DNA from: Patescibacteria group bacterium
GTDB lineage: Bacteria; Patescibacteriota; Doudnabacteria; UBA920
Length of the DNA: 64,000 nt
NCBI GenBank assembly: GCA_036726225.1
Contig: DAIMCS010000001.1
Coordinates: 188,885-252,884, forward strand
Direction of reading: 5' to 3'
The notes beneath the pieces were generated by a model. It was not told where the DNA came from, made no database searches, and saw nothing but the letters and a program-made list of their open reading frames with translations. The number at the start of each line of letters is the position of its first letter. Positions within the stretch are counted from its first letter, which is position 1. The translations under genes and the position numbers were made by a program. Below are positions 1-64,000 of this stretch, one piece after another.

Positions 1-872
1 ACCCCAATTAACACGCCCGTGTCCAGCAAATCTCCGGCCGCAGAAATACCCTCGTTATACATAATGTCGAACTCCGCCACTTTAAACGGCGGCGCGACTT
101 TATTTTTTACAATTTTTGCCTTAACCCGGTTGCCGATAATTTTATCGCCATTTTTTATTTGCGCGTTTCTGCGCACTTCAATTCTCACACTGGCGTAAAA
201 TTTAAGCGCGTTGCCGCCGGTGGTGGTTTCGGGGTTGCCGAACATTACCCCAATTTTCATTCGAATTTGGTTTATAAAAATAACTGTGGTAGAAGTTTTA
301 CTAATAATTGCAGTAAGCTTCCGCAAAGCCTGCGACATAAGCCTGGCGTGAAGTCCCATATGACTGTCGCCCATTTCGCCTTCAATTTCATTTCTAGGAG
401 TAAGCGCAGCAACGGAGTCTATAACAATTAAATCCACACCATTGCTCCTGACCAAAGTTTCGCAAATATCCAAAGCCTGCTCGCCGTTGTCCGGCTGGGA
501 AATAAGCAAGTCCTCCAATTTAACGCCGATCCTTTTAGCGTATTCCGGGTCAAGCGCGTGCTCGGCATCTATAAATGCAGCCAGTCCCCCGCGCTTTTGC
601 GCTTCGGCTATCATATGGAGGGTTAAAGTGGTTTTTCCCGAACTCTCCGGCCCGTAAATTTCAATTACCCGGCCTTTGGGAATGCCGCCCACGCCCAAGG
701 CTAAATCTAATGAAATGGAGCCGGTAGGCACAGTTTCCACGTTTAAGGCTTTAGTGTCAGACAGCTTCATTATGCTGCCGTCGCCAAACTTGTCTTTAAT
801 TTGATCAAGCGCCGACTCTATGGCTTTCCACTTGCCGGAATCCACAGGGGTTTTGGTTGCAGATTTGCTCAT
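1..872 (-). CDS. recA: Recombinase RecA (C-terminal end truncated by window edge)
   Basis: Reverse-complement translation gives [19 protein letters not shown]...[38 protein letters not shown]...; start codon rc ATG at 870-872; runs off window start. Confidence 0.9.
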
Positions 873-1057
873 ATATTAAATATATTAATTTTTTTTATTT
901 TATTTCAATTAATATTGTTGTCAATAAACAACAACAAACATTACCGGATAAACTGGGCTTTTTAGTTTGTTTGTCCTTTTATGCAAACACTAAAATCCCT
1001 ATTGTCCCTGTATATTATACGAACGTTCACCTAATGTCAAATATTATTTGTGGATAA

Positions 1058-2002
1058 CTAATTTCCGCTGTGAAAGGAAGCCAAAAAAGGGATGTTGTTA
1101 AGCATCTCCCCTACGCTGCCAAGAGGCCCTAAATTTTCTCCGTTTAAATTAACCACAGTGGCTCCGGCATTGGAAGTGGAAAGCACAATTTTCTCCCTGC
1201 CGGCAAAAATTTTACTGTCGCCTGCGCTGAAATTTATGGTTTGCATACTTTCGTCGTCTATAGTAAAACTAAACTCCACCGAATCTGTAAAATTAACCCT
1301 AAGTTCCAGGCCGGCTTTTACAATCTCGGCCTGGCTGGTTGCGGTAACCGTAATAACTTTGCCCACTGACTTGCCGAACCTATTTTTAGCAACCACGGAA
1401 ATTTCTTTTGGCCCGGGAGCCAGGCCCAACTGGGTTTTAAACCGGCCCTCGCTGTCCACAAAAACATTTTGTCCGTTTATAGCTACGCTCATACCCGGCT
1501 CGGTAAGACCCGTAATTTCCACAGCTGCCCCGGCTATAATAGAAAAATTTTCGGGCGATTCAATTTTTAAAGACGGTGCTCTGTTAATTGACCATACCTG
1601 CCAGACAATATAGCTCACGGTCATCACCACAAAAGCCACCCCAACAGCCAAGCTTAAAATTTTGGGAGTAATAACAACTTTGCCAAAAATTTGCCTGGGC
1701 AAAATTTTGGAAGCAAAACCCTGTTTAACCAAATTTTTGTGAATGCCCTTTTCTTTTTTGTACTGCTCAATAAGTTCTTCTGAATTTACCGAATACATTC
1801 TGGCCAGCTGGGCTAAAAAACCCAAAACATAAACGTCTGCGGGTAAAACAGCAAAGTCACCGCTTTCTAAGGCGGCTAAAAACTTTGGCTGAATCCCGGT
1901 TTGGCTGCTGACTTCGTTTAAAGAAAGGTTTAAATTCTGCCTGACTCCGGCTAAATATTCGCTTAAAGTTTCGGTCTGGATTTTTTTTCTTTCAAATGAC
2001 AT
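1058..2002 (-). CDS. RodZ-like cytoskeleton protein (N-terminal HTH, one TM segment, C-terminal DUF4115-like domain)
   Basis: 314-aa ORF; XRE-type HTH at N-terminus, hydrophobic segment, beta-rich C-terminal domain. Confidence 0.55.
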   Translation of the reverse strand: MSFERKKIQTETLSEYLAGVRQNLNLSLNEVSSQTGIQPKFLAALESGDFAVLPADVYVLGFLAQLARMYSVNSEELIEQYKKEKGIHKNLVKQGFASKILPRQIFGKVVITPKILSLAVGVAFVVMTVSYIVWQVWSINRAPSLKIESPENFSIIAGAAVEITGLTEPGMSVAINGQNVFVDSEGRFKTQLGLAPGPKEISVVAKNRFGKSVGKVITVTATSQAEIVKAGLELRVNFTDSVEFSFTIDDESMQTINFSAGDSKIFAGREKIVLSTSNAGATVVNLNGENLGPLGSVGEMLNNIPFLASFHSGN

Positions 2003-2111
2003 TAAAATAAATTCCGATAACCAATTATCAAATTACAAACAAATTCCAATAATCGAAATTGAAAATTGGAATTTTTATTTGTTTTTGGTTTTGGTATTTG
2101 TAATTTGAAGT

Positions 2112-4391
2112 TTACGATTCGTCTTCCTGTATTCCATATTCCGCCTTCTCGTCGGGCGGCACCACACCATACACCTCCCTGGGTTTTGCGCCTTCACCCG
2201 GGCCAATTACCCCTTTGGCTTCCAAAATATCCAGCAGCCTTGCCGCGCGGGCGTAACCCACCCGCAAGCGCCTTTGAAGCAACGAAGCCGAAGCCTTGCC
2301 CGCGCGCTTAACTTCTTCCATAGCTTCTTGCAGGAGCGGATCGTCATCGCCGTCACCGCTGTCCCCTTCTAACCCCGGGATTCCCAGGGCCCGCTTTGGT
2401 TTTTCTAAAATTTCTTCGTTGTAAATGACTGCGCCGGTCTGCTGCTTAAAGAAATCCACAACTTTTTTAACTTCCTTTTCACCAATGTAAGCGCCCTGGA
2501 CTCTTTTGGGTTTGTTAAATTCTGCCGAGGTGTAAAGCATATCGCCGTTGCCCAAAAGTTTTTCAGCTCCCGAGGAGTCTAAAATTGTGCGGCTGTCTAT
2601 TTGGCTGGCGACGGCAAATGCAATTCTGGAAGTGATGTTGGCTTTAATAAGTCCGGTAATAATATCTACAGACGGCCTTTGGGTGGCCAGCACTAAATGG
2701 ATGCCCACAGCGCGCGCCATTTGGGCCAAACGCACAATTGCGGCTTCCACTTCTGCCTGGGCCACGGACATAAGGTCTGCAAGTTCGTCTACCAAAATTA
2801 CAATGTAAGGCATAGACAAACCGGATGCTTCGTTGTACTCCACAATATTCCTTTTACCGACTTCGGACAAAAGCTTATAGCGGCGGTCCATTTCCGCCAC
2901 TGCCCATTTGAGCGCATTAACTGCTTTTTCATTTTCCGTTACCACAGGCGTAAGCAAATGCGGAATGCCGTTATACGGTGTCATTTCCACGCGCTTTGGG
3001 TCAATAACAATAAACTTAACGTCCTGCGGCGTGTTCCTGTAAAGCAAGCCAATGAACAAGCTGTTAATAGCCACGCTTTTGCCCGTGCCGGTGGCGCCGG
3101 CAATAAGCATATGCGGCATTCTGGCCAAATCTACTATAATTGGATGTCCGGCCACGTCCCTGCCCAAAGCCAAAGCCAGTTTGCTTTTGTAATCCACAAA
3201 TTCAGCTGTTTGCATAACCTCGCGTAAGCGCACAATAGCCGTAGATTTGTTAGGCACTTCTATGCCGACTAAGGCTTTACCCGGAATTGGCAGCTCCATA
3301 CGGATGCTGTGAGCGGCAAGGGCAAGCGCAAGGTCGTTTTGCAAAGCCGCAATTTGCGAAAGCTTAACTCCCACTGCCGGGCGCAAAGTGTACTGGGTAA
3401 CTGTTGGTCCCACGTTAACTTCCCCCATTTCCACCTCTATCCCAAAATCCGCCAAAGTCTTTTTTATAACCGCGACATTCACTTCTATGTTGCCGCTGTC
3501 CACGGCGGTTTGGTTGTCGTCGAGCAAATCAAACTGCGGCAGCTTCCAGTCTTTGCGGTCTTGCACTGTCATGGCATCTAACTGCGGAGACTTAATGGTT
3601 TTTGTCTGTATGGTTTGCGAACTGGTTTTACTTTCCGCTTCATTAGCAACTTTTGGATTTTTCTCTAACACCTTTTCTTCCAAAAACCCGCTTTGGCCCA
3701 TAGCGTTAATTTTCAAAACCGGCTGCTCCAAATTATGGACAACCGGCGCCTCTGCTTCTTTCGGCTTTTCTTGTCCGTCTTCTTTCTTCTCCCAGAGTGA
3801 CTTAAGCGACACGTCAAAAATAATTAACAGGCTAATTACAATGAGCGCCACTAAAATTAAGCTGCCCGCCCAAAAACCCAAAAACGAAAACAGCGGACTG
3901 GAAACTGCGGCGCCTAAATAGCCGCCACCCCGGCCTTCTGATGCAATTTCAAAAGCGCTTAAGCCCGAATTTAAATAAAAAATATGAATAAGTCCGCCCA
4001 GGCCGACGCAAAGCAAAACCGCGCCCAAATAAATCCTTAAATAAAAACTGTGGTGCTTGCTCTCTTCATTTAAATCCTGTTTGTACAACGACACAGCAAC
4101 GCTTAACAAAATTAAAGGCACTAAGTAGGCCATTAGCCCGGACGCCCAGGAGAGGCCTTGGAAAAATTGCCGGCCGAGTGAGCCCGCCAGCCCTGCCAAA
4201 CTTAAAAGTGAAACTAAAGCCAAAGCAGTAAACACCACCACCATTATGCCGCGTTTGGTTTCAGGGGAGAGGTCGAGTTTGGGCTTGTTCCTTTTCTTCT
4301 CAGCTTTTTCCAGCTTTTCTAATTTTTCCAATTTTTGCAGCTTTTTTTTGTATCTGTCCATGAATAATTTCCTTATAGTTTCCCTCCCCAA
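2112..4391 (-). CDS. ftsK: DNA translocase FtsK/SpoIIIE
   Basis: 759 aa; N-terminal TM helices, Walker A GATGTGKSV, C-terminal winged-helix gamma domain (LLQEAMEEV...RLRVGYARAARLLD). Confidence 0.9.
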   Translation of the reverse strand: MGRETIRKLFMDRYKKKLQKLEKLEKLEKAEKKRNKPKLDLSPETKRGIMVVVFTALALVSLLSLAGLAGSLGRQFFQGLSWASGLMAYLVPLILLSVAVSLYKQDLNEESKHHSFYLRIYLGAVLLCVGLGGLIHIFYLNSGLSAFEIASEGRGGGYLGAAVSSPLFSFLGFWAGSLILVALIVISLLIIFDVSLKSLWEKKEDGQEKPKEAEAPVVHNLEQPVLKINAMGQSGFLEEKVLEKNPKVANEAESKTSSQTIQTKTIKSPQLDAMTVQDRKDWKLPQFDLLDDNQTAVDSGNIEVNVAVIKKTLADFGIEVEMGEVNVGPTVTQYTLRPAVGVKLSQIAALQNDLALALAAHSIRMELPIPGKALVGIEVPNKSTAIVRLREVMQTAEFVDYKSKLALALGRDVAGHPIIVDLARMPHMLIAGATGTGKSVAINSLFIGLLYRNTPQDVKFIVIDPKRVEMTPYNGIPHLLTPVVTENEKAVNALKWAVAEMDRRYKLLSEVGKRNIVEYNEASGLSMPYIVILVDELADLMSVAQAEVEAAIVRLAQMARAVGIHLVLATQRPSVDIITGLIKANITSRIAFAVASQIDSRTILDSSGAEKLLGNGDMLYTSAEFNKPKRVQGAYIGEKEVKKVVDFFKQQTGAVIYNEEILEKPKRALGIPGLEGDSGDGDDDPLLQEAMEEVKRAGKASASLLQRRLRVGYARAARLLDILEAKGVIGPGEGAKPREVYGVVPPDEKAEYGIQEDES

Positions 4392-4535
4392 GTTTGGGGA
4401 GGGCCGGGGAGGGGTTGATTGATCCCTCTAATTCTCGCTGCCTTATTTTAACATTTTTTTATCCAAACTAAAACCCCGCTTTTTGGCGGGGTTTTTGTAT
4501 CTGCGTAATCTGTCAGTTATCTGTGTATCTGTGGT

Positions 4536-5102
4536 CTACATTCCTTTTACTCTGACCTTCTTGGTCTTGGCTTTGGCTGCTTTGGGTACAACAATTGTCA
4601 GAATTCCGTCTTTCAGGTCTGCTTCTATGTTTTCGCTGTCTATATCTATTGGGATAATTACCGAGCGGGAAAAATTTCCCCAGTAGCATTCCTGGTAAAA
4701 ATAATCGTCAGTCGTTACGCTTTCTTCCTTTCTGCGGCTGCCTTTTACGGTAAGCATATCGTTGGCAACCGTAATATCTATGTCTTCGGGCTTAACTCCC
4801 GCGATTGTAGATTTGATAATCACGTTATCCTTAGTCTGGTACATATCTATGTTAAGCTGGCCTTCAAAATCACTAAGCCATTCCTCGTTGCTTTCCTTAG
4901 CTGTCTGCCTTACTGGCTGGCTTTCCGCCTCTTCTACAATTTCCAAATCTTGATCCTGCTCTTCAACAACGTCCGGAGCAAGCTCTTCCGGTTCTAAATC
5001 CTGTTGGCTGACTTGTGAAACACTAACAGGCTGCGGAGCTTCGTCGGTAACGCTTCCCCCCATAATTTTTCCAAAAAATGATGCTCGTTCTTTCTTAGCC
5101 AT
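4536..5102 (-). CDS. Hsp20/alpha-crystallin family small heat-shock protein
   Basis: 188 aa; alpha-crystallin domain (DMYQTKDNVIIKSTIAGVKPEDIDITV...GILTIVVPK) with acidic N-terminal extension. Confidence 0.8.
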   Translation of the reverse strand: MAKKERASFFGKIMGGSVTDEAPQPVSVSQVSQQDLEPEELAPDVVEEQDQDLEIVEEAESQPVRQTAKESNEEWLSDFEGQLNIDMYQTKDNVIIKSTIAGVKPEDIDITVANDMLTVKGSRRKEESVTTDDYFYQECYWGNFSRSVIIPIDIDSENIEADLKDGILTIVVPKAAKAKTKKVRVKGM

Positions 5103-5309
5103 AACTCTAAAATTTAATTCTTTCTCTGCTGTAGTATGATAAACAATTAAGAATAGGGCGTCAACCCCGTTGCAGTTTCCCTAAATTGTGATATTTTTGA
5201 TGATAAAATCTGTGGAGCAATTGTAATAAAATCAGCAATCTTTCATTACACAAACTGCAATGGGGTCAAACCCTCTAAATCTTGATGGAAAGCAGTGAAA
5301 CAGCGCAAT

Positions 5310-6389
5310 TTAAAGATAGTTTTTAACGGCCCCAAAAACTACCTCTCCTCTATCTGTAATCGCGCTGATGTATTGATTGTTTTGCAGTTGCTTTCTAAAC
5401 TCGCCGCTTTCCAACTCCGTTTTTACTTCGTTGAACAAATTTTTTCCGCCCAGCAGAATTAATTTGCGCTCTACCAGGTAGTCCACGTTGTCTTCCTCCT
5501 GCCCGGGCAGGGTAAAAGTTATTAAAAGAGGCAGTCTCCACTGCAAAGATTCGGCAGTACTAAGCCCGCCCGGTTTGCCCACAAAAATGTCAGCAATTGA
5601 GTAAAGCTCGGCCATGGGAGAGTAGAAAGAAAGCGGGATTACGTTTTTATAGCCTAAGCTATGTATAGAATTAAAAAGCTGCTTATTTTTTCCACAGGCA
5701 AAAATTATTTTGGTATTGGGTAAATTTACCAATTTTTCTAAATCTTCCAGCTTAAAACCAATGCCCAAAGACCCTGTGCCTATTAGCACCACTTTTTCAT
5801 TTTGCGATATGCCCAATTTTTGCCTGACTAATGACGGATCAATTTCTAATTTTGGTTTAAGCGCCATGCCGCAAACAAAAATTTTGTCCGCTGGAAAACC
5901 GCGAGCCACTAATGCCTGTTTTTGCTCTTCAATATTGGCCAAATAAAAATCGGCTTGCTCGTAAAGCCAAAACGGATGCAAGTGGTAATCGCTAAAGCCT
6001 ATGCCAAAAGGTTTGGTGTAAAGTTTTTTACGTTTAAGATAAGCAATAACGCCGGAGGCGGCTGTTTGCACGCTAATTACCATATCGGGCTTAAAGTTGT
6101 TAATAAGATTTAACGCCTGCTTATGGTTAAAACTTGCAATAAAGAGCCTAAAGGGCATACCGGCCAAGTAACCCCATCTATATATCCAGCCCCACACAAA
6201 GGGTAAATGCTTGTTTATAAATTGGTGTATGACAAAAGTTGTGTGGGAAAATTTTCCTTCCTCAACTTTGCCAATATCTTCTAAGCGGACCTCAAAGCCG
6301 GCCCGGGCGAGATGCCAGCCAATATTCTCGGCCATGGTTTTGTGGCCCAGACCAACCGAAGTATGGAAAATTAAGATTTTTTTAGACAT
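5310..6389 (-). CDS. Glycosyltransferase, MGDG synthase/UgtP-like (GT28 family)
   Basis: 359 aa; N-terminal GxGH motif (HTSVGLGHKT), MurG/UgtP-like two-domain architecture. Confidence 0.55.
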   Translation of the reverse strand: MSKKILIFHTSVGLGHKTMAENIGWHLARAGFEVRLEDIGKVEEGKFSHTTFVIHQFINKHLPFVWGWIYRWGYLAGMPFRLFIASFNHKQALNLINNFKPDMVISVQTAASGVIAYLKRKKLYTKPFGIGFSDYHLHPFWLYEQADFYLANIEEQKQALVARGFPADKIFVCGMALKPKLEIDPSLVRQKLGISQNEKVVLIGTGSLGIGFKLEDLEKLVNLPNTKIIFACGKNKQLFNSIHSLGYKNVIPLSFYSPMAELYSIADIFVGKPGGLSTAESLQWRLPLLITFTLPGQEEDNVDYLVERKLILLGGKNLFNEVKTELESGEFRKQLQNNQYISAITDRGEVVFGAVKNYL

Positions 6390-7791
6390 CCCTAAAGTTT
6401 ACTGCTTTATTAAACTCCTTATTTGTAAGTAACTTTTTTCCCACAACCACATCGCGCAAAGTTTTTCCCGATGACACCGCTTCTTTTACCACCTGCTTCA
6501 TAGTCTCGTAACCGAATTTTGGCGTGAGTAGGGTTGCGTAGGCAGTGGATTTTTCCAAAAGTTCACGGCAGCGTTTTGGGTTGGCTTTGATGGTTTTGAT
6601 GCAGCGATCGGTAAAAATCTGTAAAACCTGCGAAGCCATTTTTATTGAATGGATGAGTTTGTCAGCCACAGGCGGAACCATAACAGCTAAATTTAACTGC
6701 GCGCCGTGAGCTGCGTGCTCTATAGTTAAATTATTTCCAGAAACTGTGTAATACAAAACATTTACTGTTTCAGGTAAAATTGGGTTTACTTTACCCGGCA
6801 TTATGGAAGAACCGTTTTGAAGTTCGGCTAAAGTAATTTCGCCAAATCCCCCTCGCGGGCCGCTCGACATAAGTCTCAAATCGGATGCGATCTTCGAGCA
6901 ATCCAAACATAGAGCAGTAATGGCTTGCGAAATTTGTAAAAAATCAGAGGAGCTGGAAGTGTGGGCAACAAAATTTTTAGCCGGTATAAAATTTTGTTTG
7001 GTAATTTTATTTAACTCTTTATACACACTCTTTATGTATCTAGGGCTCGCATTAACAGAATTACCCACCGCAGTTCCGCCTAGATGCAAGGTTAATGCGA
7101 GAGATTTTACCCGGGTGATTTCTTTTTGGTGACCACGGATAATTTCTGCGTAAGCGAAAAATTCTTCTCCCAAAGTAATTGGCACTGCGTCCTGCAAATG
7201 AGTTCGGGCTAATTTTAAAATATTTTTAAACTGTTTACCTTTGCTTTCCAGTGCAGCTGATAAATTTTCTAAAACTGATGATAATTGGTCAAGCAAATTT
7301 GCGGACGCAACCTTAATCGCAGTAGGGTTTACATCGTTTGTAGATTGGCTTCGGTTAACGTGGTCGTTAGCATTTACTACTTCACTCCCTCTCCCCTTGC
7401 GGGAGAGGGTTGGGGTGAGGGGTTTATTTAATATCTCATTCGCCCGACTCGCTATCACTTCATTGACGTTCATGTGAATGGACGTGCCGGCTCCACCCAT
7501 AAGTGAAGGCAAGGGAAATTGATAATCAAAAAATTTCCTTTTTACCCTCTCCCTTTGGGAGAGGGTGGCCGAAGGCCGGGTGAGGGTTCCATGCTCTATT
7601 ATTTCATCCGCCGCCTTTACAATTGCATTCTTTACGTTGCGGTTAAAATTTCCCGCGGTAAAATTTGCAATCGCTGCCGCTTTTTTTATTTGCGCCAGCG
7701 CAATAATAAATTCCCTATGAAACGGGCTCGTATCAAAGGGAAAATTTTTTAATGCTTTTTGTGTTTGCTCGCCAAAATACTTTTTTTGCAT
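6382..7791 (-). CDS. Aspartate ammonia-lyase / class II fumarase family lyase, carrying two in-frame palindromic-element insertions
   Basis: 469 aa; signature GSSIMPGKVNP; insertions at 7385-7422 and 7545-7587 encode low-complexity PTLSRKGRGSE-type segments. Confidence 0.7.
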   Translation of the reverse strand: MQKKYFGEQTQKALKNFPFDTSPFHREFIIALAQIKKAAAIANFTAGNFNRNVKNAIVKAADEIIEHGTLTRPSATLSQRERVKRKFFDYQFPLPSLMGGAGTSIHMNVNEVIASRANEILNKPLTPTLSRKGRGSEVVNANDHVNRSQSTNDVNPTAIKVASANLLDQLSSVLENLSAALESKGKQFKNILKLARTHLQDAVPITLGEEFFAYAEIIRGHQKEITRVKSLALTLHLGGTAVGNSVNASPRYIKSVYKELNKITKQNFIPAKNFVAHTSSSSDFLQISQAITALCLDCSKIASDLRLMSSGPRGGFGEITLAELQNGSSIMPGKVNPILPETVNVLYYTVSGNNLTIEHAAHGAQLNLAVMVPPVADKLIHSIKMASQVLQIFTDRCIKTIKANPKRCRELLEKSTAYATLLTPKFGYETMKQVVKEAVSSGKTLRDVVVGKKLLTNKEFNKAVNFRDV

Positions 7792-7793
7792 AG

Positions 7794-8390
7794 CTATTTC
7801 AACTTAAGCAAAGCTTGTCCGCCTGCCTGCCAATTTTTTATGGCATCCACGGGATGGATTAGCATAATAATATTCAGCGTTAGGTTATCCCTCACCCACC
7901 AGAGCAAAAGCAATTCAATGCCAACTATAGCCAAAACACTTTGCCAGACTTTGGCCCGCCACGCCACCCAAAAACCAATAGCCATCATTACAATGTCGCT
8001 TAAGGAATTTAAAACACTATCACCCACATAGCCGTAATTCACGGTCATATTGCGGTAACGGTCTATTATAAAAGGCGAGTTTTCCAAAATTTCCCACGCG
8101 CCTTCTAAAACAATTGCGGCAATTAGGCGATGCTTTGGCGACAGCTTTCTTGCCACCAGCCAAAGAAAAAAATAAAACAAAAAACCGTGGATTACATGGG
8201 TTAAAGAATAAGCGTCAAAAACTCGCTGGGAATTTTCGCTTCCGTAAATATTCCCGTCCCACCAGCCAAACCTGCCGTCAGGACCAAAGCCCGACCTGCC
8301 CATAAAAAATTCTGCCGCCGCTACAATTACAAAAACCAGTACGCAAGAAAGAATTATCCATTTGTGCTGCTTGATAAATTGCATATGCAT
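7794..8390 (-). CDS. Membrane protein, DUF2585-like
   Basis: 198 aa, multiple TM helices; family assignment from memory only. Confidence 0.4.
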   Translation of the reverse strand: MHMQFIKQHKWIILSCVLVFVIVAAAEFFMGRSGFGPDGRFGWWDGNIYGSENSQRVFDAYSLTHVIHGFLFYFFLWLVARKLSPKHRLIAAIVLEGAWEILENSPFIIDRYRNMTVNYGYVGDSVLNSLSDIVMMAIGFWVAWRAKVWQSVLAIVGIELLLLWWVRDNLTLNIIMLIHPVDAIKNWQAGGQALLKLK

Positions 8391-8557
8391 TAATTATCCT
8401 TTTGTCCTAATTTTCTCTCCCCCTCTGCCTCATCTATAGCTTTACCGTAACGCCTTACCCAGGGAAATTTATCTACTAACTCCCCGTCTTGCAAAGCGCC
8501 TGCGCTATAAGGGCCATCTGCATCCAACCTGTTTTTATAGTCATCTTTCTCCATAAA

Positions 8558-9211
8558 TTAAATAAATTTTAAAAGTTTGTTAATTGTAATCTTTCTAAAA
8601 TCTTTTATTACCAAATTTGCATGCGAGAGTTCTTTGGGATGGTGAGAAGTTGCAACAGCAATTACTTTCATTTTAGCTCTTTGCCCGGCTTTTATGCCGT
8701 TTAAGCTGTCTTCGAACACTACGCATTTTTTCGGACTGACTTTAAGTTTTTTAGCAGCCTTTAAAAAAATTTCCGGGTCAGGTTTTCCGTGTTTTACGCC
8801 TTTTGAATCAACAATAGTATGAAAATATTTTCTTACCCCCGTGCGGCCTAAAACAAAATTCACATTCACAGTTGGCGCAGCAGTTGCCAGCGCAATTTTT
8901 ACTTTATGCTGTTTTAAACTTTCTAAAAATTCTTTCAAACCACTAAGCGGTTTAATATACGGAGCGTAAATTTTGCGGTAATAGGCTTCTCTTTTTATAT
9001 CTAACTTTTCTATTTCTTTATTTGTCAGCCCCTGTCCCAGCATTTGCCGAATAGTTTCGCGCGCAAATTTACCCAAAAATTTTGTCCTGACAGTTTTAGA
9101 CGAAAGCTTAATGCCAAACCTTTTAGCAAACCTAATCCAATTCAACACGTGATACTTAGTATTGTTGACTATAACCCCGTCCATGTCAAAAATTACAGCA
9201 AAATTTTTCAT
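8558..9211 (-). CDS. HAD-IA family hydrolase (beta-phosphoglucomutase-like)
   Basis: Motif I FDMDGV, motif IV FEDSLNGIKAG; start trimmed to internal Met (MKNFAVIFDMDG) because the upstream 10 codons of the track ORF run into a terminal inverted repeat. Confidence 0.75.
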   Translation of the reverse strand: MKNFAVIFDMDGVIVNNTKYHVLNWIRFAKRFGIKLSSKTVRTKFLGKFARETIRQMLGQGLTNKEIEKLDIKREAYYRKIYAPYIKPLSGLKEFLESLKQHKVKIALATAAPTVNVNFVLGRTGVRKYFHTIVDSKGVKHGKPDPEIFLKAAKKLKVSPKKCVVFEDSLNGIKAGQRAKMKVIAVATSHHPKELSHANLVIKDFRKITINKLLKFI

Positions 9212-9307
9212 GTTTGATATATAGGTTCCTAGGGTTCCCAAAGATCAGGGATTTTTGGGACAAAAGAGCAGCGTCCAAAGCGAACGAAGTGAGGACGATT
9301 GACCCGT

Positions 9308-9397
9308 GGCGGAGAGGGAGGGATTCGAACCCTCGATGCCCTTGCGGACATAGCAGTTTTCGAGACTGCCCGATTCAACCACTCTCGCACCTCTCCG
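9308..9397 (-). tRNA. tRNA-Ser(CGA)
   Basis: rc sequence GGAGAGGTGCGAGAGTGG...CTCGAAA...long variable arm...GGTTCGAATCCCTCCCTCTCCGCCA; anticodon loop CTCGAAA. Confidence 0.85.
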
Positions 9398-9660
9398 CGT
9401 CGCAACTTGCTACGAGCCATCGGAATTAACTAAAGTTAATTCCTCAAACTCTCCGCAGTTGCTCCTTATCCCAAAAATCCGTGCTCGTCCAGACAAAGCC
9501 CTGGACTGCGCTCCTAATTTTTGGGAACCCTAAGTGGCTCCCCTTATTATAAATTAAAAACCGCCTATTCTCAATACGGAACTCTTGATAGATCACCCTA
9601 ATATATGTTATATTCAGCCAATCTAAATAGGGTACCAACCACACACAAGGGAGGAAAACA

Positions 9661-10452
9661 ATGAGAAAGACATTGGCTTTCATGACAATTATCATGGCGG
9701 CCTTAAGCAGTGGATGCGTAAAAAAAGAAGGTTTCAAAACCGTTACACAAGCGCCGTTATACGAACCCACGCCAAGCTACGCGGATCTCACTCGGTTGGA
9801 GAAGCTCGGCGTACCAGACAACTGCCGGGACCACCTCAAAAAGCCGGCCAAACAGATCCCTGAATTTTTCAACGATGAACGTGAAGCTTTCCGCTGCGGC
9901 GGTATGTATACCGACAAGCCGTGGCTTTATGGAACACTCATGAAAACGGTGGAAAAAAAAGGATGGAATGGCACCGGAGGGTACTGGGCACTTGTATTTT
10001 ACTACCAGTACGAAAAAGAACCCTGGGCGCCGCAGATGTTTTTAAAAGCCGTAAAGCTAGACCCTGTCGGTGTATTCCATTTCTTCACTGAGCGCATCAG
10101 TTATAACGGCAAGTACGGAAATAGCCACCCGCCTGCTTGGTACGAAAGCCGCATCCCAGGCCTAATGTCCTTGCTTAAACAGTCCATTGAAACTTCAGTT
10201 GAAAAGGGGCACGGACTGGACGCACTGAAATTTCTAAACAAGGAAGTTGATTTCCCTGACAGAGAAGCCCTGCTTGAAAGCCTGATTCCTGAACTTGTCT
10301 TTCGGGAAAATATCCGCTCTATAAACCTCGTCGACATTGCCAGGCAACTACGGGAAATGAACGAGCCGTATGCCAAGTCGGCGTTAGACAGGCTAAAAGC
10401 CGATGTGCATGGAAACTACGCCTTTTTCATACGCGAATCCCCCAACTTTTAG
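9661..10452 (+). CDS. Predicted lipoprotein, hypothetical; markedly GC-rich relative to surroundings
   Basis: 263 aa; signal peptide with lipobox-like ALSSGC; RBS AAGGGAGG upstream; intrinsic terminator downstream. Confidence 0.6.
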   Translation: MRKTLAFMTIIMAALSSGCVKKEGFKTVTQAPLYEPTPSYADLTRLEKLGVPDNCRDHLKKPAKQIPEFFNDEREAFRCGGMYTDKPWLYGTLMKTVEKKGWNGTGGYWALVFYYQYEKEPWAPQMFLKAVKLDPVGVFHFFTERISYNGKYGNSHPPAWYESRIPGLMSLLKQSIETSVEKGHGLDALKFLNKEVDFPDREALLESLIPELVFRENIRSINLVDIARQLREMNEPYAKSALDRLKADVHGNYAFFIRESPNF

Positions 10453-10475
10453 GGTGACAAGCGCTGCTAAGCGAA

Positions 10476-10509
10476 CCGCCGAGATCCGTTGATCTCGGCG
10501 GTTTTTTTA
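10476..10509 (+). terminator. Rho-independent terminator
   Basis: ccgccgagatccgttgatctcggcgg hairpin followed by T7. Confidence 0.8.
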
Positions 10510-11205
10510 AACTGATAAATTTTGGCAAAAACTTAAACGGTGAATAGCGGAAAGGCCGTTTTGCAAAATGAGTTTTCGATGCTGCTGTGTAGCATAACCT
10601 TTGTGCTGTTTGAGATTGTAGATTGGATAAGTTTCATGCAACTTTTGCATTAAACTATCTCTATAAACTTTTGCGATAATTGATGCAGAGGCGATTGAAA
10701 GAATTTTATTGTCACCGTCTACAACTGCTTCTTGTTCAATTGTTAAGCCGGGAATTTTAAACTTGCCGTCAACAACTACCATGACTTTGTCATTCCCGCG
10801 AAAGCGGGAATCTTTTTTAAGATCCCCGATCGGGTCGGGGATGACATAAAAAGATAGCAGATTCTCAACGGCTTTTCTCATTGCAAGCAAGCTTGCGTTG
10901 TGAATATTTATTCTGTCAATCTCTTCAGGTGAAACTTCCGCAATGCTCCAGGCAATTGCATTCTCTTTTATAATTGGCGCTAATTCTTCTCTTTTTTCAG
11001 CCGAAAGCAGTTTGCTGTCCTTAATTCCACAAGACTTTATAACTTTATAACTTTCTACTTTTAACTTGTCGTTTGCATCCGATATAGGCAAAATCACCGC
11101 GGATGCGACGACAGGCCCGGCCAAACATCCCCTGCCGACTTCGTCACAGCCGATGATGTGGGAAAAACCTTGTGATATTTTTTTGTTTTCGTATTTGTTG
11201 TTCAT
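10507..11205 (-). CDS. rnhB: Ribonuclease HII with in-frame palindromic-element insertion
   Basis: 232 aa; GCDEVGRGCLAGPVV and HKGYATQQH motifs; 10789-10845 palindromic element encodes ...DPIGDLKKDSRFRGND... Confidence 0.85.
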   Translation of the reverse strand: MNNKYENKKISQGFSHIIGCDEVGRGCLAGPVVASAVILPISDANDKLKVESYKVIKSCGIKDSKLLSAEKREELAPIIKENAIAWSIAEVSPEEIDRINIHNASLLAMRKAVENLLSFYVIPDPIGDLKKDSRFRGNDKVMVVVDGKFKIPGLTIEQEAVVDGDNKILSIASASIIAKVYRDSLMQKLHETYPIYNLKQHKGYATQQHRKLILQNGLSAIHRLSFCQNLSV

Positions 11206-11402
11206 GTTTTTAGCTTCCCTCCCCCTTGCCTGCCTACCGCAGGCAGGTGGGGAGGGCTAGGGAGGGGGTAAGATCGACAATAATTTTCACCCTCCCCTAA
11301 CCCCTCCCATCAAGGGAGGGGAATCAGAATATTTTGTTCAATGTAAAACGACCTATGCTAACATACCGGTTCCACGAAGTAAAGTGGAAAACTCGAGAAA
11401 CA

Positions 11403-12587
11403 TTACTCTTTTAGTTTTGCCGATTTTAACTTAGATCCATTTAACTGTTTAAGCACACTGGATTCAAAAGTAAAGTTGGTCTGCTTGGACTGCTCGTGCT
11501 TTTCTTGGGCAAATTTTATTAATTCTTTCAATAATTGATCGAGTTCAACCCCCGAAGCCTTCCACAAATGATGGTACAAAGTTCCCGGCAGCGGGTTTAT
11601 TTCATTGGCAAAAAATTCTTTAGTTTGTTTATTATAGAGGAAATCTACTCTAGATATTCCCGAAAGTCCTAATGTTTTATAAACTTTTTTGGCGCTTTCC
11701 TGAATGGCCGATGTTGTAGCATCATCTAACCTTGCCGGAATAACCAAATTGTTTAGCGCTTTGCCGGTTTGCGCTCCGCCTTCGCTAATATATTTGTCTT
11801 CAAAGTTAAAAAGATCATCTTTAAATACGGATTCCTGGAGTAGCGATGCGCGCGGATTTTCGTTGCCAATAAGGCAGCAGGTAACGTCCATTAAATTTTC
11901 CACGCCTTCTTCCACCAAAACTTTTTCGTCGTAGTGCAGCGCCACTTCAATTTTTTGCTCTAACTCTTTAATATTTTGGTCTTTAACTTTGGAAATGCCG
12001 ATAGATGAACCCAAGTGCACGGGTTTAACAAACACCGGCCACTTTAATTTTTTTATTTGGCTGATAATACTCTCTCTATTCTCCTGCCAATCTTTTCTGT
12101 AAAAATAAATAAATTTGGTTGTTGGGATTCCTGCCTGCTGCATTACAATTTTAGTCAGTGCTTTGTCCATGGAAACGGCCGATGCCGGTACATTGCAGCC
12201 AACATAAGGTATGCCTAAAAGCTCAAACCAGCCTTGCATAGTACCGTCTTCGCCAAAAGTTCCATGAAGCGCCGGGAAAGCCAAGTCCACAGTGATGGAT
12301 TTTCCCATAATCCCCTTTTTCTTAAAAACCAGTTTGCCGCTGGATTCTTCTAAGTCCAAATAATATTCAGTAAAACTTTTTTCATCCTCAATTTTTTTAC
12401 CGGGGTCTGTAAAACTTTTTAAGTTTCCCAATTCTTCTGAAATCATCCACTTGCCCGCTTTGGTAATGTAAACCGGCGTGACTTGGTAATTAAGTCCTTT
12501 AAGTCCGCTTATTATAAGCTGGGCAGTGATAATGGAAATATCGTGCTCACTACTCTTGCTTCCAAAGAACACACCAATGTTTTTCAT
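11403..12587 (-). CDS. ddl: D-alanine--D-alanine ligase
   Basis: 394 aa; ATP-grasp; LHGTFGEDGTMQGWFELLGIPYVG and C-terminal VDFLYN...NEINPLPG motifs. Confidence 0.8.
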   Translation of the reverse strand: MKNIGVFFGSKSSEHDISIITAQLIISGLKGLNYQVTPVYITKAGKWMISEELGNLKSFTDPGKKIEDEKSFTEYYLDLEESSGKLVFKKKGIMGKSITVDLAFPALHGTFGEDGTMQGWFELLGIPYVGCNVPASAVSMDKALTKIVMQQAGIPTTKFIYFYRKDWQENRESIISQIKKLKWPVFVKPVHLGSSIGISKVKDQNIKELEQKIEVALHYDEKVLVEEGVENLMDVTCCLIGNENPRASLLQESVFKDDLFNFEDKYISEGGAQTGKALNNLVIPARLDDATTSAIQESAKKVYKTLGLSGISRVDFLYNKQTKEFFANEINPLPGTLYHHLWKASGVELDQLLKELIKFAQEKHEQSKQTNFTFESSVLKQLNGSKLKSAKLKE

Positions 12588-12606
12588 ACGATTATTTTAT
12601 CATAAA

Positions 12607-14124
12607 TTAAAGATACTGGTCTCCCCAGTCGTTCTGGAATAAAACCACATCGTACGGCTGTAAAATATTTTTTAACTCTTGATGCGCCTGCAAAGCTGTA
12701 TTAAACCAAACTACTTTTGGTTTTCTCCCGCCATCTCCTAATTCCAGACTCTTGATCCCTTCTTCAATATAAGGTGATACGCTGTTTTTTATTAAAATGA
12801 CAATATCAACCGCCCCAACTAATCTTCTGCCAATTTCGCGGTGAATTTCCGCCTCCTGGTCCCCCATTTCCACGAGCCCCGGGGTAATGTAAATTTTCCT
12901 GCGGTGCGGAAAACGGCGCAACAACGCAATTGCCTCGGCAGCGCCGTTTGGGTTGCCGTTGTAACTGTCGTCTATTACTAAAATATTACCCCCCGATTTA
13001 ATTGGCTGGAGCCTGTGCTCAACCGGTTTTATTTCGGCTGTGCCTTTTTTTATGTCTTCATTGCTCAAACCCAAAATTTTAGCCGCCTTAATTGCTGCAT
13101 CAATGTCGCCAAGCGCGTATTCTCCCAACAATTTAATTTCCAATTCTCCAATTTCCTCAAATCCCCCTTTCCAAATTAGTCTTTCGGGGTCAAAAATTCT
13201 ATTTTGTATGCTTTCTGCCGTATACTGCTGCACTTGGTTGTCCGGCCAAACAAATTTTTCATAATTTTCCGTTACTAGGGCATTGTCCGCATTCAAAAGT
13301 ATATGTGCCCGTGGCTTTGCGTTGGAAACAATTTCAAAAATAGTAGCAACTACACTTTCCATAGTTTGCATTCTTTCCAAATGCGCCTGGTTAATACCCG
13401 TAACTACGGCAATGTCCGGCGGGGTAATTTTACAAAGCTGCTTTACATCACCTAAATAGTGCTCTCCCATTTCCACTATTAAAATTTCTGTAGAGGCGTC
13501 AACCTTTTCCAAAATCCATCTCGCTACCCCAATAGGCACATTTACACTTTCCGGCGTACTGAGTACTGTATACTGTGTACTGAGTACTGACTTCAATACT
13601 TCTTTCATTGTGGTCTTGCCGTAACTGCCCGCAATGCCAATTACTTTTATATCACGCAAACCTTTTATTTTAAACCTCGCCCTTAAAATTAAAATTTCTT
13701 TTGTAAAAAAATCTGCCGGCCAAATTAAAATTGTTGCGGCCGATAAAAATATGGGGGCAAAAAAATCTAAAACATAGACTGTAACCAAAAAAGTCAGGGC
13801 TTTTTGCCACCAATAAGCAAACGGCATAAAAAATCCTTTATAAAACAAAAAGGCCGCGAGCGCCAAAATTAAAATTTCAGCCAGGCCAAAAAGCAGTTTG
13901 GCTTTAGTGGTCCAAACTAAATTTTTTCTCTGCTCCCCCTTTGGAAACCAGCCTTTTTTTAAAAGCAATGCCCAAAAGCGCGGGAGTTCGTAATTTTCCA
14001 GCTGGAGAAGATAAAGGTGATATTTAATTAAAACGTATGGGTCAAAGGTCATAAAAATATTCTTCGACCTTGTGGAGAAGATATTTTCTTTCACAAGGTA
14101 TTGTTCTCGATTCCACTCGAACAA
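12607..14124 (-). CDS. murF: Mur ligase family protein, MurF-like, with unusual N-terminal membrane region
   Basis: 505 aa; P-loop GSYGKTTMKE, Mur ligase middle and C domains; about 160 aa hydrophobic N-terminus; adjacent to ddl. Confidence 0.65.
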   Translation of the reverse strand: MFEWNREQYLVKENIFSTRSKNIFMTFDPYVLIKYHLYLLQLENYELPRFWALLLKKGWFPKGEQRKNLVWTTKAKLLFGLAEILILALAAFLFYKGFFMPFAYWWQKALTFLVTVYVLDFFAPIFLSAATILIWPADFFTKEILILRARFKIKGLRDIKVIGIAGSYGKTTMKEVLKSVLSTQYTVLSTPESVNVPIGVARWILEKVDASTEILIVEMGEHYLGDVKQLCKITPPDIAVVTGINQAHLERMQTMESVVATIFEIVSNAKPRAHILLNADNALVTENYEKFVWPDNQVQQYTAESIQNRIFDPERLIWKGGFEEIGELEIKLLGEYALGDIDAAIKAAKILGLSNEDIKKGTAEIKPVEHRLQPIKSGGNILVIDDSYNGNPNGAAEAIALLRRFPHRRKIYITPGLVEMGDQEAEIHREIGRRLVGAVDIVILIKNSVSPYIEEGIKSLELGDGGRKPKVVWFNTALQAHQELKNILQPYDVVLFQNDWGDQYL

Positions 14125-14126
14125 TA

Positions 14127-14879
14127 TTATTTTATAAAATTATTCAAAATCTGATTAAACTCCATGGGTTTGTCTACAAAACTAAAATGTCCTGCGTCTT
14201 TTAAAATTTCAAGTTGGGAGTTTGGAATTAAAGAATTCATTTTTTTGCCAAACACTACTGGCGTATCTATATCGTTCTCCCCGGTAACTATGAGGGTTGG
14301 GCAGGTAATTTTTTTCATGTCTTCTGTTAAATCCTCGCCTATAATGTTAACAAAAGTTTTTTGAAGCTCGGGAGTTGCCACATAATCTTCGGCGCCGAGT
14401 TTTTCATAAATTTTTTTTCGCAGCGGCTGCATAAATTTTGGTTTAAAAAAGGGACTTACAATTTTTGCCGCCGTGCCAATTAAACTTTTTTTATTGAAAT
14501 CCATAGCAAATCCCGCACTGTCTACTAAAATTAGTTTGTTAATTAATTCCCTATGATGCGCGGCCAGTTTAATCCCCACTCGCCCGCCAAAAGAATGGCC
14601 AACGATGATGGTATTTTTTAAATCCAACTTTTCTATAAATTCTTTAACCACTTCCGCATAATCCCCTACGGTCATTGGTGTGGATGGGGTCTGCGATCCT
14701 CCAAAACCTGGGAAATCAATTGCGTAAGATTTTTCCTGCAGCTGGCTGATTACTGGCAACCAAATTTCTTTGTTCGACCGCCAGCCATGCAAAAAAAGCA
14801 AGCTTTTACTTGCTTGATTTTCCTGATTTAAAACCGAGTAATTAACTAACAAATTTTTTATAATTATCTGGCCATTCAT
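14127..14879 (-). CDS. Alpha/beta hydrolase fold protein
   Basis: GHSFGG nucleophile elbow; start trimmed to internal MNGQIIIKN because the track ORF upstream extension overlaps tRNA-Pro and its leader. Confidence 0.7.
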   Translation of the reverse strand: MNGQIIIKNLLVNYSVLNQENQASKSLLFLHGWRSNKEIWLPVISQLQEKSYAIDFPGFGGSQTPSTPMTVGDYAEVVKEFIEKLDLKNTIIVGHSFGGRVGIKLAAHHRELINKLILVDSAGFAMDFNKKSLIGTAAKIVSPFFKPKFMQPLRKKIYEKLGAEDYVATPELQKTFVNIIGEDLTEDMKKITCPTLIVTGENDIDTPVVFGKKMNSLIPNSQLEILKDAGHFSFVDKPMEFNQILNNFIK

Positions 14880-14957
14880 AAACGTATAATACCATTGCTC
14901 AAAGCAAATTAAAAGGCTATAATATATTGGATTTTTGACCCGAAATAAACATAAGGG

Positions 14958-15073
14958 CTCCCAAAAATACTGATGAGCATTCACAAAGGTATTTTTGGGA
15001 AAGACGAGCGCCCGCGGAGAGCGAAAGTCCCGATTTTTAAATCGGGACGTGAGCTCGGAGCAAGGCGCGAGGA
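14958..15073 (+). ncRNA. Structured tRNA-leader element (copy A) immediately upstream of tRNA-Pro
   Basis: cccaaaaat-hairpin-atttttggg module, then GGAGAGCGAAAGTCCCGAT-loop-ATCGGGAC-GTGAGCTCGGA enclosed by outer stem gcgcc/ggcgc. Confidence 0.5.
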
Positions 15074-15147
15074 CGGGATGTAGTATACCGGTAGTACACA
15101 CGCTTCGGGTGCGTGGAGACTGGGTTCGATTCCCAGCATCCCGACCA
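15074..15147 (+). tRNA. tRNA-Pro(CGG)
   Basis: CGGGATG acceptor/CATCCCG, anticodon loop TTCGGGT, T-arm GGTTCGATTCC, encoded CCA. Confidence 0.8.
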
Positions 15148-15183
15148 AAAACCACCAATCATTAGATTGGTGGTTTTTGTTGA
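15148..15183 (+). terminator. Rho-independent terminator
   Basis: accaccaatcattagattggtggt hairpin + T5. Confidence 0.75.
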
Positions 15184-15192
15184 CAGGAATAT

Positions 15193-15513
15193 TTAAGCCA
15201 TCGCATTAAATAACTTATCGATCTTTGGAAATTTTTTATAAATCTGCTTAAACAAACAATAAACACCTAAACAAATTATTGTAAATAACAAAATGGAGAT
15301 TAAGGCTTGTTGAGCGAAAAATAAATACACTGCTAACATGAACAATAACCCAATACAAACTGCAAAAACCTGTTTGTTAAATTCCTTTGTTTTATAAATT
15401 CCATATTTCCAGTATTGTGGTCTAGAAAAAGTAGCAATTCCACCTAGAGCAATAACAATAAAAAAGGCTGACACACAAATATATTCAAATAAATTTCGCT
15501 GTTCGTTCACCAT
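15193..15513 (-). CDS. Small membrane protein, hypothetical
   Basis: 106 aa, three predicted TM helices. Confidence 0.45.
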   Translation of the reverse strand: MVNEQRNLFEYICVSAFFIVIALGGIATFSRPQYWKYGIYKTKEFNKQVFAVCIGLLFMLAVYLFFAQQALISILLFTIICLGVYCLFKQIYKKFPKIDKLFNAMA

Positions 15514-15558
15514 AAATAAATTATATCACAAAAATACCTCCAATCTGGAGGTATTTTT

Positions 15559-15632
15559 TGGTGGACCAACCGGGAATCGGACCCGGCACTCATCCATGCC
15601 ATGGATGTGTATTACCACTATACTATTGGCCC
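15559..15632 (-). tRNA. tRNA-Ala(GGC)
   Basis: rc GGGCCAATAGTATAGTGG...ATGGCAT loop...GGTCCGATTCCCGG...TTGGTCCACCA; G3:U70 Ala identity pair. Confidence 0.8.
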
Positions 15633-15701
15633 AATAAAGAAAGTGTAGGAAACTTTTATTCGTCTAGACATTTTATCTAATTTTCTACTATAAATCAAGG
15701 C

Positions 15702-16046
15702 CTACCGGTTCACATTTACAACCTGTCCGTCGGGTAAAGTAATTTGATAATTCCCTTTTAGCTCACTCCCCTGCCCTTCCTGATTCTGATCACCATTGCC
15801 GCCCAAAATTGCCGAAGCTTTGCCCATCATAATTTGAAAATTTTTCATTTGGTCTCTAAGCTGCGGTAATACTCCGCTCTTGTCCAATATCCAGCCCAAA
15901 ATTAAAATTACAATAATTAAACCTACCGCGTAACCAAAAGCTCCGAATATCCCGTTAAAAAACGCGCGTCCAATCCCGTGGCCTTTTTTTATATTTACTA
16001 AATTGGTGTTTATTTCGTCTAACTTTTTTTGTAAATCCGGATCCAT
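15702..16046 (-). CDS. Hypothetical membrane protein
   Basis: 114 aa, central TM hairpin, Gly-rich C-terminus. Confidence 0.45.
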   Translation of the reverse strand: MDPDLQKKLDEINTNLVNIKKGHGIGRAFFNGIFGAFGYAVGLIIVILILGWILDKSGVLPQLRDQMKNFQIMMGKASAILGGNGDQNQEGQGSELKGNYQITLPDGQVVNVNR

Positions 16047-16206
16047 CCCGTTAGAAGTCTTAATTTTTTTTACGAAAGATTAAAATTTTATCAAAGTCTA
16101 TTTTATTTGGACGCCGCTAGTGGTTTGTAACAAACTTCTAACGGGATCCATGGTGTAATTATACCAAATAAGTTTTTATTTTTGCTCCCCGCCCGCCTGA
16201 CTTGTC

Positions 16207-16281
16207 TGGTGACCTCGGCTGGAATTGAACCAACATCAATAGCTTAGGACGCTACTGCTCTATCCGTTGAGCTACGAGGTC
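16207..16281 (-). tRNA. tRNA-Arg(CCT)
   Basis: rc GACCTCGTAGCTCAACGGATAGAGCA...anticodon loop GTCCTAA...GGTTCAATTCC...CGAGGTCACCA; embedded between imperfect inverted repeats cccgcccgcctgac / gtcaggcgagtcgggcggg. Confidence 0.65.
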
Positions 16282-16478
16282 GTCAGGCGAGTCGGGCGGG
16301 TATCCACTCCGACGTTCAACAAAGTTGAAGTCGGAGCCCCGACCGCTTGCGCGTCGGGGTTGAGCCTGCCTGCCAGCAGGCAGGCTACGAAGGCCAAAGA
16401 CACCAAAAAATTATACCATAAAAAACGCCCCTTATGATAGAATCATTAGGGGCCGATTTTTTGAGATTTTGACACTAT

Positions 16479-17816
16479 ATGTATAATTATATCATAAATT
16501 TAAGAAATAGTCAAAAATTTACTAAAATCCTTTTATTTTTGCTGGTTTTGTCTATTTTCATACCCATTAGGAATGTTTTTTTAAGTTCCCAGTCCTACCT
16601 GACTGGTGATTATTCTGACTTTACATCGATCTCCTTATATTTAAGCGATATTTTGTTATTTACCACGTGGTTTTTGTTAATTTTACCACGTGGTAGAGCT
16701 TCCCACCACGTGGGAAGACCTATAAAATTGCTTATTTTATGGGTTTTTTTGGGTTTTTTAATAAATTTTGGACTTTATAAAGGCTTAAACACTTATTTTC
16801 TCTTTAAATGGCTGGAATTAATTGTTGCATATGAAACATTTAGGCTAATTTTCCGAGAAACAGGCTTAAAAATGAGCTTTTTTAAGCTTTTCGCCTGGTT
16901 TTGTGGCATCCAGTCAGTTTTAGCAATCATACAATTCTGCACCCAAACCTCTGTCGGAATCTATAAACTAGGGGAGTCACATTTAAGCCCATTAATATTG
17001 GGAGTAGCTAAAATTGTTTCAGGTGGAACAACCTATATTCGAGGATATGGCACATTTCCGCATCCAAACGCTCTTTCTGCTTTTTTGGTGGTAGGAATTT
17101 TAATTTCTATATATCTTTTACTTAATTCGGCTAAAACCAGATCAAAAATCACCTATGCTACCATACTTTTCGTAAATACCCTAGGATTAACCGTTACTTT
17201 CTCACGTGGAGCATATTTAGCTTTGGCATTAGGATTGATAATTTTCTTCGGATTTTTGTTTTCCTCAAGAGGGGAATCCTCTAAAGAGGATTCCCCTCTT
17301 GCAAAGTTACTAATTTTTTCCCTTTTATCAATCGCCGTCTCGTTTTTAATCTTTAAACCCTTCCTCATTTCTCGCGCAGAGTTTTCCGACAGCTCATTTA
17401 TTGAAAGAAAATTTTATAACGAGACCGGCTTAAAAATGGCTAAAAATAATCCCATTTTTGGGGTTGGGATGGGGGAGAGTGTGCTTCATATGGAACAGTA
17501 CTCGGGTTTAAGGCTGGAACCTTGGGAAAAACAACCGCCTCACAATTATTTCATCATCGCCGCCGCTGAACTTGGCATTGGCGGAGCGCTTATTTTGCTT
17601 TGGATATTTCTGTCTCATTTTTGGGGGCTGATTAAAAAAATAAAATCCGAGGTTAATCCCGGACTTGTCACTTTTCACTTGTTACTTGTCACTGTCCTTG
17701 CCACTTTTTTGCTTCTAATGCAATTCGACCATTATTTTTATACTTTACAGCAAACTCAATTGCTTCTTTGGATGATTTTAGGGATAATAAGCGCTGAGAT
17801 GAATGAAAAACAATAG
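16479..17816 (+). CDS. O-antigen ligase/polymerase-like (Wzy_C) membrane protein with in-frame palindromic insertions
   Basis: 445 aa, many TM helices, TFSRGAYLALALG motif; insertions at 16659-16720 (3x ACCACGTGG) and 17263-17301 (perfect palindrome agaggggaatcctct-aaag-aggattcccctct). Confidence 0.65.
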   Translation: MYNYIINLRNSQKFTKILLFLLVLSIFIPIRNVFLSSQSYLTGDYSDFTSISLYLSDILLFTTWFLLILPRGRASHHVGRPIKLLILWVFLGFLINFGLYKGLNTYFLFKWLELIVAYETFRLIFRETGLKMSFFKLFAWFCGIQSVLAIIQFCTQTSVGIYKLGESHLSPLILGVAKIVSGGTTYIRGYGTFPHPNALSAFLVVGILISIYLLLNSAKTRSKITYATILFVNTLGLTVTFSRGAYLALALGLIIFFGFLFSSRGESSKEDSPLAKLLIFSLLSIAVSFLIFKPFLISRAEFSDSSFIERKFYNETGLKMAKNNPIFGVGMGESVLHMEQYSGLRLEPWEKQPPHNYFIIAAAELGIGGALILLWIFLSHFWGLIKKIKSEVNPGLVTFHLLLVTVLATFLLLMQFDHYFYTLQQTQLLLWMILGIISAEMNEKQ

Positions 17817-17836
17817 TTAAAACAATCAAAGGGGGA

Positions 17837-18124
17837 TTGATGGCAAAAAATAATTTAGGTGTTGTTCTGACACAATTTTCAAAGGCGTGCGCCACTTTAA
17901 CAAAACGCCTTAGGAAAGACGAAGACACGGAAATCGAGGAGGCAGTAATAAAGGTACTCAATGAAATTTTGCTCCAATGGGATTTAATTAACCTTGCTCA
18001 AACTGAAACCCTTAGCACCTGCCTGCTTCTGCTGGAAAATTCCTATGGGGACTGCCCTAAAATACGCAAGATACTAATAGGTCTTGCGGATAAACACAAA
18101 ATTCAGCTAAGTAACCGCACTTAA
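17837..18124 (+). CDS. Hypothetical small protein
   Basis: 95 aa ORF followed by intrinsic terminator 18126-18158. Confidence 0.4.
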   Translation: MMAKNNLGVVLTQFSKACATLTKRLRKDEDTEIEEAVIKVLNEILLQWDLINLAQTETLSTCLLLLENSYGDCPKIRKILIGLADKHKIQLSNRT

Positions 18125-18198
18125 AAGGCGCTGTCTTGTAAACAGCGCCCTTTTTTTATGGTGACTTTTTTGCCCGAAATTTTTACAATGATTTTTTA

Positions 18199-18669
18199 TC
18201 ATTTGTGGTACTCTTTACCGGCAAGAATTGTTCCGGCGCGATAAATCTGTTCAATTAAAATTAGGCGGGCAAGATTATGCGGAAAGGTAAGAGGGGAGAG
18301 CGAAATCGAATAGTTACTATAAGCCTTAAGGCTGCCGTGAAGGCCAATGCCGCTGCCAATTACAAACACCAATTCTTTTCCCAGTCCGCCGGTTCTTTGT
18401 AAAAACTGCGCAAAATCCTGCGAATTTCTTAAAGTGCCTTTTTCTTCCAGCAAAATAATAATTCCGTCATCAGGTAATTGTTTTATTATTTTTTCCGCTT
18501 CTTTTTCTTTTACTTTATCTAAATCTTGGTTGCCGTGGTAGGGCACTTCGGGTAGTTCCACAATTTTAATCTTTGCATACGATGACATCCTTTTTAAATA
18601 TTCTTTTTCCAATTCCAAAAACGCCTGCTCCTTAAATTTTCCTAAAGCAATAATCTTTATTTTAAACAT
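18199..18669 (-). CDS. rlmH: 23S rRNA (pseudouridine1915-N3)-methyltransferase RlmH
   Basis: SPOUT fold, MFKIKIIALGK... start; track ORF 5' extension (54 aa) judged spurious. Confidence 0.8.
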   Translation of the reverse strand: MFKIKIIALGKFKEQAFLELEKEYLKRMSSYAKIKIVELPEVPYHGNQDLDKVKEKEAEKIIKQLPDDGIIILLEEKGTLRNSQDFAQFLQRTGGLGKELVFVIGSGIGLHGSLKAYSNYSISLSPLTFPHNLARLILIEQIYRAGTILAGKEYHK

Positions 18670-18734
18670 AGGTTCTTTACTCACTATAGCCTGTAAGGTA
18701 AAATTAGACCAGCTCGGTTTTAAAGGAGGTTTAG

Positions 18735-18938
18735 GTGAAAAAACAACCACACCTGCTAAAGGCACTAATGTCCGACGGCGACTTAAAACGTCTACAAACC
18801 TTACTCGCCAATCCCAAAACAAAAGGCTCAATAAGAAAAACTCTCATAAGCAAGCTCGGGCAATTGGGGTTGAAAGCAAAAAAAGCGGACGAGATTGTGG
18901 AAATTGCAATTAAAGAAATAATGCGGTCCAAAACCTAA
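18735..18938 (+). CDS. Hypothetical small basic protein
   Basis: 67 aa, followed by intrinsic terminator 18941-18973. Confidence 0.4.
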   Translation: MKKQPHLLKALMSDGDLKRLQTLLANPKTKGSIRKTLISKLGQLGLKAKKADEIVEIAIKEIMRSKT

Positions 18939-19166
18939 AAAGGCGTACCGATGTCATCGGTACGCCTTTTTTCTTTATCGTGGTGGATAAACAATTTGAC
19001 TCAAAATTTTGAGCGGGTCTACAATTAAAATAGCCGTAATTCTCCGCAGGAGAATGTTGTTCGCGGCCGTGGCCCGCTTGTGTGCCGGTTCCCATTAGCT
19101 GAAAATGCCTTAGGGGATACGTGCTATGCAAGTAGCGATGCCGCCATCAAAAAACTAGGAGGATCC

Positions 19167-19922
19167 ATGTTCCAATTAGTGAACGATGGCGGAAATTCAA
19201 GGCGCGTTACTGTGTTGTTGCTGAGAGGGTTAGCAATTCTTCTCTGCACTACGGTATCGCTAACTGTTTACCAAACGTGGCACATTCAAACTCTGTCGGC
19301 AGACCAATTGGCCGGACGTTTGTACCCGTCACCGCCTGTCGGAATACCACATATCACTGTGCTGTTCCCAGCAGGCAAGGAAAGGAGAACCCAGCCTAAC
19401 AGAAGAACCACCAACATTCCTGAACTCCAATTCACTTCACCCCGGGAAATTCCAAAGGGCATTCCGAACATCCCGTTTACAGAAATACCAAACACGTTTG
19501 GTGTCCCTAACGGAGTTCCGGGCGGTGAAATTTCCAAGATTCCGAATTTTGAGTTTTTCTCGAGAGAACCGGAAGCCTTGCCTGTTCCGCCTCCTCCGCC
19601 CCCGCCTCCACCGGTTGTTCCAGCGCCGGCTCCGCGAGCCCGTGTGGGCGGTAATGTAATTGCGGCAAACCTAATCTCTCAGGTTAAGCCGGCATATCCG
19701 CAACTGGCCAGACAGGCCCGCATTTCGGGCGTGGTTGTGCTTGAGGCGGAAATAAACAAGGAGGGGAGCATTGAAAACCTCAAGGTCATCACGGGCCATC
19801 CGCTGCTTATCCAAGCGGCCATTGACGCCGTCAAGCAATGGCGTTACAAACCAACTTTGCTTAACAGCGAACCGGTTGCCGTGGTAACCACAATTACTGT
19901 AAATTTTGCGTTCGCCCAATAA
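19167..19922 (+). CDS. TonB C-terminal domain protein (N-terminal TM anchor, Pro-rich linker, TonB_C domain)
   Basis: Strong RBS AGGAGGA before ATG at 19167; PPPPPPPPPVVPAPAP linker; C-terminal NVIAANLISQVKPAYP...GVVVLEAEINKEG...PVAVVTTITVNF; GC-rich; terminators on both sides. Confidence 0.65.
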   Translation: MFQLVNDGGNSRRVTVLLLRGLAILLCTTVSLTVYQTWHIQTLSADQLAGRLYPSPPVGIPHITVLFPAGKERRTQPNRRTTNIPELQFTSPREIPKGIPNIPFTEIPNTFGVPNGVPGGEISKIPNFEFFSREPEALPVPPPPPPPPPVVPAPAPRARVGGNVIAANLISQVKPAYPQLARQARISGVVVLEAEINKEGSIENLKVITGHPLLIQAAIDAVKQWRYKPTLLNSEPVAVVTTITVNFAFAQ

Positions 19923-20008
19923 CTTGAGCTGATGCAAAAAACGCCCCGGTGACCATCGGGGCGTTTTTATTTAATTACAAAAAATTATTCAAAATGCAAT
20001 AACTTCAC

Positions 20009-21058
20009 CTACCATTTTAATGCGCGCACAACTTCCCAGGCTTTTTTTTGAGTCCCGTCGGCTTTAAGCAGGCCAAAAGTTTGAAATCTTTCGTCAACGC
20101 CGGTATTTGAAGGAATGTCGTACAAGCCGAATTGAGTAACGTATTCAGGCTTAACCTCTTTTAAAAGTTCAGGCAATGCGGCATAAAATTGTGACTGAAT
20201 TTCTTCAGAACCGCCTGCGCCGGAATAAAAAGCAATTTCCGAAATAGCAATTCGTTGGGTGGGCAAGTATTTGCGAATCTCCCCAAAAAAATTCTTCGGT
20301 AATTTAGAAGGCGTGGGAGCGCTTAAAATATTTGGGTAGGTGGTAAAGGAAAAAATATCCGAGCTGTCTTTGAATTGGGACAAAATTTCATACTGTTTAT
20401 CCATACGCATTACATCCCAGGCAAAACTTAAAGTTACCGTTTGGTTTGGGTACTTCTTTTTTACTGCAGCATAAGTTTCTTTACTAAGTGAGACGTAGTC
20501 CGAAAATTCCTGTTCATTTTTCTCATGCAACATTAAGTTCACTTCTGTGCCAATGCCCAGCACGTCAGGTTTCCACGCTGCAATTTTTAAAGTTTCATTA
20601 ATAAAAGCCTGTCTAACCTCGGCGTCAGAAAAATGCCTGCCTTTTAAAGGATCTGGCGGCGCAGCTTCCGCGTGGGACCAACCGGTAAGCGGATCTAAAT
20701 GGATATGGACTTTAAGTCCTTTCTTTTTCGCCTGGTCTAGCACCTGTTTGGTCAACCCTTGGAGTTCTTGTTCATCCCAGCGCATAAGAACACTGGTATG
20801 GTCGCCAATTTCCAAAGCACGCGCAAAATACTCATCAATTTCCTGTTGCTGCATATTTAAAAATGAAGCGGGAAAATTACGCGGCGCAAAATAACTGCCA
20901 AATTCCGTGGTGCCGCCTAAGACAGGCGAGGGGCTCACAGGTTCGGGCGAAGGATCTTTTTCTTTGTTGCCACCCAAAACATTAATAATTAATGCCAGCA
21001 CAAAAAGCCCGGCGAAAAAAATAACAAACCACTTTAAAACTTTTTTTATAAAACCCAT
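20009..21058 (-). CDS. Membrane-anchored hypothetical protein, possible TIM-barrel glycoside hydrolase
   Basis: 349 aa; N-terminal TM, Pro/Ser linker, weak GH5/GH26-like resemblance. Confidence 0.35.
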   Translation of the reverse strand: MGFIKKVLKWFVIFFAGLFVLALIINVLGGNKEKDPSPEPVSPSPVLGGTTEFGSYFAPRNFPASFLNMQQQEIDEYFARALEIGDHTSVLMRWDEQELQGLTKQVLDQAKKKGLKVHIHLDPLTGWSHAEAAPPDPLKGRHFSDAEVRQAFINETLKIAAWKPDVLGIGTEVNLMLHEKNEQEFSDYVSLSKETYAAVKKKYPNQTVTLSFAWDVMRMDKQYEILSQFKDSSDIFSFTTYPNILSAPTPSKLPKNFFGEIRKYLPTQRIAISEIAFYSGAGGSEEIQSQFYAALPELLKEVKPEYVTQFGLYDIPSNTGVDERFQTFGLLKADGTQKKAWEVVRALKW

Positions 21059-21077
21059 ACTTTTTATGTTAATTCTC

Positions 21078-21151
21078 TGGTGGACCTAGGGAGAATCGAA
21101 CTCCCGCCTCAGCAATGCGAATGCCGCGTCATACCACTTGACTATAGGCCC
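21078..21151 (-). tRNA. tRNA-Ala(CGC)
   Basis: rc GGGCCTATAGTCAAGTGG...TTCGCAT loop...GAGTTCGATTCTCCCTAGGTCCACCA; G3:U70. Confidence 0.8.
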
Positions 21152-21206
21152 GTTTAAATCCTAAACATTTTAGCTTATAATGAAGTTAAGGTAAAGACGC
21201 TAACAA

Positions 21207-21458
21207 ATGTTTTATTTCTACATTTTAAAATGCAAAGACGGCACACTGTACTGCGGCAGCGCAAAGGATCTTAACGAAAGATTAAAAAAGCACAATGACG
21301 GGATTGGTTCTAAATATGTCAGAAGCCGCGGGGGCGGGAGGATTGTTTACAGCGAGAGATTCAAATCTTGGGGCAAAACTTTAAGCCGTGAAGCGAAAGT
21401 AAAAAAATTATCTAGATTACAAAAAATTGCTTTAATAAAAACAAAACCCTCCGTTTAG
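21207..21458 (+). CDS. GIY-YIG nuclease family protein
   Basis: 83 aa; YFYILKCKDGTLYCGSAKDLNERLKKHN motif. Confidence 0.75.
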   Translation: MFYFYILKCKDGTLYCGSAKDLNERLKKHNDGIGSKYVRSRGGGRIVYSERFKSWGKTLSREAKVKKLSRLQKIALIKTKPSV

Positions 21459-21471
21459 GAGGGTTTTGTTT

Positions 21472-22983
21472 TTATATACTATGTATCATTTCTATTTTTG
21501 CGCCCAAAGATTTTAACCTGGCGACTAAATTTTCATAGCCGCGGTTTATAGAATAAACATTGCGGAGCACAGATGTGCCGCGGGCGGCGAGCATGGCAAT
21601 TAAAATAATCGCAGCCGGACGCAAAGCCGGCGGACAAATAACTTCCGCGCCCCTAAGTTCTGTTGGCCCTTCCACATACACGCGGTGCGCATCTGCCAAA
21701 ATAATGTTAGCGCGAAGTTTATTTAATTCCATATAGTAAATTGCGCGGTTTTCGTAAACCCAATCGTGAATAAGTGTGGTGCCTTTGGCCTGCGTGGCCA
21801 CGGGCACAAAGAAGGGGAGATTGTCTATATTTATTCCGGCGGCAGAAGTAAGCGGGTGAATTTTTTCTTCCAAAGCAGAAAGTTTGGAAGAATAGGTTTT
21901 AATATCCACCAAATTAGTTACGCCGTTGTGACTTTTGTATTTTTTTATAATTGAATATTTAAAACCCATCTTTTCTAATTTTAAAAGTTCCAATTCAAGA
22001 AAATCTATTGGGCAGCGCTCAATAATAATGGAAGAATTGGTAGTTGCGGCCAAAGACAAAAACAACATAGCCTCAATTGGATCTTCACTCAAATAAAAAA
22101 CCGCGCGTTTATTAATTTGGGGTTTGCCGTAAATTTTTAAGGTGGATGTGCCAATACCTTCAATTTTCACGCCTAAAACCTGCAGAAAATGGCACAAATC
22201 TTGCACCATATAATTTGCGGATGCCAATTTTATTGTAGTGGCGCCGGAAGTTTTGGCTGCTGCCATAAGCGTATTTTCCGTTACTGTGTCACCCATTTCA
22301 TACAAAACAATTTCTGCCGGTTTCAATTTGGGGGAGCTTACTTGGTAATGGTCGTGGAAAGTTTTAATTTTTACGCCCAATTTTTCTAAAGCAAATAAAT
22401 GAGGCCTGACAGTTCGCTCGCCCAACTTGCAGCCGCCGGCCAAAGGTAAGCGAAAATTGCTCAAAATATGAGCAAGCGGCCCTAAGAGCATAAGCACGCT
22501 TCGGGTTTTAACCGCAGCTTCTTTATCTATATTGTTTAAATTAATTTTCCTACCCGGCACTACCTCCACGTCGCTGCCTTGCCACTTTACGTTTACGCCA
22601 ATGCTGCTTAAAACCTCAATGACTCTATGAACTTCCTCTATTTTAGGCACATTTTTTAAAACCGTTTTACCTTCATTTAGCAAAGTGGCGCAGAGTAAGG
22701 CCACAGCCGCATTCTTTGAGGTGTTTATTGAAACTTTACCGGAAAGTTTATGCCCGCCCTCAATTTTAAAGTTAACCGACTTGTCGGCCAGAGTAATAAT
22801 TTCCTGGTTTAACACCGAACTTATTTTAGCCAGCATTTCCGTGGTTAAGTTCTGCTGGCCTTTTTCCATTCTGGCTACGGCCGACTGGCTGGTCTTTAAG
22901 GCTTTGGCAAAACCGCTTTGGGTAAAACCCTTTTGTTCCCTGACTTCTGCAATAAACTGTCCGATTTTTTGCTGGTCTTTCAT
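21472..22983 (-). CDS. murA: HTH(XRE)-fused UDP-N-acetylglucosamine 1-carboxyvinyltransferase MurA
   Basis: 503 aa; N-terminal approx. 60-aa XRE HTH then full MurA (KLSGKVSINTSKNAAVALLCATLL...). Confidence 0.85.
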   Translation of the reverse strand: MKDQQKIGQFIAEVREQKGFTQSGFAKALKTSQSAVARMEKGQQNLTTEMLAKISSVLNQEIITLADKSVNFKIEGGHKLSGKVSINTSKNAAVALLCATLLNEGKTVLKNVPKIEEVHRVIEVLSSIGVNVKWQGSDVEVVPGRKINLNNIDKEAAVKTRSVLMLLGPLAHILSNFRLPLAGGCKLGERTVRPHLFALEKLGVKIKTFHDHYQVSSPKLKPAEIVLYEMGDTVTENTLMAAAKTSGATTIKLASANYMVQDLCHFLQVLGVKIEGIGTSTLKIYGKPQINKRAVFYLSEDPIEAMLFLSLAATTNSSIIIERCPIDFLELELLKLEKMGFKYSIIKKYKSHNGVTNLVDIKTYSSKLSALEEKIHPLTSAAGINIDNLPFFVPVATQAKGTTLIHDWVYENRAIYYMELNKLRANIILADAHRVYVEGPTELRGAEVICPPALRPAAIILIAMLAARGTSVLRNVYSINRGYENLVARLKSLGAKIEMIHSI

Positions 22984-23094
22984 AACATGATATATAGTGA
23001 TTGTATTTTAACAGATAATTGGCAGTTTTGCAACTATTTATATCACATATGACAAAACCGCCCTTGGGGCGGCTCGTTTTCCCCATTAATATTT

Positions 23095-23883
23095 CTACTT
23101 AGATAAACTCGAAGCCATGCTATAAATTTTCTCAAATGCTGACTCTAACAGTTCATCTGGAGTTATATCGGGATTGGCTTGAATTTGGGCCACAATATGC
23201 TCAGTAATTCCGCCCTTAGTCTGCATCAATTTTAGCATCTCCTCAGGATTTCCAGGCGGGCAAAGATCTTCAGCTTCTTCGGGCTTTATTCCTAAAAGAG
23301 GACTTATTGCTTCCAAATGCCGGTCCGGTTCTTTAATAGTTTTGAGCTTCTTCATCAATAGAGTGACAAACATATAGCTCATAGTAGCAGTAAACTCGTC
23401 TACCTGCTTATCAGTTTCGACCGACAAAGTCGGATGAACCGTTAGACCCCCAAAAAATCTTTCGAAATTTTCTTTCGAAAAATCGGGAGTAGCAACTGCT
23501 GCTGAAATTTTCCACCACGGGTCCGCCATGCCTCTTGCTGCGGGACGCCCGGTAATTTCATGGATGGAACTTAAAGGATAGAACCCCGCAAAAGAAACAA
23601 TTTGAGCATCTTTTTTTAAAACAGGGGTAATTTCTCTCAATAACTGCTCAGTGTTATTTGGTTGTACTGATACTACAATCAAATCAGAATTTTCAACGAC
23701 CTCTCGATTATGTAGTTTATCTACGGTGGCCAGCGTATTAAACTTTTTTTCACTGCCTGCAAGCAAACGGTCTTTTAACGCGCCCCCAAACTTTCCTTGC
23801 GCTCCAAGAATCGCGAGTATAGGAAGCTGTGGTTCAAACTCTTTACTAAAATGCAAACCGGATTTTTCCATACTATCTGACAT
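23095..23883 (-). CDS. Pyrroline-5-carboxylate reductase-like NAD(P) oxidoreductase
   Basis: 262 aa; Rossmann N-terminus, C-terminal dimerisation-like region with KGGITEHIV. Confidence 0.45.
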   Translation of the reverse strand: MSDSMEKSGLHFSKEFEPQLPILAILGAQGKFGGALKDRLLAGSEKKFNTLATVDKLHNREVVENSDLIVVSVQPNNTEQLLREITPVLKKDAQIVSFAGFYPLSSIHEITGRPAARGMADPWWKISAAVATPDFSKENFERFFGGLTVHPTLSVETDKQVDEFTATMSYMFVTLLMKKLKTIKEPDRHLEAISPLLGIKPEEAEDLCPPGNPEEMLKLMQTKGGITEHIVAQIQANPDITPDELLESAFEKIYSMASSLSK

Positions 23884-23888
23884 CGCAG

Positions 23889-24110
23889 CTAGAAATGAAA
23901 TATTTTTGCAAAAAAATTATCTACCACGTGCGAACTCTTGTTTGCATAATACAGCCCTAAAAGAGCGACTAAGTATACAACATTTAAAATTACCACCTTA
24001 ATTAAATCCACTTTAATTATGTTGTATTCAGCTTGGTGTTGGGAAGCTGCAGGCTGGCCGGCCGATGTTTGGAACATTTGGCCAAAGTGTTTTTTGTGCT
24101 TTTTCGACAT
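23889..24110 (-). CDS. Small membrane protein, hypothetical
   Basis: 73 aa, one TM helix. Confidence 0.4.
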   Translation of the reverse strand: MSKKHKKHFGQMFQTSAGQPAASQHQAEYNIIKVDLIKVVILNVVYLVALLGLYYANKSSHVVDNFFAKIFHF

Positions 24111-24119
24111 AAATAAATA

Positions 24120-24200
24120 TACAAATTAACAAATGTACAAATGAAACCAATAACAACAAATTGGTGACTATCAGTTTCATTTGTACATCAGTATATTTGT
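24120..24200. repeat. Inverted-repeat element ACAAATGTACAAATGAAAC...GTTTCATTTGTACAT (copy 1 of 2)
   Basis: Second copy at 48590-48690 with same arms and ATAACAACAAAT core. Confidence 0.6.
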
Positions 24201-24351
24201 ATCATAATTACCATTTGAAAGCAACTGCCTTCGGGTGCTACAATGGTTTAGCTACACGCCGCCGTTAAATTATTTTTTCATCCAAAAAGATGCATAATTT
24301 TGGGGCAATTATACTTTTTATAGTAAAATTAAGACCAATTAATTTAATAAG

Positions 24352-24846
24352 ATGCAGGGTAATATTCAAAATTTAAGCCTAATTTTAAGTATTTTGGCGG
24401 TTTTGTTAGGCGCTTACTGTTTCTGGCAAATCCGCTCGCTTTCCAAGCTGCGCTCCATTTTTTTTGGGGGGAGCAAGGGCATAGATTTAGAAGAAGTAAT
24501 TTATTCCCTGGGCAGTGAAATAAAAGACAGCCGTCAGCATTTGGATTTGTTGCAAACCACGCTTAGCCAGTTAAAGTCGGACTTCGGGTTTGCTGTCCAA
24601 AAGGTTGGCCTAATCCGGTTTAATCCTTTTAATGACGGCGGCGGCAATTTTAGTTTCGCGCTAGCCCTGCTCGACGCGCACAACACCGGGGTTATAATTA
24701 CTTCTATGTACGGACGGGAGCAAAACCGCGTATATACCAAAAAAATTGTGGAGGGCGAATGTGAAAACCAGCTCACGGACGAAGAGATACAGGCCATAGA
24801 ACTGGCAAATTCCAAATTTCAAGAACCAAAACTCAAACAAAAATAA
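24352..24846 (+). CDS. DUF4446-like protein
   Basis: 164 aa; N-terminal TM; LIRFNPFNDGGGNFSFALALLD...ITSMYGRE motif. Confidence 0.5.
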   Translation: MQGNIQNLSLILSILAVLLGAYCFWQIRSLSKLRSIFFGGSKGIDLEEVIYSLGSEIKDSRQHLDLLQTTLSQLKSDFGFAVQKVGLIRFNPFNDGGGNFSFALALLDAHNTGVIITSMYGREQNRVYTKKIVEGECENQLTDEEIQAIELANSKFQEPKLKQK

Positions 24847-24982
24847 AAATCCAAATTTTAAAACTTACATTTGTTTGGTACTTGTAATTTGGTCCTTGGT
24901 ACTTTTATAAACCCCTCGTGGGAAATTTTAAAAACAATTTACTATTATTTAGATAGTCTTAACTATCGGAAATACCCATCTT

Positions 24983-25393
24983 ATGGAAAAAATGTTAGAC
25001 AGTGACCTTAACGCCCCGGCCGAAACTGTAGTCGGCCCCAGTGTAAAAATCCAGGGCGATTTAAACAGCGAAGGCAACATAAAAATTGAAGGCATGGTAA
25101 ACGGCAAGGTTAAAACCAGCCAAAGCGTATTTATAGTTCCCGGCGCTAAAATTACGGCCGACGTTTTGGCAGGCAATGCGGTAATTGGCGGTGAAATACT
25201 GGGCAACATAAAAATTTCCGGCCATTTGGTGCTGCAGGGCACTGCAAAAATTTCCGGTGATATTACCTGCAGTGTGCTAAGGGTAGAGGACGGCGCGCAA
25301 TTTTCCGGCAAATGCACTATGGGTAACGGAGGCACTGCGCCGGTTAGCAACGGCACAGGCAAAAGAAAACCCGAGCTGGAACCGGAAGAATAA
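24983..25393 (+). CDS. Bactofilin family cytoskeletal protein
   Basis: 136 aa; beta-helical repeat pattern, DUF583. Confidence 0.8.
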   Translation: MEKMLDSDLNAPAETVVGPSVKIQGDLNSEGNIKIEGMVNGKVKTSQSVFIVPGAKITADVLAGNAVIGGEILGNIKISGHLVLQGTAKISGDITCSVLRVEDGAQFSGKCTMGNGGTAPVSNGTGKRKPELEPEE

Positions 25394-25394
25394 A

Positions 25395-25475
25395 TTCTTT
25401 ACGGAGTACGGATGAATACGGATTTACGGAATAAATCGTATCCGTATATCCGTAAATTTTCGTAATCCGTAAAGT
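25395..25475. repeat. TACGGA/TCCGTA direct and inverted repeat cluster (copy 1 of 2)
   Basis: acggatgaatacggatttacggaataaatcgtatccgtatatccgtaaattttcgtaatccgtaaag; related cluster at 36715-36805. Confidence 0.6.
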
Positions 25476-25476
25476 T

Positions 25477-26319
25477 ATGCATTACTACATAATTGACCAA
25501 GGCAATTTGCCTGTTGAAAAATTTGAAAAGCTACAGACCGAACTTTCAGGCCTGCTGGCTGAATTTAAAATTTCAGGCGAAATTGCGCGTGTCACTCCGC
25601 TGCGTACTGTTGCTGAACTCGTAGACACAGCCAGCCAAAGAGGCGCCAAAACTTTAATAGCCTGCGGCAGTGACGACACTTTTAATTTAATGCTAGCTGC
25701 GCTTAAAGGACGCGATTTCACTTTAGGTTTTATTCCCTTTGACGACAACTCCACTCTGGCAAAAATTTTAGGCATCAGTGATGTTTTTGTCGGCATTAAA
25801 ACCATTGCCGGAAGGCGCGTTGAAAAAATTGACCTGGCAAAAATTTCCGGCAACTATTTTATTAGCTTTTTAGAATTTGGCGTTATGTCGCAGCAGCTTA
25901 AAGACGCTTCCACCTGGCAAATTTTAAAGCTGCTCTCTACGGAAGCTAAGGCTTTCCAAATTCGCATAGACGATTCTTACAATGTGACCATTAGCGGACT
26001 TGGGGGGCTTGTTGCCAACATCCGTCTGACTTCCGACCGAAATGAAAAAATTGCCAACCCCACGGACGGCAACTTAGATTTAATAATTATTGAACGCTTG
26101 GGTAAAATGCAAATACTAACCCACAAACAGGATATTGCCGAAGGAAGCTTAGAAAAACTTCCTAAGACTACAATTATAAAATGCAAAAAAATTGAATTCC
26201 TTGAACCCCGTGGCCTGCCGTTAACCATGCTCGGCAGAGTTGTGGCAAAATTTCCGTCCGTAGTTGAAATTATCCCGCAAAGGCTTAGGCTGATAGTTGG
26301 AAAAAACCGAACATTTTAA
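25477..26319 (+). CDS. Diacylglycerol kinase catalytic domain (YegS/DAGK_cat) family lipid kinase
   Basis: 280 aa; GSDDTFN (GGDGT-like) motif. Confidence 0.6.
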   Translation: MHYYIIDQGNLPVEKFEKLQTELSGLLAEFKISGEIARVTPLRTVAELVDTASQRGAKTLIACGSDDTFNLMLAALKGRDFTLGFIPFDDNSTLAKILGISDVFVGIKTIAGRRVEKIDLAKISGNYFISFLEFGVMSQQLKDASTWQILKLLSTEAKAFQIRIDDSYNVTISGLGGLVANIRLTSDRNEKIANPTDGNLDLIIIERLGKMQILTHKQDIAEGSLEKLPKTTIIKCKKIEFLEPRGLPLTMLGRVVAKFPSVVEIIPQRLRLIVGKNRTF

Positions 26320-26551
26320 CTACTCAAAACAATTTTCAAGCAGGCTCACACGCCTGCTTTTTGCTTGATTTTATTAGGGTTTTCTGGTAAGGTAAATAAG
26401 TTAAATAGCTTTCAACCTAATTTATTCTCTCCAATGCCTGGAGAGATGTCTCAAACTTCAGTTTGAGACAGAGAGGTTAGTCCCAAGGTTAACCTCTCCC
26501 CCGACCCCTCTCCAGGAATTGGAGAGGGGAAATCAATAAGGAAAAACTAAC

Positions 26552-28483
26552 TTGAACCTATCTTCTCTATCTTCACAGCTAAATATGTCCATCCAGGACC
26601 TTCGCCAAAAAGCCAAGGAGAAGGGTTATTTTATTTCGCCCAAAGCCAACAAAGTAGACAACTATGTAGCCAGAAAACTTATGGAGGCATTTGGCCAGCC
26701 GGTTAAAACGGCTGACGCGGGTCCAAAAGAAATTAAAAAAATAAAATTACCGGCGTTTATTAAAGTCCGAGATTTTGCCGATGTTTTAAAATTGCCGGTG
26801 ACTAAAGTCATTACTGTTCTAATCCAAAACGGCGTTATGGCTACAATTAACGAAGAGGTGGATTTTGACACTGCCTCCATTGTCGCCAGCGATTTGGGCT
26901 TTGAAGTTTCCAGCGAAGTAGATACAGCCATAGCCGAGTTTGGCATTGGCTTTTTGCAGGAAGTTTTAAAAGCAGAAAAAGAAGAAAACCTTAAACTCCG
27001 CCCGCCCATTGTGGCAATTATGGGACACGTTGACCACGGAAAAACCACGCTGCTTGATACCATCCGCAAAGCCAAAGTTGCCGAAGGCGAGTCCGGCGGC
27101 ATTACCCAGCACATTGGCGCTTACACTGTTAAGAAAAACGGCAAAATGGTCACCTTTTTAGACACGCCCGGCCACGAAGCTTTTACTGAAATGCGCGCAC
27201 GCGGGGCTAATGTTACAGATATGATAGTGCTTGTAGTTGCAGCTGACGACGGCATACGCCCGCAAACCGTGGAAGTTATAAACCGCGCAAAGTTTACCAA
27301 CACGCCAATGATTGTGGCAATAAACAAGATTGATAAACCCGAGGCTAATGTAATGAAAGTTAAACAGGAATTAGCCGGTCAAGGCGTGCTTACCGAAGAG
27401 TGGGGCGGCAAAACTGTTGCAGTAGAAATTTCCGCCAAACAAAACATTGGCATAGACAATTTGCTAGAAATGATCCTTTTAACTGCGGAAGTGGAAAATT
27501 TCCGCGCCAATCCACATGGCAAAACCGTGGGTACTATTATTGAAAGCAAAGTCACCCAGGGAAAAGGTGCAACAGCCACAGTTATTGTCCAAAATGGCAG
27601 TCTTAAAGTCGGCGACATTATTGCGGCCGGGGCGGTTTTCGGGCGCATCCGAAGTCTGGAAGATGAAACCGGAAAAAAATTAAAAGAAGCCATGCCTTCC
27701 ACGCCGGCGCAAATTTCAGGACTTTCCGAAGTCCCGCAAGCCGGAGATATTTTGCAAACCACAGCAGATTTAGATACTGCCAAACAAATTGCTATGAGCG
27801 TGCAAAAGAAAAACCGCAGCCATAGTCTGTCCAGCAAGCAGGCAATTGTAGGCGACATTAAAAATAAGACTTTAAACTTAATTGTAAAAACAGATGTTGC
27901 GGGATCGCTAGAAGCCATTAAACAGTCTATTGGCAAACTCAAAAACGACGAAGTTAAAATTTCTATCTTGGCTGAAGGCGTGGGTGAAATAAACGAGAGC
28001 GATGTGTTGCTTGCTTCCAGCTCGAATGCAACCATAATTGGTTTCCACACCAAAGTTAACCCCAAAGCCATAAATTTAGCCAAGCAAAAAAAGGTTGTGG
28101 TGGACTCTTACGAAGTTATTTACGAACTGGTGGAAGACATAACCTCGGCGGTTATAAAAATGTTCACGCCGGAACTGGAAAAAGTTGCCTTTGGCACAGC
28201 AAAAGTCCTGGCAATTTTTAGAACAGAAAAAGGTTTAATGATTGTCGGCGGAAGAGTGGAACAAGGGGAGTTAAAAAAGAACAGCAAGATTATGGTTTTC
28301 CGTGAGGGAGCCGAACTCGGCCGCGCGGAAATAACCGAGCTGCAGCAAAGCAAAGTCGCCGCCCGCTCCATTGGCAAAGGTGAAGAATTTGGGATCAAAC
28401 TCAAAACCCCTGTCAAAATTTTGGAAGGGGATGTCCTGGAAAGTTTTGAGGAAAAAATCAAACAGAAAACGTTAAGCACCTAA
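26552..28483 (+). CDS. infB: Translation initiation factor IF-2
   Basis: 643 aa; G1 [24 protein letters not shown]; true start may be internal MSIQDLRQ (26585). Confidence 0.9.
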
Positions 28484-28484
28484 A

Positions 28485-28511
28485 AAACCTCTCCATCTGG
28501 AGAGGTTTTTT
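28485..28511 (+). terminator. Rho-independent terminator after infB
   Basis: aaaacctctccatctggagaggtttttt. Confidence 0.8.
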
Positions 28512-28711
28512 AATCACCCTTGATAAAAACTAAAAATTTGGCTATACTGGTTAGCTGTTATAATTAAAAAGTAATTCATTACTTTTTATCCCCGCGGAGG
28601 CGGGGATCCAAATAATAGATTCCGGATAAATTTTCTAACCTCATTTTTAACCTCTCTGTCCCTTCGGGACATCTCTCCATGAATTGGAGAGAATAATAAA
28701 GATTAAAATCT

Positions 28712-29140
28712 ATGAAACCTGTAAAAAAAGACACCAATAGAATTGCCAAGGTTAACTCCCTTATCCAGCATGAATTAGGGCCGATTTTGCTTGAATTTTT
28801 AGGGGAATTTAATGCCTTAGTTACTATTACAAAAGTTGATACTTCCAAAGATATGAAATGGGCAAAAATATGGATTTCTATTGTACCTACAGGCCTGCAG
28901 CCTGAGCCACAAATTGAAAAGCCCTCGGGAAAAAAAGAAAAAGAATTTTCCGTTTTGGACAAAAAAATCCTGGATTTTTTAGCCAAAAATATTTACGACA
29001 TCCAGGGCGAAGTTAACAAACATTTCCACACCAAAATAATTCCGCGGATTAGTTTTCATTTAGACGTCTCACCGCGCTACGCTCAGCATATAGATGAATT
29101 GATTAAAACAATTCATGAAGAACCAAACACCAAATTATAA
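28712..29140 (+). CDS. rbfA: Ribosome-binding factor A
   Basis: 142 aa; RIAKVNSLIQHELGPILL...VTITKVDTSKDMKWAKIWISI; infB-rbfA synteny. Confidence 0.7.
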   Translation: MKPVKKDTNRIAKVNSLIQHELGPILLEFLGEFNALVTITKVDTSKDMKWAKIWISIVPTGLQPEPQIEKPSGKKEKEFSVLDKKILDFLAKNIYDIQGEVNKHFHTKIIPRISFHLDVSPRYAQHIDELIKTIHEEPNTKL

Positions 29141-29206
29141 GAACCAAACAAGGATTAAATTTAAAATTTTAATATTAAAATTTGTTTGGTACTTGGATCT
29201 TGAATT

Positions 29207-30211
29207 TTGAAATTTATTTTAAAGATGGAACAGAATTTTAAAAAAGCTAAATCACTGATTGACGACTCCTACCGAATTCTGCTGACCATGCACGAACGCA
29301 TGGACGGGGACGACGGAGGAGCGCTTTTAGCTATGGGCCACCATTTGGAAAAAATGGGCAAGGTCGTAACTTATGCCATCAAGAAAGGCGTTCCGCCAGC
29401 TTTGGCTTTTTTACCCGGCTCGGAGAAAATTGCGGATGACATAGACCACCACAACTTTGATTTGCTCATAACTTTCGGTTGCTCCACTCTCGACAGATGC
29501 GGCAGCGCTAAAATCTTAAACCTTTCCGCCCAAGGCGGATCCGCCTCCGGCGGAAAATCGGGAACTTCAATCATAAATATTGACCACCACCCTGACAACA
29601 GCCATTTTGGAAATGTAAACGTAGTAGACCACACTAAATCTTCGGTCGCTGAACTAATTTACGATTTTTTTATGTTCCATAACTGGCCAATAACTAAAGA
29701 AGTAGCCACCTGTTTACTCACCGGCATTATTACTGACACCGGCAGTTTTATGCATTCCAACACCCAAAGTTCCACACTTAAAACCGCCGCAGAGCTTATG
29801 AAAAAAGGCGCGCACGTAAGTAAAATTATAAAGCACACTTACAAAAGCAAATCGCTTTCGGTGCTTAAAGCCTGGGGCAGGGCTTTGGAAAATTCTTTTT
29901 ACGACGAAAAAAATAAAATTATTTATTCTGTAATGACGGAAACAGATTTACAGGAATTTGAAAAATTACCCCTGGCTGCTTTTGAAGGTTTTGCCGAAAC
30001 CTTAAACACCGTGCCCGAAGCTAAGCTTGCCATGTTTTTAAGGCAGGACGGACCAATTATAAAAGGCAGTTTGAGAAGTGATATTTTCAAAGATGTGGAC
30101 GTCAGTAAAATTGCCCACATTTTTGGCGGCGGGGGACATAAGCTGGCATCCGGATTTTCCGTGGCCGGGAAATTAATGAAGGACGAGAGTGGCAAATGGA
30201 GAGTCATTTAG
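29207..30211 (+). CDS. nrnA: DHH/DHHA1 phosphoesterase, NrnA-like
   Basis: 334 aa; HERMDGDDGGA, DHH (INIDHHPDN), GIITDTGSF. Confidence 0.75.
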   Translation: MKFILKMEQNFKKAKSLIDDSYRILLTMHERMDGDDGGALLAMGHHLEKMGKVVTYAIKKGVPPALAFLPGSEKIADDIDHHNFDLLITFGCSTLDRCGSAKILNLSAQGGSASGGKSGTSIINIDHHPDNSHFGNVNVVDHTKSSVAELIYDFFMFHNWPITKEVATCLLTGIITDTGSFMHSNTQSSTLKTAAELMKKGAHVSKIIKHTYKSKSLSVLKAWGRALENSFYDEKNKIIYSVMTETDLQEFEKLPLAAFEGFAETLNTVPEAKLAMFLRQDGPIIKGSLRSDIFKDVDVSKIAHIFGGGGHKLASGFSVAGKLMKDESGKWRVI

Positions 30212-30292
30212 CCACTCTTCTACTAAATACGAAAGTGCCTAAATACTAAATTAAAAGGCTTCCCTGCGGAGCCTTTTCGTATTTTAGATTAT

Positions 30293-30874
30293 TTAGTATT
30301 TAGTAGATTCATCTCTTGCCTTCTTAAGCGCTTCTGCTGACCAAACCAAACTTTTTAAAAGCCCGTCAACTTTCTTATTATAAGATTCGTCCAAAAGTTT
30401 ACCCTCGGCATCAAAAATATTTTCTATTTTTCCAAACATTACAGTTTCTCTTATTGCAAACATCTTAAAAGCTTCAATTACCGGGCGAATATTTTCTATT
30501 GCCCTGGCCCCTCCTAAAATTCCGGTTGAAACCCCGGCGAGCCCCACTACTTTATGCTCATATTCCGGAAACAGCCAGTCCAGCGCATTCTTTAACACCC
30601 CAGAATAACCGTGGTTGTATTCGGGAACCACTAAAACAAAAGCGTCCGCCGCATCGGCTATTTTACTCCACTTACGCACATTTTCGTTGGGATATTGTCT
30701 CTCATAATCCGAAGGCTCTTTTGGAGTATCTATAAATGGCAAGGGCAACTCTGTAAAATCAACCAATTGGGATGTATGCCCTAAGGCTTTAATTTTTTCA
30801 ACTAAAAACCTAGCCGGCTTTTCACTATGCCTGCCTTCGCGTACACTGCCTAAAATTACGGGGATGTTTAACAT
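30293..30874 (-). CDS. NADPH-dependent FMN reductase family flavoprotein
   Basis: 193 aa; flavodoxin-like, VPEYNHGYSGVLKNALDW. Confidence 0.7.
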   Translation of the reverse strand: MLNIPVILGSVREGRHSEKPARFLVEKIKALGHTSQLVDFTELPLPFIDTPKEPSDYERQYPNENVRKWSKIADAADAFVLVVPEYNHGYSGVLKNALDWLFPEYEHKVVGLAGVSTGILGGARAIENIRPVIEAFKMFAIRETVMFGKIENIFDAEGKLLDESYNKKVDGLLKSLVWSAEALKKARDESTKY

Positions 30875-30877
30875 TAA

Positions 30878-31390
30878 TTATTTTCCCAACAACTTCGTGG
30901 TTAATTTTTTTATCAAAACTTTTTCTGTCTCAGGTGTAGGATAGACCCTGCTTTGATCAATGGCGTTGGCAACGGGGAAATAAAATTCAAAAAGCTCCTT
31001 GGCGGAATCTTCTTCAAGTTTCCTGTGATCGACGTCAGCACTGAATAATACTTTTTTTACTTCTCCGTCTTGAGTTGTTGAGTACTTGGTTAGTCTTACC
31101 AAAACCGGAGAGCTGTCTATTTCAACCTCGCCGGCAATTTCTTCCATTTTTTGCCTATGGTCGCCGGGCAAACTCGAGTTGACTTTAACCTCGTCAACTA
31201 TCAGTTTTAGTTTCGACTTTTCCAACATCTTTTGCTGTTCGACGGATAAGGCATTGTACATTGCTTCCCTTACCTCCGAAGCTGCTTGTTGGTAAACAGG
31301 CATATTTGCTTCTGAAATATCACTAAGACCTTTTTCGTCCTTCGGCTCACCCGCGGCCCTAAAGCCTTGGTCTAACTTATTTTCTTGCAT
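30878..31390 (-). CDS. Hypothetical protein
   Basis: Start trimmed to MQENKLDQ because track ORF N-terminus overlaps tRNA-Leu(GAG). Confidence 0.4.
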   Translation of the reverse strand: MQENKLDQGFRAAGEPKDEKGLSDISEANMPVYQQAASEVREAMYNALSVEQQKMLEKSKLKLIVDEVKVNSSLPGDHRQKMEEIAGEVEIDSSPVLVRLTKYSTTQDGEVKKVLFSADVDHRKLEEDSAKELFEFYFPVANAIDQSRVYPTPETEKVLIKKLTTKLLGK

Positions 31391-31411
31391 ATAATAATTC
31401 TTTATTAATTT

Positions 31412-31498
31412 TGGTGCCCAGGACAGGACTCGAACCTGCACGGGATTGCTCCCGCTACCACCTCAAGGTAGTGCGTATACCAATTCCGCCACCTGGGC
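31412..31498 (-). tRNA. tRNA-Leu(GAG)
   Basis: rc GCCCAGGTGGCGGAATTGG...TTGAGGT loop...long variable arm...GGTTCGAGTCC...CCTGGGCACCA. Confidence 0.85.
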
Positions 31499-31537
31499 TT
31501 ATTTTTTAAATTTGTCTACCAATTATACCGAAAACGA

Positions 31538-31652
31538 TCTTTTTTTTCAATAGTCCTTGTCATTGCGAGTGCAGCCGAAGCAATCTAATCCAAGCAATAA
31601 AAGATTGCCACGTCGGCCGTCCGCCTTAGGCGGACTGGCCTCCTCGCAATGA
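31538..31652. repeat. Long hairpin element with GTCATTGCGAG...CTCGCAATGAC termini
   Basis: Approx. 100-nt imperfect palindrome downstream of pyrC. Confidence 0.55.
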
Positions 31653-31656
31653 CAAA

Positions 31657-32916
31657 TTAATGGCTATAAACCTTCCCGGCAATAATGGTGTATTTCACCC
31701 TTCCCGGAAAAGCCATGCCTTCAAATGGCGACCAAGCGCATTTGGTTTTTAATTTGTCGGCGGTGATCGTAATTGGTTCGTTGGGATTGATTACTGTAAG
31801 GGATCCAATATAACCTTTTTCAATTTTCCCAAAACCTTTACCGCATAGCGGCGGTAAAAATTCATTTACAAATTTTCCCGGATTATAAGCACAAACGCGC
31901 GCAATATCTTGAGGCATAAAAGCGTGCTCCTGCATAAGCCAAGTCGTAAAAGACCCGTAAGTGTCCAAATGCGGCACACCCGAAATGCCTTTTAGCTTTT
32001 CTTCGCGCGTATGTGGTGCGTGGTCAGTGGCTAAATAATCTATATCGCCACGCTTTAAAGCCGCTATCATTTCCAGACGATCCTCTTTGTTCCTAAGCGG
32101 GGGATTCATTTGCAGCAACTTATGATTCCCATCATTTAACATTGAGTCGTCAAAATACAAATGGTGGGGCGTTACTTCACAAGTAACTTTTACGCCTCTT
32201 TTTTTTGCTTCGACGATCTTAGGCAAACCTTCTTTGGTAGAATAGTGGCAAAGCTTGCCTACAAGATTATATTTTTCTATCAAATGCAGTGCAAAATCCG
32301 TAGCTGTAATTTCAGCGGCAGCCGGCCTTTGCTGTTCGTGCGTTGGCGCTGATTTATTAGCTTCCAAAATTTCCGGATCCTCACAATGGAAACTTACATT
32401 TTGACCGGCGTACTTAGAAATAACTTTTTCAAGTTCTGCGGATGACGAAAAAAATAAATCTCCCACAGACGGGCCCATATAAACTTTGTATGGCACTTTT
32501 TTCTTTAAAGGATTGGTATTAGGGCCAATTCCGGCATACAAAATTATGTGCACTTTAGATTCACTACCAAGCTTGGCCTTTTCTACGTATTTTTTATCAT
32601 CCGTCGGCGCAACCGGATTGTTAGGCATATCGGCAAAAAATGTAACACCGCCTGAAACTGCTGCCTCCGATGCGCTTTTAAAATCTTCTTTGTAATTTTG
32701 CGTGCCACTAGCATCTTGCCTGGCGTGCACGTGGATGTCGCCAAAACCCGGGAAAATAAGTTCATTATTTAAAACTAAATCCGCCGCGCCAGTAGCCGGA
32801 CCAACGCTCTCAATTAAACCAGTTTCGCTGTTAATTTCGACTCTCGCAACCGATTCAGAATCGTGGTTTATAATTTTTCCTTCGATTGAAAACATTTTCA
32901 TAAAATTATGTGTCAT
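31657..32916 (-). CDS. pyrC: Dihydroorotase-like amidohydrolase
   Basis: 419 aa; metal ligands HVHAR...ATDHAPH; first gene of pyr cluster. Confidence 0.7.
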   Translation of the reverse strand: MTHNFMKMFSIEGKIINHDSESVARVEINSETGLIESVGPATGAADLVLNNELIFPGFGDIHVHARQDASGTQNYKEDFKSASEAAVSGGVTFFADMPNNPVAPTDDKKYVEKAKLGSESKVHIILYAGIGPNTNPLKKKVPYKVYMGPSVGDLFFSSSAELEKVISKYAGQNVSFHCEDPEILEANKSAPTHEQQRPAAAEITATDFALHLIEKYNLVGKLCHYSTKEGLPKIVEAKKRGVKVTCEVTPHHLYFDDSMLNDGNHKLLQMNPPLRNKEDRLEMIAALKRGDIDYLATDHAPHTREEKLKGISGVPHLDTYGSFTTWLMQEHAFMPQDIARVCAYNPGKFVNEFLPPLCGKGFGKIEKGYIGSLTVINPNEPITITADKLKTKCAWSPFEGMAFPGRVKYTIIAGKVYSH

Positions 32917-32918
32917 TC

Positions 32919-33008
32919 CGCCTGCCTGCGGTAGGCAGGGAAAATTTACATTGTTATTAAATTTATCCGGAATCTATTTAATTGGATTCCCGCCTTCGCG
33001 GGAATGAC
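32919..33008. repeat. Composite palindromic element (GTCATTCC...GGGAATGAC family) in pyrC-pyrD spacer
   Basis: gtcattccgcctgcctgcggtaggcagg...aaatttatccggaatcta...ggattcccgccttcgcgggaatgac. Confidence 0.7.
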
Positions 33009-33014
33009 AAAAGA

Positions 33015-34094
33015 TTAAGCATCCTTTCCTACGGCTTCCGAAATATTTTTAAACCCGTCTCTTTTTAACAATTCAACCAAACCCTGATTAATTTTCTTAA
33101 CCAATCCTGGGCCTTCGTAAATAAGTCCAGTATAAAGCTGGACTAATGATGCCCCGGCTTTTATTTTTTCGTAAGCAGCCTCTGCACTATCAACACCGCC
33201 AAGACCAATTATACATGGTCGTTTAAGCTGTTTGTACGCGTGCCTAATTAAATTCGTAGATTTTTCCCTAATTGGCTGCCCCGAAAGCCCGCCTCTGCCT
33301 ATTTGCGCGACTACCGAAGCATTGGTATTCAAATTTTCTCTGGCTGTTGAAGTATTTGTTAAAATATAACCGTCGATTTTTTTACCCTCACAGATTTCCA
33401 AAATTTTATCTAATTTTTCCAAACTTAAATCGGGTGAAATTTTTACTAAAATTGGCTTCTGTAAATTCAAAGCCATCTTCGCTCTAATAATTTCGTCAAG
33501 CAGAACGTTTAAACTTTCCGGCTCTTCAAAAGTCTTACCTTCGGCAGTGTTGGGGCAACTGATGTTTATTACACTTATATCGGCATGCGGGGACAACTTC
33601 CTAAAACAGGTAACAAAATCTTCCACTGCTTTTTCTCCAACTATTCGAGGGTCGGGGGTTTTAACCAAGCTAACAAAAACAGGGCTTCCAAATTTACGGT
33701 CCTTCAATAAAGCAGCAATAAAATCAGCGCCCTTGTTATTTTGACCTAAGCGATTAATTATAGCCTTGTCTTTTGGCAGGCGGAATAAGCGGGGTCTTGG
33801 GTTGCCGGAATGGGGAAGCGCTGAAACATCGCCTACCTGCATATGGCTAAAACCTAAAGCCGGTAACAAATTTAAAAGTTTACCTGCCTTATCAAAACCG
33901 GCAGAAGTGCCTAAGGAATTTTTAAACTTAATGCCAAAAACTTCACTCTCAAGCGTTGGATGCTCAAAATTGAAAAATGACTTAATTAGATGCTGTGCTC
34001 CTATTGATGATAAAAAAACACCCAAAGCCAACATTTGGTTATGGGTCGTCTCGGCGTCAAACTTAAATAATAAAGGGCGGATTAATTTATACAT
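33015..34094 (-). CDS. pyrD: Dihydroorotate dehydrogenase (class 2-like)
   Basis: 359 aa; NxxG (LGQNNKG), PRLFRL, GGLSG, IGLGGV motifs. Confidence 0.85.
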   Translation of the reverse strand: MYKLIRPLLFKFDAETTHNQMLALGVFLSSIGAQHLIKSFFNFEHPTLESEVFGIKFKNSLGTSAGFDKAGKLLNLLPALGFSHMQVGDVSALPHSGNPRPRLFRLPKDKAIINRLGQNNKGADFIAALLKDRKFGSPVFVSLVKTPDPRIVGEKAVEDFVTCFRKLSPHADISVINISCPNTAEGKTFEEPESLNVLLDEIIRAKMALNLQKPILVKISPDLSLEKLDKILEICEGKKIDGYILTNTSTARENLNTNASVVAQIGRGGLSGQPIREKSTNLIRHAYKQLKRPCIIGLGGVDSAEAAYEKIKAGASLVQLYTGLIYEGPGLVKKINQGLVELLKRDGFKNISEAVGKDA

Positions 34095-34099
34095 AGTTT

Positions 34100-34165
34100 T
34101 TATCCATTCCCGCGAAAGCGGGAATCTATTAACTGGATTCCCGCCTACGCGGGGATGGAATGGCT
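34100..34165. repeat. Composite palindromic element in pyrD-pyrF spacer
   Basis: ccattcccgcgaaagcgggaat...ggattcccgcctacgcggggatgg. Confidence 0.7.
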
Positions 34166-34961
34166 AACGATATTTATTTATCTCATCTCTAAGCTTCTTA
34201 GCTTCTTCTTTAGGATTTTCTGCAAAAATAATTCCCCGGGAGGAGTTGATGATCATTCCCAATTTTTTACTATTAAGTCCGGCCTTAACCGCAGCTTCAA
34301 CATCGCCGCCTTGCACGCCAAGTCCTGGCACTAAAAATGTCATATCGCCGACAAGCGATCTAATTATTTGCATCTCCTCTGGGTAAGTTGCACCCACCAC
34401 CAACATACAGTTGTTATTTTTATTCCATTCTTTGCTGACTCTTTCCGCAACAACCTGCCAAACTTTTTTACCGCCGGATTCTAAATCTTGCAATTCGCCT
34501 GCACCGGGATTAGACGTCCGGCAAAGAATAATCGAGCCTTTATCAGCCCGGTCTAAAAAGGGCTTTAAAGCTTCCTTACCCAGGTACGGATGCAAGGTTA
34601 CGGCGTCAAACCCGAAATAATCAAAAATTGAGAACACATAACCGTTATTCGTATTACCAATGTCCGCGCGCTTGGCATCACAAATCGTAAAAATATCCGG
34701 CTGCTTCTCCCGCAAATAATCCATAGTTAACTTTAACTCCGAAAGTCCCTTATCCCCGCGGGCTTCGTAAAAAGCTGAATTTGGTTTAAAAGCCGCTGCG
34801 AATTCCGCAGTCTCATCAATTATCCATTTGTTAAATTCAAACTGCGGGAATTCCATTGCCTTAAATTTCTCCGGCAATTTTGAAAAATCGGGATCAAGCC
34901 CCACGCAAACCAAAGAGTTTATTTTTTCCGCGCGCTGGTTGTATTTGTCAATTGGGTTCAT
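34164..34961 (-). CDS. pyrF: Orotidine 5'-phosphate decarboxylase (type 2)
   Basis: 265 aa; VGLDP...K...D motif. Confidence 0.8.
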   Translation of the reverse strand: MNPIDKYNQRAEKINSLVCVGLDPDFSKLPEKFKAMEFPQFEFNKWIIDETAEFAAAFKPNSAFYEARGDKGLSELKLTMDYLREKQPDIFTICDAKRADIGNTNNGYVFSIFDYFGFDAVTLHPYLGKEALKPFLDRADKGSIILCRTSNPGAGELQDLESGGKKVWQVVAERVSKEWNKNNNCMLVVGATYPEEMQIIRSLVGDMTFLVPGLGVQGGDVEAAVKAGLNSKKLGMIINSSRGIIFAENPKEEAKKLRDEINKYR

Positions 34962-35599
34962 ATAAGGCCCTTTGCTTGTAAATATTTCTTACCGTGGCCA
35001 ACCTTAACATTAATTGGTATCCCCGAAGCGCACAAAGGACAATCTTTCTCTTCATAAGTTTCAGCCGGAATCTCACACAAAGCGTTAAAATGAAAGCCTA
35101 AGGTTTGGGAGGTTATCTCCTTAGGCACACGGTTAACTATAACGCTAAGCCCCTGGATATGTCCGCCAAATTCTTTTACTGCGTCTATCATTTTGTGTAT
35201 AGACAGTCCTGTGGCAATTGTGTCCTCAATAATTAGGACCTTTTTCCCTTTAATCAACTCATCATAGCCGCGCTTGAAAACCAAAGGGCCTTCGTCGGTC
35301 TTGTCCGCATAAACACTCAATACTTCTTTACCCTGCATTTTAGAAAGATGTTGTGCGGTTAAATGGCCTAAAATTACAGCACCAACTACCGGAGCGGCGA
35401 CAACCTCAACATCCAAATCTTTATTTGTCTGGGCCAAAAGTTTAGCTATTTCTTCTGTTTCGCTCGGATGGGTGAGCAGCCTGTCTTTATTTACATAAAT
35501 AGACATATGCCTGCCCGATGTCCCGACAAAATGGCTATCCGTAAGCACCGCCTCGGTTTTTTTTAAAATTTCTAAAATATTGCTCATATTTATTGTCAT
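34958..35599 (-). CDS. pyrE: Orotate phosphoribosyltransferase
   Basis: 213 aa; PRPP-binding VLIIEDTIATG; overlaps pyrF by 4 nt. Confidence 0.8.
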   Translation of the reverse strand: MTINMSNILEILKKTEAVLTDSHFVGTSGRHMSIYVNKDRLLTHPSETEEIAKLLAQTNKDLDVEVVAAPVVGAVILGHLTAQHLSKMQGKEVLSVYADKTDEGPLVFKRGYDELIKGKKVLIIEDTIATGLSIHKMIDAVKEFGGHIQGLSVIVNRVPKEITSQTLGFHFNALCEIPAETYEEKDCPLCASGIPINVKVGHGKKYLQAKGLI

Positions 35600-35681
35600 T
35601 CCGGAAAATTTTTGTTGACATAAAATTTATCCGGAATCTATTTTCTGGATCCCGGATCAAGTCCGGGATGACACAAATTGA
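35585..35681. repeat. Composite palindromic element in pyrE-prs spacer
   Basis: gtcattccggaaaa...taaaatttatccggaatcta...ggatcccggatcaagtccgggatgac. Confidence 0.7.
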
Positions 35682-36566
35682 TTAAAATAATTTAAGGTTA
35701 CTATCCACAGCGTCCAATAATTTTTGCTTTATGGAAACTTTGGCGTGTTCGTTTAATATGGTATCTGTGGAATAAATACAGTCCGTGAATTTTTTTATTT
35801 TGTCTATGCAATTGTACAAAAAGAGGCCGTGGGTGGCAGCGCAGCAAACTTTTTTCGCGCCGGCTTCGGTTAATTTTTCCAAAGCGCGAAGCATAGTGCC
35901 CCCCGTGCTAATCATATCGTCTAAAATTAAAACATTTTTGTCTTTTACGTCGAACTCACCTTCCATTTCACCTATTTCGCGGTAATGGATTTTGTCCCCT
36001 TCGTATTCCTTGCGCACTTTTTTGTAAGACTGCCCGCCGTGTTCTGCAACTAAATAATTCGCGCCCATATCCGGAGAAATTACTTCAAAACTTTCACCTC
36101 CAAAGCTGTCATTTTTGGCGTAAGCTGCCAGCTCCCTGCCCAAAGAAATATTTTCTATTTGTAGTTCCCCAAATTTGGCCGGGCCTTCCTTGTTTAAAAA
36201 ATGGCAGTCAAAAGTAATTAACTTGTCGCAGCCGGCACGCGAGAGTAAATTACAAACTACGAATGCGCTGGCCACTTCGCCATTTAACTTTTTTTTATCC
36301 TGCCTTGAATAAGGCAGGTAGGGAGAGACCACGGTAATTTTTTGCGCGCCAATTTCCCGCAAAGAATCCAAAATTAAAAGCAGAGTCACCAACGAGGTGT
36401 TCTGCTTTGGATATAATCTATGAAAAACAATTACTTCACGACCCTGGCATTGCTCAATAGAGTTGATTTTAACGTGGCTGTCACCATCCGGGAATTTGCC
36501 AATTTCAATATTTGGTTCAAAAATATCGGCAAAATTGGGGGAAACAAGATGCACGGATTGAGGCAT
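35682..36566 (-). CDS. prs: Ribose-phosphate pyrophosphokinase
   Basis: PRPP motif LILDDMISTGGT; start placed at internal MPQSVHL because upstream 14 codons are ATTGACAA-type repeat sequence. Confidence 0.8.
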   Translation of the reverse strand: MPQSVHLVSPNFADIFEPNIEIGKFPDGDSHVKINSIEQCQGREVIVFHRLYPKQNTSLVTLLLILDSLREIGAQKITVVSPYLPYSRQDKKKLNGEVASAFVVCNLLSRAGCDKLITFDCHFLNKEGPAKFGELQIENISLGRELAAYAKNDSFGGESFEVISPDMGANYLVAEHGGQSYKKVRKEYEGDKIHYREIGEMEGEFDVKDKNVLILDDMISTGGTMLRALEKLTEAGAKKVCCAATHGLFLYNCIDKIKKFTDCIYSTDTILNEHAKVSIKQKLLDAVDSNLKLF

Positions 36567-36574
36567 AGAGTAAT

Positions 36575-36705
36575 TGACAAGAATGACATGATTGAACAAG
36601 ATTGACAAGATTAAGTAAAATCGTGTTCAATCATTCCTGCCTGCCGGCAGGCAGGTAAATCTTTTAAATCCTGTCAATCAATTCTGGCTGTATCATAACA
36701 AAAAT
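36575..36705. repeat. TTGACAAG/CTTGTCAA repeat cluster plus cctgcctgccggcaggcagg palindrome upstream of prs
   Basis: Related arrangement at 48900-48990 upstream of gyrA. Confidence 0.55.
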
Positions 36706-36714
36706 TCAAGGATT

Positions 36715-36805
36715 ATGCTACTATTTACTCTACGGATTACGGATACTCGCGGAAATACGGAAGTTGAAATTCAGTAAATCCGTATAAGGTTCCGTACTCC
36801 GTAGA
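36715..36805. repeat. TACGGA/TCCGTA repeat cluster (copy 2)
   Basis: ctacggattacggatactcgcggaaatacggaag...aatccgtataaggttccgtactccgtag. Confidence 0.6.
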
Positions 36806-36808
36806 ATC

Positions 36809-37123
36809 ATGAAAAAATTCCAAAGAAAAGTTGAAAACTTCATCTGCAGGCATTGCAAAACCAGCGTAAAAGGGGATGGCTACACCAACCATTGCCCCAA
36901 ATGCTTATGGAGCAGGCATGTAGATGTAAACCCGGGCGACCGACAGGAAAAATGCGGGGGGATGATGGAACCCGTGGGCCTGGAAATCAAAAAAACTTCT
37001 TACATTTTAACGCATAAATGCGAAAAGTGCGGAGCCGAAAGAAGGAACCATACAGTGGAAAGTGATAATATAGATGCACTTACAAAGCTGTCTGAAACTC
37101 TTGCAAAAAAGGCACTATTTTGA
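36809..37123 (+). CDS. RNHCP domain zinc-ribbon protein
   Basis: 104 aa; CRHC...GYTNHCPKCLWSRHVD..PGDR...CGG.M.P...HKCEKCG pattern. Confidence 0.6.
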   Translation: MKKFQRKVENFICRHCKTSVKGDGYTNHCPKCLWSRHVDVNPGDRQEKCGGMMEPVGLEIKKTSYILTHKCEKCGAERRNHTVESDNIDALTKLSETLAKKALF

Positions 37124-37280
37124 TATAGTATCCAGGCAAGTTATTCTCGGTCTGGCTTCAGTTACAATTTAAACTTGAGCAATGCTACAAAATAGCAGGT
37201 TTAAATTGAGAGGAACATTTTACGGAGCAGCTGAAATTTTGATGCAGTCAAAATTTAACGCGCGGAGAAAAGTGCGACGA

Positions 37281-37357
37281 GGACGATTAGCTCAGTTGGT
37301 TAGAGCGCCTCGTTTACACCGAGGAGGCCAAAGGTTCGAATCCTTTATCGTCCACCA
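37281..37357 (+). tRNA. tRNA-Val(TAC)
   Basis: GGACGATTAGCTCAGTTGGTTAGAGCG CCTCG TTTACAC CGAGG ... GGTTCGAATCC ... ATCGTCCACCA. Confidence 0.85.
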
Positions 37358-37504
37358 TGAACCATTCGCTCCGCTCAGGTTCATGGCACGCCATAAGCGT
37401 GACATGGAAAATAGAGCGAGTGTTCATGCCCTGACACCCGAACGAAGCGAGTGGTTCAGGGCACGGGTCAACCACCTCTCATTACGTTCAAGGTGCTGCC
37501 CCTT

Positions 37505-37685
37505 ATCCCAAAAATGCCTCCGGCATTTTCGGGAACCCTCAATGAAATCCAAACCGCAAAAACGAGTAGCGCAGCTCCGACGTTTCAGTCGGAGCGAGCA
37601 CGCGTTTTTGTGGAAGAGGAGTTCGTGATGGAGAGCGAGAATCCCGATATTAATCGGGATGAAAGCTCGGAAACACGAACGACTA
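37505..37685 (+). ncRNA. Structured tRNA-leader element (copy B) upstream of tRNA-Phe
   Basis: cccaaaaat hairpin, internal caaaaacg-hairpin-cgtttttg module, GGAGAGCGAGAATCCCGAT-ATTA-ATCGGGATGAAAGCTCGGA core, outer stem gttcgtg/cacgaac. Confidence 0.55.
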
Positions 37686-37760
37686 GCCTCGGTAGCTCAT
37701 TGGTAGAGCGCTGCCCTGAAGAGGCAGGCGTAGTCAGTTCGATTCTGACCCGAGGCACCA
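37686..37760 (+). tRNA. tRNA-Phe(GAA)
   Basis: GCCTCGGTAGCTCATTGGTAGAGCG CTGCC CTGAAGA GGCAG ... GTTCGATTC ... CCGAGGCACCA. Confidence 0.85.
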
Positions 37761-37837
37761 TCGGCCCATTTATCCTTACGGCTTACGTGTGCAAAAAAAT
37801 ATTTTGCCCACTTCAGCCTTCAGGATAATGTGCCTCT

Positions 37838-38016
37838 TTCCCAAAAATGCTAATAGCATTTTTGGGAACCCTCAATGAAATCCAAACCGCAAAAACGAGT
37901 AGCGCAGCTCCGACGTTTCAGTCGGAGCGAGCACGCGTTTTTGTGGAAGAGGAACAACTGCGGAGGGCGAGAGTCCCGATTGAAGATCGGGACGAAAGCC
38001 CGGAGCAAGTTGTGAC
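37838..38016 (+). ncRNA. Structured tRNA-leader element (copy C) upstream of tRNA-Gly; shares an identical approx. 85-nt segment with copy B
   Basis: ...GGAGGGCGAGAGTCCCGAT-TGAAG-ATCGGGACGAAAGCCCGGA core, outer stem acaact/agttgt. Confidence 0.55.
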
Positions 38017-38090
38017 GCGGCTATGGTTCAATGGTAGAACTTCTCCTTGCCATGGAGAGGATAGGGGTTCGATTCCCCTTAGCCGCTCCA
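38017..38090 (+). tRNA. tRNA-Gly(GCC)
   Basis: GCGGCTATGGTTCAATGGTAGAAC TCTCC TTGCCAT GGAGA ... GGTTCGATTCCCC TTAGCCGCTCCA. Confidence 0.85.
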
Positions 38091-38282
38091 AAAGAAAACG
38101 CCTCACCCCTTGTGGGTGGGGCGGTTTCTTTTTTAAGAAGGCACGAGGGGAATCGAACGGGTTGAAGTGAGGCCAGACCGCTTCAGCAGAAGCGGTAGCA
38201 GCCGAGCGATCGGGAATGCGAGCTGGCGCAGCATTCCCGCAACCCCGGGCTACGAGCGAGCCTGCAGGCGAGCGAGGACGAA

Positions 38283-38301
38283 ATTCCCCTTAGCCGCTCC
38301 A
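38283..38301 (+). other. 19-nt direct repeat of tRNA-Gly 3' end (att-like scar or tRNA fragment)
   Basis: attccccttagccgctcca identical to 38072-38090; preceded by a leader-like remnant (cgagcgatcgggaatgcgagc) and followed by a terminator hairpin. Confidence 0.6.
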
Positions 38302-38507
38302 AAGAAAAAACTATCACTTTATGTGGTAGTTTTTTCTTTGGTTAGGATAAGCTTGGGACCTTTTCCCTCGAGCGCAGCGAGACCCCGACCTTCTCGTCGG
38401 GGTTAGCCGATCCTTAAAACCCAAAAAGCAAAGTCGAAGGACCCACAAAAAGAGTTTGACTAAGGATGATTTTTTATATAAATTTAGCCAAAAGGAGGAG
38501 TTTACAA

Positions 38508-38798
38508 ATGCTCATAATTTTCTTTTTGGCGTTTTTAATAGGTGCGGTTTTAGGGGTTGCCCTTGGGTATTTTTTGAACTTAGCTTTGGTAATCGTAGTT
38601 GGCGCGCTTTCGCTTGCAATTTTTATCCAAAGCTTAAGAGGCAAAAGCGGTTCTGAAGGCAGCTGGGTTTACGGCGTAATTGGCTGCGGGGCGCTCGGTT
38701 TATGTTTTTCCATGGTTACAACCGCGGCTGTGGTTAGGCGTCAAGCTGTCACAAGCGTCATAAGCAGCGCCGGCGAATCTACGAAAGGGTTCTTGTAG
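38508..38798 (+). CDS. Hypothetical membrane protein
   Basis: Strong RBS AAAGGAGGAG before ATG 38508; 96 aa, three TM helices. Confidence 0.45.
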   Translation: MLIIFFLAFLIGAVLGVALGYFLNLALVIVVGALSLAIFIQSLRGKSGSEGSWVYGVIGCGALGLCFSMVTTAAVVRRQAVTSVISSAGESTKGFL

Positions 38799-38924
38799 AA
38801 ATATGTGCTTAGGTAAAGCTTTGCAAAATTGGCGGAAGCAATTCCGCCATTTTTTACTAATATTGGCTTTTTAAAAGATTTGCGGTAAAATATAGGTAAT
38901 TCAAATTTTAAGAAACAAAAATAT

Positions 38925-39806
38925 ATGGTAAACCAACAATTAATAGACTACATTAAACACGAACAACAACAGGGCAAAAGCCGCGAAGATATTGTTTCGG
39001 CTTTGCATAGTCAGGGCTGGCAGCAAGCAGACATTGACCAGGGCTTTGCCTCGGCAGCGTCAGGAGCCCCCGCCACACCCATGCCCATGGGTCAGGCGCT
39101 TCCCAAGGCCAAGCAAATATTTAGTGATTCCTGGAGAATTTACAAAAGCCATTTTAAAACCTTAATCATACTAAGCGCCATACCCACCATCTCTTTTGCA
39201 ATCGTTGGCTTGATGTTTGCCGGCGGAGCCGTAGCAGGGACAGCGCTCAAGCTTAACATTCAGGCTTTGGGAATATTAGGTTTGCTAGTTGCCCTGGTTG
39301 CAATAATTTTTTTAATTTACCTTAGCATTTGGTCAGCTGTCGCTCTTCTATTTGCTGTTAAAGACCCGGCCGAAAGCCTTTCCTGGATAGAAGCTTACAA
39401 AAGATCGAAACCCAAAGTAAACGAGTTCTTTTCCACTAATTTACTTTCAGGCCTGGCGACCATTGGAGGGTTCCTATTGTTAATAATTCCTGGAATTATT
39501 TTTGCCCTCTGGTTTAGCCAGTCTTCCTATGTTGTAGTTGAGGAAAATTTGCAAAATTCCGCGGCCTTAAAAAGAAGCAAGTACTATATAACAGGCAGGC
39601 TTGGCGAAGTATTCGGCAAGTTCTTCTTTATAGGCATAATTACTCTGGCGGTTTATATTGCTGTTGGCCTCATTATTTCACCGTTTGGGAGTAAGGAGGG
39701 CAATCCTGCAAGTTTTGTCACAAACATTATATCTATACTTTGGACTCCTCTGACCGTTGTTTACGGGTACCAATTATACAAACATCTAAAAGCAACCAGG
39801 CCCTAA
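38925..39806 (+). CDS. Hypothetical polytopic membrane protein
   Basis: 293 aa; soluble N-terminal approx. 60 aa then 5-6 TM helices. Confidence 0.45.
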   Translation: MVNQQLIDYIKHEQQQGKSREDIVSALHSQGWQQADIDQGFASAASGAPATPMPMGQALPKAKQIFSDSWRIYKSHFKTLIILSAIPTISFAIVGLMFAGGAVAGTALKLNIQALGILGLLVALVAIIFLIYLSIWSAVALLFAVKDPAESLSWIEAYKRSKPKVNEFFSTNLLSGLATIGGFLLLIIPGIIFALWFSQSSYVVVEENLQNSAALKRSKYYITGRLGEVFGKFFFIGIITLAVYIAVGLIISPFGSKEGNPASFVTNIISILWTPLTVVYGYQLYKHLKATRP

Positions 39807-40024
39807 AACTGCTTATTTAAGCACCTTAAAAACCCCTTAAAATAAGGGGTTTTTAAATTCCCCAAAACGGCCAAACCTTAGAATGAAATTATGTTTTTAC
39901 TCATATTTAAGCCAAAAAGCAGCAAAAAGGTCTTGAAAAAGGGCTAAAAAAAGAGTATACTTAGGTGTAAAAGTGCTAACAAGCGCTTTTTCAATTTCCT
40001 TAACAACTTAATGCCTTTTAGGGG

Positions 40025-40148
40025 CCCCCGAATTTTCACTCGAAAATTTGGGGAAAGGGACAACATTCCGAACGTTGTGAGTACGATTTTAATCGGGACG
40101 AACAGAGTGAGGAATCGTTGGCCCGCAGAAAGGAGTTTGATTCAAAAA
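40025..40148 (+). ncRNA. Leader-like structured element (variant F) upstream of a protein-coding gene
   Basis: ccccgaattttcactcgaaaatttgggg hairpin then gtgagtacgattttaatcgggacgaac...; no tRNA follows. Confidence 0.4.
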
Positions 40149-40835
40149 ATGAAAACTCTAATCAGCCTAAAGTCAGCCGTTTCTAAAAGCTTTAACTTAA
40201 ATGTTATTGCCTTGCTCTTGCTGATCCCGGTAATTTTTCCGGAATTAGCATTGGCTTCTGAACTTGCCACTTTAGGTTCACAGGGTCAAATTTTTGAAAT
40301 CAAAATTACTGGTTCAACGGTGTTGGATCAGTCTCCAAAACAAAACGACAACAATTCTTTAACAATGAAAGAGCTTGAGGACAACGACCCGTTGGTTGTT
40401 GCCTTAAGACAATATCTTGAAAAGTTAGGTTCACCTTTAAGCATTTACGCCGCAGATATAGTTAAGCAGCCGCAATGGCAAAGAGCTTTGGCTATTTCCT
40501 GGGTGGAAAGCAACATGGGTAAACACTGCTACGACAACAACTGTAGCGGTATTGGGGTAAAACCCGGCCACCCGGCTTGGAGAAAATATAAAACCAAGCT
40601 GGACTGGTTTATAGACATGTGTAAGCTAATGGAAAAACCTATCTATAAAGAAAAGTACACCACCTTCAAACAAATGAGGGGAGTGTACGTGGTCCCGGGA
40701 AGTGATGCGTGGGTAAACGGAGCTACACAAAAATATGGTCAGTTAGTTTCATTAACTGAACAAGCCTCGTTAGACAGACAGAAAAAGGCGCAATTAGTAG
40801 CAGCCTTAGTTACTTTTCCGGAAAATATAGACTAA
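40149..40835 (+). CDS. Secreted hypothetical protein
   Basis: Start trimmed to MKTLISLKSAVS... (signal peptide); track ORF 5' extension overlaps element F; terminator 40842-40870. Confidence 0.5.
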   Translation: MKTLISLKSAVSKSFNLNVIALLLLIPVIFPELALASELATLGSQGQIFEIKITGSTVLDQSPKQNDNNSLTMKELEDNDPLVVALRQYLEKLGSPLSIYAADIVKQPQWQRALAISWVESNMGKHCYDNNCSGIGVKPGHPAWRKYKTKLDWFIDMCKLMEKPIYKEKYTTFKQMRGVYVVPGSDAWVNGATQKYGQLVSLTEQASLDRQKKAQLVAALVTFPENID

Positions 40836-40884
40836 ATTTTAAAACCCCCTCTGCAAAGAGGGGGTTTTGATTTGCATTAATAGG

Positions 40885-41053
40885 GCTCCCAAAAATGCAA
40901 TGCATTTTTGGGAAAGAGGGGCAGCATCCCAAACGAAGTGAGTCCCGACTTGTCGAGACGAACACAGTGCGGGATGAATGACCCGTGGAGGGGTTTTAGT
41001 TTGGCTATTGAATTAATAGTGCTTTTTGATTAAAATGTATTAGTTATACAAAT
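40885..41053 (+). ncRNA. Structured tRNA-leader element (variant D) upstream of tRNA-Cys
   Basis: gggctcccaaaaatgcaatgcatttttgggaaagagg...gaagtgagtcccgac...cgggatgaatgacccgtgg. Confidence 0.45.
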
Positions 41054-41130
41054 GGCGCAGTGGTGAAGTAGTCTAACACTGCGGTCTGCAAAACCGCTAT
41101 TCGTGGGTGCAAATCCCACCTGCGCCTCCA
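41054..41130 (+). tRNA. tRNA-Cys(GCA)
   Basis: GGCGCAG...GCGGT CTGCAAA ACCGC...GTGGGTGCAAATCCCAC CTGCGCCTCCA. Confidence 0.8.
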
Positions 41131-41204
41131 CGGGTCAATCGTCCTTCACTCATTCATTTTTGACTGAAGTCAAAAAATTCATTATGTTCAGGACGTTGCC
41201 CCTT

Positions 41205-41396
41205 CATCCCAAAAACGCGTGCTCTCCCGACAAAAGTCGGGATGCGCTCCACGTTTTTGGGAGGTCTATATAACAAATCCTCAGCTCAAAAAAGGGCTCT
41301 CAAAAATGCAATGCATTTTTGGGAAAGAGGAGTTCGTGACGCAGAGCGTAAATTCCGACGTTAGTCGGAATGCAAGCTCACAGGCACGAACGACGA
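41205..41396 (+). ncRNA. Structured tRNA-leader element (copy E, two cccaaaaa/tttttggg modules) upstream of tRNA-Leu(TAA)
   Basis: ...GCAGAGCGTAAATTCCGAC-GTTA-GTCGGAATGCAAGCTCACAGG core with compensatory changes in the hairpin relative to copies A-C; outer stem gttcgtg/cacgaac. Confidence 0.55.
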
Positions 41397-41483
41397 GCCT
41401 GGGTGGTGGAACTGGCATACACTACAGACTTAAGATCTGTCGCCCGCAAGGGATTGAGGGTTCGACTCCCTCCCCAGGCACCA
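41397..41483 (+). tRNA. tRNA-Leu(TAA)
   Basis: GCCTGGGTGGTGGAACTGG...ACAGA CTTAAGA TCTGT...long variable arm...GGTTCGACTCC...CCCAGGCACCA. Confidence 0.85.
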
Positions 41484-41498
41484 AATAATATACAACTA

Positions 41499-41846
41499 AT
41501 GAATCCTGTTGTTGAACTACTCCAAAAACTTCCGGTCTGGCTGCTGCTAATTTTGAGCGCCTCCTCGGTCATTGCTGGAGATTTTTTTGCAAAATATTGG
41601 TCAATCCATTTGCGTAGTGTCTTTTATTTCCTCGCAATTGCCAGCTATATGCTGTCCGGATTTTTTTATATTCCTACCCTGCTGCGGGAAGGATTAATTG
41701 TAACTTCGGTCATATGGAGCGTTTTGAGCATTGTGGGGTTCCTAGTAATTGGCCTGCTTATTTTTAAAGAAACTTTATCAACTGTGGAAATAGTTGGCGT
41801 TTTATTTGGCGTGATCTCGCTAGTCATTTTAAGTATAAGTAAATAA
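41499..41846 (+). CDS. Small DMT/SMR-like 4-TM membrane protein
   Basis: Start trimmed to MNPVVELLQ (track ORF begins inside tRNA-Leu); 115 aa, four TM helices. Confidence 0.5.
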   Translation: MNPVVELLQKLPVWLLLILSASSVIAGDFFAKYWSIHLRSVFYFLAIASYMLSGFFYIPTLLREGLIVTSVIWSVLSIVGFLVIGLLIFKETLSTVEIVGVLFGVISLVILSISK

Positions 41847-41867
41847 ATGTCCTAAAGCTTTACAAAA

Positions 41868-42035
41868 ACCATTTGACAAGCTAAAAGCTTTGTCGTAAAT
41901 TATGTGTACTATTAATTTTTGAAGGAGTTGGATAGAAAAAAAGACCCACACGACATCTACAACCAAAAACAAGCAAGTCAACTCAATGGCTCAGTTTGGC
42001 GTAAACAAATTCTTTAAGGGTTTGTTTTTTTATTT
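41868..42035 (+). promoter_or_regulatory. Conserved cis-element copy 1: promoter (TTGACA-17-TAAATT), conserved leader, intrinsic terminator upstream of GNAT gene
   Basis: TTGACA 41873-78, TAAATT 41896-901, aaggagTTG 41922-30, terminator aaacaaattctttaagggtttgtttttttat about 42003-42031; paralog at 42666-42832. Confidence 0.6.
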
Positions 42036-42154
42036 GCCACACAGGCTGGCCAAAAGCATTGACAAAAATTCAAAAAATCTATAAAATAAGCGGTTAGACT
42101 TTTTTCTTCCGCCAATGTTCATCAATTTTTGGTGACTGGTGGCGGAGGGAAAAA

Positions 42155-42574
42155 GTGAAGAACTTCAAAATCAGAGAAGCTACAAAAAAGGATCGGCCGG
42201 CTATTTTGGCACTCATCAGGATGATGGGGCCAAAAAAACTATTTCAGACAAATTTGCCGACCTACAAGTCCTTCTTCGTGGCTGTTGTTGGAGGAAAGGT
42301 AGTGGGCTGCGGCGCCTTGCAGATCTATTCTAAAAGGATTTGCGAAATTAGGAGCTTTGCAGTCCACCCGGATTATCAAGGGAATGGGATCGGGCCAGCG
42401 CTGGGAAAAGCTTGCATGTTCAGAGCTAAAGAGAGAGGAATCATCGAACTCTTCACCATTGCCAACAAGAAAGCTAAAGCAATGTTCCAAAAATTAGGAC
42501 TCAGAACCCTGTTCAACGAAAAATACGCAATGCTTGTCGTTTTTGGCAAAAGCCCCGAAACACTCCCGAAGTGA
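42155..42574 (+). CDS. GNAT family N-acetyltransferase
   Basis: 139 aa, GTG start after GGAGGGA RBS; acetyl-CoA motif QGNGIGPALGKA. Confidence 0.75.
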   Translation: MKNFKIREATKKDRPAILALIRMMGPKKLFQTNLPTYKSFFVAVVGGKVVGCGALQIYSKRICEIRSFAVHPDYQGNGIGPALGKACMFRAKERGIIELFTIANKKAKAMFQKLGLRTLFNEKYAMLVVFGKSPETLPK

Positions 42575-42665
42575 CCACCAAGGAAAAGAGTGTTTGGACA
42601 TCCACAAACACTCTTTCCTCCCATCCTGCTAAAAAACCTTCTCTGCTAATAAAATTTAAGGAAAA

Positions 42666-42832
42666 AATATTTGACAAACAATTAGCTTTACTGTAAATTA
42701 TGTTTAATATTAATTTTTTAAGGAGTTGGAAAGAATAGAACACTCGTCCCTTTTTAACCAAAACCGACAAAGTCAAGTCAATGGCTTAGTTCAACGTTAA
42801 CAAATTCCTAATGAGTTTGTTTTTTTATTATA
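42666..42832 (+). promoter_or_regulatory. Conserved cis-element copy 2 immediately upstream of hss (terminator ends about 25 nt before hss start codon)
   Basis: TTGACA 42671-76, TAAATT 42694-99, aaggagTTG 42720-28, short ORF 42726-42800, terminator aacaaattcctaatgagtttgtttttttat. Confidence 0.6.
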
Positions 42833-42853
42833 AAAATTTTAAATCAACAAAAT

Positions 42854-44302
42854 ATGAAGAAAAAATTTGACCACAAAATTTTAATTATAGGCTACGGCTC
42901 GGTTTCACAGTGCACGCTGCCCATTCTTTTAGAAATGATAGACGTGCCGCTTAACAATGTCACCATAATGGATTTTGAAGACAAGGCGACAATGCTTAAA
43001 CCTTTTACTGACAAAGGCATAAATTTCGTCCGCAACCGCATTACCAAAGAAAATTTAGGCAGTGAACTGGCCAAATACACGGACAAGGGCGGGTTAGTTA
43101 TAGATTTGGCCTGGAACATTGGCGCAAATGACATAATTGGCTGGTGCCACGACAACAATGTTTTTTATGTAAATACTTCTGTGGAAGTTTGGGACTCAAT
43201 TGAAGGTTTATTCAAAGACAGCCCGTACGAAAAATCCCTCTACTTTAGGCAGATGAAGCTTCGGGAGATGACTAAAGACTGGAAAGACGCCACCACAGCC
43301 GTGGTAGACCACGGCGCCAACCCCGGACTTATTTCCCATTTTGTTAAACAGGGCTTAGTGGATATTGCCAATAAAATGATTGCAGATGGCAAAGCCACCG
43401 GGTCTGATAAAGAACAACTGGAACAATTTATAAAAGACCGCCAATTTAACAAACTGGCGCAAAAATTAAGCGTTAAAGTTATTCACTGCAGCGAACGTGA
43501 CACACAAATTACCAACCGGCCAAAAGAGGTAGACGAATTTGTAGGCACTTGGAGCGTGGAGGGCTTACGCGAAGAAGGCACGGCGCCGGCGGAAATGGGC
43601 TGGGGAACACATGAACAAAAATTGCCCGATCTCGCACATGTTCCGCCCATTGGGCCAAAAAATCAGATCTTCTTAGCACAAATGGGTATTAACACCTGGG
43701 TAAGGTCGTGGATTCCAAATGAAGAAATAATTGGTATGGTCATCCGCCACGGCGAAGCATTCGGACTCTCTGACCGTTTAACGGTTTGGGAAGGGGAGAA
43801 GGCGATTTTCAGGCCCACCGTTCACTATGCCTATATGCCTTGTCACGAAACTTTATCCAGTTTAGTGGAGCTAAGGGCTAGAAATTACGAAATGCAGCCA
43901 AAGGTCAGAATTATGCAGGACGAGGTTACTTCAGGCAACGACATTTTAGGAGCTCTCTTAATGGGGCATGCTTACAATTCCTGGTGGACGGGCAGCGACT
44001 TGAGCATTGAAGAAGCACGGCGCTTGGCTCCGGGCCAAAACGCGACCACTTTACAGGTGGCATTAGGCGTAATTTCCGCGGTCTTATGGATGTTTGAAAA
44101 CCCAAACCAGGGCATTTGTCTGCCGGACGATCTTCCCCACGATTTTGTGCTGAATATTTCCAAACCTTACTTAGGCAAATTTATTTCCACGCCTTCAGAC
44201 TGGACGCCGACCAAAAACCGCAAAATCTATTTTAAAGAAAACCCGGCCAGCCAAGCTGCTTCCGACGTATGGCAGTATGAAAATTTTAAATTTATTCCAT
44301 AA
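42854..44302 (+). CDS. hss: Homospermidine synthase (NAD-dependent, bacterial type)
   Basis: 482 aa; collinear with bacterial HSS (GYGSVSQCTLP..., GANPGLISHFVKQ, TWSVEG, GQNATTLQVA, SDWTP). Confidence 0.85.
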   Translation: MKKKFDHKILIIGYGSVSQCTLPILLEMIDVPLNNVTIMDFEDKATMLKPFTDKGINFVRNRITKENLGSELAKYTDKGGLVIDLAWNIGANDIIGWCHDNNVFYVNTSVEVWDSIEGLFKDSPYEKSLYFRQMKLREMTKDWKDATTAVVDHGANPGLISHFVKQGLVDIANKMIADGKATGSDKEQLEQFIKDRQFNKLAQKLSVKVIHCSERDTQITNRPKEVDEFVGTWSVEGLREEGTAPAEMGWGTHEQKLPDLAHVPPIGPKNQIFLAQMGINTWVRSWIPNEEIIGMVIRHGEAFGLSDRLTVWEGEKAIFRPTVHYAYMPCHETLSSLVELRARNYEMQPKVRIMQDEVTSGNDILGALLMGHAYNSWWTGSDLSIEEARRLAPGQNATTLQVALGVISAVLWMFENPNQGICLPDDLPHDFVLNISKPYLGKFISTPSDWTPTKNRKIYFKENPASQAASDVWQYENFKFIP

Positions 44303-44314
44303 TAAAAAACATAA

Positions 44315-45586
44315 ATGATATCCCAAGAACGAAAAAAATTTTTACAGGAATTGGCACAAAAACACGGCACGCCGCTGTTTGTGGTTGACCATGAAATCTT
44401 GCGCAAAAATTACCAGGAATTCCGTGAAAACCTTCCGGACGTCCAGGCTTACTTTGCCGTAAAGGCAAACTGCAACCCCGAAATTATTAAAACCATGTTC
44501 GACATGGGCTCAAGTTTCGACGTGGCTTCAATTTGGGAATTTAAGCAGGTTTACGAAAACATTAAAGACTGGGGTGAAAAAGAAAAACAGGATTTTGTTT
44601 GGGACAAAGTAATTTACGCCAACACAATTAAGCCGGCGAAAGTTTTAAAAAAACTCGACCCCTATAAAATTTTAGTCACCTTCGACAATATTGAAGAATT
44701 AAAAAAGATTAAAGAACATGCGCCCAATGTGCGTTTAGTCCTGCGCATCCGGGTGCCTAACACGGGCTCCATGGTTGAGCTGTCTTCTAAATTCGGCGCG
44801 CATCCGGGAGAAGCCGTGGATTTAATTGGCGAAGCCGTAAATATGGGCCTAAGTGTGGAAGGCATAAGCTTCCATGTGGGCAGCCAGTGCCAAAATTTTG
44901 AAAACTATGTCCAGGCCTTAAACCTTTGCTCTTCCATATTTAAAGAGGCGGAGCTTAGAAATTATGAAATGGGTTTTTTAAACCCGGAAGGCATAAGAGT
45001 AAAAACCTTGGACATTGGCGGAGGCTTCCCGGTAAAATACAACGGCGGCGGAAAACCGTTTAGCTCGCTGGCAAAAAAAATCAATTCGGAAATTAAGCGG
45101 CTGTTCGGCAAAAATGGAATTGATGTTATTGCTGAACCCGGAAGATTTATTGTTGCCACCTCCGCGACTTTGGTGACTAAAATTATTGGAAAATCTGTAC
45201 GGGACGGAAAAACCTGCTACTACCTGGACGACGGTGTCTACCATACATTTTCTGGGCAAGTTTACGACCACCAGCAGTATCCGCTTCACGCCTTTAAAGA
45301 AGGCGAGTTAAAAGTTTGCTCCACCTTTGGCCCGACTTGCGACGCTTTTGACACAATTTCGCTTTCAGACGAGCTGCCGGAAGATTTGCAAATTGACGAT
45401 TTGCTTTACGCTGAAAATATTGGCGCTTATACGCTTGCTTCCGCAACTGACTTTAACGGCTTTCCTGAAGCCCGCATAGTCCACATAAACACTAACCGAC
45501 AACCAATTAAGGAAGGGGAGCCGCCAAAAGAATTCGTAGTTGTAGACAATCCTTTGTCTAAAATGTCCAGCCGCCTAGTCTCATAA
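44315..45586 (+). CDS. PLP-dependent ornithine decarboxylase-like (alanine racemase-fold, group IV decarboxylase)
   Basis: 423 aa; YFAVKANCNPEI PLP-lysine motif, GGGF, EPGR; 12 nt downstream of hss. Confidence 0.8.
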   Translation: MISQERKKFLQELAQKHGTPLFVVDHEILRKNYQEFRENLPDVQAYFAVKANCNPEIIKTMFDMGSSFDVASIWEFKQVYENIKDWGEKEKQDFVWDKVIYANTIKPAKVLKKLDPYKILVTFDNIEELKKIKEHAPNVRLVLRIRVPNTGSMVELSSKFGAHPGEAVDLIGEAVNMGLSVEGISFHVGSQCQNFENYVQALNLCSSIFKEAELRNYEMGFLNPEGIRVKTLDIGGGFPVKYNGGGKPFSSLAKKINSEIKRLFGKNGIDVIAEPGRFIVATSATLVTKIIGKSVRDGKTCYYLDDGVYHTFSGQVYDHQQYPLHAFKEGELKVCSTFGPTCDAFDTISLSDELPEDLQIDDLLYAENIGAYTLASATDFNGFPEARIVHINTNRQPIKEGEPPKEFVVVDNPLSKMSSRLVS

Positions 45587-45688
45587 TTTAAACTTTAAAA
45601 CCCCCTAAATCCGGGGGTTTTTTAATTTTTTTAACTCCTTTGGGCTCAAATTTGCTATAATTATTAGAGAAATAACATTTGAGAGGCG

Positions 45689-45922
45689 GTGAGCAAAATG
45701 AAAATTCTGCATACGATAGCTTTTACCTTGCTGGTGATTGGCGGTCTTAATTGGCTACTTATTGGATTGTTCAATTACAACGTTGTAACCTATTTGGGCG
45801 ACATGGGCGCTAGAATTGTTTATATTTTAGTCGGCGTGTCGGCCGTAGTTGAAATTGCCAGGCACAAACACAACTGCAGGCAGTGCAACCCCGGCGATAT
45901 GGCGACCAAACCTCCAATGTAA
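45689..45922 (+). CDS. DUF378 family small membrane protein
   Basis: LNWLLIGLFNYNVVTYLGDMGARIVYILVGVSAVVEI; terminator 45928-45954. Confidence 0.65.
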   Translation: MSKMKILHTIAFTLLVIGGLNWLLIGLFNYNVVTYLGDMGARIVYILVGVSAVVEIARHKHNCRQCNPGDMATKPPM

Positions 45923-45956
45923 AAAAAGATCCTCCGTTTAAGGAGGATCTTTTATA

Positions 45957-47171
45957 TTATTCGGTTTTAACTTCAACCTGCTCAACAGCGGGTTTTTCTT
46001 CTGCCTTTTTAGACTCGTCCGCCGAAGCTTTAGCGGAAGCAGGCGCCTCGGTTAAAGCTTTAAGCGAAAGCCCTAACCTGTGTTCAGCCGGCTCAATTGA
46101 AATAATTTTAAACTCTTTTTCCTCGCCACTTTTAAGTATTTCGTCCGCGGTCTTGCCCGTTTCGTGGGACAGTTCCATTACGTGCGCCAAGCCCTGAATG
46201 TCTTTGTCGAGTTCTACAAAAACCCCAAAGGGCATAACCTTTGCAACTTTACCTTTAACTACCTGGCCGATTTGGTATTTCTTTACCGCTTCCAGCCAGG
46301 GGTCTTCCTGGAGTTGTTTAATGGATAAAGATACACGGCCTTTGTCTATAGAAATGACTTTAGCCGTAACTTTCTGGCCAACCCTAACAATATCTTTGGG
46401 GTTTTCAATTCTCTGCCAGGCAAGCTCACTAATGTGGACCAAACCTTCCAAGTCGCCAAACTTTACAAAAGCTCCAAAATCTACCACGCCGGTAATAGTG
46501 CCTTCTACCACTTGGCCAATTTTGAGTATGCCAAGCCGGTTTTCCATCTCTTTTTCAAAAACCGCTTTTTCAGAGACAATTAACTTTTCCTCGCCGCTGT
46601 CTGCGGTAATTATTTGCACATCGAACGGTTGGCCAATATAACTGTTTAAGACTTCCAAAATACGGTTCTTGTCGCCGTCTTCCACGCGGGGATAATGCTC
46701 CAGGGAAAGCTGGGATACGGGAAGGAAACCGGTAACATTGTTAATTTCCACCATAAGCCCGCCCTTGTTGGCTTCCAAAATTTTGGTGCAGATGACTTCT
46801 TTGCTCTCCAACTTTTCTTTAAGCGTCTGCCAAACTCTTTCCTGGCCGGCTTGCCTTAAGGAAAGTTCTACAATGCCTTCTTTGTTTTCCGGTTCAACTA
46901 CGGAGACAAAAATTTTGTCGCCCGGTTTGAGTGCGGACAAAGTGGCTTCGTCGTCGTAAAGTTCGCGTCCGCGGACTACGCCAATACCGTAGCCCTCTAA
47001 ATCTACGTAAACCTCATTTTTCCCGACACTAATAAGTGTGCCCTCAACCATGTCCGCGGCCTTTAAAACTTTTATATCCACGCCGCTGCCAATGAGTTCG
47101 GTCATGGTCTTGGCGCTGGCTGCCGCAGCCGAAAAAGTTTGTGCCGGGGTAACTTGATTTTCTTCTGACAT
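45957..47171 (-). CDS. rpsA: 30S ribosomal protein S1 (four S1 domains)
   Basis: 404 aa; repeated S1 OB-fold motifs. Confidence 0.85.
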   Translation of the reverse strand: MSEENQVTPAQTFSAAAASAKTMTELIGSGVDIKVLKAADMVEGTLISVGKNEVYVDLEGYGIGVVRGRELYDDEATLSALKPGDKIFVSVVEPENKEGIVELSLRQAGQERVWQTLKEKLESKEVICTKILEANKGGLMVEINNVTGFLPVSQLSLEHYPRVEDGDKNRILEVLNSYIGQPFDVQIITADSGEEKLIVSEKAVFEKEMENRLGILKIGQVVEGTITGVVDFGAFVKFGDLEGLVHISELAWQRIENPKDIVRVGQKVTAKVISIDKGRVSLSIKQLQEDPWLEAVKKYQIGQVVKGKVAKVMPFGVFVELDKDIQGLAHVMELSHETGKTADEILKSGEEKEFKIISIEPAEHRLGLSLKALTEAPASAKASADESKKAEEKPAVEQVEVKTE

Positions 47172-47470
47172 ATTTTCCTTTTCTAAACCAATTTTTAGGT
47201 TAACACCGTTTAGTCAACGATTAACACGGATCCGTGTTAATCGGTTTTTCATCTGTGTTCATCCAATGTTTCTAAATAAAAAACCAACGTTTTAATTCGT
47301 TGGGTAAATTAAAAACAATATTACTTTGGTTAATTGTTAAATAGTGCTAAATCAATGGCTTATTTGGGGTTAATAATTTTATTTATATTCTTTAGCACTT
47401 ACGCAAATAAGCATTAGGATTATAGCATTTTGTATAAAAAAAGCAAGGGCTTCACGCCCCTGCTTTTCCC

Positions 47471-47695
47471 TTATTTTCCCATATTTTCTATACGCTCTTT
47501 ACAATCTTGGATAAGTCGTTCAGCATCTTCTGTGGGCATTCCTCTCTGTTTCATTTCTTTTAAAGTATCTTCTATATACTTAGGAACTGTCGAAGTTACT
47601 GCCCCCTTTTTAACTTCTGACATCCACTGCTCTGTTCCGCTCCTAATTAGCTGGCTAAACCAACCTTGATCATGTTCCAGTTTTGTTTCATCCAT
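47471..47695 (-). CDS. Hypothetical small protein
   Basis: 74 aa; terminator-like hairpin at 47438-47468. Confidence 0.4.
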   Translation of the reverse strand: MDETKLEHDQGWFSQLIRSGTEQWMSEVKKGAVTSTVPKYIEDTLKEMKQRGMPTEDAERLIQDCKERIENMGK

Positions 47696-47957
47696 AATTT
47701 TCTGATTATTAATTTAAATGCATTATACTCACTCTAAAACAGATCGTCAAACCTTACTAAAAGTCGACGGGAGATTTGAGGCAGGCGTGTCTGAAACCAG
47801 TCGAAAAAAGAATACGGCACGAATGCCTGAACCCGAGTCATTTACACCACCCCTCCTGCTTAAGGAAATTTAAAGCTACCATAATACCAAAAAATAGCCA
47901 AAAATCTAGCCCAAAACCCCTTTTCTTTTTGCCCTAAAACCGCTATAATTCATCTAT

Positions 47958-48584
47958 ATGCAAATCCAGTATTTCGGGCTTTCCAGCTTCAAAATCACCA
48001 CTAAAGAAGCCACAATTATCACCGATCCCTTCCATAAAGACAGCGGCCTAGTTGCCCCCAGGGGAGCCGCCGATATTTTAATTTTGGCCCAAAAAAACAG
48101 CAAGCTTTACAGCGCAGATTCCGGCATTTCAGGGGAACATTTTGACATAACTGACCCAGGCGAATACGACATAAAAGGCGTAACTGTAACCGGCATCCCG
48201 CTCAAGCAGGACGACAAGTACGTAACCGTTTTTTTAATTGAAAGCGAAGATATTCGCGTGCTCAACCTTACCCACATCCACGAGTTTAATATGAAGGAAG
48301 ACGAAGTGGAAAGTTTGGGGGAGATTGATATTTTAATTTTGCCTGTAGGCGGCAACACGGTTATGTCGGCGGCAGCCGCTGCCAAGGTTGTAAATGAAAT
48401 TGAACCAAAAATTGTTATTCCGTCCCACTATAAAATGACAGATTTAATACTCGATTTAGATGCGCCTGAAAAGTTTGTAAAAGAAATGGGCGGTAAAAAA
48501 GAAGATATGGACAAGTTGAGCATAAAAAAGAAAGAGCTGACAGAAGAGGGAACAAAATTAGTGGTGCTTGAACCATTAAGGTAA
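47958..48584 (+). CDS. MBL-fold metal-dependent hydrolase (UPF0173-like)
   Basis: 208 aa; beta-lactamase fold sequence pattern, weak. Confidence 0.5.
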   Translation: MQIQYFGLSSFKITTKEATIITDPFHKDSGLVAPRGAADILILAQKNSKLYSADSGISGEHFDITDPGEYDIKGVTVTGIPLKQDDKYVTVFLIESEDIRVLNLTHIHEFNMKEDEVESLGEIDILILPVGGNTVMSAAAAAKVVNEIEPKIVIPSHYKMTDLILDLDAPEKFVKEMGGKKEDMDKLSIKKKELTEEGTKLVVLEPLR

Positions 48585-48589
48585 ACCAT

Positions 48590-48690
48590 ACAAATATACA
48601 AATGGACAAATGATGCTGATAACAACAAATCTAAATCCATAAATCCGTAGTTATTTGTTTCATTTGTGCATTTGTTAATTTGTATTTATG
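48590..48690. repeat. Inverted-repeat element ACAAATGGACAAATGA...TTCATTTGTGCATTTG (copy 2)
   Basis: Paralog of 24120-24200. Confidence 0.6.
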
Positions 48691-48894
48691 AATTTCATCC
48701 AAAAAATCCAAAATAAAACCACGGCTGAAAAAATGCGAATTATTTGGATTGTGGTAATTATCGCGGCGATTTTGTTGGTTGGGATCTGGATTATAAGCGC
48801 AAAATATTACAAGAATACGGATAAAGACACTACGTTTTTTGAAAGCATAGGCAACGGAGTAAAAGAAGTAAAAGATAACTACAAAAAAAATTGA
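48688..48894 (+). CDS. Hypothetical small membrane protein
   Basis: 68 aa, one TM helix. Confidence 0.35.
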   Translation: MNFIQKIQNKTTAEKMRIIWIVVIIAAILLVGIWIISAKYYKNTDKDTTFFESIGNGVKEVKDNYKKN

Positions 48895-48981
48895 CCAGGA
48901 TTAAATAAGATTTAAAAGATTGAACATGATTTATAATTCTTGTCATTCTTGATCAATCATGGTCAATCTTGTCAATCCCTT

Positions 48982-51447
48982 ATGCCCAAAGATTCATCGC
49001 AGCCATTATCAAGTGACATTGGTGTAGTCAAAGCCCGCGACATCCAAACCGAAATGCAGGAGTCGTATTTAGACTACGCCATGAGCGTAATTGTCAGCCG
49101 CGCCCTGCCCGACGTGCGTGATGGTCTTAAACCTGTGCACAGGCGCATTCTGTACGTTATGCACGAACTGGGCCTTAGGCACAACGTTAAATTCCGCAAA
49201 TCGGCAGCCGTAGTTGGAGATGTGCTTGGTAAATACCATCCGCACGGCGACATTGCGGTTTACGACTCTATGGTGCATATGGCGCAAGAATTTGCCATGC
49301 GCTACCCGTTAATAGACGGCCAGGGAAACTTTGGCTCTATGGACGGGGACGGCGCTGCGGCCATGCGTTACACCGAAGCCAGAATGTCAGCCTTAGCAGA
49401 AGAGTTGCTGGTTGACCTGGATAAAGAGACAGTGGACTGGAGAGATAACTACGATGCCACCAGAAAAGAGCCAATTGTTTTGCCCGGCAAAATGCCTAAC
49501 CTGCTTTTAAACGGCATCTTGGGTATTGCTGTGGGTATGGCAACTGACATTCCGCCGCACAATTTAACCGAAGTGGCAGACGCCATAATTAAACTGATTG
49601 ACGACCCCGAAGCAACCACCGAGGACTTGCTGGAATTTATTAAAGGCCCGGATTTCCCCACAGGCGGCATTATTTACGACGTAGCCGCCATTAAAAACGC
49701 CTATGCCACGGGTAAAGGCGGCATTGTAATGCGGGGCAAAACTGAAATTACCGAAACCAAAACCGGCGCTTTCCAAATTTTAATTCACGAAATTCCGTAC
49801 CGTGTTAACAAGGCCACAATGCTTGAAAAAATTGCGGAGCTTGTGCGCGACAAAAAAATTGAAGGCATTAAAGACGTTAGGGATGAAAGTGACAAAGACG
49901 GCGTTAGGATTGTGGTTGATGTTAAAAAAGACGGGCTGCCGAATAAAATTTTAAACCAACTTTTTTCCTACACCCAACTACAGGAAACTTTTCACTTAAA
50001 TATGCTGGCGTTAGTAGACGGGATTGAGCCGCACGTTTTAAATTTAAAAACGGTACTTGAAAAATATTTAGAGCACCGCCAGGTGGTTATAAAAAGACGC
50101 ACGGCTTTTGAACTTAAAAAAGCCAAAGAACGCGCGCATATTTTAGAAGGCCTGAAAAAAGCCCTCGACCATATTGACGACGTTATAAACACCATCCGCA
50201 AAAGCCCGACCAAAGAAGAAGCGCATGCCAACTTAATGAAAAAGTTTAAGCTGACGGACATTCAGTCTGCCGCAATTTTGGAAATGCGTTTGCAAACTTT
50301 GGCCGGACTGGAACGCAAGAAAATTGACGACGAACTTAAAGAAAAAAAGGTTTTAATAGAAGAGCTGGAAGGCATTTTACAATCTACCAAAAAAATCCTG
50401 GCCATTATTAGAAAAGAAGTTTTGGAGCTTAAAGAAAAATTTGGCGACGAGCGCCGCACACAGGTGGTTAAAAACGCCATTGGTTCGTTTAGCGCCGAAG
50501 ACCTAATTCCCGAAAGCAACGTAATAATTACCGTCACAAAGAGTGGTTACGTAAAACGCCTGGCGCCTGACACTTACAAAGCGCAGGCCCGCGGAGGCAA
50601 AGGCATTATTGGTCAGTCGTTAAAGGAAGAGGACGTTGTCGACAAGCTTATTAGCTCAAATACCCACGACGACATTTTATTCTTTACCAATAAAGGCAGG
50701 GTTTTCCAAACCAAAGTTTATGAGCTTCCCGAAGGCAGCCGCACAGCCAAAGGCCAGGCCTTAGTTAACTTTTTACAGCTGCAGGCAAACGAAACCGCCC
50801 AAGCGATTTTAACCCTTTCCAAAAAGGACGAAACTAAATTCTTAGTTATGGCCACTAAAAAAGGCCTTATTAAAAAAACTTCGCGCGAGGAATTCCAAAA
50901 AGTCCGCAGAAGCGGGATGATAGCCATTACTTTACGCGATGGCGATGAACTAAAGTGGGTGGAATCTTCCGGCGGCGATGACCAGGTTATGCTTTCAACT
51001 TCCGGCGGCCAGGCAATTAGATTTAGTGAAAAAGATGTCCGTCCTATGGGCAGGTCTGCTGCGGGTGTTACCGGTATGCGTATGAGGGGCGATGACCAAA
51101 TTATTTCCATGGACATTATTCGCAAAGAGGTAGACGTTAAAGCTTTAGAAGTTTTGGTCATAACCGAAAACGGCCTTGGCAAAAAAACCGAAGCCGGCTT
51201 TTACAAAGTCCAAAACCGCGGCGGCAGCGGAATAAAAACCTTAAAAGTCACACCTAAAACCGGAAAAATTGTGGCAATGTATATACTCAACAACGCTGAA
51301 GAGCACGACCTGGTAATAATTTCCAAAATGGGCCAAACCATCCGCACCCCGCTTAACAACGTCTCTACCTTAGGCCGCGCCACACAGGGTGTAAGGGTAA
51401 TGAGATTAGATGAAGGCGACAAAGTAGCAAGTGCGACAATCATATAA
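48982..51447 (+). CDS. gyrA: DNA gyrase subunit A
   Basis: [29 protein letters not shown]..., active-site AAMRYTE; start moved to ATG 48982 (MPKDSS) because track TTG-start extension is TTGTCAAT repeat sequence. Confidence 0.95.
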
Positions 51448-51454
51448 ACTAAAA

Positions 51455-51479
51455 CTCCGGCAACCCGCCGGAGTTTTTT
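51455..51479 (+). terminator. Rho-independent terminator after gyrA (bidirectional with tRNA-Ile)
   Basis: aaaactccggcaacccgccggagtttttt. Confidence 0.8.
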
Positions 51480-51523
51480 AATAAACTACGATTATTTTTC
51501 TGAATTCATAAAATAAAATTTTC

Positions 51524-51600
51524 TGGTGGGCGTGCTAGGACTCGAACCTAGGACCCTCTTGGTATAAGCAAGATGCTCTAACCAACTGAGCTACACGCCC
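51524..51600 (-). tRNA. tRNA-Ile(TAT)
   Basis: rc GGGCGTGTAGCTCAGTTGGTTAGAGCA TCTTG CTTATAC CAAGA GGGTC CTAGGTTCGAGTCCTAG CACGCCCACCA; anticodon UAU. Confidence 0.7.
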
Positions 51601-51614
51601 ATAAATCCCATATA

Positions 51615-52286
51615 TTATATTCTATTTCCATAATAATCTGCAATAGCCTTAAGCGCGGCCATAACTCTTTCTTTAAGCCTGCTATTGTTGACTAATAAAC
51701 CGCAAGTCCCGTGGCCAAAGGTGCCTTTATTTGTTATTGCTGCTTTATTAGTTTTCTTAACATAAGGGTTACGGAACTGGCTTAATGGCATTTTCAATTC
51801 CTTGCTCCAAAATTTTATTTCCTCGTCTATATCCATATCATTGTACAAATGCAAGTGCACTTTAATTTGTTTGACTGGGACACCAAGGATGTTTTTATAC
51901 CAAGACAAACCAAACTTCACCAACTGAGGGTTTGTGTTATAAAGACCTAGAGGATATTTTAAATCCTTTACACCTTCACCCCAATATAGAAACAGGCCGG
52001 CAATGAATAATTCTTTTTTTGAAAGCGGCAAATGCTTTGCTTTTTCTTGAATATAAAAATCGTCAAAACGCTTTTCTCTTTTGGCCTGCATAGTCTGCCT
52101 AAATCTCTCTATCCTGACTTCATTTACATCTCTCAAGAGCCTTATTTGCTGTTTACTAAGCGGGTACTTTCTTAACCATAGACTCAAACTGCTCTTGCTG
52201 ACTCTCAGCACAGATTTTATTTGGCTATAACTTTTACCTTGTTTTCTCAGCTCCAATGCTTGATTTTTTAATTCCAATTTAGCCAT
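51615..52286 (-). CDS. HTH-domain protein with possible single LAGLIDADG-like motif (hypothetical)
   Basis: 223 aa; N-terminal HTH (LELRKQGKSYSQIKSVLRVSKSSLSLWLRKY); FIAGLFLYWGEGVK resembles LAGLIDADG; abuts tRNA-Ile. Confidence 0.35.
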   Translation of the reverse strand: MAKLELKNQALELRKQGKSYSQIKSVLRVSKSSLSLWLRKYPLSKQQIRLLRDVNEVRIERFRQTMQAKREKRFDDFYIQEKAKHLPLSKKELFIAGLFLYWGEGVKDLKYPLGLYNTNPQLVKFGLSWYKNILGVPVKQIKVHLHLYNDMDIDEEIKFWSKELKMPLSQFRNPYVKKTNKAAITNKGTFGHGTCGLLVNNSRLKERVMAALKAIADYYGNRI

Positions 52287-52388
52287 AAATATTGAGTGCT
52301 ACTATATACCCATTATATAATAAAGGTTCATTTATTACAAATCTGGTTTATTTGCAGAAATATTATTTTATGTTAAACTACGCACATT

Positions 52389-53075
52389 ATGACATTATCT
52401 TTATTTGTGTTTTGGGGAGTTTTAATTTCGCTGCTCACTTCAGTAGCGGCTTTTTATGCCCGTCGGTACGAACGGTCAGATGCACTGATTGTTCTTTATG
52501 TAGTGCTTATTTTATTTGCCAACCTAACCGCATCTAAAATAGTGAGTTTTGATTTGGGCTTTACTCAAATTTTTGCGCCCGCCGCAGTGTTAATTTTTGC
52601 CGTTACCTTTTTGCTTACCGACATTGTTAACGAAAAATTCGGCCGCAAAGAGACACAAAGAATGATATTTATAGCTTTTGCTTCCCAGATTGTATTAAGC
52701 ATTTTTTCTTACCTAATTGTTAAAACCACCCCTGCCCCGTTTTTCCAAAACCAATCCGCTTTTGAAGCAGTGTTTGGTTATGTGCCGAGAATTGTATTTG
52801 CCAGCCTTACTGCCTTTTTAATTAGCGAAAACGCGGATGCATATATTTTTGCCTGGTTTAAAAACAAAACTTCCGGCAAATATTTATGGATGCGCAACGC
52901 TTTTTCATCCCTTCCTTCCATGTTAATCGATAGCGCAATTTTTATTACCATTGCTTTTTACGGCGGACCGGTTCCTCTAATGGGATTAATTATTGGACAG
53001 ACAACAATTAAATGGCTCATTGGAATTATCGATATTCCATTTATGTACGGAGCGAGAAGAATTTTAAAAGGTTAA
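52389..53075 (+). CDS. Queuosine precursor transporter (YhhQ/DUF165, VUT family)
   Basis: 228 aa; 6 TM; conserved DUF165 pattern. Confidence 0.7.
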   Translation: MTLSLFVFWGVLISLLTSVAAFYARRYERSDALIVLYVVLILFANLTASKIVSFDLGFTQIFAPAAVLIFAVTFLLTDIVNEKFGRKETQRMIFIAFASQIVLSIFSYLIVKTTPAPFFQNQSAFEAVFGYVPRIVFASLTAFLISENADAYIFAWFKNKTSGKYLWMRNAFSSLPSMLIDSAIFITIAFYGGPVPLMGLIIGQTTIKWLIGIIDIPFMYGARRILKG

Positions 53076-53078
53076 TAC

Positions 53079-53332
53079 CTCTTGCAAAAAAAATTTAGAT
53101 GTGCTATAATAACTATAGAAAAGTTAGTTCTTCACTCGAAGAAACCAAAATAAAAACCAATTAAATAGGTTTTAAGCGGTCCCGACTCTTCGGGACACAT
53201 ATCGTCTTTATTTTTTAGGCGATGGGCCGCAAAGCAAAATTTTCCGGCCTTTTAAAACTTCTTTTAACTTTTCCGAAAAACCCCTTTTGCCACAAGACCC
53301 GACGGTCAGGCAAAATAAGGGGTTTTTTCCTT
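53079..53332 (+). ncRNA. Candidate small RNA with consensus promoter and intrinsic terminator
   Basis: TTGCAA-17-TATAAT (53079-53107); hairpins gttcttcactcgaagaaac and ggtcccgactcttcgggac; terminator aaaaaccccttttgcc...ggcaaaataaggggttttttcc about 53275-53332; no ORF. Confidence 0.4.
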
Positions 53333-53401
53333 TTTGGACTTGGCTGATACCCAGTTATTGTTGTATACTTAGAAAATAAAAATATTAATTTACTGGGGTT
53401 T

Positions 53402-53680
53402 ATGGATCAAGAAGATATAAAATCACTGTTCGACGACAAATATCGCAAACTTTTAGGTATGTCGTATGAGGAATGGAGCGAGCAGGGTCCGCAAAACGAA
53501 ACCGAAGCCTACGCCAGGATGCAGGAAATAGATGACGAGCTTAAAGGCTCTTACGATGAATGGTTTGAGGCTGAAGGTGATACTAAGGCAGAATTAGAAG
53601 ACTATCGGGATAAACTAAAAGCTGAATACGACTTTATAGAAGGCGCTTTCGGACTGGAAGCGCCGGATAAGAATTGGTAG
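53402..53680 (+). CDS. Hypothetical acidic protein
   Basis: 92 aa, highly acidic. Confidence 0.4.
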   Translation: MDQEDIKSLFDDKYRKLLGMSYEEWSEQGPQNETEAYARMQEIDDELKGSYDEWFEAEGDTKAELEDYRDKLKAEYDFIEGAFGLEAPDKNW

Positions 53681-53744
53681 CAGATTAACTAATAACTGGT
53701 AATTAATAACTTATAACGGTTACTAGTTATAAATTAATTGTTAT

Positions 53745-54500
53745 ATGTTATACATCGTAGCCACCCCAATTGGAAACCTGGGAGACATTACTTTGCGGGC
53801 CATTGAAACTTTAAAGGCCTGCGCTTTTGTTATTGCTGAAAATCCGGGATACAGCAGAAGGTTGTTACAACATATAGACAGCCTTTCTTCCAATACCATT
53901 CCCGCGAAAGCGGGAATCCAGATGTCGATGTCTGGATCCCCGATCAGGTCGGGGATGGAAAACAAATTAGCCAATAAAGAGATAGTCCAATTTGCAGAAC
54001 ACAACGAACAGCAGGTTGTTAAAGATTTAACACGCCGATTGGGAAAAGCAGACGGGGCTTTAATTACCGACGCCGGCACTCCGGGAATTTCCGACCCGGG
54101 CTTTAGGCTAGTACGTGAATGCGTTAAAGAAAATATCCAGGTTATTCCCATCCCGGGAGCCAATGCTGCCACGGTCGCGCTTTCTGCCTCCGGACTTCCG
54201 ACTGACAAATTTTTATTTTTAGGCTTTTTGCAAAAAACCGCGGCCAAGACAGTGGAAGCGTTACAATCTGCAGCCGATGCAGAGGCAACTGCAATATTTT
54301 ACGAATCACCCGAAAGAATTTTTAAAACTTTGGGCTATATAAATAATGCTTTCCCTACGTCGCAGGTGGTAATTGGGCGCGAGCTTACTAAAATCCACGA
54401 AGAATTTATTCGCGGGACTCCGGACTCGGTGATGGCAGATTTAAAAAAACGAGCGTCTATAAAAGGCGAGCTCACTGTTCTGGTCAGTTTCAAATCCTAA
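53745..54500 (+). CDS. rsmI: 16S rRNA (cytidine1402-2'-O)-methyltransferase RsmI with in-frame palindromic-element insertion
   Basis: MLYIVATPIGNLGDITLRAIETL; insertion 53895-53957 encodes ...TIPAKAGIQMSMSGSPIRSGMEN... Confidence 0.8.
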   Translation: MLYIVATPIGNLGDITLRAIETLKACAFVIAENPGYSRRLLQHIDSLSSNTIPAKAGIQMSMSGSPIRSGMENKLANKEIVQFAEHNEQQVVKDLTRRLGKADGALITDAGTPGISDPGFRLVRECVKENIQVIPIPGANAATVALSASGLPTDKFLFLGFLQKTAAKTVEALQSAADAEATAIFYESPERIFKTLGYINNAFPTSQVVIGRELTKIHEEFIRGTPDSVMADLKKRASIKGELTVLVSFKS

Positions 54501-54524
54501 TTCCTATTTCCTAAATCCTACTCT

Positions 54525-55241
54525 ATGTCCGGGCATAGCAAATGGTCACAAATTAAACGCACCAAAGGGGTCTTAGACCAAAAACGGGGACTGCTATTTT
54601 CCCGCTTAGGCAAAAAAATCTCCATTGCAGTAAAAGAAGGCGGGAGCGGGGACCCGGGTTCTAATTTTAAATTAAAAAGCGTTATTGAATATGCCAAAGC
54701 CCAAGGCATGCCCAATGACAACGTAGAGAGGGCAATTAAGAGCGCCACAGGCAAAGACGCCAAAGAAATTAAAGAAGTCATCTACGAAGGCTATGGGCCG
54801 TTTGGCACAGCTTTTTTAGTAGAAGCGGCAACGGACAACAGCAACCGCACTTACAACAACATAAAATTAATTTTCTCCCAAGCCGGAGGTAGTATTGGCG
54901 CGCAAGGCAGTGTAGCCTGGCAATTTTCGACCAAAGGCCAAATTTTAGTAGAGCGGGATAATAATCTGGCCAATATTGAAATGGCGGCCATTGATGCCGG
55001 CGCAGAAGACGTGCGCGAATCTGCAGAAGGTTTGGAAGTTTACACCCAGGCGCAGGATTTAAATAAAATTAAAGAAATTCTGGCAAAAGCGGGGGCTAAA
55101 ATAGCGCAGGCGGATATTATAAAAGAGTCTTCGCAAGGCACGGACCTTACTGAAGAGCAAAAGCCCAAAGTTGATGCGCTTTTTGCGGCCTTAGAGAATG
55201 ATGAAGACGTTTTAGCCGTACATACTAGCGCAAACTTATGA
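54525..55241 (+). CDS. YebC/PmpR family DNA-binding transcriptional regulator
   Basis: MSGHSKWSQIKRTKG... Confidence 0.9.
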   Translation: MSGHSKWSQIKRTKGVLDQKRGLLFSRLGKKISIAVKEGGSGDPGSNFKLKSVIEYAKAQGMPNDNVERAIKSATGKDAKEIKEVIYEGYGPFGTAFLVEAATDNSNRTYNNIKLIFSQAGGSIGAQGSVAWQFSTKGQILVERDNNLANIEMAAIDAGAEDVRESAEGLEVYTQAQDLNKIKEILAKAGAKIAQADIIKESSQGTDLTEEQKPKVDALFAALENDEDVLAVHTSANL

Positions 55242-55726
55242 TCATCCTCGGCATTGACCCCGGCACAGCGACTACCGGATTTGGAATAATTGAGCACACT
55301 AAAAACCAGCCCGAGCTGGTGGATTTTGGAGTAATATCAACGGATAAAAAATTAAGCGACGCCCAAAGGCTGGAAATTTTAGCAACTGATGTTGATCAGC
55401 TAATAAAAAAACACAGACCGGATGCCGTTGGTGTGGAAAAACTTTTTTTAACCACCAACCAAAAAACCGTAATGACAGTGTCGCAGGCCAGGGGAGTGGT
55501 TCTGCTCATTTGCCAAAAAAATAAACTTCCAATTTTTGAATTTACGCCGCTACAAGTGAAAAGCTTTATTTGCGGTTACGGCAAAGCCGAAAAAAAACAG
55601 GTGCAATACATTGTCCAAAAAACTTTTAAATTAAAAAGCGCGCCCAAACCCGACGATGCAGCAGATGCCTTGGCCATAGCGCTTTGCGCAGCGCATCACT
55701 ACGCAAAAAATTTGCGCATTCGATAA
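55238..55726 (+). CDS. ruvC: Crossover junction endodeoxyribonuclease RuvC
   Basis: MIILGIDPGTATTGFGII...; overlaps yebC by 4 nt. Confidence 0.85.
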   Translation: MIILGIDPGTATTGFGIIEHTKNQPELVDFGVISTDKKLSDAQRLEILATDVDQLIKKHRPDAVGVEKLFLTTNQKTVMTVSQARGVVLLICQKNKLPIFEFTPLQVKSFICGYGKAEKKQVQYIVQKTFKLKSAPKPDDAADALAIALCAAHHYAKNLRIR

Positions 55727-55940
55727 CTGCCTGCTATAATCTGTAAACAGTTTGTTTAAAAATTAAAATAATAAACGTATGTTTTTTGACGACGAAGACG
55801 ACATAAAGGACGGCGGCACTGCAGGCGAAACCGAAGCCCCTCCTACTGAAGAGGAAAAAGAAGGCGAAGGTTCAGGCGAAACTGTATAAAAAACGCGGAT
55901 AGCACGCGGATGTGTACGCTGATTACTCGCAGAAAATGAA

Positions 55941-55968
55941 AAACCCCCGAGAAATTCTCGGGGGTTTT
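55941..55968. terminator. Bidirectional intrinsic terminator
   Basis: aaacccccgagaaattctcgggggtttt. Confidence 0.75.
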
Positions 55969-55970
55969 AA

Positions 55971-57143
55971 CTATTTGATTTTTAAAAATCTTTTACCCAA
56001 ACGAAACAAATCGCCGGAAGCAATTTTTACACGGGCATTCTCATCGGTAATTTTTTGCTGATTATGGTTGACCGCGCCTTCTTTAATTTTCCGCCTGGCT
56101 TCCGATTTAGACGAAGCCAGCTTGCCTTCAACTAAAATATCCAGCAAAATATATTCGCCGTCTTTCTTGCTTAAAACCACATCCGGCTCTATTTCTGAAG
56201 ATGAATTTTTCCCAAATTTTTTCCCAAAATTTTCTTTAGCTTGGGCTGCTATTTTGCCGCCATAATACAGCTCTGTAATTTTTTGGGCCAAAACTAATTT
56301 TTGGTCGCGTGGGTTTGCGTTCGAACGCAATATGCCGTCTATTTCCCCGAGTGGCACGCGGGTAGCCAAAATAAAATACTTTTTTATTAAGTCATCGCTA
56401 ATGGACATAACCTTGCCAAACATATCGTTGGGCTCATCTGTCACATTAATAACATTGCCCCAGGAAGAGGACATTTTTCGGCCGTCCGTGCCTTCTAAAA
56501 TCCCCATCATCAAAATATCTTGGGGTTCTTGGTTGTACAGGGGTTGTATGCGCCTGCCGGCCAAAAGATTAAACCTTTGGTCCGTACCGCCTAATTCTAA
56601 ATCAGCCTTAACAGCAACCGAATCGTAACCTTGAAGTAAAGGATACATAGCTTCGTGAAGCGATACCCTTTGCCCGGCCTTCATACGCCTGGCAATAATT
56701 TCACGTGATTCCATTTCATGCAGCCCAAACAGGTTAGCGAGCTTGGCGAGTTCAAAAAATCCTAACTTATTCAGCCATTTGGAATTATAATGAACCTCGG
56801 TCTTTTTCTTGTCCAAAATTTTGTAGGCCTGCTCAAAATATGTCTTCATATTTGCTTTAACTTCTGCTTCTGTAAGCATAGGACGCTCTGAATCTTTGTC
56901 TGAAGTATCACCCACAAGGCCTGTGGAGTCACCAACAATAAACACCGCCTGGTGACCGGCGTCCTGAAAAGCGCGCAATTTTAAAAGCAAAACCGCCCGG
57001 CCAATGTGGATGTTTTGGGAGGTGGGGTCTATGCCCAGTTTTACTCTAAGTTTCTTCTTTGAAACCAGCTGCCGCTCTAAATGATGGTAATCTATAACCT
57101 CTTCCACCCCGCGGCCCAAAAGTTCTGCAATAGGATTATTCAT
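55971..57143 (-). CDS. tyrS: Tyrosine--tRNA ligase
   Basis: 390 aa; class I; KMSSS motif; C-terminal S4 domain. Confidence 0.85.
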   Translation of the reverse strand: MNNPIAELLGRGVEEVIDYHHLERQLVSKKKLRVKLGIDPTSQNIHIGRAVLLLKLRAFQDAGHQAVFIVGDSTGLVGDTSDKDSERPMLTEAEVKANMKTYFEQAYKILDKKKTEVHYNSKWLNKLGFFELAKLANLFGLHEMESREIIARRMKAGQRVSLHEAMYPLLQGYDSVAVKADLELGGTDQRFNLLAGRRIQPLYNQEPQDILMMGILEGTDGRKMSSSWGNVINVTDEPNDMFGKVMSISDDLIKKYFILATRVPLGEIDGILRSNANPRDQKLVLAQKITELYYGGKIAAQAKENFGKKFGKNSSSEIEPDVVLSKKDGEYILLDILVEGKLASSKSEARRKIKEGAVNHNQQKITDENARVKIASGDLFRLGKRFLKIK

Positions 57144-57203
57144 AAATATGACTAATTATAGCATTTTTATTTAATCTCAAAAACCGCTATAATTACTAGC
57201 ACT

Positions 57204-59840
57204 ATGCGCGTTTACAACTATAAATTCCAAAAAGGCAATTCCAACAACTCTAAATTTAAGCTAAGGAAAAATTCCTGGTTTAAAAGATGGGACGGCAGAA
57301 AAATTTTTACCTGGGCTTTCAGGATTTTTGCTTTAGGGGTACTTTTCGTGGCGGTTTTGTTTTTGTACTATGCTAAAGATTTGCCGGATCCAAACAAATT
57401 AATAGACAGAATTGTACCCGAATCCACCAAAATTTTTGCCAGGGACGGCGAATTGCTTTACGAAATTCACGGCGAGTTCAAGCGCGACCAGGTAAACTTG
57501 GACGAAATCTCCACCTATTTAAAAAACGCCACGGTTGCAATTGAAGATAAAGATTTTTACAAGCACGGCGGCATATCGTTAACCGGTATGGCCAGGGCAG
57601 TAATTGTGGATGTCAGAAACTTAAACAAATCCCAAGGCGGCAGCACCATTACGCAACAGTTTGTAAAAAAAGCAATTTTAACGGATGACAAATCCTGGGA
57701 CCGAAAAATCCGCGAAATTATTTTGGCAATTTCCATTGACTCGCGTTTTTCCAAAGACGAAATTTTAAAACTTTACTTAAACGAAATTCCCTACGGCCGC
57801 AACACTTACGGGATTGAAGCGGCCAGCCAAAGTTATTTTGGCAAAAAGGCCAAAGATTTAAGCTTAGCCGAAAGCGCTTATTTGGCTTCTATACCGCAAG
57901 CGCCCACCCGCTACAATCCGCTTGGTCCTAACAGGGCGGCTTTAGATAACCGCAAAAATACTGTGCTTTTAGCAATGAAGCAACAGGGCTACATTACTGA
58001 AGATGAACAAAAAACGGCTTCTGAAGAAAAAGTGGAATTTTTGCCGCTAAGCCACGGCATTAAAGCGCCGCATTTCACTCTTTGGGTCCAGGACTACCTG
58101 GCCAATAAGTATGGCGAAAAAACCTTAGAAGAAGGCGGGCTAAAAGTTTACACCACCTTAAATTTCAAAATGCAGGAAATTGCCGAAGCCGCTGTAAAAA
58201 ACGGCGTAGAAAAAACCGCGACCAAATATAACGTGGGCAATGCGGCGCTGGTTGCCATAGACCCCAAAACCGGACAAATTTTAGCTATGGTTGGAGGCAA
58301 AGATTATTTTGGGGACGTCCTGCCCGAAGGCTGTAAGCCCGGAAAAAATTGCGTGTTTGAACCAAACGTGAATGTAGCGGTTTCGCAAAGGCAACCCGGC
58401 TCCAGTTTTAAGCCGTATGTTTACGCCACTGCATTTAAAAAAGAATTTAAATATTCTCCGGCCTCAATGCTGGTGGATGTAGTTACCAATTTCGGCACCT
58501 TTGGCGGCAAAGACTACATTCCGCGCAACTACAATGAACAATCTTACGGGCCGCTGTCTATGAGAAAAGCCCTGGCGGGAAGTTTAAACGTGCCCGCAGT
58601 AAAAACTTTAGCCTTAGTCGGCGTGGGCAGCGCTACACAAACCGCCCACGACTTGGGCATTACCAGCCCGCTTGCTGACTGCGGCCTTTCCTTGGTGTTG
58701 GGCGGCTGCGAAGTAAGGCTGGTTGACCACGTAGCTGCGTTTTCGGTTATTGCCAATGGGGGAGTTAAGAATGAAAAAACGCCGATTTTAAAAATTGAGG
58801 ACAAAGACGGAAAAATTATTGAAGAATTCAAAAGCGACCCTAAAGAAGTTTTAGACCCGGAGGCCGCTTACGAGTTAATTAGCATAATGACAGACAACGA
58901 CGCCCGAAGTTTTGTTTTCGGCGCCAACTCGCCGCTAATTTTGCCCGGGTGGGTGGTGGCTGCCAAAACCGGCACCACACAAAACTGGCACGACGGCTGG
59001 GCCTTAGGCTTTACGCCCTCTTTGGCTGCCGGCGTGTGGGCAGGCAACAACGACGGCACCCTGCTTAAAAAAGGCGCGGACGGCGTGTTCGTGGCGGCGC
59101 CAATTTGGAATGAATTTATGAAAAACGCCCTCAAAGACACCCCGGCAGAAAACTTTAGCCGGCCTTCCGGCATTCAACAGGTGGTTGTAGATGAAGTTTC
59201 AGGAAAACTTCCCACCAATGCCACGCCCAATACTAAAACCGAAATTTTTGCCAGCTATTCAGTGCCCGAGAGCTACGACAATGTGCATATTAGAGCCGCT
59301 ATAGATATTTTAACCGGGCTGCCCGCAGACGCCCTCACCCCACCGGAGAGAATAAGCTACCAGCTTTTTAACGTGCTGCACAGCGAAAAACCAGAAAATC
59401 CAAGCTGGGAACAGCCGGTGATAGCCTGGGCACTTGCCCATGGTTACAGCTATCCAAGTGCGGAAGTCTCGGGCGGCGGAGCAAGCCCGTCTGCGCCCAA
59501 CACCGGCCAGGGCCCCAACGTAAGTTTTGAACAGCCCGTGGAAGGCTCGGTAATATTCTCTTTGCCAATAAACGTGAGTGTGGCTGCGGCCGGGCCCAAC
59601 CCGGTGGCAAGAGTAGATTTGTCAGTAGACGGCGAATTTGTAAAAAGCCTAACCCAGGCACCTTACACCTTTAGCTTAAACAAAACCTATAGCAACGGTC
59701 GCCACGTTTTGGCTGCCAAAGCAGTCGACACTTTAGGCAACAGTTCTGACACCAGCATTAATATAAGTTTTGAAATAAATTCCGGCCCTCCCCCCGGTTT
59801 ACCGTTCCCTGGTGATTTTAATACAACCACTCCGCAGTAA
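57204..59840 (+). CDS. Penicillin-binding protein 1A (bifunctional transglycosylase/transpeptidase) with C-terminal extension
   Basis: GT51 motifs EDKDFYKHGG, GGSTITQQ; transpeptidase SSFKP, KTGTT. Confidence 0.9.
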   Translation: MRVYNYKFQKGNSNNSKFKLRKNSWFKRWDGRKIFTWAFRIFALGVLFVAVLFLYYAKDLPDPNKLIDRIVPESTKIFARDGELLYEIHGEFKRDQVNLDEISTYLKNATVAIEDKDFYKHGGISLTGMARAVIVDVRNLNKSQGGSTITQQFVKKAILTDDKSWDRKIREIILAISIDSRFSKDEILKLYLNEIPYGRNTYGIEAASQSYFGKKAKDLSLAESAYLASIPQAPTRYNPLGPNRAALDNRKNTVLLAMKQQGYITEDEQKTASEEKVEFLPLSHGIKAPHFTLWVQDYLANKYGEKTLEEGGLKVYTTLNFKMQEIAEAAVKNGVEKTATKYNVGNAALVAIDPKTGQILAMVGGKDYFGDVLPEGCKPGKNCVFEPNVNVAVSQRQPGSSFKPYVYATAFKKEFKYSPASMLVDVVTNFGTFGGKDYIPRNYNEQSYGPLSMRKALAGSLNVPAVKTLALVGVGSATQTAHDLGITSPLADCGLSLVLGGCEVRLVDHVAAFSVIANGGVKNEKTPILKIEDKDGKIIEEFKSDPKEVLDPEAAYELISIMTDNDARSFVFGANSPLILPGWVVAAKTGTTQNWHDGWALGFTPSLAAGVWAGNNDGTLLKKGADGVFVAAPIWNEFMKNALKDTPAENFSRPSGIQQVVVDEVSGKLPTNATPNTKTEIFASYSVPESYDNVHIRAAIDILTGLPADALTPPERISYQLFNVLHSEKPENPSWEQPVIAWALAHGYSYPSAEVSGGGASPSAPNTGQGPNVSFEQPVEGSVIFSLPINVSVAAAGPNPVARVDLSVDGEFVKSLTQAPYTFSLNKTYSNGRHVLAAKAVDTLGNSSDTSINISFEINSGPPPGLPFPGDFNTTTPQ

Positions 59841-61072
59841 TGTTTATTCTAATACTCCTCGCAACTCTAATACTAACCCCGGCCTATACGGTAAGGTTTA
59901 ACTTTTTTGGTATGCCCGCAAACTTACTTATGATGTGGGTGTTTTTAGTTTGGGTTGTCTTTTTTATTTGGTTAATGGTAAAAAATCAGCTATCACAATT
60001 TTTAGAGTCCGTTAAAAATTGTCATAGAAAAATTTTAGTTTTTACCGGATTATTTTTCCTGTCAGGATTAATTAGCCTCTTTGTAAACGGCTTTAGCATT
60101 GCAAAGTTTGGGCAATTCATTGTTTTGTTCCTGCAGCCGATTTTGTTATTTTTTATTGCCCGATATATTTTTGAGCTATCCCCACAAACCAAGACCCGTT
60201 TACTGTTTACTGTTTACTGTTTACTTGCCTTTGCCGGCTTATATGCGATTCTGCAATACCTAACCCTCATCGGCCTTCCGGAAATCTACTGGGGCAACGC
60301 CAACGAACCCAAACGCGCATTAAGCTTTTTTGCCCATCCCAACTTTTACGCCCTTTGGTCTGCGCCCCTGCTTGCGCTTTTGATTCCCGATCTTTTTCAA
60401 AATCTTAAATCTTCAATCTTAAATCTTAAATCTTTTTTTTGGCTTTTAGGCGCTCTTGGCCTGCTGTTTTCTTTTTCCCGTGCAGGCTGGCTGGGACTAG
60501 GTGCGGCTATGGGTATTTACCTGCTAATTGCCGGCGACAAAAAAATTCGCAAACTTGCTCTTGCAGCTGTTATTGTTATAGTTATTGTTATAGTCTCAAT
60601 TCCGAACTTGCGATGGCGCTTTGTTTTACCTTTCTATGGTGAAAAATCAGCCGTCTCCAGATTAAGTTTATGGAATACGGGAGCTAAAGCTATAAAAGAA
60701 TCGCCCATTTTAGGTTTGGGATTAACCGGATTTAACAACAACTGGCAACGGCTCAATACCGACCCCAACCTGGACACCCACAACTTCCCGCATAATATAT
60801 TTTTAAATTTTTGGGTGGAGACCGGACTTCTGGGCTTAATTAGCTTTTTAGGATTAGCCTCGGTTTTAATTTATCGCGGCCTGCGTCGCTCTGTCATCCC
60901 GGACTCCGATCCGGGATCCAGAATTTTAGATTCTCGCTTTCGCGGGAATGACACTATCAAGTTAAGCGTCGCCCTTTTCCTCATCTGCTTAATTTTTCAA
61001 GGACTAATTGATAACCCTTATTTTAAAAACGATTTAGCCTTGGTGTTTTGGATGGTACTATCTTTGTTTTAA
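59840..61072 (+). CDS. O-antigen ligase-like (Wzy_C) membrane protein, second paralog, with in-frame palindromic-element insertion
   Basis: FSRAGWLGLGAAMG motif; insertion 60893-60952 encodes ...VIPDSDPGSRILDSRFRGNDTI... Confidence 0.65.
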   Translation: MFILILLATLILTPAYTVRFNFFGMPANLLMMWVFLVWVVFFIWLMVKNQLSQFLESVKNCHRKILVFTGLFFLSGLISLFVNGFSIAKFGQFIVLFLQPILLFFIARYIFELSPQTKTRLLFTVYCLLAFAGLYAILQYLTLIGLPEIYWGNANEPKRALSFFAHPNFYALWSAPLLALLIPDLFQNLKSSILNLKSFFWLLGALGLLFSFSRAGWLGLGAAMGIYLLIAGDKKIRKLALAAVIVIVIVIVSIPNLRWRFVLPFYGEKSAVSRLSLWNTGAKAIKESPILGLGLTGFNNNWQRLNTDPNLDTHNFPHNIFLNFWVETGLLGLISFLGLASVLIYRGLRRSVIPDSDPGSRILDSRFRGNDTIKLSVALFLICLIFQGLIDNPYFKNDLALVFWMVLSLF

Positions 61073-61091
61073 AAAGCAATAAGGAGGCCAA

Positions 61092-61379
61092 ATGAAAAAA
61101 GTAATTGTGGACCTGGTTGGAATACCTTCAGAGCACGGATTAAAGCCCCTCCGGTTCGAAAGCAGGAGTGAGGGCTGGCCGTTTGCAATACTTCGGTATT
61201 CCATCAACGGAGAGACACAGGAGCACGGGATACGCTTTGACTTCGGCAAAAAAGACAAATCGGACCTGACGCTGACACTGGACAATTTTCAGGAACCGAA
61301 TTTCGAAAATGCAGTAAATTCTATGAGGCAAAAATTGGAGGAATTCCTGCCTTCAGTCCGAAGACATCTCTGGAAGTAA
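61092..61379 (+). CDS. Hypothetical small protein (moderately GC-enriched insertion)
   Basis: 95 aa; RBS AAGGAGG; terminator 61390-61413. Confidence 0.45.
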   Translation: MKKVIVDLVGIPSEHGLKPLRFESRSEGWPFAILRYSINGETQEHGIRFDFGKKDKSDLTLTLDNFQEPNFENAVNSMRQKLEEFLPSVRRHLWK

Positions 61380-61454
61380 CGCACAAAATAAACCCGGAAA
61401 GGTTTTCGGGTTTATTTTAATTTATCGCCGCATAAAAATCGGTAGGACTTCTAC

Positions 61455-61565
61455 AAATTATTCATCGCTCTCTTTCTCATTGTAATAATAACTCAAGGTC
61501 TGATTGATAGTCCTTATTTTAAAAACGATTTGGCTTTAGTATCCTGGCTACTTCTGGCATTTTAA
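61455..61565 (+). pseudogene. Duplicated 3' fragment of the O-antigen-ligase-like gene
   Basis: 61460-61560 approx. 75% identical to 60975-61072 (encodes ...LFLIVIITQGLIDSPYFKNDLALVSWLLLAF*). Confidence 0.6.
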
Positions 61566-61651
61566 AAAAACACCCTATGTCCAGGGTGTTTTTAAAAACA
61601 AACTATTAAGGGATCCTTCGCTTCGCTCAGGATGACGCCGGGTTGTCAGCG

Positions 61652-62131
61652 TCATCTTTTCAGCCTTATAACCACTTTCCTATAAGGTTCGTTGTCTATG
61701 GAGGAACTTTCAACTTCGGGGTGGTGTTCCTGCAAATACGCGTGGACTAATCTTCGTTCATAGTTCGGCATGGGTTCTAACGCCTGCGCCCTGCCCGTCA
61801 TCTTCAACTTTTCCACTGCCGCCTTAGCCGTTTCTTTTAAAAACCATTCGCGCTTTCTTTTGTAGTCATCGACATCCAATGTAAACCAAAAGGGCTGGGT
61901 TGTGTCATTGGCATTAAATTTCTTTGCAGCTAAAGCTTGGGCTAAAATTTGCAGAGAATGCAAAGTTGCGCCCTGACGGCCAATTAAAAGGTAAGAGTCG
62001 GGTGAAGAAATGTTAAAGACCAAACCTTTGGTAAGACTCTCTTCGAATTCCACACTTCCCAAAATCCCGGCCTTTTGTAAAATTTCATTTATTATTTGTT
62101 TTACCTGTTCAATCTTATTATAGTCAGTCAT
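61652..62131 (-). CDS. jag: Jag/KhpB RNA-binding protein (KH + R3H)
   Basis: 159 aa; R3H motif near C-terminus; downstream of yidC. Confidence 0.75.
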   Translation of the reverse strand: MTDYNKIEQVKQIINEILQKAGILGSVEFEESLTKGLVFNISSPDSYLLIGRQGATLHSLQILAQALAAKKFNANDTTQPFWFTLDVDDYKRKREWFLKETAKAAVEKLKMTGRAQALEPMPNYERRLVHAYLQEHHPEVESSSIDNEPYRKVVIRLKR

Positions 62132-62198
62132 TGGATCGGAATTATGAATTATGAATTATGAATCAGGGGATACGCCCATAATTCCTAATTCTTACTTC

Positions 62199-62903
62199 CT
62201 AATTCACCTTTGGCTGTTTTCTTATTATATAGTACTGCTGGGCTACGGCAAAGAGGGTGGTAACTATCCAGTAAAGCGGCAAACCGGCCGGCAGCTTCAT
62301 AGCAATAACCACGCTTATTACCGGCAAAACGTAAGTGGTTTGCAATTGCATAGCTCTCATTGTAGTGTCTTGGCCGGTAGTTTTGGGCATCATTAATTTC
62401 GATTGCCAAAATTGGGCAAGACCGGCAATTACGCCTAACACAATACTCGGTTTGCTTAGGTCCAAAAGATTTAAAAATCTAGGGTCTAAATTTGCCGGAT
62501 GCATAACAAAGTTATACAAACCGCTTAAATTATTGTTCAAAGCTTTGCTGAAAACCTGGTAGAGCGCAATTAAAATTGGCAGCTGGACGAGCAAGGGCAA
62601 ACACGAGGAAAGCGGATTAATTTTATGTTCCTTGTACAGTTCCATCATAGCTTTGGCCTGGGCTTCCTTGTCGTGCTTGTGTTTTTCGCGGACCTCATTT
62701 AATTTAGGCTGCAAATCGTTCATTGCCTTTTGGCTCTTAAGGCTTTTGTGGAAGCTTGGCGCCAACAATAAACGGATAAGCAAAGTGACAAGAATAATTA
62801 CAATGCCTATGTCGTGCCCGGGAATGACATTGTAAAAAAACACCAACAGGTTAAGTAGGGGGCGGTAAATAACTTCGTTGTACGCTAAGGTAAGAAAAGA
62901 CAT
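62199..62903 (-). CDS. yidC: Membrane protein insertase YidC (short form)
   Basis: 234 aa; Oxa1-family core. Confidence 0.85.
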   Translation of the reverse strand: MSFLTLAYNEVIYRPLLNLLVFFYNVIPGHDIGIVIILVTLLIRLLLAPSFHKSLKSQKAMNDLQPKLNEVREKHKHDKEAQAKAMMELYKEHKINPLSSCLPLLVQLPILIALYQVFSKALNNNLSGLYNFVMHPANLDPRFLNLLDLSKPSIVLGVIAGLAQFWQSKLMMPKTTGQDTTMRAMQLQTTYVLPVISVVIAMKLPAGLPLYWIVTTLFAVAQQYYIIRKQPKVN

Positions 62904-62910
62904 AAAGGGA

Positions 62911-63183
62911 TTAGGATTTAGGGACTAAATCTACGCTTGGCTCTGCCCAGGGATGACATTTGCTTAGTCTTTTTAGGCTTAAATACAGTCCTTTAATTAA
63001 ACCAAATTTTATTACAGCTTCTTTAGAATACTGGCTACAGGAAGGGTAATGGCGGCAGTAACCATAAGGAAAACGTGCCCGAAGCCAGCTGTGGTCAGGC
63101 GAAAGCAAAAATTGATAAACATTAATTAACATTACAATAATGTTTTTAGGGAGGTTAATTAATTGTTTAAAAAACTTTTTCAT
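62911..63183 (-). CDS. yidD: Membrane protein insertion efficiency factor YidD
   Basis: FPYGYCRHYPSCSQYSKEAVIKFG motif. Confidence 0.8.
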   Translation of the reverse strand: MKKFFKQLINLPKNIIVMLINVYQFLLSPDHSWLRARFPYGYCRHYPSCSQYSKEAVIKFGLIKGLYLSLKRLSKCHPWAEPSVDLVPKS

Positions 63184-63186
63184 AAA

Positions 63187-63513
63187 TTATTTTACTTTAC
63201 TGCAAAGCTCGGAAAATGCGTTTAAAATTTGTTTTTCCGGAGACGAGCTAATTTTTTGCCTGGCAATTATTGTATAGTCGCCGTTCTTAAACAAATTTAA
63301 ATTTTTCCTTACAAATTCCCGAACCAATCTTTTAAGCCGGTTTCTCTTGACCGCCGATTTAAAAATTTTGGTGGAAACCACTACGGTAAAACGTTTACCC
63401 TGAGGCCTGCTCAAAAATTTTATGCTGAAAAAAGGGTTAAAAAAAGCCCGCCCTTTTGCAAAGACTGCCTTCAGGTCCGTTTCCTTTGCAAGACGGTTTT
63501 TCTTATGGAGCAT
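63187..63513 (-). CDS. rnpA: Ribonuclease P protein component
   Basis: 108 aa basic; RNR motif region NRLKRLVREFVR. Confidence 0.8.
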   Translation of the reverse strand: MLHKKNRLAKETDLKAVFAKGRAFFNPFFSIKFLSRPQGKRFTVVVSTKIFKSAVKRNRLKRLVREFVRKNLNLFKNGDYTIIARQKISSSPEKQILNAFSELCSKVK

Positions 63514-63517
63514 AAAT

Positions 63518-63652
63518 TTAAACCGCTAGTCTCTTTCGCCCCTTAGCCCTGCGCCTGGCAATAACATTTCTGCCGGTTTTAGTCTGCATGCGTTTTAAAA
63601 ACCCGTGCCTGCGCGCTCTTCTTATTTTTTTTGGCTGATATGTCCTTTTCAT
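63518..63652 (-). CDS. rpmH: 50S ribosomal protein L34
   Basis: rc translation [44 protein letters not shown]; not in ORF track (<60 aa). Confidence 0.85.
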
Positions 63653-63828
63653 AAATACTCCGTTAATTCACAAATAGGGAACAAATTTAACCGATGCCAA
63701 ACTTATAGAAATTATCTATAAATCCGCGTCATCTAATTTAATCTGCGTATCTGTGATCGTTAAGTCTTGAATAATTATAAAGAAAATTGTCCCTTAGGTC
63801 AACCTTGCGCGCCCGGCAAAAACCAAAC

Positions 63829-63999
63829 TTAAACTTTCTCACACCTTTTCCACAGCATATTAACATCCTCATAAAATTCCCGCTTACCTTCGACCCTTTC
63901 AGCATCATTTACATGTTGATAACTTAACTGGTAGACTACAGAAAGCACGAAAAGACAAAAATCTTCCGTTACACGCTCGTTCCCTTTTTTGTAGTCTTC
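63829..63999 (-). CDS. Partial ORF (C-terminal 56 codons; continues beyond window end), hypothetical
   Basis: Open frame ...EDYKKGNERVTEDF...FYEDVNMLWKRCEKV*; no support beyond ORF. Confidence 0.25.
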   Translation of the reverse strand, partial: EDYKKGNERVTEDFCLFVLSVVYQLSYQHVNDAERVEGKREFYEDVNMLWKRCEKV

Positions 64000-64000
64000 G

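Follow-up and report, generated by a model that had tools for sequence, protein, structure and literature searches.

What is the RNA found ahead of tRNA genes in this soil-dwelling member of the Candidatus Doudnabacteria? Bacterial pre-tRNA leaders are usually viewed as short, unconserved and disposable. A preliminary description of the window (the whole 64-kb stretch of DNA analysed here) had claimed a covarying structured element before several tRNAs, perhaps a processing or regulatory element or a tRNA-associated mobile unit. The host belongs to the CPR lineage, whose members have reduced genomes and divergent RNase P RNAs (PMC8172020); it encodes RnpA.

The core of the element, which we call the rod, is a 72-nt irregular hairpin located directly 5' of the tRNA and on the same strand (Table 1). 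It is composed of a closing pair (P0), a 2x2 G.A/A.G junction, P1 (6+2 bp), a 3x3 GNA/GNA loop, P2 (4 bp in every copy), a 4x4 loop that is mostly GNRA/GNRA, P3 (8-9 bp) and a variable terminal loop without conservation across copies. The helices are free in sequence between copies, and the junctions between them are symmetric 2x2, 3x3 and 4x4 loops with invariant G and A at their flanks. These invariant unpaired bases (A4, G6, A7, G17, A19, A29, G94 and A95) flank each helix junction, and the conserved purine loops include three GGA-like motifs. In every case an A/U-rich hairpin, HP1 (CCCAAAAAU...AUUUUUGGG), is found 5' of the rod, with an interior that is either variable or of a type denoted M and with an A-rich linker of 3-5 nt to the rod. 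At 14958-15073 the proposed layout holds, with the hairpin CCCAAAAAT...ATTTTTGGG followed by the core hairpin against tRNA-Pro. In both the complete pre-tRNA-Pro and the Cys-Leu dicistron, the predicted fold is a row of separate hairpins and cloverleaves.

Table 1. Rods, associated hairpins and rnpA in the window.
Feature	Position	Strand	Evidence and remarks
Rod P0-P1-P2-P3, tRNA-Pro leader	15001-15073	+	CM 82.6-87.8 bits; fold z = -4.8; tRNA-Pro from 15074
Rod, tRNA-Val leader; divergent, thermodynamically weak; P3 AUUUUGAU/GUCAAAAU	37208-37280	+	CM 33.4 (R1) and 54.1 (R2) bits; z = -0.9; tRNA-Val from 37281
Rod, tRNA-Phe leader; P1 GUUCGUG/CACGAAC	37614-37685	+	CM 70.6-79.3 bits; z = -8.0; tRNA-Phe from 37686
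Rod, tRNA-Gly leader; P1 ACAACU/AGUUGU, P2 GGGC/GCCC	37947-38016	+	CM 89.8-92.1 bits; z = -7.5; tRNA-Gly from 38017
Rod, tRNA-Leu(UAA) leader; P1 as in Phe rod, P3 UUCCGAC/GUCGGAA, 3x3 loop GCA/ACA	41325-41396	+	CM 68.2-74.6 bits; z = -6.6; tRNA-Leu from 41397
Rod, tRNA-Ser(CGA) leader; P3 swapped for GGAAUUAAC/GUUAAUUCC	9397-9469	-	CM 48.5 (R1) and 71.9 (R2) bits; z = -5.8; tRNA-Ser from 9396 on - strand
HP1, Pro unit, CCCAAAAAT...ATTTTTGGG, interior variable	14960-14999	+	Sequence; 13-bp hairpin in whole pre-tRNA MFE fold
HP1-like hairpin AATTTAAAC...GTTTAAATT before Val rod	37166-37207	+	Sequence
HP1, M interior (AGTAGCGCAG-hairpin-CGAGCACG), Phe unit	37554-37613	+	Within stretch 99% identical to copy in Gly unit
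HP1, M interior, Gly unit	37887-37946	+	
HP1, Leu-UAA unit (CTCAAAAATGCAATGCATTTTTGGG)	41299-41323	+	
HP1, M interior, Ser-CGA unit	9470-9525	-	
Trailer hairpin T (CGGGTCAATC...GTTGCCCCTT), 1 nt past tRNA-Cys CCA	41131-41204	+	In hairpin chain of Cys-Leu spacer
Trailer hairpin T, 3' of tRNA-Ser	9261-9306	-	
M-type HP1 hairpin, inverted, Cys-Leu spacer	41208-41261	+	Reverse complement of M consensus
Additional simple HP1-type hairpin, Val-Phe spacer	37507-37533	+	
Additional simple HP1-type hairpin, Phe-Gly spacer	37840-37866	+	
rnpA	63187-63513	-	

To assess the fold, we compared 22 distinct rod copies, six from the window and 16 from related metagenome and MAG contigs. Canonical base pairs fill 97.6% of the paired cells, and 20 of the 21 pairs show compensatory (double) changes, which none of 500 shuffles matched; the structure is indeed kept by compensatory substitution, as had been proposed. 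Slid-alignment controls were 25-46% paired, and RNAalifold recovered the identical fold from structure-blind MAFFT alignments. Pair 21-68 in P2, for example, is GC in nine copies, AU in seven, UA in three and CG in two, and the closing pair of the tRNA-Pro rod is C-G in place of G-C, a compensatory swap. The core consensus and the outer stems quoted earlier (gttcgtg/cacgaac, acaact/agttgt and gcgcc/ggcgc) are present in the sequence, as are the compensatory changes claimed for the copies labelled E and C. Single-sequence folding produced the same rod in the window copies with z-scores of -4.8 to -8.0, except for the Val copy (z = -0.9). Folding favours the sense over the antisense strand by 3-6 kcal/mol, and the pairs themselves are asymmetric between strands (10 G-U/U-G versus four A-C/C-A).

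The strict core pattern matched three times in the window, against 0.00 matches expected from shuffles, while the covariance model identified six window copies with E-values between 1e-12 and 1e-22, all sense to and adjoining a tRNA. We searched about 470 kb with this model, comprising the window and related loci. All matches with E < 1e-9 were on the tRNA strand and adjoined either a tRNA or a second unit that itself adjoins one, and no copies were found away from tRNA genes in these 470 kb. Orientation relative to the tRNA is constant in all 22 copies and 21 of them adjoin a tRNA, in agreement with the proposed location in the pre-tRNA 5' leader.

Within the window, rods precede six of the 12 genuine tRNAs, i.e. 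about half, and the other six have none. The element reported before the Pro, Phe, Gly, Leu-UAA and Ser-CGA genes is real, but those assigned to Cys and Arg are absent. tRNA-Cys has its own promoter-like AT-rich stretch, and the upstream element at 40888-40990 scored only 16 bits (E = 0.57). At tRNA-Arg, the supposed divergent copy had no model match; we found a leader/trailer stem and GC-rich hairpins instead. Conversely, the divergent copy before tRNA-Val had been overlooked.

The junction with the tRNA is regular. The linker from the closing pair to tRNA +1 is exactly 2 nt in 19 of the 21 tRNA-adjacent copies, with a range of 0, 2 or 4 nt, so the gap of 0-6 nt given before is better stated as 2 nt past the closing pair (0 nt at Gly, where the rod adjoins +1 without a linker). 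Of the 19 linkers of 2 nt, 18 have G at position -2, the window Phe copy having U there, and none has G at position -1. Pairing of -1 with the discriminator base was inconsistent among copies. The predicted fold of one copy had a further closing helix, formed by the purine linker with an upstream CCUC, but this helix is not conserved. Promoter-like TATAAT boxes were located 5' of whole units (Pro, Ser and the related loci L001, L002 and L003) and not between rod and tRNA. We infer that rod and tRNA are transcribed together. As rnpA is present, RNase P is expected to act at the rod/tRNA junction, and with the foot of the rod 2 nt before +1, canonical RNase P would cut at this foot. A resemblance of GCGAAAGUCCCG in the Pro copy to P4 of RNase P RNA was dismissed, as the bases concerned differ between copies.

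We tentatively propose, with somewhat less than even confidence, that the rod cassette is a novel, dispensable, repeat-like structured pre-tRNA leader that is released by RNase P and acts as a shape-specific cis module. At the molecular level it may serve in processing, bind a protein, become a stable RNA once released, or be a selfish element. HP1 and rod would form part of the precursor-tRNA transcript, as its 5' leader or as a spacer between tRNAs, and the rod would fold independently with its foot 2 nt (G, then non-G) from +1. Cleavage by RNase P would then free the 5' end of the tRNA, and the leader would come off as a compact RNA whose 3' end overhangs by 2 nt. A protein may recognise the rod, in which case the invariant G.A-flanked loops could be the docking surface for this protein or for a processing enzyme. 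In a putative insulating role, the rod would keep a long leader or spacer that is not translated in a folded, inert state, leaving only the short RNase P junction single-stranded. It is an accessory and not a requirement, since half of the window tRNAs and many related species do without it, and the family has the behaviour of a dispersed repeat, with copying or homogenisation from one tRNA leader to another.

Several observations weigh against the leader-module reading. The rod is dispensable, being absent from six of the 12 window tRNAs and from orthologous spacers of relatives, and invariant G.A loops would be superfluous in a simple insulator. RNase P protein usually contacts a single-stranded leader, so a helix starting at -3 could hinder the enzyme instead of helping it. 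The shuffling of subtypes among tRNAs and the sharing of P1/P2 suit a selfish repeat equally well.

Could the rod itself cleave the precursor? A self-cleaving ribozyme that replaces RNase P in maturing the tRNA 5' end might be suspected from the position of the rod exactly at this end, from its conserved loop purines and from other ribozymes that flank tRNAs, such as the HDV-like theta ribozymes 3' of phage tRNAs. We consider this extremely improbable: rnpA is present, rods occur at only half of the tRNAs, and the linker varies in length (0, 2 or 4 nt). With its P3 loop unconserved, the rod offers no candidate for a pseudoknot, and all invariant unpaired bases can be explained as flanking G.A pairs. 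Hammerhead, hairpin, twister, pistol, hatchet and HDV models were all negative at E <= 10. Theta ribozymes resemble the rod as structured RNAs flanking a tRNA whose cleavage at the edge creates a tRNA end, but they cleave at their own 5' end, accordingly lie 3' of the tRNA and form a nested double pseudoknot, whereas the rod lies 5', is unbranched and matches no ribozyme model; an HDV-like/theta identity was rejected on these grounds. The hammerhead was also rejected: P3 is surrounded by GNRA/GNRA but there is no CUGAUGA core and no Rfam match, and CTGATGAG at 14970 is the sole occurrence of this string, in the variable HP1 loop of one copy. For the hairpin ribozyme, the 3x3 and 4x4 loops are 4 bp apart on one continuous, coaxial hairpin, which makes docking of the hairpin-ribozyme type impossible; a GUC/AGAA loop A and an Rfam match were likewise lacking.

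Another reading, which we regard as improbable, is a signal for a double-strand-specific endonuclease that splits polycistronic tRNA transcripts before RNase P trimming, like the RNase III hairpins of phage T7 early genes (R1.1 etc.) and rRNA stalks. The rod has about 30 stacked base-pair equivalents with internal loops, and it sits between tRNAs of the Val-Phe-Gly and Cys-Leu operons. Leader/trailer stalks are moreover in use here, with one enclosing tRNA-Arg in the window and similar ones around tRNA-Val in relatives. Long hairpins with internal loops in the spacers of polycistronic stable RNAs or early mRNAs are indeed common to these systems and the rod, but similarity in sequence or loops is absent. 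Since the rod forms locally and leaves the tRNA outside its hairpin, we rejected an rRNA-type processing stalk. Rods also occur right after the promoter in monocistronic units (Pro and Ser), where no separation is needed, and RNase P and RNase Z can suffice for the operons.

The proposal that the element belongs to no described family was upheld. At gathering thresholds, the 4227 models of Rfam 15 matched only tRNAs in the whole window, and at E <= 10 the rod, HP1 and T modules were overlapped only by chance matches of the miRNA type. Full-text literature searches found no description of the rod. A kink-turn was rejected, as all three junctions are symmetric and GGA as a bulge would break the covarying P2. 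The archaeal bulge-helix-bulge shares with the rod two loops around an invariably 4-bp helix and a pseudo-two-fold symmetry. However, it has 3-nt bulges on opposite strands that are cut by a splicing endonuclease, whereas the flanking loops of P2 are symmetric (3x3/4x4), G.A-flanked and unpaired on both strands; such an endonuclease is not known from Bacteria. A T-box leader was discarded because the rod precedes tRNAs and not mRNAs and the Rfam T-box model did not match. Integron attC sites, IS200/605 ends and omega RNA were also rejected as identities of the rod. A Shine-Dalgarno or small-ORF reading of AAGAGGAG was rejected: its bases make up the P0 pair, the tandem G.A and the first pair of P1, the copies share no consistent start codon, and at Pro the C-G swap is compensated. 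Finally, we rejected a DNA target of a dimeric protein or of a LAGLIDADG enzyme, since the helices covary without constraint on sequence.

We next consider how the cassette is distributed. The strict core pattern had no matches in 185,579 GTDB species genomes, and a looser pattern had none in IMG/VR viral contigs but eight loci in JGI metagenomes. Two of these (L004 and L007) are chance matches in a GC-rich coding region, and two are duplicates (L005 of L001, L008 of L006). At orthologous Phe and/or Gly leaders, the cassette occurs both in the window and in L017, L032, L034, L035, L038, L040 and L042, with diverged sequence and a conserved fold. These rods are retained across lineages whose PRPP synthases are only about 75% identical. 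The orthologous Val-Phe-Gly and Cys-Leu spacers of L019-L026, L031 and L036 measure 0-150 nt and contain no rod. Rods of one genome resemble each other and have P1/P2 in common. The same subtype can precede different tRNAs in different genomes, as seen for the window Ser rod and the L017 Gly rod (84% identity), the Gly rod of L038 and the Phe rod of L042 (83%), and the window Gly rod and the L001 Ser rod (92%). L003 contains a tandem unit. The M interior of HP1 is conserved across species and occurs in both orientations, and a 98-nt stretch with 99% identity lies beside unlike rods in a mosaic arrangement. Equivalent spacers in relatives house free-standing LAGLIDADG genes and group I introns.

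These comparative data show features of both alternatives in the preliminary description. A selfish non-autonomous repeat (MITE-, REP- or PATE-like) spreading among tRNA 5' flanks is in our view unlikely, although it deserves serious consideration. Its rationale is that RNase P removes anything inserted between promoter and +1, so that such insertions would be harmless. The fold would be kept either by mobility machinery that reads the hairpin in single-stranded form, or by selection against unfolded inserts, which would be deleterious in an untranslated operon (Rho polarity or tRNA misfolding). Consistent with this are the six copies in 64 kb, the patchy occurrence at orthologous sites, the tandem unit, the mosaic stretch, the likeness within genomes, the exchange of subtypes between tRNAs and the two orientations of the M interior. 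The LAGLIDADG genes and group I introns in the same spacers mark tRNA spacers as a haven for selfish DNA.

REP/BIME elements, MITEs and IS200/IS605-derived PATEs are likewise short, multi-copy, strand-specific intergenic repeats of imperfect palindromes that are patchy among relatives, homogenised per genome and capable of forming RNA hairpins. They differ in occupying many intergenic regions and in needing a RAYT or TnpA transposase that reads a conserved hairpin-foot sequence, whereas the rod has sequence-free helices and is restricted to tRNA 5' ends (22 of 22 copies, none elsewhere in about 470 kb). On this distribution we rejected a REP/BIME or MITE identity. The window contains no transposase, reverse transcriptase or RAYT-like gene: a Pfam scan of about 60 window ORFs returned only housekeeping genes, with no RAYT/TnpA (Y1 transposase) or TnpB among them. 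Nor is the whole unit framed by terminal inverted repeats together with a target-site duplication. The single rod orientation and the persistence of the Phe/Gly rods across distant lineages further argue against selfish spread, and harmlessness alone leaves the invariant G.A-flanked loops and the exact 2-nt junction unexplained.

Alternatively, the leader could be the product. It would be a stable small RNA (e.g. a protein sponge or scaffold) that is expressed from the strong tRNA promoter and has the tRNA as the signal for processing of its 3' end, punctuated out by RNase P, together with RNase Z where a tRNA lies upstream. We find this doubtful. A long hairpin with only a 2-nt 3' overhang is resistant to 3' exonucleases; the cleaved rod would be such a hairpin, with HP1 on its 5' side, and the exact spacing would set its end. 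The purine loops with their GGA-like motifs resemble protein sites, and the M interior is also kept across species. Precedents by analogy are the E. coli 3'ETS-leuZ and metZ-metW spacer RNAs, MALAT1-mascRNA, mitochondrial tRNA punctuation and plant tRNA-snoRNA dicistrons. In 3'ETS-leuZ, metZ-metW, MALAT1-mascRNA and mitochondrial tRNA punctuation, as presumably in the rod, a non-tRNA segment is co-transcribed and tRNA-processing enzymes set its ends. The position, strand and promoter placement of the rod and the presence of rnpA are consistent with release by tRNA-processing nucleases. However, these RNAs come from single loci without a covarying multi-copy fold, lie 3' of or between tRNAs and serve as base-pairing RNAs or lncRNA ends. 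In contrast, the 72-nt rod is repeated, is placed 5' of many tRNAs at a fixed 2-nt spacing and has no evident target-pairing region: conserved single-stranded stretches are absent and the P3 loop is unconserved. HP1 interiors that vary freely and the many close relatives without the element also speak against a stable RNA product.

A bolder possibility, to which we give little credence, is that the rod is the recognition element of an undescribed CPR pre-tRNA pathway, in one of two versions. In the first, a dedicated protein bound to the G.A-flanked rod at the tRNA foot would control or license RNase P for a subset of tRNAs. In the second, the excised HP1-rod would be an abundant functional small RNA with a 3' end made by RNase P, a bacterial case of tRNA-punctuated ncRNA biogenesis. 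In a more exotic variant, the cassette would move between tRNA genes through an RNA intermediate with an RNase P-defined end, which would account for the invariant junction before unrelated tRNAs.

The significance of the rod lies in a conserved, covarying fold that is fixed, in a CPR lineage, to the predicted point of RNase P cleavage at many different tRNAs. Were it functional, it would represent a further layer in the maturation of tRNAs or a new kind of small RNA punctuated by them. As a selfish element, it would be the first family of repeats to specialise in the 5' edge of tRNA genes and would illustrate how RNase P turns this site into a safe haven. Either way, structural and biochemical work gains a clean and testable 72-nt RNA motif in which three symmetric, G.A-flanked loops are nested. 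The rod also calls for caution in annotation, as long 'intergenic' stretches of CPR tRNA operons are structured RNA.

ARAGORN predicted 13 tRNA genes in the window, of which Rfam supports 12; a 'tRNA-His' (anticodon atg) inside the tyrosyl-tRNA synthetase (tyrS) ORF has no Rfam support and was rejected as a false positive. The preliminary description had placed a core structure before tRNA-Pro, and an irregular hairpin, here called the rod, is indeed found there and reaches the tRNA +1 position. The common core was also recovered in sequence at tRNA-Phe, tRNA-Gly and tRNA-Leu(UAA), as was the proposed divergent copy at tRNA-Ser(CGA), whose inner helix differs from that of the other copies. A divergent rod that the preliminary description had not listed precedes tRNA-Val and is thermodynamically weak (fold z = -0.9). 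Three matches to a strict core pattern occur in the window, where shuffled sequence gives an expectation of 0.00. Two other proposed copies did not hold up. The tRNA-Cys gene is adjoined 5' by a promoter-like AT-rich stretch, and the structured element beyond that stretch is a module of another kind (16 bits, E = 0.57); tRNA-Arg has no rod.

Coordinates of rods and associated features in the window and in related contigs (L numbers)
Feature	Location	Strand	Remark
HP1 of tRNA-Pro unit	14960-14999		CCCAAAAAT...ATTTTTGGG hairpin
Rod of tRNA-Pro	15001-15073		Long irregular hairpin; ends at tRNA-Pro +1 (15074)
Divergent rod of tRNA-Val	37208-37280		33 bits with first covariance model (R1), 54 bits with second (R2)
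Module T	41131-41204	+	Window
Module T	9261-9306	-	Window
Module T	37464-37504	+	Window
Module T	L006		3' of tRNA-Met
Module T	L003		3' of tRNA-Gly
Module T, short form	L034		3' of tRNA-Val
rnpA-yidC-jag(KH/R3H)	61652-63513	-	Classical cluster; encodes RNase P protein subunit
Rejected 'tRNA-His'	56337-56424	-	ARAGORN
tRNA-Arg(CCU) with stem and hairpins	16180-16400	-	
Trailer module of tRNA-Val	37358-37463		
Trailer module of tRNA-Leu(GAG)	L017		Downstream of tRNA-Leu(GAG) at 13812
ACGAAGYGAG-containing element	40919-40990		5' of tRNA-Cys
Copy of tRNA-Gly 3' end	38283-38303		Also 38091-38300
Partial tRNA-Ser 3' half	L002, after 7622		
Truncated tRNA-Val-like 5' half	L040, ~3120-3170		
Second tRNA-Met leader	L006, 2409-2477	-	R2 17.6 bits
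Shared leader stretch, Phe	37523-37620		
Shared leader stretch, Gly	37856-37953		
Reverse-complement M	41208-41261		
Reverse-complement M	L003, ~1830-1880		
LAGLIDADG-like ORF	L017, 8542-9261	-	
LAGLIDADG-like ORF	L019, 1910-2584	-	
LAGLIDADG-like ORF	L034, 9192-9866		
LAGLIDADG-like ORF	L042, 5802-6542		Adjoins tRNA-Leu(GAG)
Group I intron in tRNA-Phe	L021, 8926-9168		
Group I intron in tRNA-Phe	L023, 9061-9333		
Group I intron in tRNA-Phe	L035, 5760-5993		
Group I intron in tRNA-Phe	L036, 1636-1880		

RNAalifold applied to a MAFFT alignment of nine rod copies returned exactly the hand-drawn structure. From the foot, the closing pair P0 is followed by tandem G.A/A.G, P1 (6 bp, a bulged A and 2 bp), a 3x3 loop GNA/GNA, P2 (4 bp), a 4x4 loop (mostly GNRA/GNRA) and, at the tip, P3 (8-9 bp) with a variable terminal loop. 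Using R1 and R2, we gathered 22 distinct copies, in whose alignment standard pairs fill 97.6% of base-pair cells and 20 of 21 pairs have changed on both sides (115 cells). None of 500 column shuffles attained any of five measures, and 25-46% were paired when the 3' partners were slid by 1-3 columns. Because this alignment was fitted to the covariance model, the test was redone blind to structure: a MAFFT alignment of 20 copies gave the same architecture, with compensatory changes in 14 of 17 predicted pairs. Compensatory substitution, originally cited as the mark of a structured RNA, is supported. At least five unrelated sequences serve as P3 (UCCCGAU, UUCCGAC, GGAAUUAAC, AUUUUGAU and UUUUUUGCC), and more than six versions of P1 occur. 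The unpaired bases A4, G6, A7, G17, A19, A29, G94 and A95 are invariant in all 20 copies of one alignment (A4), and G70, G82 and A84 nearly so. These positions lie where G.A/A.G pairs would flank every helix junction, and we infer from this pattern that they form sheared G.A pairs. There are 10 G-U pairs to 4 A-C mismatches, folding of the sense strand is favoured by 3-6 kcal/mol over that of the antisense strand, and all 22 copies are sense to the tRNA, together pointing to selection that acts on the RNA transcribed from the tRNA strand.

The rod was said to sit in the tRNA leader, directly 5' of the gene, and 21 of the 22 copies do adjoin a tRNA. The remaining one (L003a, one of two tandem copies) adjoins a second complete unit of hairpin HP1 plus rod, itself next to tRNA-Gly. 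The closing pair is separated from tRNA +1 by 2 nt in 19 of the 21 copies, the exceptions being the window Gly copy (0 nt) and the degenerate L038 copy (4 nt). Of these 19, 18 carry G at position -2 and the window Phe copy carries U; position -1 is A, C or U, never G. Fidelity of RNase P site selection would favour avoidance of G at -1. Since rnpA is present, a canonical RNA-based RNase P is expected. The window contains no RNase P RNA gene; such RNAs are divergent in CPR bacteria (PMC8172020).

HP1, an A/U-rich hairpin, precedes every rod, separated from it by 3-5 purine-rich nt. Its arms are of the CCCAAAAAU/AUUUUUGGG type, with covarying versions CCUAAAAACG/CGUUUUUAGG, CCCAAAUUUUCC/GGAAAAUUUGGG and AAUUUAAAC/GUUUAAAUU, and its interior is either variable or has a conserved form, M (AGGAGCGCAG-hairpin-CGAGCACG). 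Promoter-like TATAAT boxes occur 5' of whole units and at no site between rod and tRNA. Folding predictions for the entire pre-tRNA-Pro and for the Cys-Leu dicistron give chains of independent hairpins and cloverleaves.

We tentatively favour the rod as a shape-specific module that acts in cis within the pre-tRNA leader and is removed by RNase P. The self-contained rod would hold a long untranslated stretch of leader or spacer in folded form and present the 2-nt junction, and its invariant loops with their G.A flanks would imply that a protein or enzyme recognises it. Release of the leader as a stable RNA, its 3' end made by RNase P, is unlikely. Among further readings of such a hairpin, an RNase III-type signal is improbable and a self-cleaving ribozyme highly improbable.

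Rfam 15 returned only tRNAs at gathering thresholds and, at E <= 10, no match overlapping a rod, HP1 or T element apart from chance hits of miRNA type. A full-text literature search found no tRNA-leader motif of this kind, in line with the earlier impression that no described family corresponds. The window belongs to a 496-kb contig from a JGI soil metagenome. Its PRPP synthase is 58-83% identical to homologues from MAGs that bear the title Candidatus Doudnabacteria, several others being titled uncultured Candidatus Saccharibacteria, and the gene content is ordinary housekeeping genes.

Related genomes keep the Val-Phe-Gly and Cys-Leu tRNA operons in synteny, with spacers of 0 to about 800 nt. 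Rods stand at both Phe and Gly in the window, L032, L034 and L042, at Phe only in L035 and L040 (where the contig stops inside tRNA-Phe, before the Gly site), and at Gly only in L017 and L038. L019-L026, L031 and L036 contain none, and rod-less genomes are interleaved with carriers on a rough NJ tree of two proteins. The short spacers of L019 (...GCAAU-loop-AUUGCGACGU) and L026 (...UUACGACGA), each ending at tRNA-Phe, look like rod remnants after deletion. Additional metagenome contigs carry rods at Ser-GCU, Ser-UGA, Gly-UCC and Asp. In L006, the second tRNA-Met leader keeps HP1(M), a AAGAGGAGCAAG...AUUGCGACA frame and the junction around a different interior, and may represent a second rod class. 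At least nine different genomes or contigs carry the rod. Its distribution is narrow: so far it is known only from Doudnabacteria-type contigs, and those that are classified fall into a subclade of Candidatus Doudnabacteria.

Rod similarity does not cluster by tRNA identity. The closest relatives of the window Ser, window Gly and L038 Gly rods are the L017 Gly (84%), L001 Ser-GCU (92%) and L042 Phe (83%) rods, and similarity also links rods of the same genome in pairs (L032 Phe/Gly 85%, L034 Phe/Gly 76%, window Phe/Leu 79%). The window Phe and Gly leaders share a 98-nt stretch that is 99% identical, immediately followed by rods unlike in P1 and P2; this mosaic suggests that gene conversion took place recently. 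In two spacers the M interior is reverse-complemented, which suggests inversion between CCCAAAAA/TTTTTGGG arms; unlike M, the rod itself has no inverted copy. The rod can have no essential role, and it evolves like a dispersed repeat. For these reasons a purely selfish element, although somewhat unlikely, is a serious rival to the cis module, as is the stable RNA, and both overlap in part with it. Pfam scans of about 60 ORFs of the 64-kb window turned up no gene for a transposase, a reverse transcriptase or the like.

Free-standing LAGLIDADG homing-endonuclease-like ORFs (Pfam E = 1e-10 to 1e-11 in L017 and L019) occupy the same tRNA-tRNA spacers as rods do in the relatives L017, L019 and L034 and adjoin tRNA-Leu(GAG) in L042, and ORFs of about 240 aa lie 5' of tRNA-Gly in L020 and L022. 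Four tRNA-Phe genes are missed by ARAGORN because group I introns interrupt them; that of L040 also seems interrupted where the contig stops.

A second conserved module, T (CGGGUCAAUC-stem-GUUGCCCCUU), begins 1 nt past the encoded CCA. This long hairpin contains a conserved U.C mismatch and usually continues directly into HP1; some tRNAs therefore stand between a rod on their 5' side and T on their 3' side. At tRNA-Arg(CCU), a leader/trailer stem (CCCGCCCG..CCUGAC with GUCAGGCGGGCGGGG) encloses the gene, with three GC-rich hairpins 5' of it, resembling an rRNA processing stalk; similar complementarity flanks the L019 tRNA-Val. Another trailer module (UGAACCAKUCGCUC...GGUUCAUGGCAC...), directly after CCA, is common to the window tRNA-Val and the L017 tRNA-Leu(GAG), and the element 5' of tRNA-Cys is related to it. 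About 190 nt beyond tRNA-Gly, 21 nt of its 3' end recur exactly, with a terminator-like hairpin of their own behind them; L017 has the same arrangement about 110 nt past tRNA-Gly, and L002 repeats part of tRNA-Ser. Such repeated 3' ends are possibly integration scars or tRNA-like RNAs. In L040, the truncated tRNA-Val-like gene directly precedes an intact tRNA-Val.

The fold, the strand, the tRNA-locked position and the absence of a known family are established. Most puzzling is that the identical, exact junction is kept before unrelated tRNAs while rod subtypes trade places. Either selection at the RNase P site must be strong, or some process of insertion or conversion must read the 5' end of the tRNA. 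The rod is a genuine covarying RNA motif, not catalogued before. It belongs to the broad kind of repeated structured spacer or leader hairpins, and its target site is without precedent.

What the first reader, a model, noticed from the sequence alone, without database searches (positions are those of the whole stretch)
19167..19922. TonB C-terminal-domain protein in an otherwise monoderm-like or CPR-like gene set
The ORF has a TM anchor, a Pro-rich rigid linker including a PPPPPPPPP run, and a clear TonB_C domain. It is GC-enriched and insulated by terminators on both sides. No ExbB/ExbD or TonB-dependent receptor genes are visible in the window. If the host lacks an outer membrane, the protein may have been acquired and repurposed, perhaps as a cell-surface or adhesion protein.
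Basis: partly seen in the sequence, partly recalled or inferred. Interest (0 to 1): 0.5.

Follow-up and report, generated by a model that had tools for sequence, protein, structure and literature searches.

The report
Orphan TonB protein in a CPR bacterium
A tiny-genome soil bacterium (Candidatus Doudnabacteria, a group thought to lack an outer membrane) keeps a well-preserved copy of TonB, a protein that normally powers outer-membrane transport. The copy came long ago from Acidobacteria, has no motor genes beside it, and has lost its motor-contact features, so it has probably been put to another use in the cell envelope.

Summary
Window 19167-19922 (+) encodes a 251-aa protein with an N-terminal membrane helix, a proline-rich linker (PPPPPPPPP at residues 141-149) and a clear TonB_C domain (Pfam 73 bits; model TM 0.85 to a solved TonB domain). 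Strong hairpins flank it. The host is Candidatus Doudnabacteria (CPR).

It is not an assembly artefact. Independent assemblies span both junctions, and at least four other CPR genomes carry a homolog next to tRNA-Ala(CGC).

The closest relatives are Acidobacteriota TonBs (85-89% identity in the domain) that head tonB-exbB-exbD-exbD operons. No CPR locus has ExbB or ExbD nearby. Synonymous sites are saturated and domain dN/dS is 0.04-0.12, so the transfer is old and the domain is under selection. The GC excess is mostly amino-acid composition.

The motor-contact features are eroded. The polar transmembrane residue present in 75 of 76 acidobacterial homologs is Leu here, and the D-box-position segment has gained charges in all six CPR copies that could be scored.

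The gene is patchy. Close relatives have an empty site (RlmH 8 bp from the tRNA).

Best reading: a motor-less TonB reused as a passive envelope tether or adaptor. A whole-genome search for ExbBD, receptors and outer-membrane genes could not be run. Modest interest.

The parts
19167..19922 (+). CDS of the orphan TonB-family protein (251 aa plus stop)
   Evidence: ORF list and sequence; Pfam TonB_C 73 bits; TIGR01352; AlphaFold model and Foldseek match to TonB C-terminal domains
19157..19162 (+). Shine-Dalgarno AGGAGG, 4 nt upstream of the ATG
   Evidence: Read directly from the sequence
18996..19025 (+). Promoter-like site TTGACT-18-TACAAT (consensus match only)
   Evidence: 10 of 12 matches; not evidence of function
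19206..19271 (+). Membrane anchor, residues 14-35 (VTVLLLRGLAILLCTTVSLTVY). It has no H/Q/N/E/D, so the polar residue equivalent to E. coli His20 is missing.
   Evidence: Model helix 11-41, pLDDT about 90. At the aligned column, non-CPR homologs have E32/Q28/H13/N2/A1 and the window has L.
19302..19325 (+). Segment at the position of the ExbD-binding D-box, residues 46-53 (DQLAGRLY): charged and degenerate
   Evidence: 65 of 72 acidobacterial homologs have an uncharged QLMTFLVA-like strand here. All six CPR copies that could be scored carry 1-3 charges; Mann-Whitney p 2e-4. D-box definition from PMC10907165.
19326..19661 (+). Proline-rich, disordered linker (about residues 54-165) with the nine-proline run at 19587-19613 and a conserved P-x-EIPK-x-I motif
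   Evidence: pLDDT below 50 over most of it; 26% Pro; invariant P92, P96 and I95 across the family
19662..19919 (+). TonB C-terminal domain (residues 166-251), with the YP, GHPLL and W-x-Y-x-P signatures intact
   Evidence: dN/dS 0.04-0.12 among CPR copies. 85-89% identical to acidobacterial gp5 TonBs.
18937..18971 (.). Upstream hairpin with flanking A and T tracts (terminator-like). It follows a small strain-specific ORF at 18735-18938.
   Evidence: -23.8 kcal/mol, z -6.4
19937..19968 (.). Downstream hairpin with flanking A and T tracts. It looks like a bidirectional terminator between TonB and the convergent GH-like gene.
   Evidence: -23.6 kcal/mol, z -4.7
20009..21058 (-). Membrane-anchored or secreted glycoside-hydrolase-like gene (349 aa) that shares the variable slot with TonB; strain-specific
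   Evidence: Weak GH53 match below cutoff; no homolog in any other fetched locus
21078..21151 (-). tRNA-Ala(CGC): one boundary of the variable slot, linked to the TonB gene in all five Doudnabacteria-type CPR loci
   Evidence: empty-site comparison
18199..18663 (-). rlmH (SPOUT methyltransferase): the other boundary of the slot. In TonB-lacking relatives it abuts tRNA-Ala(CGC).
   Evidence: Pfam; L096 has RlmH and the tRNA 8 bp apart

Best explanation
What it is. The gene encodes a stand-alone ('orphan') TonB-family protein in a Candidatus Doudnabacteria (CPR/Patescibacteria) genome.

Origin. An ancestor of these CPR bacteria took the first gene of an acidobacterial tonB-exbB-exbD-exbD operon, without the motor genes. 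The gene came to lie beside tRNA-Ala(CGC). Several lineages have kept it since, and others have lost it.

Architecture. The protein is anchored in the cytoplasmic membrane by one N-terminal helix, N-terminus inside. A disordered, proline-rich linker of about 120 residues projects outward and ends in a canonical TonB C-terminal domain.

Proposed mechanism (inferred). The parts that couple TonB to its ExbB-ExbD motor have decayed, and the C-terminal domain is under strong purifying selection. I therefore infer that it no longer transduces energy. It would work as a passive, wall-spanning tether or adaptor. The C-terminal domain would hold a partner in or beyond the cell wall, either a short beta-strand ('Ton-box-like') of another envelope protein by strand addition, or peptidoglycan itself.

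Shown: identity, architecture, fold, host, acidobacterial affinity, old age of the transfer, purifying selection, decay of motor-contact features, absence of nearby motor genes, and patchy distribution.

Inferred: absence of a motor in the whole genome, absence of an outer membrane in this organism, and the passive tether/adaptor function.
For: Identity and fold.

Host is Doudnabacteria. The YidC is the short 234-aa monoderm type.

Real junctions: the independent JGI contig L001 matches window 18674-20528 with one mismatch. L090 is a second independent contig.

Acidobacterial affinity: nearly all of the best 80 genome loci are Acidobacteriota, and gp5 MAGs are 65-67% identical over residues 89-251. 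Domain identity is 85-89%.

Donor-type context: in L002 and L004-L009, tonB is followed directly by exbB-exbD(-exbD). ExbB/ExbD occur within 10 kb in 57-61 of about 80 acidobacterial loci and in none of the CPR loci (window 64 kb, L003, L067, L084, L086). They are also absent from the 10-kb flanks beyond the window.

Shared position: Wzy_C-RlmH-TonB ... MurA in L084, and Wzy_C-TonB-DUF4446-bactofilin-DAGK-IF2 in L086 and L089. tRNA-Ala(CGC) lies 0.2-1.6 kb downstream in the window, L003, L084, L086 and L089.

Single origin is plausible: the full-length NJ tree groups the window, P0039, L003, L086 and P0035 at bootstrap 57, and with L084 at 42.

Old and selected: 21-23 of about 32 four-fold sites differ. 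dN/dS of TonB_C is 0.04-0.12, against 0.2-0.5 for anchor plus linker.

Motor decoupling: the polar TM residue is lost in 3 of 7 CPR copies against 1 of 76 others, Fisher p 0.0015. The D-box-position segment is charged in all six CPR copies scored.

Literature: ExbB in 3 CPR against 950 other genomes, ExbD 3 against 878, TonB-dependent receptors 6 against 728 (PMC6744442). No outer membrane seen in CPR cells (PMC7137472).
Against: - Only about 84 kb of a genome of roughly 1 Mb was examined for ExbB/ExbD, receptors and outer-membrane genes. tonB is often unlinked to exbBD in other bacteria (PMC12204202).
- No Doudnabacteria cell envelope has been imaged.
- Two CPR copies (L084, P0039) keep the S-x3-H motif and two keep Gln, so decoupling is not uniform across the clade.
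- The D-box assignment in this family is by position and character only, not by experiment.
- A conserved linker motif (P-x-EIPK-x-I) survives in the CPR copies and its partner is unknown.
- Tree support for a single CPR clade is weak, and the 92-residue domain alone does not resolve it.
- No partner for the C-terminal domain was identified, and no gene is consistently adjacent.
- The very high conservation of the domain could mean that the original kind of partner, a Ton box, still exists somewhere.
Confidence: 0.55

Rival explanations
1. Ordinary TonB of a complete Ton system. The genome would encode ExbB-ExbD and TonB-dependent receptors elsewhere, perhaps with an outer membrane, and this gene would simply be unlinked from them.
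For: tonB is frequently unlinked from exbBD in bacteria (PMC12204202). The C-terminal domain is as conserved as in bona fide Ton systems. Two CPR homologs keep the S-x3-H motif. Only about 84 kb was searched.
Against: CPR surveys find ExbB and ExbD in 3 genomes each and receptors in 6, across a survey of thousands of genomes, and report no outer membrane. In the donor-type family the motor genes are adjacent, while none of five independent CPR loci has them. The window protein lacks any polar TM residue and has a charged D-box-position segment. The window's YidC is the short monoderm type.
Confidence: 0.12
2. The TonB homolog serves another envelope machine rather than acting as a simple tether. 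One example would be organising or anchoring type IV pili, as TonB3 with PocAB does in Pseudomonas aeruginosa. This would be a regulated protein-protein adaptor role.
For: TonB3 is required for pilus assembly and twitching (PMC5285504). Type IV pilus genes are enriched in CPR (PMC6744442). In the TonB-lacking relative L095 the same tRNA-Ala slot carries a type IV pilin-like gene. Surface-related genes (Wzy_C, GH-like) are neighbours.
Against: TonB3 works with the ExbBD homologs PocAB, which were not found here. No pilus gene is adjacent to TonB in any TonB-bearing locus. The link rests on one neighbouring-slot observation.
Confidence: 0.1
3. Non-functional relic: a horizontally acquired gene that is drifting toward loss, as has been suggested for incomplete Ton systems in other monoderms.
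For: The published view is that incomplete Ton systems in monoderms are 'likely non-functional' (PMC12204202). The gene is absent from close relatives. The N-terminal motor-contact features have decayed.
Against: The ORF is intact in at least six CPR lineages. It has its own RBS, a promoter-like site and terminators. dN/dS of the domain is 0.04-0.12 with saturated synonymous sites. All family-invariant residues are kept.
Confidence: 0.05
4. Assembly or binning artefact: an acidobacterial fragment mis-joined into a CPR contig.
For: GC is 52% in a 42% genome, and the closest domain relatives are acidobacterial.
Against: Two independent JGI contigs from other samples (L001, L090) span the junctions with 0-1 mismatch. 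Homologs sit in the same neighbourhood in other CPR genomes. Nucleotide identity to acidobacterial genes is only about 72-74%. Most of the GC excess follows from composition.
Confidence: 0.01

Closest known systems
TonB of Acidobacteriota tonB-exbB-exbD-exbD operons (for example 'gp5' soil MAGs QHWY01000057.1, MNKP01000069.1, QHXD01000102.1; loci L004-L006)
   Same: Same length class (about 250 aa). Same MF(E/Q) N-terminus, single anchor helix, polyproline tracts and P-x-EIPK-x-I linker motif. The C-terminal domain is 85-89% identical.
   Different: The acidobacterial genes head an operon with ExbB and two ExbD genes. They keep a polar TM residue (75 of 76) and an uncharged QLMTFLVA-type strand before the polyproline. 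The window gene is monocistronic, lacks both features, and its anchor plus linker is only about 28% identical.
E. coli / Pseudomonas TonB (energy transducer of the Ton system; PDB 1u07, 2gsk, 2grx, 6i97)
   Same: Three-part architecture and C-terminal fold (TM 0.85 to 6i97_D). The YP and W-R-Y-(E/K)-P motifs are shared.
   Different: No SHLS/His20 equivalent, a degenerate D-box, no ExbBD or TonB-dependent receptor detected, and a host group reported to lack an outer membrane. Sequence identity is only about 22-28%.
Incomplete Ton systems in monoderm bacteria (Actinobacteria, Bacilli, Caldiserica, Dormibacteria) noted by Williams-Jones et al. 2025, PMC12204202
   Same: A TonB-family gene without the full system in a lineage without a classical outer membrane.
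   Different: Those cases were called likely non-functional and their origin was left open. CPR were not mentioned. Here the origin (Acidobacteriota) can be named and strong purifying selection argues for function.
Database entry OGE77835.1, 'TonB C-terminal domain-containing protein', Candidatus Doudnabacteria (GCA_001779925.1); P0127 / L086
   Same: The same gene family in the same candidate phylum, in the same neighbourhood (Wzy_C ... TonB ... tRNA-Ala ... DUF4446-bactofilin), 76% identical in the domain.
   Different: It exists only as an automatic annotation. It has Gln at the polar TM position where the window has Leu. I found no published analysis of it.
TonB3 with PocAB of Pseudomonas aeruginosa, and TolA
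   Same: TonB-fold proteins used for something other than nutrient import: pilus or flagellum placement, and envelope integrity (TolA matches).
   Different: Both still depend on an ExbBD/TolQR-type motor and an outer membrane. No motor was found here.

Membership tests
TonB family (Pfam TonB_C, PF03544 / TIGR01352) | C-terminal TonB domain by sequence profile | tested here: met
   PF03544 at 73.2 bits (cutoff 24.6); TIGR01352 at 47.7 bits (cutoff 27.1)
TonB family (Pfam TonB_C, PF03544 / TIGR01352) | C-terminal alpha/beta fold of solved TonB domains | tested here: met
   AlphaFold pLDDT above 90 over 169-247. Foldseek top 16 hits are all TonB/FusB domains; best is 6i97_D, TM 0.85, rmsd 1.5 A.
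TonB family (Pfam TonB_C, PF03544 / TIGR01352) | Single N-terminal membrane anchor followed by a proline-rich spacer | tested here: met
   Helix 11-41 and disordered 54-165; 26% Pro with a nine-proline run
Functional Ton system (TonB-ExbB-ExbD with TonB-dependent transporters) | Polar residue in the TonB transmembrane helix (E. coli S16-x3-H20, 'SHLS') that mediates contact with ExbB | tested here: not met
   The window TM segment has no H/Q/N/E/D. The aligned column is Leu, against E/Q/H/N in 75 of 76 acidobacterial homologs. The role of the motif is from PMC10907165 and general knowledge.
Functional Ton system (TonB-ExbB-ExbD with TonB-dependent transporters) | D-box: an uncharged beta-strand between anchor and polyproline that is captured by the ExbD dimer | tested here: inconclusive
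   The positional equivalent is DQLAGRLY (2 charges, hydropathy -0.48), against QLMTFLVA-like with 0 charges in 65 of 72 acidobacterial homologs. The D-box of this family is assigned by analogy with E. coli, not by experiment.
Functional Ton system (TonB-ExbB-ExbD with TonB-dependent transporters) | ExbB and ExbD encoded in the genome | tested here: inconclusive
   None in the 64-kb window, in 20 kb of flanks, or in four other CPR loci, with a positive control in acidobacterial loci. The rest of the genome could not be searched. CPR-wide surveys report near-absence.
Functional Ton system (TonB-ExbB-ExbD with TonB-dependent transporters) | TonB-dependent outer-membrane transporters (Plug plus beta-barrel) and an outer membrane | not testable with these tools
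   None among the 49 window genes scanned against Pfam. The whole genome was not available and no imaging of Doudnabacteria exists. CPR surveys list receptors in 6 CPR against 728 other genomes.
Recently integrated tRNA-linked genomic island | Direct repeat of the tRNA 3' end at the far boundary, plus an integrase | tested here: not met
   No repeat of 10 nt or more of tRNA-Ala or its flank within 18600-21047. No integrase among neighbours. Synonymous saturation shows the gene is old.

The most novel reading that the evidence does not exclude
Soil Doudnabacteria live attached to Acidobacteria and use this host-derived, motor-less TonB as a surface-displayed docking module. Its C-terminal domain has stayed nearly identical to that of acidobacterial TonB because it must still recognise an acidobacterial Ton-box-type strand, for example on host receptors or on proteins exposed at the contact site. 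If so, the gene would be both a molecular clue to the unknown host of this CPR lineage and a new, energy-independent use of the TonB fold in cell-cell attachment.
Probability: 0.07. Interest if true: 0.75.

Novelty: new variant of a known kind. Interest (0 to 1): 0.4.

Why it matters
Published surveys state that TonB, ExbB and ExbD are missing from CPR bacteria and use that as support for the absence of an outer membrane. Incomplete Ton systems in monoderms have been dismissed as probably non-functional.

This case shows a TonB homolog that several CPR lineages have clearly kept under selection after an old transfer from Acidobacteria, while its motor-coupling features decayed. It gives a concrete, testable example of a force-transducer fold being reused without its motor. 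It also gives a possible hint about which organisms soil Doudnabacteria associate with.

Practically, it warns that a TonB_C hit in a genome is not evidence of a Ton system or of a diderm envelope.

Tried and rejected
- GC content as proof of foreign origin: rejected. The expected GC from the amino-acid sequence with host codon usage is 49.9% against 52.2% observed.
- Misassembly: rejected by two independent contigs and by synteny.
- Recent island integration at tRNA-Ala: no att-like repeat and no integrase.
- The conserved linker motif P-x-EIPK-x-I as the ExbD-binding D-box: rejected after reading PMC10907165, which places the D-box directly after the anchor and before the polyproline.
- A conserved adjacent partner gene: none found. 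The ORFs after TonB differ in every locus, and the small upstream ORF and the GH-like gene have no homolog in any other fetched locus.
- Tree on the 92-residue domain alone: unresolved, supports of 35 or less. A first bootstrap script timed out.
- FeGenie supplementary tables (PMC7005843) hold no Doudnabacteria entry in the text that is stored.
- Searching for a CPR ExbB with the last homology search was considered and not run. Only the best 120 hits are listed and these would be acidobacterial, so a negative result would say nothing.
- The species-representative genome scan did not return the window's own genome, so its other contigs could not be reached.
Full report
**1. The observation**

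The ORF exists as described. An ATG at 19167 follows AGGAGG (19157-19162), and the stop codon ends at 19922. A longer GTG-initiated reading (280 aa) was called by one annotation. All homologs begin MF(E/Q), which fits the ATG.

Pfam gives TonB_C at 73.2 bits (cutoff 24.6) over residues 174-248, and TIGR01352 gives 47.7 bits. An AlphaFold model built on 26 homologs has three parts: a confident helix at 11-41, a disordered stretch at about 54-165, and an alpha/beta domain at 169-247 with pLDDT above 90. The top 16 Foldseek PDB hits are all TonB or FusB C-terminal domains, and the best is 6i97_D with TM 0.85 and rmsd 1.5 A. The nine-proline run is residues 141-149.

Two hairpins flank the gene, at 18937-18971 and 19937-19968. 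They fold at -23.8 and -23.6 kcal/mol, and no shuffle folds as well. A promoter-like site lies at 18996-19025. The gene therefore looks monocistronic.

**2. The host**

Forty-nine window genes were scanned against Pfam. They include:
- peptidoglycan genes (Ddl, a Mur ligase, an HTH-MurA fusion, a class A PBP);
- FtsK, RodZ-like, bactofilin, IF-2, GyrA and TyrRS;
- a pyrimidine pathway;
- a short 234-aa YidC of the monoderm type, next to Jag/KhpB.

There are 13 scattered tRNAs. No ExbB, ExbD, TonB-dependent receptor, BamA, Lpt or Lpx gene was seen.

The window's GyrA is 100% identical to a protein on a 507,895-bp contig. Its next relatives at 84-91% identity are named Candidatus Doudnabacteria or Patescibacteria. 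So the 'CPR-like' impression is correct.

Ten-kilobase flanks beyond both window ends were fetched from other assemblies of the same organism. They hold RecA, RNase T, LspA and ComM on one side, and YidD, RnpA, L34, DnaA, DnaN, RecF and RuvB on the other. Nothing there is Ton-related.

**3. Not an artefact**

A 1,855-bp contig from a different JGI sample (L001) matches window 18674-20528 with one mismatch. The mismatch is a D-to-A change at residue 220. The contig spans both junctions of the gene with its CPR neighbours. A second contig (L090) joins TonB to RlmH and Wzy_C at 100% identity.

**4. Where the gene came from**

Among one genome per species of bacteria and archaea, 537 stretches encode relatives. 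Nearly all of the best 80 are Acidobacteriota; the exceptions are one Saccharibacteria contig and a few MAGs labelled Binatia or Eisenbacteria. Soil 'gp5' MAGs lead the list at 65-67% identity over residues 89-251, and one reaches 88% over the domain.

In an alignment of 83 full-length homologs, the C-terminal 92 residues are 85-89% identical to the gp5 group. Anchor plus linker is only about 25-33% identical to anything, and its best matches are CPR copies.

In the nearest acidobacterial loci (L002, L004-L009) tonB is immediately followed by exbB and one or two exbD genes. I built HMMs for ExbB and ExbD from those loci. They detect both proteins within 10 kb of tonB in 57-61 of about 80 acidobacterial loci. 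They detect them in none of the CPR loci: the whole window, L003, L067, L084 and L086.

TonB_C is a fast-evolving domain; identity to solved proteobacterial TonBs is only about 22-28%. Near-90% identity between a CPR bacterium and Acidobacteria therefore means horizontal transfer. I infer the direction as Acidobacteria to CPR. The family is ubiquitous and operon-embedded in Acidobacteriota, and patchy and orphan in CPR.

**5. How old, and is it used?**

Against every relative, CPR or acidobacterial, 21-23 of about 32 four-fold degenerate sites in conserved codons differ, and nucleotide identity is 65-74%. The transfer is therefore ancient.

Nei-Gojobori estimates give dN/dS of 0.04-0.12 for the C-terminal domain between CPR copies, and below 0.05 against acidobacterial copies. 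The values for anchor plus linker are 0.2-0.5. Every family-invariant residue is present, including the YP, GHPLL and W-x-Y-x-P signatures. The domain is therefore under strong purifying selection in the CPR lineage. This argues against a decaying relic.

The GC excess is real (52.2% against 42.5%, z 3.1) but lies mainly at first and second codon positions. With host codon usage the protein sequence alone predicts 49.9%, and whole-gene GC3 ranks 4th of 49 genes. Only the domain segment keeps excess GC3: 0.59 observed against 0.44 expected for residues 166-251. The same holds in four of six CPR copies. I did not explain this residue.

**6. Distribution within CPR**

Homologs occur in other Doudnabacteria-type genomes in the same neighbourhood:
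GIY-YIG ... HTH-MurA.
- L086 (GCA_001779925.1; database entry OGE77835.1) and L089 have Wzy_C ... TonB ... DUF4446, bactofilin, DAGK ... IF-2.
- L003 (GCA_023245915.1) has a different neighbourhood.

In all five loci, tRNA-Ala(CGC) lies 0.2-1.6 kb downstream of TonB.

I used the adjacent RlmH as bait in metagenomes, which is independent of TonB. This recovered relatives with RlmH 74-81% and MurA 77-83% identical (L092-L096) that have no TonB_C gene. In L096, RlmH and tRNA-Ala(CGC) are 8 bp apart, whereas in the window they are 2.4 kb apart with TonB and a GH-like gene between them. In L095 the slot holds a type IV pilin-like gene.

No att-like repeat or integrase is present. A full-length neighbour-joining tree groups the window with P0039, L003, L086 and P0035 at bootstrap 57, and with L084 at 42. 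The short domain alone is unresolved.

The most economical history is one old gain next to tRNA-Ala(CGC), retention in several lineages, and loss in others. Repeated gain at a hot spot is not excluded. Each CPR copy being closer to the slowly evolving acidobacterial sequence than to other CPR copies is what independent divergence from an acidobacterial-like ancestor predicts.

**7. Signs of decoupling from the motor**

In E. coli, TonB contacts ExbB through its transmembrane helix (the S-x3-H motif). It contacts the ExbD dimer through the D-box, an uncharged beta-strand between the anchor and the polyproline (PMC10907165).

At the His-equivalent column, 75 of 76 acidobacterial homologs have a polar residue (E 32, Q 28, H 13, N 2). 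The window has Leu, and L003 and L067 have Val. L086 and P0035 have Gln, and L084 and P0039 have His. That is 3 of 7 lost against 1 of 76, Fisher p 0.0015. Independently of the alignment, the window's hydrophobic segment contains no H, Q, N, E or D at all.

At the D-box position, 65 of 72 acidobacterial homologs have an uncharged QLMTFLVA-like strand. All six CPR copies that could be scored carry 1-3 charged residues and lower hydropathy, and the window has DQLAGRLY (Mann-Whitney p 2e-4). The D-box of this family is assigned by position, not by experiment.

**8. What is known**

Méheust et al. 2019 state that TonB, ExbB and ExbD are missing in CPR and link this to the absence of an outer membrane. 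Their table lists ExbB in 3 CPR against 950 other genomes, ExbD in 3 against 878, receptors in 6 against 728, and MotA in 0 against 362 (PMC6744442).

Tian et al. 2020 also report TonB generally missing from Patescibacteria and cite cryo-EM showing no outer membrane (PMC7137472).

Williams-Jones et al. 2025 note incomplete Ton systems in some monoderms, call them likely non-functional, and leave their origin open. They do not mention CPR. They also warn that tonB is often unlinked from exbBD (PMC12204202).

Non-transport uses of TonB paralogs exist. TonB3 with PocAB is needed for type IV pili in P. aeruginosa (PMC5285504). Models in which TonB associates with peptidoglycan are reviewed in PMC9389320. 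From memory, direct peptidoglycan affinity of the TonB C-terminus was reported by Kaserer et al. 2008; I did not check this here.

I found no paper that analyses a CPR TonB. The Doudnabacteria homolog exists only as an automatic annotation.

**9. Interpretation**

Shown:
- a canonical TonB architecture and fold, in a Doudnabacteria genome;
- acidobacterial affinity and an old acquisition;
- a strongly constrained C-terminal domain and decayed motor-contact features;
- no motor genes nearby;
- accessory, tRNA-linked distribution.

Inferred:
- the genome as a whole lacks a Ton motor, receptors and an outer membrane;
- the protein acts without energy input, as a membrane-anchored, wall-spanning tether or adaptor whose C-terminal domain holds a partner strand or peptidoglycan.

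The linker of about 120 residues could span tens of nanometres if extended, enough to cross a wall. This is my own estimate.

The main rival is an ordinary Ton system encoded elsewhere in the genome (about 0.12). A pilus- or machine-associated adaptor role is a variant of repurposing (about 0.1). A relic (about 0.05) and an artefact (about 0.01) are unlikely.

The boldest reading still allowed is that the domain is kept acidobacterial-like because it docks onto an acidobacterial host (about 0.07).

**10. Verdict**

Three corrections apply: GC is a weak argument, the acquisition is old, and the gene is accessory.

It is a new variant of a known kind, an orphan and apparently motor-decoupled TonB in a CPR lineage. 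Interest is modest (0.4). The decisive test is a whole-genome search for ExbBD, receptors and outer-membrane biogenesis genes, which could not be run with the scans available.

Noticed in passing
window 18670-21077; L096 3676-3765; L095 5139-5995: The interval between rlmH and tRNA-Ala(CGC) is a variable slot in Doudnabacteria. It is empty (8 bp) in L096. It holds a type IV pilin-like gene in L095. In the window it holds TonB plus a GH-like gene. The contents are all envelope or surface proteins.
   Followed up: partly
window 19662-19919; L003, L084, L089 TonB genes: The TonB_C-coding segment keeps excess third-position GC (0.58-0.63, against about 0.44 expected from host usage) in four of six CPR copies, even though synonymous sites are saturated. 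This is unexplained. Slow amelioration or a nucleotide-level constraint are possibilities.
   Followed up: partly
alignment of 76 acidobacterial TonB homologs (loci L004-L083, P-hits): At the position of E. coli TonB His20, acidobacterial TonBs mostly carry Glu (32) or Gln (28) rather than His (13). The 'SHLS' histidine is therefore not the rule in this phylum.
   Followed up: no
window 21472-22983 (-): MurA (UDP-GlcNAc enolpyruvyl transferase) is fused to an N-terminal XRE-type helix-turn-helix domain. The fusion is conserved in L084, L093 and L095.
   Followed up: no
window 20009-21058 (-): A 349-aa protein with an N-terminal hydrophobic anchor and only a sub-threshold match to glycoside hydrolase family 53. 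It is convergent with TonB and has no homolog in any other fetched locus.
   Followed up: partly
window 51524-51600 (-): A tRNA-Ile gene with anticodon TAT. This is uncommon in bacteria, which usually read AUA with a modified CAU tRNA.
   Followed up: no
window 56337-56424 (-): ARAGORN calls a tRNA-His with anticodon ATG inside the TyrRS coding region. Rfam does not support it, so it is probably a false positive.
   Followed up: partly
window 16479-17816 (+) and 59840-61072 (+): Two Wzy_C (O-antigen ligase-like) membrane proteins in a genome with no sign of lipopolysaccharide. One is a conserved neighbour of the TonB slot. The other directly follows a class A PBP that carries a C-terminal Big_7 domain.
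   Followed up: no
window 62199-62903 (-) and L129 7489-9993: YidC is the short 234-aa form. The window ends about 1-2.5 kb from yidD-rnpA-rpmH-dnaA-dnaN, so it lies next to the presumed replication origin.
   Followed up: partly
window 15074-15147 (+) vs ORF 14127-15158 (-): tRNA-Pro(CGG) overlaps the 5' end of the mechanically listed alpha/beta-hydrolase ORF on the other strand. The true start of that gene must be further downstream.
   Followed up: no
window 18735-18938 (+): A small ORF (56-67 aa, lysine-rich) ends exactly at the upstream terminator hairpin. It was called as a gene in L001 and has no homolog in the other loci.
   Followed up: partly

Follow-up and report, generated by a model that had tools for sequence, protein, structure and literature searches.

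The window, that is the whole 64-kb stretch of DNA analysed here, carries a prs-pyrE-pyrF-pyrD-pyrC cluster, the genes and hairpin elements of which are given in Table 1. Its host is a small-genome soil bacterium of the Patescibacteria (CPR). The pyrF and pyrE genes overlap by 4 nt, so the four spacers considered here (pyrD/pyrC, pyrF/pyrD, prs/pyrE and a fourth at 36575-36705) are the complete set of non-zero spacers in the cluster. The region was 100% identical among independent assemblies from several samples and the elements are therefore not an assembly artefact. The predicted RNA folds of the four spacers were far more stable than those of shuffled sequences (z = -4.9, -6.6, -3.9 and -5.6, respectively).

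Table 1. Genes of the pyr cluster and hairpin elements of the window
Feature	Positions	Strand	Basis or detail
pyrC-like amidohydrolase	31657-32916	minus	Pfam
pyrD	33015-34094	minus	Pfam
pyrF	34164-34961	minus	Pfam
pyrE	34958-35599	minus	Pfam
prs	35682-36608	minus	Pfam
Inverted doublet, pyrD/pyrC spacer	32912-33008		RNA fold -36.2 kcal/mol, z -4.9
Inverted doublet, pyrF/pyrD spacer	34104-34158		RNA fold -38.1 kcal/mol, z -6.6
Inverted doublet, prs/pyrE spacer	35595-35672		RNA fold -30.2 kcal/mol, z -3.9
95-nt element, spacer between pyrC stop and tRNA-Leu	31559-31653		TGTCATTGCGAG terminal inverted repeats
Doubtful relative upstream of prs	36630-36661	+	ATCATTCC, hairpin CCTGCCTGCCGGCAGGCAGG (36636-36655), then TAAATC
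Partial element, infB terminator/rbfA	28584-28633		One hairpin and 18-nt core
57-nt doublet (19 codons) in RNase HII gene (10507-11205, minus)	10789-10845		Encodes VIPDPIGDLKKDSRFRGND
63-nt doublet (21 codons), CCAT/ATGG termini, in rsmI (53745-54500, plus)	53896-53958		Encodes IPAKAGIQMSMSGSPIRSGM
60-nt doublet (20 codons) in Wzy_C ORF (59840-61072, plus)	60893-60952		Encodes VIPDSDPGSRILDSRFRGND

The doublets of the pyrD/pyrC, pyrF/pyrD and prs/pyrE spacers each consist of two inverted hairpin modules and a short linker. The left module of the pyrD/pyrC doublet (+ orientation, ~32911-32978) is of a long-loop type, opening with GTCATTCCG and continuing with a nested hairpin, CCTGCCTGCGGTAGGCAGG (32921-32939), an AT-rich extension and an 18-nt core (32959-32976); its right module (- orientation, 32982-33009) is TGTCATTCCCGCGAAGGCGGGAATCCAA, which matches the published SRM pattern of the Ssn repeat family, introduced below, with one mismatch. 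The left module of the prs/pyrE doublet (35595-35640), also of the long-loop type, is composed of GTC-ATTCCGGA, a 24-nt loop and TCCGGAAT-CTA and includes the core (35623-35640), and its right module (- orientation, 35645-35673), TGTCATCCCGGACTTGATCCGGGATCCAG, matches the SRM pattern exactly. The pyrF/pyrD doublet occupies 55 of the 69 nt of its spacer and is made of two dRS3-type hairpins (34106-34125 and 34137-34156) with the linker CTATTAACTGG. The initial annotation had placed an element of one family, with shared termini, in every spacer. The family was indeed present in these three spacers, whereas the fourth is only loosely related; the shared termini (GTCATTCC...GG(A/G)ATGAC) were found, among the pyr spacer elements, only in the pyrD/pyrC and prs/pyrE doublets, the termini of the pyrF/pyrD doublet being CCAT/ATGG (CCATTCC...GGGGATGG) and not GTCAT/ATGAC.

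In the fourth spacer, the doubtful relative has a degenerate 5' flank and is without an inverted partner; its hairpin is similar to the nested hairpin at 32921-32939, no match to the SRM pattern was obtained with up to two mismatches allowed, and AGAATGAC, located at 36581-36588, does not follow the order expected of a doublet. The remainder of this spacer consists of unrelated inverted repeats, probably the promoter and leader of prs. The earlier listing had overlooked the 95-nt element downstream of pyrC, in which TGTCATTGCGAG is found twice, inverted (0.17 expected), with GTCCGCCTTAGGCGGAC as the inner hairpin. Neither this element nor the fourth spacer fitted the SRM pattern, and the 95-nt element is a member of the wider GTCAT...ATGAC class but of a different subfamily. 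The partial element upstream of rbfA has the hairpin ATCCCCGCGGAGGCGGGGAT (28588-28607) with a TTTAT 5' flank and the core on the minus strand (28616-28633), lacks the 5' arm of the long-loop stem and is 94% complementary to 35622-35653 over 32 nt.

The Ssn repeat family (NTS/SRM, the latter for Ssn-related motif) was first described in 2025 by Chenal et al. (Nat Commun; PMC11893778) as the Neisseria dRS3 palindrome ATTCCC-N8-GGGAAT, flanked by an orienting GTC (5') and by C (3'), the NTS being defined as CGTCATTCCCGCGMAVGCGGGAATCYRG and the SRM as a degenerate pattern. The Ssn protein is a GIY-YIG nuclease of ~95 aa that binds the motif hairpin and nicks a few nucleotides upstream, on ssDNA only, RNA not being a substrate, and the nucleotides at the GTCAT position were reported to be critical for cleavage (PMC11893778). 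Searches of the window gave three exact matches to the published SRM pattern, compared with 0.13 in dinucleotide shuffles, and two further modules with one mismatch; no window module matched the strict Neisseria NTS. The internal sub-palindromes described in the initial annotation were confirmed, with seven copies of ATTCCCGC-N4-GCGGGAAT when up to two mismatches are allowed (0.02 expected), and GTCATTCC was found in six copies (1.14 expected). GTCAT was kept in 8 of 13 modules and replaced by CCAT in four and by TTAT in one, and the 3' ATC was kept in all 11 aligned modules. In the stem, 97.7% of the cells were paired and compensatory double changes were present at 3 of 8 positions, values that were reached by none of 500 shuffles. 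The stem shows structural covariation, which points to selection on the hairpin. By their sequence the modules are dRS3-type palindromes (AT[T/C]CC-stem-loop-stem-GG[A/G]AT), oriented in intact copies by an upstream GTC and a downstream C.

The family is found outside spacers as well: three of the eight window elements (the doubtful prs-leader hairpin left out) lie in-frame within genes. The doublet of the RNase HII gene has a left module that matches the SRM pattern exactly and a right module with one mismatch, and the PDB homologues of RNase HII lack its residues at exactly that position. Inserts in the same loop were found in 97 of 120 RNase HII homologues, mostly from CPR; many of them end in VIP.../...RND or ...RDD, which are the translated GTCATTCC/GGAATGAC termini, and two homologous inserts were confirmed at the DNA level. 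RsmI structures align with a gap of ~28 residues that contains the insert of the rsmI gene, the comparison with solved homologues covering the RNase HII and RsmI copies. The third doublet, the left module of which is an exact SRM match, is located in the gene of an O-antigen-ligase-like membrane protein, downstream of its Pfam domain.

The exact 20-mer ATTCCCGCGAAAGCGGGAAT was found in the same frame at at least 120 loci from many phyla, while by our own estimate its chance expectation in 596 Gb is ~1. Among the matches listed, both the upstream GTC and the downstream C were present in 123 of 146 occurrences, and the inverted hairpin followed by GAC was present within 130 nt in 56 of 146. The taxa carrying it include Povalibacter, Devosia and a Rickettsia endosymbiont, all also named in PMC11893778, and the Sphingomonas of that study is matched here by Sphingomonas and Sphingopyxis loci. 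At least four loci of ATTCCCGCGAAAGCGGGAAT showed a GIY-YIG gene of 92-98 aa bracketed by hairpins located 0-20 nt from its start and stop, and an ssn gene between two hairpins was found at five loci in all among the matches listed, one of them from CPR (Ca. Wildermuthbacteria). In this last genome, two mini doublets adjoin the ssn unit, and their junction (CCAGAACC/ACG/GCACTGGAT) corresponds to the unit minus its ORF; we read these mini doublets as putative internal deletions of the ssn unit. An ssn-type gene was not found in the 64-kb window and ~18 kb of its flanks. One GIY-YIG gene only is present there, at 21207-21458; it belongs to the UPF0213/YhbQ type (PDB 1zg2, E = 4e-15) and has no flanking hairpins.

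Comparison with the syntenic clusters of relatives with 64-70% PyrD identity showed that the gene order was the same and that the elements were absent, the distance between prs and pyrE being only 1-4 nt in two of these relatives. Three relatives lack, at the syntenic position, the pyrC gene that is present here. The presence of the elements is lineage-specific, which points to insertion rather than to conservation, and their location inside coding sequences, together with their absence from the orthologous spacers of relatives, argues against an operon-specific function. We consider it likely that NTS-like SRM repeats, in the form of inverted doublets, make up the spacer elements and that they settled where they were tolerated; any effect on pyr expression would most likely be incidental. 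What the window adds is a new host and a new setting, the repeat itself being known, rather than a novel means of regulation.

The hairpin-ssn-hairpin unit resembles an insertion sequence, an architecture that Chenal et al. only noted (PMC11893778); Ssn is not known to transpose. Gene-less doublets would be internal-deletion derivatives of this unit, like MITEs or REPINs, and would have settled wherever they were tolerated in this CPR genome, in the short spacers of the cluster and the infB/rbfA spacer and also, read through in-frame, in loops at the surface of three proteins. We infer that Ssn may mobilise or maintain the doublets in this organism and that the elements could affect mRNA, as they would form very stable RNA hairpins when transcribed, and these could retard degradation from the 3' end or provide sites for processing.

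The doublets might instead be domesticated recombination or transformation barriers, at which Ssn would cut incoming or exposed ssDNA and thereby shape gene exchange, a possibility that is compatible with the settlement of tolerated SRM-like doublets and adds a selected function to it. Such a role was proposed for the NTS-gene-NTS arrangements of Neisseria, in which NTS and SsnA reduce transformation (PMC11893778). Here, the elements bracket each pyr gene or gene pair (31559, 32912, 34104 and 35595), and the presence of pyrC here but not in three relatives means that gene content changed at an element boundary; however, a single such difference is anecdotal and the window and its flanks gave no ssn gene, and we hold a barrier role to be unlikely.

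About half as probable, in our judgement, is an operon-specific cis-regulatory RNA, with PyrR-type attenuators or processing signals tuning prs, pyrE/F, pyrD and pyrC. Strong structure is present in every non-zero spacer of the cluster, and three elements in 2.8 kb represent a modest local excess (rough Poisson P ~0.002, before scanning correction) that could reflect something beyond passive accumulation. However, the same modules also lie within the genes of RNase HII, RsmI and the Wzy_C protein and precede rbfA, relatives either have no elements in the orthologous spacers or have no spacer there, Rfam gave no match to PyrR or another cis-regulatory family (FtrB sRNA was sub-threshold only), and Ssn is inactive on RNA (PMC11893778).

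The initial annotation was right that an 18-mer, AAATTTATCCGGAATCTA, is shared; three exact copies were found (28616-28633 (-), 32959-32976 (+) and 35623-35640 (+)), compared with 0.21 in shuffles, at coordinates differing by 1-4 nt from those first given, and the family recurs elsewhere in the window. An independent role of this core, as the protein-binding site suggested there or as a promoter common to the pyr spacers and rbfA, agrees with the number of copies and with the position of one core within 35615-35644, between TTGACA and TATTTT with an 18-nt spacing, but this promoter-like TTGACA-N18-TATTTT accompanies one core copy only, on the + strand, antisense to prs. Moreover, TCCGGAAT of the core pairs with ATTCCGGA at 35598-35605, so that the core forms the 3' arm of a long-loop stem, the likeness of the three copies runs past the core into the neighbouring hairpin, and a homologous long-loop module is found in a related genome, once in a spacer (GTCATTCCGGAATTTTTT...AAAAAATATCCGGAATCTA) and once, as a variant, inside the RNase HII gene. 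The core is this 3' arm together with the ATC flank of the family (ATTCCGGA...TCCGGAATC), and a separate site is slightly more improbable still than a cis-regulatory RNA.

Least probable of all are classical REP/BIMEs that a REP-associated tyrosine transposase (RAYT) has spread and that stabilise mRNA or terminate transcription, since the likeness drawn in the initial annotation, and for NTS/SRM by Chenal et al. themselves (PMC11893778), holds for architecture and behaviour (short inverted pairs of imperfect palindromes, dispersed over the genome and located between operon genes, with strong predicted RNA hairpins) but not for the family: the heads are GTCAT and not of the GTAG type of REP, the fit to the NTS/SRM frame is precise, the hairpin-bracketed gene of other genomes encodes a GIY-YIG ssDNA nuclease and not a Y1 transposase, the window ORFs examined gave no Pfam domain of transposase type, and no T-runs follow the hairpins on the transcribed strand.

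Comparison with the NTS/SRM-Ssn system (PMC11893778) showed the same dRS3-type hairpin with oriented GTC and C flanks, exact or near SRM matches in multiple copies, often as inverted pairs, an identical 20-mer in taxa named in that study, and a hairpin-ssn-hairpin unit recovered independently, one CPR genome included. The window differs in that no ssn gene accompanies the repeats in the 64 kb and ~18 kb of flanks, all modules fall outside the strict Neisseria NTS, long-loop variants are present (24-nt and 47-nt loops, one with a nested hairpin), CCAT takes the place of GTCAT at some termini, and three of eight elements are in-frame in genes, compared with 2% of N. meningitidis NTS (PMC11893778). 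CPR hosts, in-frame insertion and deletion-derived doublets are unmentioned in that paper. The Neisseria dRS3/NIME (Bentley et al. 2007, PMC1797815) share with the window ATTCCC-N8-GGGAAT, found here at 10792, 32986, 34106 and 53898, and the alternation of GC-rich hairpins with AT-rich linkers; NIME are, however, long arrays with RS elements of 50-150 bp (PMC1797815). The window has single doublets with linkers of 8-16 nt, in a non-Neisseria host and with no Piv/IS110-type recombinase or filamentous prophage nearby. REP/BIME/REPIN are mostly intergenic, lineage-specific pairs of inverted hairpins with a GTAG head and an HUH Y1 RAYT partner. Like them, the family described here has an inverted hairpin pair as its replicative-looking unit, without target-site duplication, and a single-copy nuclease partner gene flanked by repeats, and is mostly intergenic; it differs in its GIY-YIG partner, its GTCAT head and a motif that is common across phyla. 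The Rickettsia palindromic elements (RPE), reportedly defined in Rickettsia by Ogata and colleagues in 2000, are said to measure 100-150 bp. As with RPE, palindromic repeats lie here in-frame in conserved protein genes, tolerated as extra surface peptides, and the same protein site was struck repeatedly in related lineages. Rickettsia is among the SRM-rich genera (PMC11893778), and one of our ATTCCCGCGAAAGCGGGAAT matches came from a Rickettsia endosymbiont.

The initial annotation had placed a palindromic element of one family in every intergenic spacer of the pyrC-pyrD-pyrF-pyrE-prs cluster, and this observation mostly held, with corrections to the termini, to the fourth spacer and for one missed element. 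Since the pyrE and pyrF genes share 4 nt, the four spacers that it named are the complete set for the cluster, and folding of all four gave z-scores of -3.9 to -6.6. The 18-mer AAATTTATCCGGAATCTA, described as common to two of these spacers and to the region upstream of rbfA, was present in exactly three copies, at 28616-28633 (-), 32959-32976 (+) and 35623-35640 (+), against 0.21 in shuffles. The window also contained seven matches to ATTCCCGC-N4-GCGGGAAT with at most two mismatches (0.02 expected) and six copies of GTCATTCC (1.14 expected). The GTCAT...ATGAC termini did not extend to the pyrF/pyrD spacer, where the ends are CCAT...ATGG, and the prs leader (36575-36705) shared one hairpin type with the family (36636-36655, like the nested hairpin at 32921-32939), its remainder being different. 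The overlooked element (31559-31653) occupies the spacer between pyrC and a tRNA-Leu gene; it is 95 nt long, has TGTCATTGCGAG inverted repeats at its ends and, within the GTCAT...ATGAC class, belongs to a second subfamily. JGI metagenome contig Ga0137465_1000001 (496 kb) and contigs of other samples matched the window at 100% identity, so its sequence is not an assembly artefact.

Coordinates of the pyr-prs genes, of the in-frame copies and FtrB-like matches in the window, and of the ssn-type unit in L141, a locus annotated from Candidatus Wildermuthbacteria
Feature	Position	Strand	Basis or remark
prs	35682-36608	minus	ORF and Pfam
pyrE	34958-35599	minus	ORF and Pfam
pyrF	34164-34961	minus	ORF and Pfam
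pyrD	33015-34094	minus	ORF and Pfam
pyrC-like amidohydrolase gene	31657-32916	minus	ORF and Pfam
Copy in RNase HII gene	10789-10845		57 nt, in-frame; absent from solved RNase HII structures
Copy in rsmI	53896-53958		63 nt, in-frame; absent from solved RsmI structures
Copy in Wzy_C membrane-protein gene	60893-60952		60 nt, in-frame; ORF position and length
FtrB (Francisella sRNA B, RF02748), sub-threshold matches	28565-28648, 32941-33030, 34077-34181
L141 ssn-type gene with hairpin modules and two mini doublets	5864-5930, 5958-6303, 6405-6476

Each clear element consisted of two inverted hairpin modules and a linker of 8-16 nt, with the general form (T)GTCAT-YCC-stem-loop-stem-GGR-ATC, linker, GAT-YCC-stem-loop-stem-GGR-ATGAC(A). 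We counted 13 modules in seven elements of the window, at 10789, 28584 (a half), 32912, 34104, 35595, 53896 and 60893; the module heads were GTCAT (eight), CCAT (four) and TTAT (one). Alignment of the 11 short-loop modules showed that 97.7% of the stem cells were paired and that compensatory double changes occurred at three of the eight positions, values matched by none of 500 shuffles. This covariation indicates that the hairpin is under constraint, or else that several hairpin-preserving masters stand behind the copies. Two left-hand modules, those of the elements at 32912 and 35595, are long-loop variants. At 35595-35640, ATTCCGGA pairs with TCCGGAAT over a 24-nt loop whose AT-rich ends lengthen the stem, and the copy at 32912 has this module too, with a nested 19-nt hairpin behind GTCATTCCG; the 18-nt core is thus simply the 3' half of the stem plus the ATC flank of the family. 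The left module (GTCATTCCGGAATTTTTTAGGGCAGTAAAAAATATCCGGAATCTA) of an intergenic element in L134, a locus of another genome, is the counterpart of this long-loop module, which confirms the core as part of a mobile module. The copy near rbfA (28584-28633) is a partial element without the 5' half. Generic GTCAT...ATGAC pairs were not enriched in the window (7 vs 10.2 in shuffles), so that the family cannot be diagnosed from its 5-mer termini without the hairpins.

The hairpin doublets of the window belong to a family already described in 2025, that of the hairpins recognised by the Ssn single-strand nucleases (Chenal et al. 2025, PMC11893778). In that study, the Neisseria Transformation Sequence (NTS) CGTCATTCCCGCGMAVGCGGGAATCYRG was presented as an oriented extension of the Neisseria palindrome dRS3 and was generalised to the Ssn-related motifs (SRMs). 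SsnA, a GIY-YIG protein (cd10448), bound its hairpin on ssDNA only and cut a few nucleotides upstream; the GTC was important for cutting, as was the C that follows the palindrome for binding, and the identity of the loop was dispensable. Binding and upstream cleavage on ssDNA were reported for four Ssn/SRM pairs, none from CPR bacteria (Patescibacteria), a Ssn homologue was present in 81% of the genomes with more than 200 SRMs, and the NTS-ssnA-NTS arrangement was likened to an insertion sequence (PMC11893778). Using the degenerate SRM search sequence HGTCWYN(0-2)YYVSBRHN(0-5)WNVSBRGN(0-2)RNCYNB (PMC11893778), we obtained three exact matches in the window, at 10788-10815 (+), 35645-35673 (-) and 60892-60921 (+), where 100 dinucleotide shuffles averaged 0.13, and two with one mismatch, at 10818-10846 and 32982-33009. 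Long loops, or CCAT or TTAT heads, make the other eight modules miss the pattern. The dRS3-type semi-palindromic core (ATTCCC-N8-GGGAAT or a close variant) is present in the modules of the window. The strict Neisseria NTS had no exact match in the window, the best module being off by two positions in our own count, and the elements are therefore of the SRM class and not NTS in the strict sense.

An exact-match scan with the 20-mer ATTCCCGCGAAAGCGGGAAT, covering a single genome for each GTDB species (596 Gb), yielded at least 120 loci, for a chance expectation that we estimate at about one in those 596 Gb. These loci span Proteobacteria, Chloroflexota, Bacteroidota, Planctomycetota, Acidobacteriota, Nitrospirota, Omnitrophota, several CPR groups and others. 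Among the matches listed, 123 of the 146 occurrences have GTC before and C after the 20-mer, and 56 of the 146 have within 130 nt an inverted hairpin with GAC after it, a doublet architecture that is the same as that of the window. When the literature was searched for exact DNA strings and for translated peptides, the DNA string turned up only in an unrelated study of a Neisseria gonorrhoeae pilus factor.

The pyr palindromes are copies of this widespread repeat family and not a pyrimidine regulatory device. Relatives' loci were reached through protein homologues and exact-protein look-ups, and the contigs with PyrD at 64-70% identity kept the order RNHCP-prs-pyrE-pyrF-pyrD ... FMN reductase-DHH-rbfA-infB. 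No modules were found in these syntenic contigs; the prs-pyrE gap was only 1-4 nt in two of them, and their pyrF/pyrD spacers held unrelated hairpins. The elements are thus lineage-specific arrivals and not ancestral regulatory sequence. The pyrC-like gene that comes after pyrD in the window was missing at the syntenic site in three of the loci (L007, L010 and L011), where inspection by eye showed pyrD and then a tRNA-like sequence, with a LAGLIDADG-like ORF as well in L011. Among the named PyrD and RNase HII homologues (50-60% identity) were several from Candidatus Doudnabacteria, Kerfeldbacteria and 'Patescibacteria group', and the host is most likely a CPR bacterium. A metagenome scan for close PyrD relatives gave only two fragments, at 42% identity.

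The analysis brought no sign that the spacer elements have a role in pyr expression; the transcribed hairpins (predicted at -30 to -38 kcal/mol) could still impede exonucleases, as a possible side effect. A search for a PyrR-binding attenuator or another cis-regulatory RNA in Rfam brought only tRNAs to the gathering thresholds in the window. On the elements, a permissive Rfam scan of 28400-37000 gave only FtrB sRNA matches of 27-33 bits vs a gathering score of 66, a likeness which hints that a related repeat may be the source of the FtrB transcript. Of promoter-like sites in the spacers, the one good candidate (35615-35644) is directed antisense. We rejected a terminator reading, as no T-runs follow the spacer hairpins on the transcribed strand and the sole terminator-like spacer site (36636-36655) and prs are on opposite strands. 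The excess of elements around the pyr genes is modest (three in 2.8 kb vs seven clear ones, or eight with that at 31559, in the approximately 82 kb examined). Their clustering may reflect short operon spacers being among the few neutral sites of a compact genome; alternatively, it may, by analogy, be the gene-bracketing pattern described for Neisseria.

Three elements are located within long ORFs, and their lengths are all multiples of three. Comparison with solved homologues covered RNase HII and RsmI, whose structures align on either side of the element-encoded peptide without the peptide itself. Among the best 120 RNase HII homologues (P0121-P0240), the interval between the AVENL and VDGKF anchors ranged from 9 to 89 residues; it exceeded 14 residues in 97 proteins, and 23 had nothing above baseline. 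The inserts differ widely in sequence and length, and many start with VIP... or CHCE... and finish with ...RND, ...RDD or ...GND, ends which are the translations of GTCATTCC and GTCATTGCGAG (starts) and of GGAATGAC and GGGATGAC (finishes). Two inserts checked at the DNA level, in L133 (5541-5654) and L134 (10358-10471), occupy the same protein site and are each 114 nt long with GTCAT...ATGAC bounds. That of L133 has plain inverted repeats but no modules that fold on themselves, so the GTCAT...ATGAC class in CPR is broader than the SRMs proper. The RNase HII loop is apparently a recurrent in-frame insertion hotspot across CPR lineages.

The termini also intrude on gene boundaries. In the longest ORFs of pyrC and pyrE, the in-frame ATG (32914-32916 and 35597-35599) comes from the GGAATGAC terminus, and the true starts likely lie 15 and 12 nt further downstream, respectively; in L141 the same terminus provides the TGA stop of ssn (6298-6300). 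Since the repeat termini add spurious in-frame ATGs and extra peptides, gene calls in such genomes need care.

Clustering of the ORFs near ATTCCCGCGAAAGCGGGAAT in the at least 120 loci yielded one informative family, of GIY-YIG type; the other clusters had very unequal ORF lengths. Four loci among the matches listed (L067, L068, L116 and L117), from a Cloacimonadota, an Omnitrophota, an Anaerolineales and a gammaproteobacterial host, encode a GIY-YIG protein of 92-98 aa bracketed by hairpins 0-20 nt from the start and stop of its gene, and it was these genes between hairpins that led to the family of Chenal et al. 2025. A profile of four Ssn-type proteins recovered the homologue of L141. In front of its gene stands TGTCATTCCCAATTTAATTGGGAATCCAGAACC-ATG; the gene ends inside CTGGATTCCCGCTTTCGCGGGAATGAC, with the stop codon within GGAATGAC, and both sides carry mini doublets (...GGGAATCCAGAACC-ACG/AAG-GCACTGGAT(C/T)CCCGC...) that equal the unit minus the ORF. 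This arrangement, the best evidence available, suggests from sequence that the gene-less doublets would derive from the gene-bearing unit by internal deletion, like MITEs, and such deletion-derived doublets support the hypothesis of a unit that is, or once was, mobile.

No ssn gene (single-domain GIY-YIG of cd10448 type, about 95 aa) was found in the window or its approximately 18 kb of flanks, and the approximately 9 kb past each window end held no convincing further element. The one GIY-YIG gene of the window (21207-21458) was rejected as the likely partner nuclease: it is of the UPF0213/YhbQ type (PDB 1zg2, E = 4e-15) and has no flanking hairpins, being flanked by a tRNA and a terminator. 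A hairpin-flanked Ssn-type protein gave only 0.007 against the 1zg2 chain, and NCBIfam contains no model separating the two types. Another UPF0213/YhbQ-type gene was seen in a related CPR contig (L133, 96-380), with a tRNA-like sequence after it (by eye) and no hairpins.

Several other features of the window were recorded. Segments of 45-115 nt are repeated (37506-37620 and 37839-37953; 37602-37693 and 41313-41404; 14992-15035 and 37938-37981) near, and mostly just upstream of, the tRNAs Phe (37686), Gly (38017), Leu (41397) and Pro (15074). These segments include dRS3-like hairpins (37641-37660 and 41352-41371) and may represent leaders or promoters common to the tRNAs, or a further family of repeats. 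An AT-rich family, ATACAAAT...ACAAATG..., has inverted and direct copies at distant intergenic sites (24112-24209 and 48588-48685). About 170 nt, including a TTGACA-containing sequence, are duplicated with approximately 80% identity and a spacing of 795 nt (41864-42034 and 42662-42829), and may be paralogous promoter or leader regions. The genes yidC, yidD, rnpA, rpmH, dnaA and dnaN run across the right end (approximately 62200-64000, on into loci L138/L140, 1-10000), which places the replication origin probably just outside the window; the pyr cluster is approximately 28-32 kb from dnaA. ARAGORN called a tRNA-His (anticodon ATG) at 56337-56424, within tyrS, probably a false positive since Rfam has no tRNA-His there.

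For the pyr cluster the outcome is deflationary, the repeat family having been published in 2025. The side results extend the work of Chenal et al. 2025 in that CPR bacteria, with their very small genomes, join the hosts of the family and of its nuclease, that doublets in one CPR locus are readable as exact internal deletions of hairpin-ssn-hairpin, and that doublets are tolerated in-frame in essential genes. The CPR doublets are concrete substrates for the question of whether Ssn nucleases mobilise their motifs, and it is the CPR host, the copies read in-frame and the evidence for deletion derivatives that give the feature its moderate interest. A bolder reading, to which we would give rather less than an even chance, is that SRM doublets are active MITE-like deletion derivatives of the hairpin-ssn-hairpin unit which, in CPR/Patescibacteria, repeatedly colonise in-frame the same permissive loops of essential proteins, most clearly in RNase HII. 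If this were true, there would be a GIY-YIG-based ssDNA transposition system that has so far escaped recognition, with Ssn as its nuclease. Such a system would contribute generally to the evolution of protein inserts in reduced genomes, and the Rickettsia RPEs might be the same phenomenon.

The likeness to REP/BIME elements drawn in the initial annotation was sensible as an analogy, the family itself being the described NTS/SRM and not REP. The GTAG-like head tetranucleotide of REPs was absent beside the palindromes, whose heads in the window are GTCAT, CCAT and TTAT. No RAYT (Y1 transposase, PF01797) was found among the window ORFs examined or in precomputed gene tables, and no transposase-type Pfam domain in any window ORF examined. 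The NIMEs consist of dRS3 arrays flanking RS elements of 50-150 bp, whereas the window holds isolated doublets, without arrays, on linkers of 8-16 nt. The partner of REP/BIME elements is a RAYT, whereas hairpins of the type described here bracket a GIY-YIG gene in other genomes.
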